From a virus: 31,718 nt of DNA. The stretch lies in IMG/VR virus record IMGVR_UViG_2547132060_000002, positions 1-31,718 of that record, one strand, 5' to 3'. The position numbers were made by a program, and so were the translations under genes. Below, piece after piece: positions 1 to 31,718 of the stretch (within the stretch, counting starts at the first letter, position 1; each line of letters opens with the position of its first letter). The notes below the pieces were generated by a model. It was not told the origin of the DNA. It saw only the letters and a list, made by a program, of their open reading frames with translations, and searched no databases.

Positions 1-1155
1 ATGAATATGAACGATGAAGAATTATTAAGAGAATTCGCAGTAGCTAGAAACCTCAAAGACACTACAAAAGAAAGCTACAAAATATACCTGAAAGAATACT
101 CCACATTCAACCAAAAAACCATACAAGAACTATTAACCGAAGCAGAATCAGAAGAAGAACAAGGCATAAGATGGAAACATAGAAAATTAAAACAAAGATT
201 ACTAAAATATAGAACATACCTATACTCAAAACATGCTCCATCAACAGCAAAAACCAGAATATCCAAATTAATGTCATTCTACAAACATTATGAAATAGAA
301 ATACATCAATTACCACCATTCAACAATAAAAACAACCAGGAAACACACATATCCTTCAAAGACCTGCCAGACAAAGACATTATTAAAAAAGCATTGAAAA
401 TTGCAAACCCTCTAATGCGAGCAATGATTCTATTCATGAGCAGCTCAGGATGTGCTAGAAGAGAAACCCTAAACTTAACTATCGCAGATTTTATAGAAGC
501 AACTAAACAATACCATAATTCAGAAGACATATACGAAGCATTAAACCAATTATCTAAATTAGATAATGTAATCCCCTCTTTTTATCTTAAAAGACAAAAA
601 ACCAACAAATTTTACACTACTTTTTGCAGTCCAGAAGCAGTAGAAGAAATCATCAATTACTTACTATCCTTAGATTATACATTAGAACCCTCACAAAAAC
701 TTTTCAAAGTCAATAATAGGCATTTTTACGTTTACTTTACAGAAATCAACGAAAGACTAAATTTAGGTACAGTAGGGCATCACAAACGTTTCCGTTCACA
801 TATGCTAAGAAAATTCCATGCAAGCCAGTTATATAATGACGGTATGAGTCTTGAAGATGTAGATAGTCTACAAGGAAGAGGAAAAGACTCCACCCATAGC
901 AGTTACTTTATGGATGATCCAAAAAAATTAAAGAAAAAATACATTGAACATCTTGATGTACTTACAATAAATCTTGATGTGAATAATATTAATATTAAAT
1001 CTCCAGAATTTGTGAAATTAGAAGCAGAAAATCGTGAAAAAGATGAAAAAATAGAAAATTATGAGAAATTAATTGAGGATATTGATGGAAGATTGCAAAG
1101 TTTGGAAAAAAGAAGTAGTGTCGAAGTTCGCAGTTATGATGATTTGTGGAAATAG
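1..1155 (+). CDS. Tyrosine recombinase / integrase (XerC/D superfamily)
   Basis: Catalytic motifs SSGCARRE (R), RQKT (K), SHMLRKFH (HxxR), LQGR, HSSYF (Y); N-terminal SAM-like core-binding domain; C-terminal coiled coil. Confidence 0.95.
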   Translation: MNMNDEELLREFAVARNLKDTTKESYKIYLKEYSTFNQKTIQELLTEAESEEEQGIRWKHRKLKQRLLKYRTYLYSKHAPSTAKTRISKLMSFYKHYEIEIHQLPPFNNKNNQETHISFKDLPDKDIIKKALKIANPLMRAMILFMSSSGCARRETLNLTIADFIEATKQYHNSEDIYEALNQLSKLDNVIPSFYLKRQKTNKFYTTFCSPEAVEEIINYLLSLDYTLEPSQKLFKVNNRHFYVYFTEINERLNLGTVGHHKRFRSHMLRKFHASQLYNDGMSLEDVDSLQGRGKDSTHSSYFMDDPKKLKKKYIEHLDVLTINLDVNNINIKSPEFVKLEAENREKDEKIENYEKLIEDIDGRLQSLEKRSSVEVRSYDDLWK

Positions 1156-1398
1156 AATTTTTTGGAGCATTTGAAAAGTAATGCGGATATTATACAATTT
1201 GATAATGTTTTGTGTTTTTGTTTGAACACGAAAATTTAAAACCATTGTGTTTTATTTTTTAATGCTGAACAAAAAATTACTAATTAATTAAAATTACTGA
1301 ACAATTGTTTTTTATCTTAAAAACATGGTTGAATAAAAATATTTAAATAAAACCAAAAACTAAAATAAAAAACAAGAAAAAAAATTGATGTGATAAAA

Positions 1399-1878
1399 AT
1401 GAATGCTCGAAAAATAATTACAGTATTCATATTCTTAATAATTGCAACAAGCACAATATCATTAGTAAGTGCAACAGCACCAGCACGATTAAATGCAACA
1501 ACTGATGATACTATAACTTATTTTGGATATGATACTGCACCTGGAAAAGCAGGATACAATTACGGAATAGAAATCGGTGATGACACATACTATTTTGACT
1601 GGTTCGGTGAAATGATCATGTCAGAATATAGTCCAATGTTTAGTCAAGTATCTAATTATGATTTATCCAAAATGGATAATGATGTAGACATAAAAAATGC
1701 TTTTGGAAATACTGTAGGTGGTTTAAAATACGATACAAATGACAATGAATTCTTTGATTTTAAAGTAGATAAACCATTCAGTTTCACATGGCATGGTGGA
1801 GAACAAGTAGGATTAAATGATGATGCAAAAGTCATAGATAAAATTTATGATAGTAATGGGAAAGAATTAAAACTGTAA
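1399..1878 (+). CDS. Exported or membrane-anchored protein (possible superinfection-exclusion / lysogenic conversion gene)
   Basis: Basic then hydrophobic signal-peptide-like N-terminus (MNARKIITVFIFLIIATSTISLVSA), acidic soluble remainder; sits next to the integrase; ATG 1399 preferred over GTG 1390. Confidence 0.7.
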   Translation: MNARKIITVFIFLIIATSTISLVSATAPARLNATTDDTITYFGYDTAPGKAGYNYGIEIGDDTYYFDWFGEMIMSEYSPMFSQVSNYDLSKMDNDVDIKNAFGNTVGGLKYDTNDNEFFDFKVDKPFSFTWHGGEQVGLNDDAKVIDKIYDSNGKELKL

Positions 1879-1896
1879 AAAAAGGATTTGTGTAAA

Positions 1897-1940
1897 GTAT
1901 GTAGGGGGTCACAGAAGCGCCAACTTCTCATCCCTAATAC
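1897..1940 (+). other. Stem-loop with CGCCAA loop
   Basis: GTAT-g-TAGGGG...AGAAG-CGCCAA-CTTCT...TCCCTA-ATAC; lies between convergent genes. Confidence 0.5.
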
Positions 1941-2068
1941 TGGCTACAAATAAAAAAAAGTCTACTACCAAATGTGACAAAATTTTTAGTAACCATTTTA
2001 ACTTTTTGTTTGAAGTTATATTAAAATGTTTACTAATTTTTTAAGATTTTTTAAAAAAATAAGAAAGG

Positions 2069-2236
2069 TTATTCTTTTTTTAATTTTAGCTGGATAATTT
2101 CTGGATTTTGAGGATCCCATTCCCAAATTACTTCCGCACGTTCAGAGATTTTCAATAAGTTTACAAACACTGAGGGGATTGTTGTAACAAGAGAAGCTCC
2201 CTGTGGTCTTACCTTAGTATTATATTGCATTTTCAT
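2069..2236 (-). CDS. AbrB/MazE/SpoVT-type DNA-binding protein, 55 aa (absent from the ORF track)
   Basis: MKMQYNTKVRPQGASLVTTIPSVFVNLLKISERAEVIWEWDPQNPEIIQLKLKKE fits the swapped-hairpin pattern KVxxxGxSLxxTIP...LxIxxxxxVxW; GAGGT RBS upstream on the minus strand. Confidence 0.82.
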   Translation of the reverse strand: MKMQYNTKVRPQGASLVTTIPSVFVNLLKISERAEVIWEWDPQNPEIIQLKLKKE

Positions 2237-2275
2237 AACCTCTTTTTTGTTGTTTTATGTATATATTTATGTGCT

Positions 2276-2394
2276 TTTATTATATATATTAGTTACTACT
2301 ATAATTACATAAAGGTTACATAATAGTAACATTTATATATTCTAAAGTTCAAGTATTAAATAGAAGTTGAACTTCAAGAGCGCCAAATCTTGAA
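2276..2394. promoter_or_regulatory. Divergent promoter/operator region (candidate lysis-lysogeny switch)
   Basis: TATA-like TTTATATA 2332-2339 (rightward) and TATATATA about 2281-2288 (leftward); between them GTTACTA/TAGTAAC inverted repeat (2292-2298, 2324-2330) and TTACATAA direct repeat (2305-2312, 2316-2323); AAGTTCAA/TTGAACTT inverted repeat (2345-2352, 2367-2374). Confidence 0.6.
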
Positions 2395-2431
2395 AAAAAA
2401 TACAACTTTAAAAAATCCAAATGTGATAAAA

Positions 2432-2587
2432 ATGACATATATCGTAGAAGAGATTGTCACTCCAGGTTACATTATTGACCGTGGAATATATGACAATCCA
2501 AAGGATGCCCAGTATCGGGCAATGGAAATCTTCGTAAATGAAGGTATTATTGAAGAAAATATTAAAATAAGGGAGGTTCCCTTATGA
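2432..2587 (+). CDS. Small hypothetical early protein
   Basis: First ORF of a translationally coupled chain; ATG 2432 preferred over TTG 2390. Confidence 0.65.
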   Translation: MTYIVEEIVTPGYIIDRGIYDNPKDAQYRAMEIFVNEGIIEENIKIREVPL

Positions 2588-2760
2588 ACGCATTCACTTT
2601 TAAAGGGGTTACTTATGAAGTGATCCCTAACGGTAATCATTTTACCGTAGTGAATGAAGATGGGTTCGCAATGGTAGGTGTCAAAAAGGAGTCTGATGCT
2701 GAAAAGGCTCTTAAAGAGCACGTCCTCCATTGTGAGGAATTATATAGGAGGAATCTATAA
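2584..2760 (+). CDS. Small hypothetical early protein, 58 aa (not in ORF track)
   Basis: ATGA overlap with the previous stop, GGAGG RBS; MNAFTFKGVTYEVIPNGNHFTVVNEDGFAMVGVKKESDAEKALKEHVLHCEELYRRNL. Confidence 0.7.
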   Translation: MNAFTFKGVTYEVIPNGNHFTVVNEDGFAMVGVKKESDAEKALKEHVLHCEELYRRNL

Positions 2761-2910
2761 ATGTCCTCTTTAACTATTTTTAAAGGAACTCCTTCTGAAA
2801 GGGAAGTCACTTCTGAAGAGGTAGAGAATCTTTATAAGCATGCTTTAGATGCTTTTGATGAATTAAATGTTTATAAAGAGGTCCATGAGAAATGGGGTGT
2901 TCAGTTATGA
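2761..2910 (+). CDS. Small hypothetical early protein, 49 aa (not in ORF track)
   Basis: Abuts the previous stop, GGAGG RBS; MSSLTIFKGTPSEREVTSEEVENLYKHALDAFDELNVYKEVHEKWGVQL. Confidence 0.65.
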   Translation: MSSLTIFKGTPSEREVTSEEVENLYKHALDAFDELNVYKEVHEKWGVQL

Positions 2911-3080
2911 GTTACAAATACAACAACTCAATGCACACTATAGAACCTGAAGAGGTTGATGTTTGCTTCGATGAATTTGAACAACTCCTCCTCAGTGAGG
3001 ATTATGAGTCACAAGAAGAACTCACCAATGAGCAAATGTTAGAATTTGCTCGGGCAGGAGATGAATATTATGGTGACTAG
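2907..3080 (+). CDS. Small, very acidic early protein
   Basis: ATGA overlap with the previous stop; 17 D/E versus 2 K/R in 57 aa. Confidence 0.7.
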   Translation: MSYKYNNSMHTIEPEEVDVCFDEFEQLLLSEDYESQEELTNEQMLEFARAGDEYYGD

Positions 3081-3393
3081 TGAAGAAATCACTAATATAT
3101 TCACTAGTCTGGGATATGGTGGATGTTTCAACATTTATGATATCCCTGGTGCTGGTACAAAAGCAGCATATGACACTCCATGTGGGAGCATCGCTTTCAC
3201 AAGGGAATTAAACAAGTATGATGCTTGTGTGAAACATATGAGGCACACTACCAGCATTGTGGTGTTTAACTGGGATTATATTGGAAAAGCAGCTTTGAAA
3301 CTCTTAAACAAAACTTTCCGTTGTTTTTCTGGAGTACCATATGAAAGGAAAACATATTCATGGGAAGAATGGGGTGAAGCATGTATCGCATAA
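3070..3393 (+). CDS. Hypothetical protein
   Basis: ORF in the coupled chain; ATG 3070 preferred over 3046. Confidence 0.7.
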   Translation: MVTSEEITNIFTSLGYGGCFNIYDIPGAGTKAAYDTPCGSIAFTRELNKYDACVKHMRHTTSIVVFNWDYIGKAALKLLNKTFRCFSGVPYERKTYSWEEWGEACIA

Positions 3394-3587
3394 TCCTTTC
3401 ACTCCTTTCTTTTTTTGGAGGACATAAATCATCTCCTGTAAGATTGTATCCGAAACAATCTTTCAGGGAGAAATATGAAGCTGAATTAATATTAGGTGCA
3501 GGGGCAATGGTGATAATATTATTATTCCTCTTTGCATTCCTTGTAGTAGGGCCTATGGATCCTTACACTAACGGAGGGTTAGTATGA
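3381..3587 (+). CDS. Small membrane protein
   Basis: Hydrophobic segment LILGAGAMVIILLFLFAFLVVG; GGGGTGA RBS. Confidence 0.7.
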   Translation: MYRIILSLLSFFGGHKSSPVRLYPKQSFREKYEAELILGAGAMVIILLFLFAFLVVGPMDPYTNGGLV

Positions 3588-3639
3588 ATTATGATCAGCA
3601 AACAGGTTTTACAATCATGCCTTAAAAATTGTTGAAAAA

Positions 3640-3882
3640 ATGGGTGGAGATATTTCTGCCCACGGAAAATTACAAGAGGGTGTTTTCTTATCTGTAAGTG
3701 TGAATCATGACCGCACTTATGAGAAAACACGTGATATTATGGAGGCCTTACAGGAACTGTATGGGGGTGAAATCCAGTATTATGAATACTGGGTGTCAAA
3801 AGGTTTCATTCCACATAGTCAGGCCTCTTTGGAGAATATTGATGAAAACAAAGTATTGGAGATTATTGAGGAGGAATTTTAA
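3640..3882 (+). CDS. Hypothetical protein (true start possibly 3584 across a frameshift)
   Basis: Open frame from 3595; coupled to the next gene by TAATG overlap. Confidence 0.65.
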   Translation: MGGDISAHGKLQEGVFLSVSVNHDRTYEKTRDIMEALQELYGGEIQYYEYWVSKGFIPHSQASLENIDENKVLEIIEEEF

Positions 3883-4136
3883 TGGAGCAAGAAATATTTA
3901 CTGAAGAAATCATAAACAAAAAAGAGTTAATTTCAGAATTACATGAGATGGCTAATTTTTTAGACTCTCAGATAGATACTAAAAATCCAGAGGATTTAAA
4001 TTCATTTTTTAGCATGGTTATAGATTGTATAATGGCACGCCAAAGGCTATTAGTTAAAGCATTGATGGAAGAGTTATGTGCTGAAAAAGATATAGATTAC
4101 TCTGCATTTATGAGGGGTCTATATCGTGAAAAATGA
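3882..4136 (+). CDS. Hypothetical protein
   Basis: TAATG overlap and GAGGAGG RBS. Confidence 0.7.
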   Translation: MEQEIFTEEIINKKELISELHEMANFLDSQIDTKNPEDLNSFFSMVIDCIMARQRLLVKALMEELCAEKDIDYSAFMRGLYREK

Positions 4137-4191
4137 ATAACATTATGAGTTTAATAGGAAAGATGTTGTAAAAAAAGGGGGTTATTTTTTT

Positions 4192-4803
4192 ATGACTATA
4201 TATCAGAAAATTGCAGGGATTCAAAAGAATCTCCTGCATAAAGAATTACCTAAAAGTGGGTACAATAAATTTGGAAAATTCAAGTACTATGAATTGGAGG
4301 ATATTTTGCCTGCAATATTCAGTGAATGTTATGAACAGGAGTTATTCATTGAGTTTTCATTTACAAATGATTTAGCTCAGTTGAAAATTAGAAATTGGAA
4401 TGAACCTGGTGAATCTGTTATCACCAGTGTTCCTATGCCTGAAATAGTTGCTTTAAATAAAGGTATGAATGTAATGCAAAGTGAAGGTAGTTACATTACT
4501 TACTTAAAAAGATATTTATTAGTGAATTTGTTTCTAATTGTTGAAAAAGATGTTGTGGATTCTGATAATGTTAAACATGCTGCTTCTAAGAGTAGTTCTG
4601 CAAGAACTGAGAAAGTTGAGGCTACTGGTGCTGTGCAGAAAATCCGCGAGTATATTCATAAAAAAGACAGTTCACTGGAAATAACTCCATCTATGATTAA
4701 TACTCATAGAATGAAGTTATTCAAAGATGGTGAACTGACCAAAGCTGAAAACAAAGAAGCATATAATTGGTTTAAAAACCAGGAAAAAGAGGTTGCTGTT
4801 TAA
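4192..4803 (+). CDS. erf: ERF-family single-strand annealing recombinase
   Basis: IYQKI..IQ, KSGYNKFGKFKYYELEDI and QSEGSYITYLKRYLL...D ERF signatures. Confidence 0.88.
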   Translation: MTIYQKIAGIQKNLLHKELPKSGYNKFGKFKYYELEDILPAIFSECYEQELFIEFSFTNDLAQLKIRNWNEPGESVITSVPMPEIVALNKGMNVMQSEGSYITYLKRYLLVNLFLIVEKDVVDSDNVKHAASKSSSARTEKVEATGAVQKIREYIHKKDSSLEITPSMINTHRMKLFKDGELTKAENKEAYNWFKNQEKEVAV

Positions 4804-4805
4804 TT

Positions 4806-5000
4806 ATGGAACCTGAGGTAGAAATAATATTCATACAATTCCAGGCATCGGGAAATACTGGATCCAATACTGTAAACTGGGACAGTATGGATGGTTGGTG
4901 GTGTAGTTGTGAAGATTATTTCTACCGTCATCAAAAAGTAGGGAATTATAAATGCAAACATATTAAAAAAGCAGAAAAAATGTTAGGTGTAAGAGTATGA
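4806..5000 (+). CDS. SWIM zinc-finger protein
   Basis: WWCSCEDYFYR...KCKHI fits the CxC...CxH SWIM pattern. Confidence 0.82.
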   Translation: MEPEVEIIFIQFQASGNTGSNTVNWDSMDGWWCSCEDYFYRHQKVGNYKCKHIKKAEKMLGVRV

Positions 5001-5257
5001 ATACTCAGGATAATTTCCCTGAAGTGGTTTCTGGTAGGATTACTACAAGGGCGAAAAAGTTAATGGAAAAGTATGGTTTAACTGTACGTTTCTGCATTGA
5101 ACATTGCATTGATATGTATGTGAGCAAACAAAATCAAAGGGTAATTGAAAAGGACCAGTTAAAAGAGGAAATCAGGTCTTTAAAATTAGATTTGATTGCA
5201 AAGGAAATGCAATTAGAAACTGTTATGAAAGAATTAGGTGATGATGGCAATGAGTGA
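4997..5257 (+). CDS. Ribbon-helix-helix (CopG-like) protein with C-terminal coiled coil
   Basis: VVSGRITTRAKKLMEKYGLTVRFCIEHCID beta-alpha-alpha pattern, then heptad repeats. Confidence 0.55.
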   Translation: MNTQDNFPEVVSGRITTRAKKLMEKYGLTVRFCIEHCIDMYVSKQNQRVIEKDQLKEEIRSLKLDLIAKEMQLETVMKELGDDGNE

Positions 5258-5669
5258 AAAAATACAGGTTTCATTCATGGTTGATTCTGAAGTATGGAGG
5301 GAAGCTAAAAACAAACTGGGGACAACCAGAAGTGAGTTTTTAGAAGAGCAGTTAAGATTAGCTATTGATTTATCTGAAGATGAGGAAAACAGTTTGAGAA
5401 AAGAGATAGCTGAGTTGCAAAATGAGATTAATGCTCGTGAATCAAGATTATGTAAGATTCGTGCTGAGCGTTTAGAACATGAAAGGAGTGTAAATGTTTT
5501 TGATGGTGTGATGGGTACAGTTAATAGGATTGTGGATAAGGCTGGTTTTATTGGGAAAGATCAGTTGAAGAATATTAGTAAGCAGCAGGAAGTTCCGTAT
5601 AAGTCATTGTTGGATCATGTTTATGATTTGGGTTATGATGTTCGGAATTATGGTTTGGTGATAAAATGA
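5238..5669 (+). CDS. RHH-like DNA-binding protein with coiled coil (start may be 5241-5250)
   Basis: IQVSFMVDSEVWREAKNKLGTTRSEFLEEQL RHH pattern; LRKEIAELQNEINARESRL coiled coil. Confidence 0.6.
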   Translation: MMMAMSEKIQVSFMVDSEVWREAKNKLGTTRSEFLEEQLRLAIDLSEDEENSLRKEIAELQNEINARESRLCKIRAERLEHERSVNVFDGVMGTVNRIVDKAGFIGKDQLKNISKQQEVPYKSLLDHVYDLGYDVRNYGLVIK

Positions 5670-5670
5670 T

Positions 5671-5798
5671 TTGTAAACATTTATGTTTACATTTTTCCGA
5701 AGAACCTGTAGGAAACCACGTACGTGCACGTACGTACGTACGTATACGTACGTAATTCACTATAAATATTTTTTAAATTGTAAACATTTATGTTTACA
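5671..5798. repeat. Palindrome array: two identical TGTAAACA-N4-TGTTTACA sites flanking two tandem 18-bp ACGT palindromes
   Basis: TTGTAAACATTTATGTTTACA at 5671-5691 and 5778-5798; ACGTACGTGCACGTACGT 5718-5735; ACGTACGTATACGTACGT 5736-5753. Confidence 0.95.
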
Positions 5799-5848
5799 AA
5801 TTTTTTTTAAATAAAAAAATATTAAAAAAATGAGGATGGAAGATTTTT

Positions 5849-6100
5849 ATGATTGATAAAAAGTTGTTAATGAATTCAATTAAAGCAGAAACGGAAGAAC
5901 TTGCAAATCAAAGGGTTAAAATTCATAAAGACTGCATGAATAATCTAAGAGATATGAATTATTCTCGGGTTATAATGGATAGTATTAATCTTCATGTTAT
6001 TGAGGGGGGTATTCGTATATTTAATGATTTGAGTGAAATGATTGAAGAGGGTAACTTCGATCTGAAAATTCAAAATGGAGGGAATCATGAATCCGAGTAA
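5849..6100 (+). CDS. Hypothetical protein
   Basis: 83-aa ORF, first gene after the palindrome array. Confidence 0.7.
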   Translation: MIDKKLLMNSIKAETEELANQRVKIHKDCMNNLRDMNYSRVIMDSINLHVIEGGIRIFNDLSEMIEEGNFDLKIQNGGNHESE

Positions 6101-6224
6101 TTGGTTTAAAAATGCAGTTGAAACAGTGAGAAAGCATAAGCGGGAGTATCTGTTAAGTAAGTATGGTGTAGCGGAACCATCTCAAAGACAACCAGTCAGG
6201 AATAAAAAGGAGATCCAAAAATGA
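6087..6224 (+). CDS. Small basic hypothetical protein, 45 aa (not in ORF track)
   Basis: GGAGGG RBS; ATGA overlap with the next ORF. Confidence 0.55.
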   Translation: MNPSNWFKNAVETVRKHKREYLLSKYGVAEPSQRQPVRNKKEIQK

Positions 6225-6397
6225 GTTTTAATGATATACTTGATGAATTAAAGAAGAAAGGAATTATGTCTGATGAAGGACTAATTGATTCTTATCTGTT
6301 CTGTAAACATGTTGAAGAATTATTTGGAAAATCATATTTAAAAGAACATAATATAGTGGTGGATGATGATAAAAAAGAAGTAAAACTATGTAAATAA
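6221..6397 (+). CDS. Small hypothetical protein, 58 aa (not in ORF track)
   Basis: ATGA overlap, AGGAG RBS; MSFNDILDELKKKGIMSDEGLIDSYLFCKHVEELFGKSYLKEHNIVVDDDKKEVKLCK. Confidence 0.6.
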   Translation: MSFNDILDELKKKGIMSDEGLIDSYLFCKHVEELFGKSYLKEHNIVVDDDKKEVKLCK

Positions 6398-6414
6398 AAT
6401 GAGGGGGATAAAAA

Positions 6415-6768
6415 ATGAAAACATTAGAATTTAAACCGTATTTCTTTGAACCTTTAAGAAGTATGGAAAAAAGGGCCACAATAAGGAAATCTGATAAAGG
6501 ATTGAAAAAAGAGGATATTGTAGAATGTACAGTTAAAGGAAGCATTTTTTGCCTGCATCGAATAGTGCGAAGAGTTGAAGAGGTAAGATTTAAAGATTTA
6601 AATGAGAGGCATGCTTGGTTTGAAGGGTATAAGCATGTTGCTTTGTTGAAACATGAGTTAAGAAATATTTATCCTGATATATGTGATGATACTGTTTTGT
6701 TTCAGATTCTATTGGACATACCAACAAGGGGAGTAATTGATTTAAGATTCAGAGAGGAGTATCAATAA
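6415..6768 (+). CDS. ASCH (PUA-like) domain protein
   Basis: LEFKPYFFEPLRSMEKRATIR (GxKxxTxR variant), V+FKDL...HAWFEGY, L..IYP pattern. Confidence 0.75.
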   Translation: MKTLEFKPYFFEPLRSMEKRATIRKSDKGLKKEDIVECTVKGSIFCLHRIVRRVEEVRFKDLNERHAWFEGYKHVALLKHELRNIYPDICDDTVLFQILLDIPTRGVIDLRFREEYQ

Positions 6769-7545
6769 ATGTATTTTTATGAAATAGAAGTCTATTACCC
6801 ATTATGGGATAGTGAAAAGATTATAATGAGGCATGATGATCGTTTTGATAATCATCAGTTGAATATTATTGTACAGGAAGCATTTGATGAATGTATAGAA
6901 ACATATTGTGATAAACCATTATTAGAAGATGGTGAGGAAGCTTGTAGAATTAAAGTTAGCACCATTATTGAAGAGTATCTTCCATTACAATTAAAAAATC
7001 ATGGATTTAAGATTATTAAAATCTATGAAACTTGTTCAATAATGGGTGGGAGATTATTTGATAAAGGAGTATGTAATTCTGTATTAAAAAACAGATACGA
7101 GGATAAGATACTTCCTCCCTGCCGAAAATGTATAAGAAAAGAATATGTTGGGGATGTGGAGAAGTGTATTGTACCTAATACACGAAAAGATAATAGTCTA
7201 CCTACTACTCGTGTTGTGAAAACAATACCTATCAACTTAAATGAAAAAGAAACAGATGAAACCAACATAAAAACACTAAAAACCTACTTTAACAAAAGAA
7301 ATAAATCATTCGAAGACAAAAAAACAGCAGCCGAAGCCACCAACAACATCATTCTCAACAATAATAATATAAGAGATTTCTGGGTAGAATGGGGAACAAT
7401 AAAAGAAGGAATACATAAAAAAGACATCTTATGCTTTTTTGACACAGACACCGATGAAGAAAAATTTAAAAATCTGTTTATAAATTATGGATTTATTCTC
7501 CAAAAAAGCAAACATGGTTTTTGGATAATTGGAGTGAAAGAATGA
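6769..7545 (+). CDS. Hypothetical protein
   Basis: 258-aa ORF abutting the ASCH gene; contains a CxxC...C cluster. Confidence 0.8.
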   Translation: MYFYEIEVYYPLWDSEKIIMRHDDRFDNHQLNIIVQEAFDECIETYCDKPLLEDGEEACRIKVSTIIEEYLPLQLKNHGFKIIKIYETCSIMGGRLFDKGVCNSVLKNRYEDKILPPCRKCIRKEYVGDVEKCIVPNTRKDNSLPTTRVVKTIPINLNEKETDETNIKTLKTYFNKRNKSFEDKKTAAEATNNIILNNNNIRDFWVEWGTIKEGIHKKDILCFFDTDTDEEKFKNLFINYGFILQKSKHGFWIIGVKE

Positions 7546-7730
7546 AAGAAGGGATATTAATTGAATTGTTGAAAAAAGTATCTCCAGATACAGAGGGAAT
7601 GTGCCGTATCACAACAGATGACCTTGCACAATTAACAAATATGACTGTTGTGGACATTGAGGCTCTCGAAAAATACGAGGCATTTGTTTTAGAAACAAAG
7701 ATGAGAATGATGAATATTGTAGATTATTAA
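7542..7730 (+). CDS. Small hypothetical protein (possible HTH)
   Basis: ATGA overlap; CRITTDDLAQLTNMT resembles a wHTH start. Confidence 0.55.
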   Translation: MKEGILIELLKKVSPDTEGMCRITTDDLAQLTNMTVVDIEALEKYEAFVLETKMRMMNIVDY

Positions 7731-7754
7731 TAAAAAAAAGTAGGAGTAATAAAA

Positions 7755-7901
7755 ATGATTAGAGAATGTATACATTGTAAAAAATCAAGAGGTTTGGGTT
7801 CTGATGTTTGGTGCAGTGAAGGACATCCTTATGAATCTTATATGCGTGAAACAGAATGCCCATATTTTGAAATAAACAGGAGGGTCAATAAAAATGAATA
7901 A
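7755..7901 (+). CDS. Small Cys/His-rich, probably Zn-binding protein, 48 aa (not in ORF track)
   Basis: AGGAG RBS; MIRECIHCKK...WCSEGH...ECPYF. Confidence 0.65.
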   Translation: MIRECIHCKKSRGLGSDVWCSEGHPYESYMRETECPYFEINRRVNKNE

Positions 7902-8040
7902 GGAAGAAATTAATAAATTAACACAAAAGATTGAGTCTTGTTGGGATGAGAATAATCCTGGTGATGTAAGAAGTTTTGATGAAAGGTTAAAACAGAAGTT
8001 AACTCCTGAGGAGTATGAGTTAGTAACCAGTTGGAGATAA
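7894..8040 (+). CDS. Small hypothetical protein, 48 aa (not in ORF track)
   Basis: GGAGG RBS; stop abuts the next start. Confidence 0.6.
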   Translation: MNKEEINKLTQKIESCWDENNPGDVRSFDERLKQKLTPEEYELVTSWR

Positions 8041-8041
8041 T

Positions 8042-8359
8042 ATGAGTGATAGATATACTATTATTAATAAGGAAGAACCTCATGGACAGAGTGTAGCAGA
8101 AAATGGAATTCCTTGCACTGCAAGACATTGTGTTACACAGTTAAATGGATTATTTTCAGATAATGAAAAGTTAGAATTAAAGATGATAGGATTAGAGAGC
8201 AAATTAAAAAGCATTAAATTTGTGTTAAAGTGTAGTGAGAGGAAATTAGATAAAGAATTATCTAAACAAGAAACACTTATTGGAAAGTTGGTTGTATATG
8301 GGGAGAAGGGATTGTTGGCTGAGTTAAAAGAAGAAATACTGGAGATAATAAATGATTGA
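8042..8359 (+). CDS. Hypothetical coiled-coil protein
   Basis: 105-aa ORF in the operon chain. Confidence 0.7.
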   Translation: MSDRYTIINKEEPHGQSVAENGIPCTARHCVTQLNGLFSDNEKLELKMIGLESKLKSIKFVLKCSERKLDKELSKQETLIGKLVVYGEKGLLAELKEEILEIIND

Positions 8360-8597
8360 AAAAAATGAGATGAGTAAATGTATGTATATGCAGTTGCGTT
8401 TAACTATTCCTGATTTTGAGAAAATACCTCAAAAATTAATTTGCAATGAAATCAAAAAAGCAGCAAGTAGAACCCGCCTCGTAAAGTATAGTACTTGGCG
8501 GGAAAAAGTAATGTATAATGGGAAAATAATGAGTTTCACAATGCTTGTTTTTGAAGTGAAAAAGAATATTTTAAGAAATTGGAGAGGGTTAAAATAA
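8352..8597 (+). CDS. Hypothetical basic protein
   Basis: Overlapping chain with GGAGA RBS. Confidence 0.65.
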   Translation: MIEKNEMSKCMYMQLRLTIPDFEKIPQKLICNEIKKAASRTRLVKYSTWREKVMYNGKIMSFTMLVFEVKKNILRNWRGLK

Positions 8598-8887
8598 TGG
8601 TGGGGAAATGTAAATGGTGTGGAAAACCATTCACAAAAACACACAACAGGCAAATGTATTGCAGTACTTACTGCAGGAAAAATGCCCGCAGGGAACAACA
8701 GGCAGGGTATAGTAGAACATATAGGAAGAAATATAAAGGTATGCTTCCAGATTCTACATTATATGGTTTAGGTAGTGGCAGGTTGGGTAGCCATACTTGT
8801 TATAATTGGCGGAAGGAGTATAAGAAGATTCAGAATGAGTATGTTTTTTTGAATATTAAACCAAAAAGGGAGAAACTGAAAACATGA
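8597..8887 (+). CDS. Zn-finger protein (CxxC-x16-CxxxC)
   Basis: CKWCGKPF...YCSTYCR followed by a basic helix; TAATG overlap gives start 8597. Confidence 0.75.
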   Translation: MVGKCKWCGKPFTKTHNRQMYCSTYCRKNARREQQAGYSRTYRKKYKGMLPDSTLYGLGSGRLGSHTCYNWRKEYKKIQNEYVFLNIKPKREKLKT

Positions 8888-9312
8888 TATTTGGCGATTT
8901 AAATTTAGGAATTGATGAATTCTTTGTAGGGATGACTGGATCTAGTGACCCTGCGGCGGTTTTTATGATACGATATGATAGGAATAAAGGTAATACTCGG
9001 CAAATACTTGATTTTATTAATAGAGAGTATGTCGAAGAGTATTCTTATGATGTGTTACTACCACATTATGAAAGGACATATAATAAGGGACATGTTTCAG
9101 GTTTGAATATACGTTTCACTGAGGAGTTTATTAATAATCCTGATGTAAAATTATGTTTTAATGAAACGGAACCTTTTACATTAAAACATAATGATTATTT
9201 GATGTTTGTGATTTCTAAGGATAATAAGTTATATGTTAGTACTGTTACGGGAAAGGAAGCGAGATTTTTGGTTAATGAGAGGATTGTGGATTCTAGGCTA
9301 TCATTTGATTAA
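8884..9312 (+). CDS. Hypothetical protein
   Basis: 142-aa ORF, last gene of the early/middle operon. Confidence 0.75.
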   Translation: MIFGDLNLGIDEFFVGMTGSSDPAAVFMIRYDRNKGNTRQILDFINREYVEEYSYDVLLPHYERTYNKGHVSGLNIRFTEEFINNPDVKLCFNETEPFTLKHNDYLMFVISKDNKLYVSTVTGKEARFLVNERIVDSRLSFD

Positions 9313-9455
9313 TTATTTTTCCTACTATTTTTTTTCTACTTTTTTCTTTATTTTTTTTGGTTAAAAATTCCACTTTTTTTGGTAAAAATGGGATTTTTTC
9401 TTTGATTTTTGCATTTTTTTTCTACTTTTTTCTTTTTTTCTTACTTCTTTTTTTT
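9313..9455 (+). terminator. Oligo-T-rich archaeal-type terminator region
   Basis: Several T6-T9 runs with repeated CTACTTTTT units right after the operon end. Confidence 0.5.
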
Positions 9456-9690
9456 GGGGGGGTGTGTTGATTTATGGTGTTTGTTTTGTAGCCAATAAAA
9501 AAACACTTATTTTGTTAATTTACTTAGGGTAAATGAACTTTTTTTGTAATCTTTATTAAAAAAAGGTTAATGACAGTATAACCTGAAGACGTTGCAGATA
9601 TAATAGAAAAGTAGTTTGAAGATATTGACTTTTTTTGGTATGAAATGTTGTCTAAAAATTTACAGCATAAAAGATTTTTAAAAGACTATT

Positions 9691-9723
9691 TTTTCTAATT
9701 GCTCACAGTATATTATGAAGGAG
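9691..9723. repeat. 33-bp dispersed repeat, copy 1
   Basis: TTTTCTAATTGCTCACAGTATATTATGAAGGAG; 30/33 identical to 18711-18743. Confidence 0.9.
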
Positions 9724-9816
9724 GGTTTAAAAAAAAATATTTTTTTTAAAGGGAAAAATAGTTGTATTTTTTTTGTCATATTGTCATTTTGTTAAAAAAT
9801 ATCACATTAAATAAGC

Positions 9817-10035
9817 ATGAAATCTAAAATTTTTAAAAACATGAAACATGCAAATATTGAATGTCCAGAATGTAACTGGAAGAGGAAACAAAGGAAAAAA
9901 CAAGAAAAACATTATAGGAATCATAATACATCTTGTTATATTAAGTTTCCTGAACCTCCTTTAACTGTTTTGGATGAATCTCGTGCAGAATATAATTGCA
10001 CAAACTGCGGGTGTGTATTTCCCTTAAAAAAATAA
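9817..10035 (+). CDS. Stand-alone TFIIB/TFB-type Zn-ribbon protein
   Basis: CPEC...VLDESRAEYNCTNCGCVF resembles the TFB N-terminal CPxC...DxxRGExxCxxCGxV, with a basic insert. Confidence 0.65.
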   Translation: MKSKIFKNMKHANIECPECNWKRKQRKKQEKHYRNHNTSCYIKFPEPPLTVLDESRAEYNCTNCGCVFPLKK

Positions 10036-10066
10036 ATAATTCCTCCTTTTTTTAAAAGATAGAAAT

Positions 10067-10150
10067 GTTGGTAGTAGCTTTTTTTTTTCAAATTACATGA
10101 ATTTTTAGTACCCAATATAAAAGTTGAGGGTGCAACTCCCTCCACCAACA
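10067..10150 (+). pseudogene. Degenerate tRNA-like sequence
   Basis: GTTGGT(A)G/CACCAAC acceptor-like pairing and GAGGG-TGCAACT-CCCTC T-arm; D arm replaced by a T run; no canonical anticodon loop. Confidence 0.45.
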
Positions 10151-10153
10151 AAT

Positions 10154-10236
10154 GTTGAGGTAGCCTAGTCTGGTAGGGCGTTAGACTGCTAATCTAATGA
10201 TGTAATATCTCATGGGTTCAAATCCCATCCTCAACG
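10154..10236 (+). tRNA. tRNA-Ser(GCT), intron-less, CCA not encoded
   Basis: Acceptor GTTGAGG/CCTCAAC plus discriminator G; D arm GCCT...GGGC; anticodon arm TTAGA-CTGCTAA-TCTAA; extended variable arm; T arm ATGGG-TTCAAAT-CCCAT. Confidence 0.9.
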
Positions 10237-10321
10237 TTTTTTAAAAAAATAATTTTTTTTTATATATTCATATTCATCATATTTTTTTCCAATCCCCCAA
10301 AAAAATGAGGTGAAAAAACAC

Positions 10322-10495
10322 ATGGAATTAAACAACAAAACAATCTTAATAGTTGGAATAATAAGTATTGCAATACTAGCATTATACTTTAAAAATAATG
10401 AACTAGCAGCAGCTGCATTAGGGGGTCTTGTAGGATACCTCAGTAAAGACATACCAACACAAGATGTGATAAACGATGAAAGAAGAGAATACTAA
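10322..10495 (+). CDS. Small two-helix membrane protein (holin-like)
   Basis: Two hydrophobic segments and a charged C-terminus; GAGGTGA RBS. Confidence 0.55.
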   Translation: MELNNKTILIVGIISIAILALYFKNNELAAAALGGLVGYLSKDIPTQDVINDERREY

Positions 10496-10724
10496 ATCAT
10501 ATTGTATTCAAGAAGCCCGTATCAGCAAAATAGAAACACGACTAGACAACAAACACCAAGACCTACAAGAAATCAGAGATGATATACAACACGATCAAGA
10601 ACAAATACAAGAAATACTCGTAGCACTAACACAACTAACTACCACATTAAAAGTACTACAATGGGTCATAGCATTCCTAGCAACAATAGCAGGAAGCGGA
10701 ATACTCACAATGATACTAAAATAA
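10476..10724 (+). CDS. Coiled-coil protein with C-terminal TM helix (XhlA-like lysis accessory?)
   Basis: RISKIETRLD...coiled coil, then VLQWVIAFLATIAGSGILTMIL. Confidence 0.55.
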   Translation: MKEENTKSYCIQEARISKIETRLDNKHQDLQEIRDDIQHDQEQIQEILVALTQLTTTLKVLQWVIAFLATIAGSGILTMILK

Positions 10725-10740
10725 AAGAGGTGAAAAAAAA

Positions 10741-11358
10741 ATGACAAAACCATGGGAAAGACAAAAAGGAGAATCAAGCAAAAGCTTCGCATGGTTTGAA
10801 GTATACCTAGACCTAGGAGCAAGCAGAAAACTACCCAAAGTCATAGAAAAAATAGAATCCATGACTGAAAAGGACCGAGAAAGTAATGATTCTGCTGAAA
10901 ATATTATCCCTTTACCTACATATGCCCAGTTGCAAAATCAGTCAAAGAGATGGCATTGGACGAAACGTACAAGAGCTTATGATAATTATTTGAGTAATTT
11001 GCGAAGACAACAGAAAGAAGAAGCATATCTTCAATCTGAAGATAGGTTGATTAAAATTGGTGAGGACCTGGCAACTGCTGTTGAAGAAGTAGTTGAAGAT
11101 TTAAGGTATACTTCAGCTGATGAATCAAAAGCAACTAGTGTTGCCCATGCAGTATCTTCAGCATCAAAGGCTTATGATAATGCAGTTAAAAACATCAGGT
11201 TACTATATGGTCGTAGTACTGAGAATAAAGAAACAAATGCAGAAGTCAATCTAGGTGCAGAAGTAGATACTAATCAACGTGTTGAAGTAGATCTTACAAG
11301 TGATAGGTTCATGGAAAATGAGTTAGAATACATGAAAAAATTAATGGATAAAAAATGA
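10741..11358 (+). CDS. terS: Terminase small subunit
   Basis: PWERQKGES.K.F.WF..YLDLG and SKRWHW.KR..AYD motifs; directly upstream of TerL. Confidence 0.8.
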   Translation: MTKPWERQKGESSKSFAWFEVYLDLGASRKLPKVIEKIESMTEKDRESNDSAENIIPLPTYAQLQNQSKRWHWTKRTRAYDNYLSNLRRQQKEEAYLQSEDRLIKIGEDLATAVEEVVEDLRYTSADESKATSVAHAVSSASKAYDNAVKNIRLLYGRSTENKETNAEVNLGAEVDTNQRVEVDLTSDRFMENELEYMKKLMDKK

Positions 11359-12839
11359 TTGCAACAAAACCAGAACAAGAACAATTTCATGGTCCTATGG
11401 GTATAGGTCGATGGAGTGTCTATATTAACGATGGTTTCTGGAAGCCGAGGAATTTTGATGTATTAATTATTGAATTGTTGCAATATGCTTTGCAAGGCAG
11501 AGTATCAAAGATATTACTGGGGGTCCCGTCCAGACATGGGAAATCTACATTAATTTCAAAAAACTTTGCTTCTTATTTTTTAGCACATTTCCCAAATGAT
11601 AAAATCATTTTAAGCTCATATTCACAAGGCTTAGCAAGTGAATTTGGGGGGCAAGTAAAAAATGTAATAAACCATTATGGATACCTATCGCCTTACAATG
11701 TAAAATTAGCTACAGATAGTAAAGCTAAAAACAAATTCAACATTGACCATCCATACAGAGGACAAATGTTGGCTGTAGGTGCTGGTGGAGCAATACTTGG
11801 TTTTGGTGCAGGATTATTCATAGTTGATGATCCTATTAAAAATATTGCTGATGCAGAAAGTAAAGTCCTGCAACCAAAACTTCGGGACTGGTTCGAATCT
11901 ACTGCAAAAAGCAGATTAGAAAAAAGAAGTAATGGTTTACCACCAATAATGATTGTAATTGCACAAAGATTACATTTAAATGATTTACATGGAATTATCC
12001 GTAAAATAGAACCAACCATCACAGCTAATGAAGCATTCACTATTTTAAGAAATGGTGGAAGTATTGACCCTAATGTATGGGTTGATTTGAATATTCCAGC
12101 AATATGTACAAATCCAGAAACCGACCTGTTAGGAAGAAAATTAAATGATGTATTATGGGATGAACAAAGAGATTACAATTGGTTAATGGCCGAAAAAAAA
12201 TCAATGGGTAGCTATTTATTCAATGCAATATATCAAGGCGAACCACAGGAAAGAGATGGAAACATCTTTAAACGAGAATGGTTTGAAGACCCTGTTACTG
12301 GCAGATTAACCTGCACCATACCAGCACAACAAGTACCCGAAGATTTGCCTGAATTAAGGTATTGGGATTTTGGTGCTAGTGGTGATGATGGAGATGCAAC
12401 TGCAGGAATGAAAACAAGTTATGATGGTGAATATATGTACGTCCTGGATCTTGTTAATGGAAAGTTCACCAGTCGGGATGTTTTAAAATATTTCATGCAA
12501 ACCGCAAAAAATGACGGTAAGGCCTGCCGTATCAAAATAGAACAAGAACCTGGAGCGGGAAGTAAAACATTAATACAGAAATTCCGTCAGGAGAAAGAAT
12601 TAAAAGGTTACCATATTCGGGGGGATAAAGTGAAAACAGCTAAAAATATTAGGAGTTTTGAATTAGAAGCATTAGCAGAAGACCGTAAAATATTACTTGT
12701 TCAGGCACCTTGGAATCAATTATTAATAGATCAATTAGTTTCTTTCACTGGAAAAGATGGCGGAACAGATGATATTGTAGATGCTTGCACAGGTTCTGCT
12801 AGACATTGGAAACGTCCAAGAAGGAGAATTAGAGTATGA
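11355..12839 (+). CDS. terL: Terminase large subunit
   Basis: Walker A VPSRHGKST, Walker B FIVDDP, RNase H-like nuclease YWDFG...IEQE...DDIVDA. Confidence 0.96.
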   Translation: MIATKPEQEQFHGPMGIGRWSVYINDGFWKPRNFDVLIIELLQYALQGRVSKILLGVPSRHGKSTLISKNFASYFLAHFPNDKIILSSYSQGLASEFGGQVKNVINHYGYLSPYNVKLATDSKAKNKFNIDHPYRGQMLAVGAGGAILGFGAGLFIVDDPIKNIADAESKVLQPKLRDWFESTAKSRLEKRSNGLPPIMIVIAQRLHLNDLHGIIRKIEPTITANEAFTILRNGGSIDPNVWVDLNIPAICTNPETDLLGRKLNDVLWDEQRDYNWLMAEKKSMGSYLFNAIYQGEPQERDGNIFKREWFEDPVTGRLTCTIPAQQVPEDLPELRYWDFGASGDDGDATAGMKTSYDGEYMYVLDLVNGKFTSRDVLKYFMQTAKNDGKACRIKIEQEPGAGSKTLIQKFRQEKELKGYHIRGDKVKTAKNIRSFELEALAEDRKILLVQAPWNQLLIDQLVSFTGKDGGTDDIVDACTGSARHWKRPRRRIRV

Positions 12840-14464
12840 AGAAAAATAATCGAAAAAGTGAAAGTTTCATAGTCACCGACACTGGAGAATGGGTAGACAG
12901 CACAATACTAGAAGAATACAAAATATCAGCAAAAGCAGACATGGATGCTGATGGAAGTAAACAAGTACATGAAGAAGACTGGGCATATGGAGATTATATT
13001 CTTGCACCGAAATATGATCCCAAAAAATTAATTGATGTACTTGATTTGAACAGTTATCATAGAAATTGTGTAGATGTAGTTGCCCGTGACAGTTCAGGAT
13101 TAAATTACAGTTTCCAACCAAAAGAAGAAGGAAATGAAGAAATATTTGATAATCCTCTTGTTGAAGAATTTTTGGATAATATTAAGCCATCTATTAATAC
13201 TTTATTATATCTGCGAATGTTTGACCGTAGAGCAATAGGTTACGGGGCTATTGAAGTTATACGTGAGAATACTAGTGACTCTCAGGTAATAAACTTAACA
13301 CATATTCCAGCACATACTCTCCGCCGTGCAGCGGATGGGTATCGTGTACAGCAAAAAATAGGTACAAAAACCGTCTGGTTTGTCATATATGGTGGAACAT
13401 ACTATGGCGAACAGGTAGATGTGCATGCAGACACAGGTGAAATCTATGAATACAATACTTTACCTGAAAAAGAAAAAGCAAATGAATTACTCTGGACACA
13501 GGAATATGCTCCTGGAACTAATTATTATGGAAGACCTCCTATTGTAGGTTCATTAGCTGCAGTAGCAGGAGATTTGTCCCGTGCAAGATACAATAACAGT
13601 TTCTTCAAAAACTACGGTATGCCTACATTTGCAGTAACAATCACAGGAGATTTTGCAGATTACGAAAAAGACCCTGAAGATGAAGATTACGACCCAACTA
13701 AAACTTTAAAATATCAAATTAACCAACAATTGCAACAAGTTATCCGAAACCCTCATTCTGCAATGTGTATTACAATCCCTTCCGAAGGAGAAGAAGGAAA
13801 TGTGGATATTAATATACAACCTTTAAGTGTTGAGCAAAGAGAAGCAGATTTCCGTTTATTCCGTACAGATAATCGTGATGAAGTCATACACTCACATCGT
13901 GTAGACCCATCCAGGATTGGAATGTATGATAGTGGAAATCTCAATGGAACTAATGCAAAACAAACTGATAAATCATACACAGTCAGTACAATTGCTCCAA
14001 TCAAAGCAGAAAACGAGTATGATATTAACACATTATTAAAAAATGAATTTGATTTAACGGATTGGAAATTTGTACTTTCTGATATGGATCCTAAAGATTT
14101 TACAAGAGATATTGATGTTATTGAGAAATTGTTTAATATGGCTTCAATCACACCAAATCAGATTATTAAACTTGTTGGAGATAAATTCGGTTTAAGTCAG
14201 GTCACAGATAATGCTTATCTTGATGAATATTACTTGAATGGTGTTCCTTTAGACCAGGTTTGGCAACAAGCAGCACAAAATAATACGGAATATGCAGATT
14301 CAGTATTAAATGCGTTAAATGATGAAATAGTGGGGGAGGCTACAAAGTATGATGAAACAGAAGAGTCTGGAGAATATGGCTTGGATGTCCAGTACAGCAC
14401 AAAAGCAGATACAACATTTTCAGACAAAATCAGACGAATTATCACTAGCAGAATCAAAACTTAA
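12836..14464 (+). CDS. Portal protein (PBSX/HK97 phage_portal type)
   Basis: Follows TerL; HIPAHTLR, YYGRPPI, YNNSFFKNYGMP, HRVDP..IG, ITPNQI motifs. Confidence 0.93.
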   Translation: MKKNNRKSESFIVTDTGEWVDSTILEEYKISAKADMDADGSKQVHEEDWAYGDYILAPKYDPKKLIDVLDLNSYHRNCVDVVARDSSGLNYSFQPKEEGNEEIFDNPLVEEFLDNIKPSINTLLYLRMFDRRAIGYGAIEVIRENTSDSQVINLTHIPAHTLRRAADGYRVQQKIGTKTVWFVIYGGTYYGEQVDVHADTGEIYEYNTLPEKEKANELLWTQEYAPGTNYYGRPPIVGSLAAVAGDLSRARYNNSFFKNYGMPTFAVTITGDFADYEKDPEDEDYDPTKTLKYQINQQLQQVIRNPHSAMCITIPSEGEEGNVDINIQPLSVEQREADFRLFRTDNRDEVIHSHRVDPSRIGMYDSGNLNGTNAKQTDKSYTVSTIAPIKAENEYDINTLLKNEFDLTDWKFVLSDMDPKDFTRDIDVIEKLFNMASITPNQIIKLVGDKFGLSQVTDNAYLDEYYLNGVPLDQVWQQAAQNNTEYADSVLNALNDEIVGEATKYDETEESGEYGLDVQYSTKADTTFSDKIRRIITSRIKT

Positions 14465-17400
14465 ATTGAAAGTATCGCTCATTTTTCAGAAAATGCAGGA
14501 TAATATTTTCAAAAATTTACGGGAGTATTATCAGCCAACCGTTTTATTTCAAGCTCATGTGGATCTTATTTTGGAACCTATCCATGAATTGCATAAATTG
14601 TATTATGATAATGTTCTTGAGTCTAAACAATTCATATACCAGAAAGGGTATGAGTTAGCAGAGTTAGAAGTGTTGAATAAAATACAAGAACATGTGAGTA
14701 TGAAAAGTGACACTTCACCCATATTTCATCCAGAAGATTTAAGCAGTCTTTTAGAAAAAGACCAATTGTTTGGTACAAGTAAATCTGCAGCAGCGAAACT
14801 TGAAAAAGACACTTTCAATGCTTCACAAAAAACCCTAACAAGAGTAGATAAAGACATAAACAACATTCTAGTTGATTCTTATCAGGAAGGAGTAGGGTAT
14901 AAAGAAGTTGGAAGACGATTAACTAAAAAATTTAATCAACTGAAAACTTTTGAAGCTGAAAGAATAGCTAGAACAGAAACACATTCTGCACATGAATTAG
15001 GAACAATGCAAGCATTTGAAGATTTGGATGTTGAATATTTGCAATGGGATGCCCATTTAGATAATCGTGTACGTGAAACACATGAAGAAATCAATGGTGA
15101 AATCATACCCTTAGGGGGAACTTTTAGTAATGGTTTAAAGTATCCAGGGGATAAAAATGGCCCAATTAAAGAATGGATTAATTGTAGGTGCCATGGTGTG
15201 CCGTATATTTTGCCTCCTGGGGCTATTGCTCCTAATATGCCGTATTTCCGTGAAAGTGATTTAATAATAGTTGAGAAATATACTCCCTTAAATTTTGAAA
15301 ACAAACTGGATAATTCACATACATTAAATGTATCCGAATCTGAACTTCAAGAATTTATTATAAATGGTGAAAAGATTTCTTATGATGATATTAAACCATT
15401 TATGATTAAAAATTGGGAAAAAACAGCAGAATATGATAAAAAATATGAAAAATTATTGGATTCAGCAAATAAAAAAGATTTGAAACATGGAACTCATTTA
15501 GAAGATGAATATAAATTCACAGAAGAGATAATATCTAGTTATCATTATGATTATGATTATGAAAGTTTTAATGAATGGGAGGATATAAAAAAAGAGTTAA
15601 TCCAAGATATATTAGAAAATAAAGGTACAAAAAATAGTTGGAAGATAATTGAACAACATGTCCAGAAACCATTTGATATTAATAGATTATCTCTTTCAAA
15701 ACAAAGAGAGTTTGCATTTTACCAAATGAAAAAAGAAACAGGTACATTGTCTAAATCTCAATCAAAAATATTTTCTGAATTGAAAAAATTAGCTAAAAAT
15801 AAAAGATATCATATTGAAATGAATAAATTAGATTTAGGTGATCCATCACAAAATCTTATAGTTGGGAAAGAATGGTATGCGAAAGTAAAATGTAAAGATT
15901 GGCATTTTGTTGTAGAGTTTGGAGAAGATGTATTAGATGATGTTTCATACAATCAAATACAAACAATAATACAAGAAGAACTACCTTTAAAAATTGGGCA
16001 AAGTATAAATAAATTAGTTATTAGTAATAAACAGCCTAAAGTATTGATGAATGGAGGATATGTTCGTGTTGGAGGATGGCAAGATTCTACAAATGGAAAA
16101 ATTGTTACCTTTTTAGAGCATCCAAACAATTCTGATTATGATTGGGCGATAGATAGATTAAAAACTACCTTGGTACATGAAGGAATGCATAACATTGATT
16201 ATGTTAATACAACTATTTTTGATTTAGAAGCCGACAAATATGTTCAAATATCAAGATTTGGAGCAATTTCTAATTCTAAAGCATATGTTGATGCTGTAAG
16301 AACGGATAATTTTCTTAGGCGTACTGGAGCTATAAAAATTACAGAAAGGCCAGAAACTGGAGCGATTAGAACAGTAAATCCACAAAGTAGGGATAAAATA
16401 TGGGTGTCAGAGTATGCTGAAGGATATGCAAAAGGAAGATATGGTGAGGATTATCTAACTCATCCAGCATCAGAAGATTTAGCAGAATCTGGAGCAACTT
16501 ATTTTGCGAATAAAGAGTGGTTCAGACAAAATTTCCCAACGAGATATGAAGTAATAGATAAAGTTTTAAATTCTGAAGGAAGAGAAGTTATTGATGAATT
16601 AGCTACTCAACAATCAGATTATAAATTTTTAAAATCAAATGCATTAACAAAAACAAAAAATAGAGTAACTAAATATTTCTCAAAATCAAGCACTCCTAAA
16701 GAACATGATAAATTTAAATTAACATCATCGCAAGAACGAAACTACAAAAAATTATCAATTAGAAAAGAATCATTAGGATTTTTAGATAAGAGAAAACTTG
16801 AAAAATTAGAAAATCAGGTAAAATTCAACACATTACATAATAAAAAATTAGCATCAAATTTAAGTTATGAAGAGAATAAACAATATAAACAATTATATAA
16901 TCAATTTAGAAAAGAATTTAATCTTCCAGAATTAAAATCAAGTGAAAGAAATATTTTTAATGATTTATTAAACAGAGAATCTAAAAGAACTCAAAACAAG
17001 TTTGAAAAACATCTTGAAAAACTTAAGAACACAAAGGAATTCAAAACTGATGGAAAAACATTTATTAATTTTGCAAAAGATTCGGATGATAAAATAATTA
17101 TTCAAGTAAATCTTCAAAATTTAAATAAAAAACAAAAAGAGATATTAAATAAATGGTCTGCAGATATTGATATTTATTTAAAAGATTGGTGTCATAAATC
17201 TACAAATCCCAATTATTTAGAAAAATATGTATCTAAAAAAATTACATATGAAGAATGTGATAAATTAGGTAAAGAATTAACAAATTTAATTGAATCACTA
17301 TCTACTGAACAAACACTACAAGAAAACACAATCTTGTGGAGAGGTATTGGGATGAAAGATGAAAGAATGGATTTAAGTAACTTTGTTGTAGGTGAAAAAA

Positions 17401-17660
17401 GGAAATTTGGTGAATTTACTAGTACTTCATTTGATTTAGATACTGCAGAATCATTTGCAATGTATACTGATGATGATGAATTTGCAGGGTATATTCTCAA
17501 AATCCATGCTCCAAAAGGAACAAAAGGGGGAGCTATTGATGGTGAGAGAATAGGTAATGCTGGAACTGAATATGAATATTTATTAAGTAAAAATCAAGAA
17601 TATATTACATTAAATGTAGATGAAAATTTAAGAATAATTGATATCTTGTTGGTGAATTAA
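14349..17660 (+). CDS. MuF (SPP1 gp7 / Mu gpF) head morphogenesis protein fused to a zincin metallopeptidase and a C-terminal ADP-ribosyltransferase (start may be 14376)
   Basis: MuF: AERIARTE, WDAHLDNRVRETH, GLKYPGD..GP..EWINCRC. Peptidase: HEGMH (aa 610-614), SEYA...EDLAE (E709). ART: WRG (R998), STS (1025-1027), EYE (1074-1076). Confidence 0.9.
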   Translation: MMKQKSLENMAWMSSTAQKQIQHFQTKSDELSLAESKLKLKVSLIFQKMQDNIFKNLREYYQPTVLFQAHVDLILEPIHELHKLYYDNVLESKQFIYQKGYELAELEVLNKIQEHVSMKSDTSPIFHPEDLSSLLEKDQLFGTSKSAAAKLEKDTFNASQKTLTRVDKDINNILVDSYQEGVGYKEVGRRLTKKFNQLKTFEAERIARTETHSAHELGTMQAFEDLDVEYLQWDAHLDNRVRETHEEINGEIIPLGGTFSNGLKYPGDKNGPIKEWINCRCHGVPYILPPGAIAPNMPYFRESDLIIVEKYTPLNFENKLDNSHTLNVSESELQEFIINGEKISYDDIKPFMIKNWEKTAEYDKKYEKLLDSANKKDLKHGTHLEDEYKFTEEIISSYHYDYDYESFNEWEDIKKELIQDILENKGTKNSWKIIEQHVQKPFDINRLSLSKQREFAFYQMKKETGTLSKSQSKIFSELKKLAKNKRYHIEMNKLDLGDPSQNLIVGKEWYAKVKCKDWHFVVEFGEDVLDDVSYNQIQTIIQEELPLKIGQSINKLVISNKQPKVLMNGGYVRVGGWQDSTNGKIVTFLEHPNNSDYDWAIDRLKTTLVHEGMHNIDYVNTTIFDLEADKYVQISRFGAISNSKAYVDAVRTDNFLRRTGAIKITERPETGAIRTVNPQSRDKIWVSEYAEGYAKGRYGEDYLTHPASEDLAESGATYFANKEWFRQNFPTRYEVIDKVLNSEGREVIDELATQQSDYKFLKSNALTKTKNRVTKYFSKSSTPKEHDKFKLTSSQERNYKKLSIRKESLGFLDKRKLEKLENQVKFNTLHNKKLASNLSYEENKQYKQLYNQFRKEFNLPELKSSERNIFNDLLNRESKRTQNKFEKHLEKLKNTKEFKTDGKTFINFAKDSDDKIIIQVNLQNLNKKQKEILNKWSADIDIYLKDWCHKSTNPNYLEKYVSKKITYEECDKLGKELTNLIESLSTEQTLQENTILWRGIGMKDERMDLSNFVVGEKRKFGEFTSTSFDLDTAESFAMYTDDDEFAGYILKIHAPKGTKGGAIDGERIGNAGTEYEYLLSKNQEYITLNVDENLRIIDILLVN

Positions 17661-18059
17661 ATGGAAAATTTGAAGTCAAAATATATTGATTTGTCATTTG
17701 TGAATCAAAAAAAAGAAGAATTAATTAATATACCTGATTTTTTACCATGGGGGATTTCTTTACAATTTAAAGATAATCCTACTAGATTAAAAATTATTGA
17801 AGAAAATAATTTAAAAAGGGTATATGTATTAAAACATGTGAAACGTAATGAGTATGTTAAAATGCATAAAACTGATTTTTTCTTTCATGCTGAAGAATTA
17901 GTGAGGTTTGTTGAAAAGTATCCTCAATTTAAAGGAGTTCTCAAAGAAGAATTACTAAATAAAGATATCATAAACTATGAATCAATAACTGGTAGGAGTT
18001 TATTGGAGATTTTCAACAAAGAAGGTAAATACTTTGAAGATAAAATATATAATAAATAA
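17661..18059 (+). CDS. Hypothetical protein, candidate immunity/antitoxin
   Basis: Start abuts the ART-domain stop; 132 aa; function inferred from position only. Confidence 0.7.
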   Translation: MENLKSKYIDLSFVNQKKEELINIPDFLPWGISLQFKDNPTRLKIIEENNLKRVYVLKHVKRNEYVKMHKTDFFFHAEELVRFVEKYPQFKGVLKEELLNKDIINYESITGRSLLEIFNKEGKYFEDKIYNK

Positions 18060-18072
18060 GAGGTGAGGTGAA

Positions 18073-18324
18073 ATGTCATTAATTACTTTATGGCAAAAAC
18101 CTATTGAAGAATATGTATTGCCTGATGGAAGCTTTGTTTGTATCACATATTATAATGGACTCAGAGAAGGGAAAGCAGTTGATAGATTTCATGCAAGATA
18201 TAGGGAAATTAAACAATATTTTGGTGATGAGTTAATAGATATTATTGTAGAAAAAAATCCTTATTATGATCCAAAATATTTTGATTCATTACAACAACAC
18301 ATTGAAGGGGGTTTTGATTTATGA
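18073..18324 (+). CDS. Small hypothetical protein, candidate immunity
   Basis: GAGGTGAGGTGA RBS; paralog of the next gene. Confidence 0.7.
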   Translation: MSLITLWQKPIEEYVLPDGSFVCITYYNGLREGKAVDRFHARYREIKQYFGDELIDIIVEKNPYYDPKYFDSLQQHIEGGFDL

Positions 18325-18633
18325 GTAAACCATATATTCCTTATGAAGAAATATCTGAAAAAATACCTTTACCTAAAGAGAAATATTTATTGATTAAATA
18401 TTACGCGGATTTGGAACTCAAACATCCAACGAATAGATTTTGTGACAAAATATAGAGAAATAAATGTTTGTAAAAATCATCCTAGCTCCTTGGCACAGAG
18501 AATTGTTATATTAAGTAGTAAATTTGAAGAAAATCCTTTTTATGATCCTACTTTTTTTGAGAAGTTGAAAAGTTATCAGGAAAAAAGATTTAAAGAGCTT
18601 CAAAATTCAAATATGAAATTTAATTTCTTTTAA
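18321..18633 (+). pseudogene. Frameshifted paralog of 18073-18324 (103 aa if one T of TTTT 18438-18441 is removed)
   Basis: ATGA-coupled 44-aa ORF (18321-18455) plus the 18442-18633 ORF align ungapped with the upstream gene across the junction (LP-x8-YY-x10-RF-x3-YREI), then share NP[YF]YDP. Confidence 0.75.
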
Positions 18634-18710
18634 TTTTTATTTTCATTATTATTTTTAAATTCTAATCATTTATTTTCTAACACTTTTACCCTATTTTTCT
18701 ACTGGGGGGG

Positions 18711-18743
18711 TTTTCTAATTGCTCACGGTATAGTATGAAGAAG
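18711..18743. repeat. 33-bp dispersed repeat, copy 2
   Basis: TTTTCTAATTGCTCACGGTATAGTATGAAGAAG, preceded by G7. Confidence 0.9.
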
Positions 18744-19095
18744 ACCCTCAAAAAAATGTTTTTTTTATTTATTCTATATGGATGAAATAATAAAATATTA
18801 AGAAGATTTAACGTCTATGCACTTTTAAAACATTTTATATGAGTTCTCAACATAGCTTATCCATTTATTTACAAGTATTTATTACATCGGTACATTAAAA
18901 CATTAAAAACCAGTTTTTTTTATTGTTGATGCATTTTTTATTACCTCCGATTTTTTTAGTTAAAGAATTAAGGAATATGAAACACGGATCCATAAAAAAA
19001 GGAATATCATAACATGCTTTTTGAGGGAGCTTCTTCCACTATTTATTTTTATCATTTTTACTTATTTTAATCCAAAAATATGGGGTGTATTTTAA

Positions 19096-20148
19096 ATTGT
19101 AAACCAAAAACACCAATCTGACCATCCAGTCTTAGTCACAGCACCAGTTCTCGTACCTAACATGCCTGACTGTGATTATGGGCGTGGAGAAGAACCGTTA
19201 TCAGAAGAAAAAATAAAACACCTAGCCCACACCTTCCTGAAATATGGAGTAATTGAAAAACGCCACGAATCCCTGCAAACTCGTCAAAAAGTGGGGCATG
19301 TAGTGGAATCATATTTGTTACCTGCACCAGCTAGTATTAAAGGAATTGATGGGAAAACAAGGCAGTATCCTAAAGGTACATGGATTGTTACTGCTGAAAT
19401 AACTGACGAACAAACCATCGCAGAAACACAAAAAGGAGTTTTCACAGGATTTTCTGCAACTACAATACCTAAAGAAGTTGCAGACAATGTTAGTTTTAAA
19501 TCTAGTCAATGCTTACTTATCAAAGATATTCCAAATCCTGTGGGTTTTGCTGTAAGTCTTGTTGAAAAACCATGTGTGCATTCAGCGAAGTTTTGTAAAT
19601 TGAAACACTCACAAAACGAGGAATCAAACATGAATGAAGAAGATAAACAATTTTTAAACAAATTAAAAGATGTTTTTAGTTTTAAAAGTGATGATTCAAG
19701 AGCCATCACTCAGGATGAATTAGATGAAACACTTGCTAGTTTTAAATCTGATTTTAAATCAGAGATTATTGCAGGAGTTACTCAAGGTGTAGCTCAAGCA
19801 GTAAAAGAAGCTTTAGCAACACCAACAAAGAAAAAAAATAAAAAAACTGATGGGGACAACGGAGATGATGAAGGTGAAGAAGTAGATGAAAACAACACTA
19901 CTTCTAAAAACAATACTTCAAGTACTCCTGCAGATGAAGAAGGTGAAGAAGTAGATGAAAACAACACTACTACTGAATCTAACAATAATTCTGCTACTAA
20001 TAAAAAGAAAAAAACCAAAAAACCACCAGCATCAACAAAAGGAAACAAAATCCATGACGGACCTCAACCAGTTTCCTACAAATCAGACACTCAAACCGTC
20101 TATGAGATAATGGGCCGTAACAACAGAGGCTCAAGAATACAAGAATAA
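19096..20148 (+). CDS. XkdF-like prohead protease fused to an acidic scaffolding region (ORF track start 19162; likely start about 19096)
   Basis: VTAPVLVP..PD, HESL...VGHVVESY, YPKGTWIV, GVFTGFS, VSLVEKPC motifs; upstream of MCP. Confidence 0.82.
   Translation: MVNQKHQSDHPVLVTAPVLVPNMPDCDYGRGEEPLSEEKIKHLAHTFLKYGVIEKRHESLQTRQKVGHVVESYLLPAPASIKGIDGKTRQYPKGTWIVTAEITDEQTIAETQKGVFTGFSATTIPKEVADNVSFKSSQCLLIKDIPNPVGFAVSLVEKPCVHSAKFCKLKHSQNEESNMNEEDKQFLNKLKDVFSFKSDDSRAITQDELDETLASFKSDFKSEIIAGVTQGVAQAVKEALATPTKKKNKKTDGDNGDDEGEEVDENNTTSKNNTSSTPADEEGEEVDENNTTTESNNNSATNKKKKTKKPPASTKGNKIHDGPQPVSYKSDTQTVYEIMGRNNRGSRIQE
19870..19971 (+). repeat. 33-bp perfect direct repeat in the scaffold linker
   Basis: GAAGGTGAAGAAGTAGATGAAAACAACACTACT at 19870-19902 and 19939-19971 (EGEEVDENNTT x2). 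Confidence 0.9.
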
Positions 20149-20174
20149 AAAAAATGAGGGGAGGATGAAACACG

Positions 20175-21206
20175 ATGGCAACTGAAGCAATTCTTAACGA
20201 AATCGTAAACCCAGAAGAATACGCAGTATTCAAAGGAATGAAAACAGACATGGAATCTGGAAAAGCATTATTAAATCCAGAACAATTAGGAAAATTCCTT
20301 AGAGAAGCACAAATCAACAACACAATACTCAATCAAGCTGATTTCCAATTGATGAAATCATTCAAAAAACAATTAACACGTGTAGGAATAAATGGAAGAG
20401 TACTTCAATCAGGTTACAAAGCAGATGGAAAAACAACCAATCCAGATTTAACTCCAGCAGATGTTGATTTTGATTACAATGAATTAGATGCTAAAAAATT
20501 AAAAGCAATGTGCAGCATCGAAGACGAGGAAAAAGAAGACAACATTGAAAAAGAACAATTTGAAAACACTTTACTCTCAATGATGGGTGAAAGAGTTGGT
20601 GAAGATCTTGAATTCTGGGCATTATTCGCAGACAAAACTGCAACTAGCAATAAATTATTGTCTACCACTGATGGGTGGATTAAAAAAGCTGGTGTTCAAA
20701 TCAAATCAAAAGGAGCAGATTCCGCTAAAGGAGTATTTGATTTAAAAAACACTATTGAAGCAATGTTTGATTCAATGATTAAAAACATGCCTATTAGGTT
20801 CAGGCAGAAAAGGCCTTTACTCAAATTCTTTGTACCATTTGAAGTTGAAGATGCTTATAGAAACCTTTTAAAATCCAGAGGAACCAGTCTTGGAGATGAA
20901 ACACAAACTGGATTTAACGGTTTAGCATACAAAGGAATTCCAATCGAATACTGTCCAACTCTTGATGCTGAAGATGGTAGAAGCTTAGACAATACTGCTA
21001 CCAGTATTTTAACCAATCCTAAAAACATGGCTTGGGGTATCTGGAAAAACCTTAGTATCGAACCTGATAGAATACCAAAAGAAGAACGAACTGATTACTA
21101 CTACCGTATCAGAGGAGATGTAGATTACTACTTCAGAAATGCTACTGTAACTGCAAAAATTAGTGCTGCAGAAGCAGAAAGTATTGCTGAACAATCCAAA
21201 GGATGA
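20175..21206 (+). CDS. Major capsid protein (HK97 fold)
   Basis: Position and size (343 aa); GKALLNPEQLGKFLRE, EDNIEKEQFENTLLSMMGERVGEDLE, YKGIPIEYCP, TDYYYRIRGD. Confidence 0.9.
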   Translation: MATEAILNEIVNPEEYAVFKGMKTDMESGKALLNPEQLGKFLREAQINNTILNQADFQLMKSFKKQLTRVGINGRVLQSGYKADGKTTNPDLTPADVDFDYNELDAKKLKAMCSIEDEEKEDNIEKEQFENTLLSMMGERVGEDLEFWALFADKTATSNKLLSTTDGWIKKAGVQIKSKGADSAKGVFDLKNTIEAMFDSMIKNMPIRFRQKRPLLKFFVPFEVEDAYRNLLKSRGTSLGDETQTGFNGLAYKGIPIEYCPTLDAEDGRSLDNTATSILTNPKNMAWGIWKNLSIEPDRIPKEERTDYYYRIRGDVDYYFRNATVTAKISAAEAESIAEQSKG

Positions 21207-21211
21207 GTCGT

Positions 21212-21343
21212 ATGAAAACTTGGGCAGAATTATCCACTGCTGAAAGAATGAGCCCTCGTAAAAGATGGGACGCCTTAGCAGAAGAGATAAACAAACTTAA
21301 AACTTCTGAATCTAACAATCCTGAACAGGAAACCTCAGGATAA
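21212..21343 (+). CDS. Small hypothetical head-region protein, 43 aa (not in ORF track)
   Basis: MKTWAELSTAERMSPRKRWDALAEEINKLKTSESNNPEQETSG fills the gap between MCP and adaptor. Confidence 0.6.
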   Translation: MKTWAELSTAERMSPRKRWDALAEEINKLKTSESNNPEQETSG

Positions 21344-21371
21344 AAAAAATATATTTAAAAGGTGATGAGAT

Positions 21372-21782
21372 TTGAGTTATACAACCGTGAAAGAAGTACG
21401 ACAATTAACAGGATTAAAACCATCTCAACTCCACCTTCCTAAAGAAGAAGGAGAAGAAAAATTAGAGGAAATCCTAAACACTTGGATTGCTCAAGCAGAG
21501 GATTTAATCAACAATTATTGCAATAACCCAAAAATTGTTGAAAATCCTCCATCATCTGTTTGTAATGTTTGCTTAAGACTTGTAAGTAACATGGTAGCCT
21601 TTGCAATAGCTAGAAGAGATACCCCAGTCATAAAAGTAGATGATTGGAACATTCAAATGTTATCATCAGAAATATTCAGCCATGATTTGAAAGAAGATCT
21701 CCAACCTTTCAAAATTGACAAATCTAATAATAGTCGTAAAATTGATTTTTTTGCAATTACTGGTGAGGGGATACGATGGTGA
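21372..21782 (+). CDS. Head-tail adaptor (SPP1 gp15 / HK97 gp6-like)
   Basis: YTTVKEVRQLTG...IAQAEDLINNYC pattern; TTG start after GGTGA. Confidence 0.8.
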   Translation: MSYTTVKEVRQLTGLKPSQLHLPKEEGEEKLEEILNTWIAQAEDLINNYCNNPKIVENPPSSVCNVCLRLVSNMVAFAIARRDTPVIKVDDWNIQMLSSEIFSHDLKEDLQPFKIDKSNNSRKIDFFAITGEGIRW

Positions 21783-22213
21783 AAGTCACTATTACTTTTG
21801 ACAAAGCTGCAGTTGAGGATATTCCTGAAAAAACTGAAGCTATCGTTAAAAAAGGCAAAAACCTAGTTGCTCAAAACATGATAAGAAATCTCACACAAAA
21901 CAGTCCAGTTGATACAGGTAAATTAAAAGGATGGTTTCCGTACCGTAATGAAGATACCATGGTGGATATTCGTTCACCTGCAGAATATGCAGGATATGTG
22001 AATGATGGAACTGGAATTTATGGCCCTCGTGGACAATTAATCTACAGAAAAGACATTGGTAAACCGTTTAGTTTTAATGTAGGTGGGAAAATGGTTTTTG
22101 TGAGGTATATTAAAGGTCAAAAAGGCCAGCATTTTGTTGAAAAAAGTATTGAGCAAACATCACACAACATTCAAAGACTATTTAACAAAGCAGTGACGGA
22201 TGTGATGGGCTAA
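21776..22213 (+). CDS. HK97 gp10-like neck/tail-completion protein
   Basis: SPVDTGKLK, EYAGYVNDGTG, GQKGQHFVE motifs. Confidence 0.88.
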   Translation: MVKVTITFDKAAVEDIPEKTEAIVKKGKNLVAQNMIRNLTQNSPVDTGKLKGWFPYRNEDTMVDIRSPAEYAGYVNDGTGIYGPRGQLIYRKDIGKPFSFNVGGKMVFVRYIKGQKGQHFVEKSIEQTSHNIQRLFNKAVTDVMG

Positions 22214-22725
22214 TGGCAAGAAACCAAAACCTGGTTAAAAGTGTGGACCTTGTAACAAAAGCAGTTAATGCATATATTACAAAAGAAAAGGAGGCTGAAG
22301 ATGGTTTACTTCGAAATGTTGAGGAAATTATTCCTTATACTTATAATGATACTCCTATTGAACCTCCTTGTGTCTGGATTGTTCAACACCCAACAATAAC
22401 AAGTCCAGAATTCAAAAAAAGCATTAACAATCGTAATTTCTTACAATCTACTTTTGAATTTGTATGTGTAGAATATGATGAAGACCTGCAAACATCAATT
22501 GAAAAAGGACAACACCTTGCAACACTTGTAGGTCAAAGTATCATGAAAAATTTTAACAAAATAGGGATTGGTGATGATGAAATTAAACATATTTTCACAA
22601 AAGTAGAGTTCAACACACTATATCCTGTAGGAGAGGTTTCTATTGCAGGTAAAGCAAAACGTGTTCCTGCTACTAGTATTGTTTTTGATTTTACATTTGA
22701 GATTGACTGGCTAAAATGCCACTAA
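22213..22725 (+). CDS. Tail terminator-like protein
   Basis: Position between the gp10-like gene and the tail tube; PCVWIV and alternating beta pattern. Confidence 0.65.
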   Translation: MARNQNLVKSVDLVTKAVNAYITKEKEAEDGLLRNVEEIIPYTYNDTPIEPPCVWIVQHPTITSPEFKKSINNRNFLQSTFEFVCVEYDEDLQTSIEKGQHLATLVGQSIMKNFNKIGIGDDEIKHIFTKVEFNTLYPVGEVSIAGKAKRVPATSIVFDFTFEIDWLKCH

Positions 22726-22784
22726 AAAAAACACACAGAATAACTTTTTTTTAAAACACGAAAATGATTAGGAGATGAAGCGTA

Positions 22785-24089
22785 ATGGGATTACGTATAT
22801 TCGGATTAAAAATGGAAAACGAATATGGGGAAGATTGCGATTTTAGCAACTGGACTCCAGATTGGCATCAAGAAGTATCTTCAGCAGATTTCAAACTTGG
22901 AGATGATCCAAACCTCAGTACTGGGGGTTCCAGAATGTACAAAAGAGGTAGAGCTGGAGTAATGAAACCAGCTGGAACCGTAGAAGGACAAGTAGACATA
23001 CCAAGAATAGGCCACTACTTCAGAGGATTTCTCGACCAATATAAATTCACTGCAGGTTCTGGCAGTGGAATGAATACTCATGAATTCTGGGGAGGAGAAT
23101 GCACCAGGTTAGCTAGTTTTGCAGCAACACAAACCTATGATTTTTTCCAGAAACAAATAATCGGAGCAATGATTGATGCATTAAAACTTGAAGTATCTGA
23201 TGAATTCCTTACTTTCAGCAGTGATTGGGTGTATAAAACTGAATCATCTGAAACAATTGATTCAGAAAACTATAATAGAGTAAAAATGGATGAAACAGAC
23301 ATTCCATTGATGTTCTATGATGTGAAAGTAAAACTCAACAATAAAGATCCTGAGGGTGTGCAAACAAGTTTCACATTCGAAGGGAAAAACAATCTTAATG
23401 TTGATGGAACTATCGGTTTAGGTGCACGTCATCCTCAAAAGATTGCTGTAGCACAACAAAGGGAAATAGACCTTTCATTAGTAACTACTCTTGATGAAGA
23501 CACTATGAGAACCATTCTTGATGGGGAATACGGGGAAGTAGGTGCTATGGAACCGAGCAAATGTCAAATCTTGAAAGTTCCTTTAGAACTTACTGTTGAT
23601 ATTTGTGAAGATCCAGATAGAAAAATGATTATTTTATTCCCAGAATGTCTTTTAAAAGTAGAGTACGATTTCAGTGATTCTGACACTATTGAAACAACCA
23701 TAAACCTCAGTACAATGGGTACTGGTGAAGCAACATTAAAAGACGGCAGTAAAGTTGTAACTGATATGTATGTTCGTATTGAAAACAAACAACCTGCAAT
23801 CAAACCAGCAACAGTTACTAAAAAATCAACTGTAACTGCTAATGTAACAAGTGGCACTACTAAAGTTGAAGGTGCAACTGTTAAATTAACTAAATACACT
23901 GATTCAACTGAAACCTATTCTGAAACTACAGCTGCTACTGGTGTGGCAACTATTAGCAATGTACCATTAGGTAAATATAAAGTTGAAGTGTCAAAAACAG
24001 GTTATAAAAAATACACTGGCACTTATACTGTTATTGATGGAACTAATAATTTAGATGTGAAATTAATTGCATCTGCAGCAGGTTCATAA
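22785..24089 (+). CDS. Major tail tube protein with C-terminal Ig-like (carboxypeptidase-regulatory/PEGA-like) domain
   Basis: Position; IDALKLE, FTFEGKNNL, REIDLSL tube motifs; C-terminal VEGATVKL...TGVATISNVPLGKYKVEVSKTGY. Confidence 0.85.
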   Translation: MGLRIFGLKMENEYGEDCDFSNWTPDWHQEVSSADFKLGDDPNLSTGGSRMYKRGRAGVMKPAGTVEGQVDIPRIGHYFRGFLDQYKFTAGSGSGMNTHEFWGGECTRLASFAATQTYDFFQKQIIGAMIDALKLEVSDEFLTFSSDWVYKTESSETIDSENYNRVKMDETDIPLMFYDVKVKLNNKDPEGVQTSFTFEGKNNLNVDGTIGLGARHPQKIAVAQQREIDLSLVTTLDEDTMRTILDGEYGEVGAMEPSKCQILKVPLELTVDICEDPDRKMIILFPECLLKVEYDFSDSDTIETTINLSTMGTGEATLKDGSKVVTDMYVRIENKQPAIKPATVTKKSTVTANVTSGTTKVEGATVKLTKYTDSTETYSETTAATGVATISNVPLGKYKVEVSKTGYKKYTGTYTVIDGTNNLDVKLIASAAGS

Positions 24090-24110
24090 ATGAACCTGCT
24101 ATTTTTTTTA
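24077..24110 (+). terminator. Hairpin plus T-tract terminator after the tail tube gene
   Basis: AGCAGGTTCAT-AA-ATGAACCTGCT perfect 11-bp inverted repeat followed by ATTTTTTTT. Confidence 0.75.
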
Positions 24111-24136
24111 TATAGAAACGTTAGGGAGAGAATAAT

Positions 24137-24580
24137 ATGGCATTATTAAACAAACAAAAAATATTAAGTGGAGTAAACGAACCAGAAAAAGTGGAAATCA
24201 AAGCATTAAATGGGGAATTATGGTTAAGACCGTTATCAGGCTTTGAATTAAGTGAAGTAGAAGATATTGAAGCAAAAGCCATTGGTGATTTTGAAACTAA
24301 TGAAAAATCACAAAGACAAGGTAAAAGATTAGGCAAATCTGAAACATTATCTAAAGGGAAAATTAATCTTTCAAAGGCGAATCAAGCTTCAATGAATGCT
24401 AAAGTCACAATGGTTCATATGAGTTTGGATAATCCGAAAAATGCGGATGATCTATGGAGTGAAGATGACATTAGAATGTTAAGACGTGATGCATTTAACG
24501 AAATTGTGGATCATGTAAGAAGATTATCTGGTGAGGACATCACTAAAGGTGAGATTGAATCTTTTCCTGAAAACGAATGA
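24137..24580 (+). CDS. Tail assembly chaperone (lambda gpG-like)
   Basis: Between tail tube and tape measure; ELWLRPLSGFEL...IVDHVRRLSG. Confidence 0.8.
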   Translation: MALLNKQKILSGVNEPEKVEIKALNGELWLRPLSGFELSEVEDIEAKAIGDFETNEKSQRQGKRLGKSETLSKGKINLSKANQASMNAKVTMVHMSLDNPKNADDLWSEDDIRMLRRDAFNEIVDHVRRLSGEDITKGEIESFPENE

Positions 24581-24719
24581 AGGTAAAAATATTATCTGGT
24601 TAGATTACTGTGGCTATCATTTATGCGACAGACAATCTGATTTAACATGGTATCAAGAATACTTCATTGTAAAAGGCAGAAGCAAACTATATGAAGAGAT
24701 GAATAAAGTTAAAAAATAA
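24564..24719 (+). CDS. Second tail chaperone ORF (gpT-like), probably reached by a +1 frameshift
   Basis: Overlapping +1 frame, no ATG until 5 codons from its end; TCT-TTT-CCT site at 24560-24568. Confidence 0.6.
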   Translation, partial: FLKTNEGKNIIWLDYCGYHLCDRQSDLTWYQEYFIVKGRSKLYEEMNKVKK

Positions 24720-24732
24720 CACTATATTTTTT

Positions 24733-24799
24733 TGGAGGGTATAATTCAGAAATATAAAGAAATTATTTTATATTTTTTTTAAAGGAATTATACCCTCCA
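24733..24799. repeat. Long inverted repeat / hairpin before the tape measure gene
   Basis: TGGAGGGTATAATTC / GAATTATACCCTCCA 15-bp perfect arms; inner AAATATAAA/TTTATATTT pair; T-tract follows. Confidence 0.88.
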
Positions 24800-24848
24800 T
24801 TTTTTTTTATTTTTAAACAAAACTAAATCAAGGAGGTGAACACACAAA

Positions 24849-27800
24849 ATGGTATCAGACAATCTCGTGAACATAATCATCAAAATACAAGATGAAGCAA
24901 GTAAAGTTTCACAAAAAGTAGAAGAACAAATGAGCAAACTAGGTGACACAAGCAGAAATGCAATGAACATTTGGTCAAGAGCAGCAGAACAAGTATCACA
25001 ATCAATGGATACAGTTCACAAAGCATTAGACCGAACACGAGAAAAATTCCAAACTTTAAAAAACAAAGGAGCAGATGCCTTTAACATGATAAAAAATGGA
25101 GTTAATTCTGCTGCAACTAGTTTTAACAATTTGATATCAAAATCCAACACTGCAACATTGATGATGGAAAAAATCAAAAGTGTTGGAGAGCGTGTGAAAA
25201 ACACTTTAAACACTATTAAATTACCTTCAAGCTTACAATCAAGCATTTCAAGTGTAACACAAAAATTTGAAACATTAAAAGGTTATGCAGGCAATGCTGC
25301 TGAAAGTATTAAAAATCATTTTACAAGTGCTGCTAGTGCATTATCACAAAAATTCGAAACAGCTAGTAATAGTATTAAAAATCATTTTGAATCTTTAAAA
25401 GGTCATGCACAAATATTAGGCAACCAAATCAACACCACATTAGGCTCAGCTTTTGACAAAGTAGCTTCAAAAGTAACTACTGTATCTTCAACTATCAAAA
25501 CAAAATTATCATCAGCAGTAGACACCGTAAAAGGAAAAGTAGGCCAATTAGCACAAAGTTTTCAAGGAATGGGAGGATTAGTTTCATCATTATTCGGAGC
25601 TTTAGGAATGGCGGGAATAGGTCAATTAACTGTCGGTTTAGCAATGACAAGAGAGCAAATGACTAACTTAATGGGGGCTACTATGGGCAGTACTCAAGCT
25701 GCTAAAAGTTTTGTAGGTGTTATGGACAAAATGACAAATAATTCATTAGTATCTCTCAATGACTTGGGAACTGCTATGAACACTATCAAAATGTCTACAG
25801 GAATGACAAATGATCAAATGAAATCTTTTGTAACTACTGTAAATGATGTAGGTCAAAGAGCAATCCTTATGGGAAAAGATTCTACTGAAGCAATGACCTT
25901 GATGCAAGCAGCAGGTGCTGGACTAAATGGGGAATTTGATATTCTTAAATCTAATTTTGGTATCACAAAAGATAAATTAACTGCTCTTGGTTGGAGTGGG
26001 GCCGCAGATGATGTTAAAGGATATCAGGAAGCATTAGATAAAGCTTTGGCTGCTGGGGGGAATATGGATGATATGATGAACACCACTACTGGTTTAATAA
26101 AACAAGTAGAAAAAGGATTCACATCTGCAGGAAGACAAATAGGTGAAGTATTCGCTCCATTTATTCGTGAAGCTTTACAAGGCATGATTAGCTTAAAAGA
26201 ATCCTCTCCAGAAGTTTACAAGATTTTAATTTTGATTGCAGGAGCAATTAGTTTATTTGCAACTGCTGCACCTTCAATATCTCCAATTTTAAGCACATTT
26301 ACAACATTAACAAGTATTCTTGGAGTTTCCTCTGGGGCATTACTTGGTATTGCAGGATTGCTGATTGTAGTTGGTTTGGCGGTGTATGAAGCAGGTAAAC
26401 AGTTTGGATGGTGGAATAATGCCACCGAAATGATTGGGGCTGTGGCTGATGGAGTACGTCGTTTATGGGAAGCATTTAGTAATTCTCCACAAGTAAAAAT
26501 TCTTATAAATGATATTAAAACAGCATTTCAAGCAGTATTGCTCGTTGTTGGAGCATTAATCTCTCCATTGGGAATGGTTTTGAATCGTAATGATAATGGA
26601 ACAATAGATATTGTATCAAGCATTATTGGATTTTTCAAAGCATACGGTGAAGTTCTCATAAGAATTGGCGAAATATTCGCAGGTTTAATCATTATATGGA
26701 AAACAGGTGCTGCAATATTATATACTTATAGGACAGTTACTGGAATATTTCAGGCATTAAGTGGGCAAATGACTACTTTAACTTCAACTGCTCAAAAAGT
26801 AGTGAATGCTGTGAACAACCTGAAAGGAAAATTACAGCAAATTAAAGGTGGATTTGACACTTTAAAAAATGCAATTACTAATGCAAAAACCACTCTTGTT
26901 AATTTTAAAACGAAATTATCAAATTGGGTTACATCAGGTATTGATTTAGTCAAAGCCAAGTTTGTTGCTCTTAAAGACAAAATAATTCTAGCAAAAACAA
27001 AACTGTTAGAATTGTGGGCTACTATGAAAGCTACAGCTGCTGAAAAAATAGCCGCATTATCCACAAAGTTCAAAACATTAGCAGCAAGCATCAGCCTTGC
27101 AGGAATCAAAGCAAAATTATATGCTGCTTATCAATGGTTAGTGAATGCTGCTACTGCAGTATGGAATGTATTATTATCAATGAATCCCGTAATGCTAATT
27201 GTTATAGCAATTATAGCATTAATTGCAGCATTAGTATATTTGTATAATACAAATGAAACTGTTAGGAATGCGATTAATGGTTTATGGGAAGGCATGCAAC
27301 AATTAGGCCAATATATTTATAATGGTTTGATTCAAGCATGGGATGCTCTTGTAAGTGCATTACAAGGAGTTGCTAGTTTCCTTGATGGATATATTGGTAA
27401 TGCTATTCGTGGAATTATTGCATTATTAAGTGGTGATACTCAGGGAGCATTACAATACTTCACCAGTGCATGGAACACATTAATGGACGCATTAGGTCCT
27501 GTTGGTGATTTCATACAAGGAATATTCTCACCAATAATTCAAGGATTAATGGATTTATTAAGTGGAAATGGGGATGTTAATCCAGTTGAAAGCATTACTC
27601 AAGGATTCCTTTCACTTATGGAGGCATTAGGTCCTGTTGGGGATTTCATAATGGCAGTATTTGCTCCAGCATGGCAACTTGTACTTGATATTGTAACTCC
27701 ATTATTCAATTTATTCATGCAACTGGCAACAATTTTTAGCCAGTTGATTACTGGTCAAATAAGTCTTCAACAAGCAATTGCTTGGGCTTGGGCAGCTATT

Positions 27801-29960
27801 CAATCAACAATCAGCACAATATTATCAAATGTGATTAATCGTGTTGTTAGTTGGGCTCAGTCAATGTGGAATAATGCAGTTAATACTGGTAGAAACTTCC
27901 TTACAGGAGTAGTTCAATTTATCCGACAATTACCTGATAAAATAAAAATGTATCTTTTAGCAGTTGCTGTAAGAGTAATAACTGCTGGTGCTCAATGGGT
28001 AAGTAATGCTAAAACAAAAGCATCACAAGTAGTATCTGGAGTAATGTCATGGATAAAGCAATTACCTCAAAAAGTATACCAAGAATTCATGAATATTGGT
28101 TCAAGAATATTGTCTGCAGGTTCACAATTAGTTGAAAAAGCAAAACAAATTGGTAAAAAAATTGTAGATGGAATGCTTTCAGCTATGGGTATTCATTCAC
28201 CAGGTACAATCCAAGAAAGCGTTGTACTCGAATTTGTAAACATGATTACTCGTGTGAAAGATCAAGCTCGTAGTGCTGGTGAAGCAGTGAAAAATGTTGC
28301 TCAAAATATGATTGATTCCTATAAAAAACAAAATCTTGATAAGGAATTAACTGCACCTGATTTGGTGAATGCTCAAGGAGGTTTCCTTGGTGATCCACTT
28401 GTAGGTACTGCTTTAGATGAGTATGATACTACTCATATTGGTCAGGAAATGGATGTTACTCCTACTATGAATATGGGTGAAAATAATCAAATAATGGATA
28501 ATTATGCATTAATGGGTCAAAATGTTACTGGTATCTTTGATTTGATGAGTACAGATTCAACTAATGCTTTAAACAGTTTGACTTCTGCAAATACTTTAGC
28601 TTATGACACTATAAGTGCTACTGAACAGCAGAAAATGAATTTCATGAGCAATCATATCAGAAATAGTATGAATCAAATCTTGTTAAACACTCGTATGGGT
28701 ATGAATAATGCTTTAAATACTACTCGTACAAGTTTGACAAATATGCAAAACAGTACTACTCGAACTACTCAGGCTATGACTCGTGCTTGGAATACTATGA
28801 AAACTAGTATAATTGCAGCTGCGAATAAAATTAAAACTGATGCAACAGCCCACTTCAATAAATTAAGCAGTACTATCGGAACATTCTACCGCAAACTCCA
28901 AAATCCAAGCAATTGGGGTGCGGGAGGAGGCACAGGTACCCCCTCAAGTGTTCGCAGAGTAGGACATCGCACAGGAACAATGAAAAAAATAAGGGACATT
29001 ATGCGGGAAGAAAAACTTCCTTCAGCAATGACTTATTACCAAGCGAGAAACTCAGCATACAATAATCCAGCAATTGGAGATTATATAATCCGTGATTCCA
29101 CTACTGGAAAAATACCTACTGCAGATTTAATCCGTAGCAAACTTGAAGGGGCTGCGGGAAGCTGGGGAGATACAGTTGCACCTAATGTAAATCACATTAA
29201 AAAGACAGCTGGAAAATGGGATATGAAAGGACCAGCAATAAAAACTGGTGCTGGAATAGCTCAAACTGGATTAGCATTTAAAGTTCGTGATTTTGAAACT
29301 GGAACACCAAACATTAGTTTTGACTCCTTTGTAAAAATGGCAGAAGCAGTATTCAGCATAGTACCCTACGATCATTATTATGATAGTGAAAAATATGGGT
29401 CCTGGCAAAATGCTATTGCTGCTGGAAAATGTAATTGTAGTGATGGAGCAGATGCATTATTAGCCTTAGCTGCAACCTGTGGATTTAGTGGCAGTAAAGT
29501 TCATGGATATTGGGGTAAAGAAGGTCACTTTTGGACAGAAATCAACGGTAAACATATGGATACAACAGCATTCCAAAAAGGTTATGGTTGGAGCAGTCCA
29601 AAAACACATGCTGGACCATCAAGTGTCGGGCATCGTGCTGGAAGAGCCTCTCCAAACAGTTTGCTTGAAGATTTTGATGTTGTTAAAGAATTAAACAAAA
29701 ACAATAATGAATCCAATAAAACGGAAACTAATGAAGAAAACCAAATAATCATCGTATTATCTGGTGAAACAAAACTCAAACACGAGTTCATCGATTTACC
29801 AGACACAGTTTCAGAAGAGGAAATTGTAAGGTTAATAAATGAAGCACCTGAAGATGCAGGTTGGTTAAAATCATTAGTGCAAAATATGGATTTCCAGGAA
29901 TTGGATCGTAAAATTAAATCTAAATTACAATTCCGTGAAAATCGTGCACAAGGAGTATAA
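24849..29960 (+). CDS. Tape measure protein with C-terminal transglutaminase-like Cys-His-Asp peptidase domain
   Basis: 1703 aa, helical repeats with W/F periodicity; NCSD (C1530), GHFW (H1560), MDTT (D1571). Confidence 0.9.
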   Translation: MVSDNLVNIIIKIQDEASKVSQKVEEQMSKLGDTSRNAMNIWSRAAEQVSQSMDTVHKALDRTREKFQTLKNKGADAFNMIKNGVNSAATSFNNLISKSNTATLMMEKIKSVGERVKNTLNTIKLPSSLQSSISSVTQKFETLKGYAGNAAESIKNHFTSAASALSQKFETASNSIKNHFESLKGHAQILGNQINTTLGSAFDKVASKVTTVSSTIKTKLSSAVDTVKGKVGQLAQSFQGMGGLVSSLFGALGMAGIGQLTVGLAMTREQMTNLMGATMGSTQAAKSFVGVMDKMTNNSLVSLNDLGTAMNTIKMSTGMTNDQMKSFVTTVNDVGQRAILMGKDSTEAMTLMQAAGAGLNGEFDILKSNFGITKDKLTALGWSGAADDVKGYQEALDKALAAGGNMDDMMNTTTGLIKQVEKGFTSAGRQIGEVFAPFIREALQGMISLKESSPEVYKILILIAGAISLFATAAPSISPILSTFTTLTSILGVSSGALLGIAGLLIVVGLAVYEAGKQFGWWNNATEMIGAVADGVRRLWEAFSNSPQVKILINDIKTAFQAVLLVVGALISPLGMVLNRNDNGTIDIVSSIIGFFKAYGEVLIRIGEIFAGLIIIWKTGAAILYTYRTVTGIFQALSGQMTTLTSTAQKVVNAVNNLKGKLQQIKGGFDTLKNAITNAKTTLVNFKTKLSNWVTSGIDLVKAKFVALKDKIILAKTKLLELWATMKATAAEKIAALSTKFKTLAASISLAGIKAKLYAAYQWLVNAATAVWNVLLSMNPVMLIVIAIIALIAALVYLYNTNETVRNAINGLWEGMQQLGQYIYNGLIQAWDALVSALQGVASFLDGYIGNAIRGIIALLSGDTQGALQYFTSAWNTLMDALGPVGDFIQGIFSPIIQGLMDLLSGNGDVNPVESITQGFLSLMEALGPVGDFIMAVFAPAWQLVLDIVTPLFNLFMQLATIFSQLITGQISLQQAIAWAWAAIQSTISTILSNVINRVVSWAQSMWNNAVNTGRNFLTGVVQFIRQLPDKIKMYLLAVAVRVITAGAQWVSNAKTKASQVVSGVMSWIKQLPQKVYQEFMNIGSRILSAGSQLVEKAKQIGKKIVDGMLSAMGIHSPGTIQESVVLEFVNMITRVKDQARSAGEAVKNVAQNMIDSYKKQNLDKELTAPDLVNAQGGFLGDPLVGTALDEYDTTHIGQEMDVTPTMNMGENNQIMDNYALMGQNVTGIFDLMSTDSTNALNSLTSANTLAYDTISATEQQKMNFMSNHIRNSMNQILLNTRMGMNNALNTTRTSLTNMQNSTTRTTQAMTRAWNTMKTSIIAAANKIKTDATAHFNKLSSTIGTFYRKLQNPSNWGAGGGTGTPSSVRRVGHRTGTMKKIRDIMREEKLPSAMTYYQARNSAYNNPAIGDYIIRDSTTGKIPTADLIRSKLEGAAGSWGDTVAPNVNHIKKTAGKWDMKGPAIKTGAGIAQTGLAFKVRDFETGTPNISFDSFVKMAEAVFSIVPYDHYYDSEKYGSWQNAIAAGKCNCSDGADALLALAATCGFSGSKVHGYWGKEGHFWTEINGKHMDTTAFQKGYGWSSPKTHAGPSSVGHRAGRASPNSLLEDFDVVKELNKNNNESNKTETNEENQIIIVLSGETKLKHEFIDLPDTVSEEEIVRLINEAPEDAGWLKSLVQNMDFQELDRKIKSKLQFRENRAQGV

Positions 29961-29966
29961 TAAATT

Positions 29967-31718
29967 ATGAAGAAGATAGAAGTAAGACCAGAAAAAGTAA
30001 GGGGTATGGGTAACCTTATCCCTCCTTTATCTGTTTCTGATTTTGAATTAAGTGACTGTATGATTCATGAAGAAGACCCATTTAAAATTAATGGGCATTT
30101 ATTCAATCATTTCAGTATTGATGTACCTGTTGTTCCTGTAAATCTTGTGTTAAGTACGGATGTTGCAACTATTTATCCTGATGCAACTACTCCGAATATT
30201 GCAGTTATAACTGCAACACTTACAGACAGTTCAGGAGCACCTGTTTCTAATGTTGATGTGTATTTTCAAGAGAATAACTCTCGTATTGGTACTGCTTCAA
30301 CAAATGCTCAAGGAATATGTACTTTGGAGTACAGTAGTAGTATTGGGGGAACACATACAATCAGAGCATACACTACAAAACAAGCAAGATATAATAAAAG
30401 TTCAGCTGAAATCAATGTAAATGTATACATACCAACAAGTTTAACTTTATCTCCTGCTTCAAAAACTGTTAATACTGTTGATGTAATGTCTTTAACTTCA
30501 AAAATAACTGACCAAACAGGATTACCAGTACCTAACAAATTAATTAATCTTTATTATTTAGACAAAGTGGTAAAAAGTGCTAGAAGTGATAATCGAGGAG
30601 TAGCTACATTCAATGTAACTTATCCTGAACTGCGTAGTGCAAAAACAAATACTGTTATATCTGTAACTAGCGATAAAACAACCTACTCTGTTGGAGATAC
30701 TGCTATTATAACTGTCACATTAAAAGATGATGATGGAAATCCACTGTCTGGTAAACTTATTACAACTAATATGCACCAAGAAAAAACTACAAATAGTGAA
30801 GGAAAAGCAGTGTTTAATATCTCATATTCATCTGCAGTAACAATATCTTTTAACTGCTCATTTGCAGGGGATTCTAATTATAATGAATCTGCAGCAAGCA
30901 TAAGTTTAGAGTATATTGAAGCAGCACCTGAAATTAACATTTCTGCAGACACTTTAGTTGGTGAAACTGGGGATACAATACAGATAACCGTGTCTGCAAC
31001 AGGAATACCTCCACAAGCCCCATTATATCTTGTAGAAGATGGAAAAGAAACAGTCACATTAGACAGTAAAGCATATCCTGATAAAATGAAGTATACTTGT
31101 ACTGGAGCGGGGGATGTCAAGTTAAAAGTCAAGTGTATATTGGGAACGAATGTTTATTATTCTAATATACTAACTGTGGAGGATTGTTTATTCTATGACA
31201 CTATGACCAGTGAATCAGACAGATGGGTTAGAACAAGCGACATTATCGTAGATATTGATTCAGAAGGTACTAAATTTAGTACAAACAGTAATTCCGAACA
31301 ACAATATAGATTACCAAGCAAATACTTCACTCCACCATACACTATCGAATTCGACTGGGTAGATGGAGGAGGAAACCAAAAAATGGCTTTAGAACTATGG
31401 CCAGATACCAAATATTCTGGAGATACTTGTTGGTATGGGAGTCATTGGGATAGTGGAGCAAACAAATTCATAATCAGTACATATCCTTCAAGCACAAGCT
31501 CAAGTAAAACTGAAGCAAACATAACACGAGATATTAACCCTAATGACCACTTGAAGTTCATTGTAGAACCCAATAATGTCAAATTATACCAAAATGGGGA
31601 ATTAATATTAAGCAAATATCAGAGTAAAACTTGTGATACTCAATATTTCTGTTTTTACACAAACAAAAATAGGATTCAGAAGGTTAAAAACTTTAAAATC
31701 AAACATTATTCTGAATAA
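29967..31718 (+). CDS. Tail adhesin / receptor-binding protein with tandem Ig-like (Big_1-type) repeats and a C-terminal beta-sandwich
   Basis: Repeated T.TLTD..G.P.....(V/I).F......T...G.(A/C).F motifs; distinct roughly 170-aa C-terminal domain after VEDCLFYD; ends at window edge. Confidence 0.75.
   Translation: MKKIEVRPEKVRGMGNLIPPLSVSDFELSDCMIHEEDPFKINGHLFNHFSIDVPVVPVNLVLSTDVATIYPDATTPNIAVITATLTDSSGAPVSNVDVYFQENNSRIGTASTNAQGICTLEYSSSIGGTHTIRAYTTKQARYNKSSAEINVNVYIPTSLTLSPASKTVNTVDVMSLTSKITDQTGLPVPNKLINLYYLDKVVKSARSDNRGVATFNVTYPELRSAKTNTVISVTSDKTTYSVGDTAIITVTLKDDDGNPLSGKLITTNMHQEKTTNSEGKAVFNISYSSAVTISFNCSFAGDSNYNESAASISLEYIEAAPEINISADTLVGETGDTIQITVSATGIPPQAPLYLVEDGKETVTLDSKAYPDKMKYTCTGAGDVKLKVKCILGTNVYYSNILTVEDCLFYDTMTSESDRWVRTSDIIVDIDSEGTKFSTNSNSEQQYRLPSKYFTPPYTIEFDWVDGGGNQKMALELWPDTKYSGDTCWYGSHWDSGANKFIISTYPSSTSSSKTEANITRDINPNDHLKFIVEPNNVKLYQNGELILSKYQSKTCDTQYFCFYTNKNRIQKVKNFKIKHYSE

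Follow-up and report, generated by a model that had tools for sequence, protein, structure and literature searches.

The closest described systems are the MuF polymorphic toxins of temperate bacteriophages (Jamet et al. 2017, PMC5576092), among which ADP-ribosyltransferases (ARTs) and metallopeptidases are both common toxin domains. In these systems, a temperate tailed virus encodes, within its packaging module, an N-terminal MuF domain followed by a C-terminal toxin domain that varies among close relatives, and a small ORF (<150 aa) lies directly downstream, being absent after short MuF proteins. The tested MuF toxins are Bxa-Bsi/BAH (PMC11699363), Apk2-Tis1/Aph1 (PMC10083569) and the EFV toxin, and some toxins of this type have more than one immunity gene. 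The surveys of MuF toxins covered bacteria only, with archaea unmentioned (PMC5576092). The polyvalent proteins of phages and conjugative elements (Iyer, Burroughs, Anand, de Souza and Aravind 2017, PMC5512222) likewise combine several unrelated enzymatic domains in one virion-associated chain. Zincin metallopeptidase, ART and MuF are among their hub domains, and their metallopeptidases were linked to lethal factor by profile search; a "particular paucity" of the class was described in archaea, members above 1000 aa being nearly all bacterial (PMC5512222).

We have analysed a viral DNA stretch of 31,718 nucleotides (IMG/VR record IMGVR_UViG_2547132060_000002; "the window") in which a MuF head domain is fused to a zincin and an ART. 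As in the toxins of Jamet et al., the MuF domain is N-terminal, the gene sits among the packaging genes of a tailed, temperate virus, the C-terminal cargo varies among close relatives, and small genes (132, 83 and 103 aa) follow directly. The host differs in being archaeal, which is a difference of sampling and not of mechanism. The locus also departs from those toxins in carrying two effectors per protein, each with its own partner family, and in its new families A, B and C, its FRExDL junction and an orphan copy in a host chromosome. As for polyvalent proteins, MuF, zincin and ART share one chain, encoded next to the portal gene. Their paucity in archaea contrasts with at least 121 clusters of long MuF proteins from relatives of one Methanobrevibacter virus group, and cognate immunity-like genes, which are not part of the class as described, are present here. 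Systems of this kind are already known in bacteria; what is new is the occurrence in an archaeon, together with the partner families and the matching of each effector to one partner.

The virus and its three-domain fusion protein

The window is an IMG/VR provirus with an integrase at 1-1155 and the gene order TerS, TerL, portal, fusion gene, prohead protease and major capsid protein. The closest phage MuF protein is that of Methanobacterium virus Drs3, related loci occur in Methanobrevibacter MAGs, and the named homologues are Methanobrevibacter proteins. Judged from these sequences, the virus is temperate and tailed and its host is the gut methanogen Methanobrevibacter, in agreement with an earlier note on this DNA that had called it a probable archaeal virus.

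The fusion gene (14349..17660; + strand, as are all its parts and the small genes described below) is an open frame encoding 1103 aa in the order MuF head domain, linker, zincin, basic linker and ART. A Shine-Dalgarno-type site, GGGGGAGG, precedes the start at 14349; the database twin begins at M49 (14493), where, unlike at 14349, there is no such site. The protein has its own PHROG group (6577), whose match spans the full length, and is identical to P0005, which represents 88 member sequences. The earlier note had read the protein as a MuF domain joined to a metallopeptidase with a complete zincin site and to an intact R-S-E ART. All three domain calls held in Pfam and PDB profile searches and in an AF2 model of the zincin, and HEGMH (610-614), E709 (within SEDLAES), R998, S1025-T-S1027 and E1074-Y-E1076 occupy the positions given for them in the translated ORF. 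Each named catalytic motif was found once in the cargo, and H610, E611, H614, Y689, E709, R998, E1074 and E1076 are unchanged across relatives of only 18-36% identity.

Residues 1-306 (14349..15266) constitute an SPP1-gp7-type minor head domain, with matches to Pfam Phage_Mu_F (PF04233; aa 169-282, E=3e-13) and NCBIfam TIGR01641 (SPP1 gp7; E=2e-12), as expected for the normal MuF head protein that the first ~300 aa had been taken for. This domain ends in FRESDLI, an instance of the junction motif F-R-E-x-D-L-[IV] (FRExDL), which is defined in the present analysis from sequence alignment. The motif lies 18-19 aa past INCRC in 116 of 118 long relatives, and MuF-only relatives terminate 4-14 aa beyond it.

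The zincin (aa 484-746; 15798..16586) carries H610-E-x-x-H614, Y689 and E709-x-x-A-E713. Its region aa 520-760 matched no Pfam family at E<=10, and when 48 relatives were scanned, Peptidase_Mx1 or Peptidase_Mx were the only matches, in five of them. A 40-sequence profile recovered from the PDB lethal factor (3.6e-5) and Pro-Pro endopeptidase (PPEP; 3.8e-4), pairing H610, E611, H614, Y689 and E709 with the HEFGH, Y and E-F-F-A-E of lethal factor. Foldseek comparison of the cargo, which had been suggested in the earlier note, ranked lethal factor first (probability 1.00) with the zincin AF2 model (pLDDT 82.5). Structural superposition (VIA) on lethal factor 581-776 (domain IV) gave Z=10.4 and rmsd 4.0 over 167 residues, and on PPEP-1 Z=9.1 and rmsd 3.2 over 150 residues; Certhrax, with Z=9.3, shares the fold, identity to the three being only 11-19%. 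The HExxH...Y...ExxAE signature is also that of lethal factor and PPEP (MEROPS M34), but because no Pfam family model matches the zincin, we have named it lethal-factor/PPEP-like and not a member of M34. By sequence and model, the domain is a zinc endopeptidase of the lethal-factor/Pro-Pro-endopeptidase fold with a complete catalytic site and a predicted activity. Certhrax and lethal factor themselves join a lethal-factor-type domain to a VIP2-type ART fold in a single chain. The viral fusion differs from lethal factor, PPEP and Certhrax in domain order and delivery route and, unlike the lethal factor group, has no protective-antigen-binding or secretion module.

Between the two enzymes, BLASTP against related cargo and composition delimit a Lys/Arg-rich linker (aa 747-927; 16587..17129; K+R 23%), which shows 30-37% conservation among ART-carrying relatives and no family match in a Pfam scan. 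The ART follows (aa 928-1103; 17130..17657). Scanned alone, aa 930-1103 matched Pfam ADPrib_exo_Tox (PF03496) with 36.8 bits against a cutoff of 23.4 (E=3e-9), and a profile of eight relatives recovered Lmo0066, Certhrax, VIP2 and C3 from the PDB (E=1e-9 to 3e-3). The Arg and the ExE are invariant in eight diverse relatives. The domain is thus, by sequence, an ART of the C3/VIP2-type R-S-ExE class with a complete catalytic site; its activity is predicted, and arginine is probably the target residue.

Phage T4 Alt is also an R-S-E ART; the capsid carries it, it enters the cell along with the DNA, and its substrates include the RNA polymerase of the host among other proteins. Its sequence relation to the viral ART is marginal, the match to PHROG 832 ("RNA polymerase ADP-ribosylase") being weak and partial (E=4e-4). 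Alt reaches the capsid through a short N-terminal capsid-targeting sequence, with no MuF fusion, comes from a virulent phage and is not known to have an immunity gene; the viral ART would be packaged and injected through its MuF fusion.

Small downstream genes and exchange of the cassette

The family-A gene (P0002, 132 aa; 17661..18059), the probable partner of the ART, begins with an ATG immediately after the TAA of the fusion gene. A family-A HMM built without the window's gene detected P0002 at E=4.6e-5. The family comprises 115 clusters, in none of which a Pfam domain was found, and its named members are all Methanobrevibacter or archaeon records. The AF2 model of P0002 was poor (pLDDT 58), and a structure search with it matched nothing. 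The family-C gene (P0003, 83 aa; 18073..18324), the probable partner of the zincin, was detected at E=2e-4 by an HMM built from L008 and L050. Alignment to P0003 and comparison with L002 revealed a second, broken family-C paralogue at 18321..18633, frameshifted by an extra A at 18445, a single-base difference from L002. The paralogue is intact (103 aa) in L002, L063 and L064, and was called as a 103-aa gene in L063. The three co-oriented small genes that the earlier note had placed after the stop are there, but the third, seen as the ORF 18442-18633, is 18321-18633 with a 1-nt frameshift. Neither family A nor family C matches a known fold or family; by their sequences, A, B and C are new families without a Pfam domain, and they are candidate immunity families. 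The small genes are translationally coupled to the late structural genes, and no small ORFs precede the protease gene in three MuF-only loci (L014, L015 and L017).

Whether cargo and downstream genes swap together had been proposed as a test in the earlier note, and they are replaced as a block. Both L004 and L055 match the window at 97% identity as far as 15265/15266 and once more from 18628/18712 onwards, whereas the cargo and the small genes between these breakpoints are not those of the window. Blastn breakpoints against L004, L055 and L052 define an exchangeable cassette at 15267..18627 that contains the cargo and all three small genes, with the sharp breakpoints seen in three alleles. 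The replacement cassettes of near-identical viruses contain ART+ART or another zincin+ART, L004 having two ARTs together with a two-domain family-A protein. Against L002, SNPs numbered 38 in 12726-14999 and three in 15000-18497. MuF domains sharing at least 93% identity carry at least seven different cargo alleles, and in both occurrence and sequence similarity the small genes go with the individual effector domains and not with the MuF backbone.

The MuF-zincin-ART architecture is present in 19 of the 121 long MuF clusters of the virus group, always in this order and never as MuF-ART-zincin; the ART occurs without a zincin in 38 clusters, and the zincin is the sole recognised cargo in 30. Two tandem effectors had been thought unusual, which stands in part: 19 clusters share the arrangement, and multi-effector polyvalent phage proteins are described in bacteria (PMC5512222). 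A natural in-frame zincin deletion is present in several contigs, and the zincin-deleted viruses retain both family-C genes.

Pairing of effector domains with small-gene families

In a sample of 11 modules, just one of which has no ART, family A accompanied the ART in 10/10 and was missing from the single ART-less module. Family B or C accompanied the zincin in 8/8, and both were missing in the three modules without one (Fisher p ~0.006). Similarity of the ART correlated with that of family A (Mantel r=0.96, p ~1e-4), as did that of the zincin with family B/C (r=0.89, p ~1e-4), but not that of MuF with family A (r=0.16, p=0.17); some correlation is expected among neighbours in one cassette, which share history, a concern that the MuF control and independent assortment reduce but do not remove. 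Family C occurred solely with type-1 zincins and family B solely with type-2. The ART/A and zincin/B-or-C pairs assort independently: a beta-type ART is combined with a type-2 zincin and families A-beta and B in L007, and with a type-1 zincin and families A-beta and C in L050. In L025, the zincin is the sole cargo and only family B is present; the zincin is therefore not merely an ART helper. These patterns pair the ART with family A, and the zincin with family C or B, as probable partners.

In L061 and L062, other cargo is followed by orphan modules that consist of an ART 3' end and a family-A gene, sometimes joined by family C. At least 19 contigs show an orphan ART 3' end with a family-A gene on the chromosome of the host, flanked by the rubrerythrin and M50-peptidase genes. 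Many strains have a shortened version of this copy (76, 98 and 107 aa), and selection on it is therefore inconstant.

Proposed function and alternative readings

By analogy with the bacterial systems, the fusion protein is probably a polymorphic MuF toxin with two effectors, its delivery by the virion probable and its toxicity, we infer, residing in the cargo. As for SPP1 gp7, the MuF domain (aa 1-306) would position the protein, in one or a few copies, at the portal within the capsid, from where it would exit with the DNA during infection. Past FRESDLI, the zincin and then the ART form the exchangeable cargo, with the probable partner genes in reverse domain order, the ART being served by family A (17661-18059) and the zincin by family C (18073-18324 and the broken paralogue). 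Most probably, the partners keep the enzymes inactive by binding them, both before packaging in the cell that produces the virus and in superinfected lysogens, and would therefore be immunity proteins; superinfection immunity would require expression in lysogens of small genes that are coupled to late structural ones. Recombination at the MuF/cargo junction and just past the last small gene swaps whole effector-partner cassettes between viruses. We favour this reading as a whole, two effectors each with a probable immunity protein in exchangeable, probably virion-delivered cassettes, with reasonable but far from complete confidence; the small sample of modules, the truncation of the chromosomal orphan and the retention of both family-C genes in zincin-deleted viruses count against it. 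More speculatively, viruses of the main methanogen of the human gut may run a full capsid-borne polymorphic toxin-immunity system, with independent, Lego-like pairs shuffled at FRExDL and a host-captured P0002 copy that defends against viruses or superinfection by disarming the injected ART; if true, no such arms race of virion-delivered toxins and immunity would have been described in Archaea before.

So far, only bacteria have yielded described and tested MuF toxins and polyvalent proteins, and the scheme of a phage-carried toxin with its antidote would extend to archaeal viruses, and commonly so. Given at least seven cargo alleles in a single Methanobrevibacter virus lineage and more than a hundred long MuF clusters in its wider group, effectors carried by virions seem to be an important layer of conflict, between virus and host and between viruses, in the methanogens that dominate human and ruminant guts. 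The machinery of transcription and translation in archaea resembles that of eukaryotes, and the targets of an injected arginine-ART and a lethal-factor-like protease are therefore a testable question. The one-domain-one-partner pattern offers a natural experiment on the assembly of multi-effector toxins.

The zincin could instead be a cis-acting protease that frees the ART or the whole cargo from MuF after packaging or injection, with family C/B as its inhibitor until then. Such a role was proposed for the metallopeptidases of polyvalent proteins (Iyer et al., PMC5512222), and the fixed order in the 19 clusters and the long flexible linkers flanking the domain would suit it. We consider this unlikely, given the 38 clusters with an ART but no zincin and the 30 with a zincin as sole recognised cargo, and given L025, where family B accompanies a zincin that has nothing to release. 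The in-frame zincin deletion moreover persists in several contigs, and a dedicated co-varying partner suits a harmful enzyme at least equally well. A chaperone or adaptor role for the small proteins, folding the cargo or loading it into the procapsid, appears less probable still. Co-transcription and translational coupling with late genes agree with it, full-length MuF toxins can require stabilising (PMC10083569), and dedicated chaperones would likewise co-vary by domain. However, a toxin-less chromosomal copy and displaced orphan arrays would be useless for a chaperone and typify immunity genes, which is also what the MuF toxins with tested partners have (PMC11699363, PMC10083569).

An action beyond the archaeal cytoplasm, with the enzymes directed at neighbouring microbes or at animal-host cells after lysis, as is reported for Bxa, seems very improbable. 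The nearest solved relatives of both domains are exotoxins acting on eukaryotic proteins, and the Bacteroides prophage MuF-ART Bxa is a precedent from the gut (PMC11699363, PMC10083569); yet Bxa is toxic to bacteria too and needs immunity (PMC11699363). In Pfam scans, the fusion protein had no secretion or cell-entry module, and the cognate partners and the chromosomal orphan in an archaeon are indicative of an intracellular archaeal target.

Virus layout and domains of the fusion protein

The gene order of the window, a provirus record in IMG/VR, is typical of a tailed virus. An integrase (1-1155) is followed by an ERF recombinase, the small and large terminases and the portal (12836-14464), directly before the MuF-zincin-ART fusion gene (14349-17660; an open ORF of 1103 aa). 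The S78/XkdF prohead protease gene (19162-20148) lies after the cassette, followed by the major capsid protein and the tail genes, with a tape measure protein of 1703 aa (24849-29960). In the latter, residues 1492-1581, close to the C-terminus, match a transglutaminase core weakly (E=2.8e-4), and the next gene (29967-31718) encodes Big_1/Big_3 Ig-like repeats, as typical in adhesin-like tail proteins of gut methanogen viruses.

The earlier note had called this a probable archaeal virus, and several lines of evidence agreed. In a tblastn search of 50,697 GenBank phages, the closest phage MuF was that of Methanobacterium virus Drs3; the MuF part alone was matched, with no homologue of the cargo. 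The window gave a short DNA match to M. smithii tailed virus 1, the genome matches were MAGs of Methanobrevibacter (roe deer, goat, rumen), and all named homologues, for the MuF protein as for the first small gene, came from Methanobrevibacter or "archaeon" records. A 3-kb contig from a MAG binned as "Bacilli bacterium" (L052, CAAETG010000222.1) carries the cargo type of contig L004 and is 99.4% identical to window 15087-15266; the label is most likely a binning error rather than the sign of a bacterial host.

The fusion gene had been read as a MuF head protein with metallopeptidase and ADP-ribosyltransferase (ART) cargo. All the residues named in that reading were found where they had been placed, and the three domain assignments were confirmed. 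A Shine-Dalgarno-type site (GGGGGAGG) precedes 14349 and none precedes M49, the start used in the database. We have rejected M49, since relatives of 36% identity conserve the 48 N-terminal residues and a ribosome-binding site is present at 14349 alone. Residues 1-306 form a MuF/SPP1-gp7 minor head domain (Pfam E=3e-13; TIGR01641), and an NCBIfam scan returned the SPP1-gp7 domain and nothing else. The zincin, the linkers and the small proteins had no Pfam match, and PADLOC found no match among the proteins. When scanned alone, the final 175 residues exceeded the gathering score of Pfam ADPrib_exo_Tox (36.8 vs. 23.4 bits).

Profiles were needed for PDB matches, because single-sequence phmmer was uninformative (the ART by itself gave no hit, and aa 300-1103 returned noise only). 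The ART profile, built from eight relatives in which R998 and E1074-x-E1076 are invariant (8/8), matched Lmo0066, Certhrax, VIP2 and C3. A 40-sequence zincin profile matched two Bacteroides-type zinc hydrolases (about 2e-7), anthrax lethal factor (3.6e-5) and Pro-Pro endopeptidases (3.8e-4), with HExxH aligned to HEFGH and Y...S-E-D-F-A-E to Y...E-F-F-A-E. The AlphaFold model of this domain (pLDDT 82.5) had lethal factor as its best Foldseek match and superposed on lethal-factor domain IV (Z=10.4), the Certhrax N-domain (9.3) and PPEP-1 (9.1). The middle domain is thus predicted to be a lethal-factor/PPEP-like gluzincin, which we have kept out of M34 because no curated model matches. The ExE motif goes with arginine as acceptor in C2, iota, VIP2 and Alt, which by analogy suggests arginine as the acceptor of the window ART as well.

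Exchange of the cargo cassette

The earlier note had proposed examining whether the cargo and the downstream genes swap together, and such a joint swap was seen in two related contigs, L004 and L055. Both share 97% identity with the window between the terminase region and 15265/15266, which corresponds to codon 306, just past FRESDLI. Identity resumes at window position 18628 for L004 and 18712 for L055, and the DNA in between is unrelated to that of the window. The window block (15267-18627) contains the cargo and all three small genes; that of L004 encodes two ART domains and one downstream gene of 207 aa, and that of L055 a different zincin and a different ART, with two downstream genes (124 and 166 aa).

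Compared with a 99.3% identical contig (L002), the window differs by 38 SNPs in 12726-14999 (2.3 kb, portal and 5' part of MuF) and by two SNPs and one indel in the 3.5-kb cassette (15000-18497 region, cargo and small genes). This lower SNP density in the cassette suggests that it was exchanged more recently than the flanks diverged, compatible with a recent transfer.

At least seven different cargoes are attached, in the protein database, to MuF domains that share 93% or more identity with that of the window: zincin and ART (1055 aa), ART only (687 aa), two ARTs (1095 aa), ART (805 aa), other combinations of zincin and ART (1021 and 1221 aa) and an unknown cargo (839 aa). In 116 of 118 long relatives, the motif F-R-E-x-D-L-[IV] sits 18-19 residues past INCRC, and MuF-only proteins terminate 4-14 residues beyond it. 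It marks the fusion point; VENN and PxxxxDPxGL mark comparable junctions in other polymorphic toxins. Effector-fused MuF architectures are common within the virus group, whose 121 long MuF clusters comprised 38 MuF-ART, 30 MuF-zincin, 19 MuF-zincin-ART and 3 MuF-ART-ART proteins and 31 others.

Several contigs (P0007, P0008, L063, L064) have a natural, in-frame deletion of the whole zincin module (aa ~387-756) and retain all three small genes. Its endpoints are two TATAAATT microhomologies (window 15507-15520 and 16611-16624). In a Methanobrevibacter locus (L051:5956-12776), two tandem MuF-cargo genes (934 and 715 aa) each have a terminal ART and a family-A small gene after them. A 56-nt direct repeat (window 9691-9746 and 18711-18766, 80% identity; TTTTCTAATTGCTCAC.GTATA.TATGAAG..., then an A-run and a T-run) occupies AT-rich intergenic gaps, one preceding the late region and the other immediately following the cassette. 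The repeat, also present in L004 and L055, may act as a late promoter, an operator or a terminator.

Small genes and their pairing with cargo domains

Gene 1 (17661-18059) starts immediately 3' of the fusion-gene stop, a strong ribosome-binding site precedes gene 2 (18073-18324), and gene 3 is a paralogue of gene 2 whose start (18321) lies in an ATGA overlap. Relative to three contigs with an intact 103-aa gene (L002, L063, L064), the window has one additional A, at 18445, which disrupts gene 3 and is either a fresh pseudogene mutation or a sequencing error in the record. We have rejected two other readings of this region: an independent 63-aa GTG gene, which is the 3' part of the 103-aa gene intact in L002 and L063, and a slip in a T4 run, as the difference from the intact relatives is the extra A.

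Clustering and HMMs from other loci assigned gene 1 to family A (E=4.6e-5) and gene 2 to family C (E=2e-4); a third small-gene family, B, occurs in other loci. Family A had 115 clusters in a large database, none with a Pfam domain, and a three-sequence family-A query for related loci returned near-identical copies only. The AF2 model of the gene 1 product was poor (pLDDT 58); a wide VIA structure search with it gave nothing over Z 4.6, and the ESM Atlas held no usable neighbour.

The pairing of domains and small genes was counted in 11 non-redundant modules typed with our own HMMs. Family A lay immediately downstream in 10/10 ART-bearing modules and was absent from the one module devoid of ART (L025). 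Family B or C was found in all eight zincin-bearing modules and in none of the three lacking a zincin. Similarity among family-A proteins followed that among the ARTs (Mantel r=0.96, p about 1e-4) and did not track MuF similarity (r=0.16, p=0.17). Type-1 zincins (window, L008, L050, L055) occurred with family C and type-2 zincins (L007, L025, L048, L049) with family B (r=0.89, p about 1e-4). Two of these modules, L007 and L050, share the same ART and family-A types and differ in zincin type and in B vs. C. The ART/family-A and zincin/B-or-C pairs thus assort independently. The L004 module, with two ARTs, has a family-A protein with two domains, and MuF-only loci have no small genes ahead of the protease gene.

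The model with the best support is that of a polymorphic MuF toxin whose two effectors would each have their own, independent immunity partner. The fusion protein would be packaged and injected, by analogy with SPP1 gp7 and T4 Alt. The small proteins would neutralise its domains, as comparative genomics and the bacterial precedents Bxa-Bsi/BAH and Apk2-Tis1/Aph1 suggest. For the zincin, a role in cis-processing is possible; it is probably an effector in its own right, since it is the sole cargo in L025 and in 30 of the 121 clusters and has its own co-varying partner.

Known systems and displaced modules

Both MuF toxins (PMC5576092) and polyvalent proteins (PMC5512222) have been described before, in bacteria; the latter study reports a paucity of polyvalent proteins in archaea, with nearly all those above 1000 aa being bacterial. 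A literature search, which left out the 2023 methanogen-virus compendium, returned no account of MuF-ART or MuF-zincin toxins from archaea, and the MSTV1 paper makes no mention of them. In contrast to the bacterial systems, the one described here has an archaeal host, new partner families, an explicit one-domain-one-partner modularity and a host-captured partner gene.

The captured gene is part of a 474-nt chromosomal piece, whose match in the window (17599-18071, 96.8% identity) covers the final 62 nt of the ART gene and the entire gene 1. The piece lies in the cellular chromosome between rubrerythrin and M50-peptidase genes (L054:5932-6448; also L056-L058, L067 and L068), flanked by a 36-nt direct repeat (TTTTTAAACATATTAACAGAAATGTGAAATTATGAC). 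The locus was found in at least 19 contigs, with a gene length of 132, 107, 98 or 76 aa; many strains have lost 299 nt here, including the second repeat and the gene's 3' half.

In two loci (L061, L062), an unrelated MuF cargo is followed by arrays of an ART 3' end (40-aa fragment), family A and family C, which is the displaced-module pattern of polymorphic toxin loci. In two others (L059, L060), an M78 peptidase/DUF4411 pair separates the cassette from the protease gene. A decayed ART domain and gene 1 homologue, both frameshifted and without the MuF part, occur at L005:411-1523, adjoining another MuF-cargo gene (2187-3821), which is encoded on the other strand.
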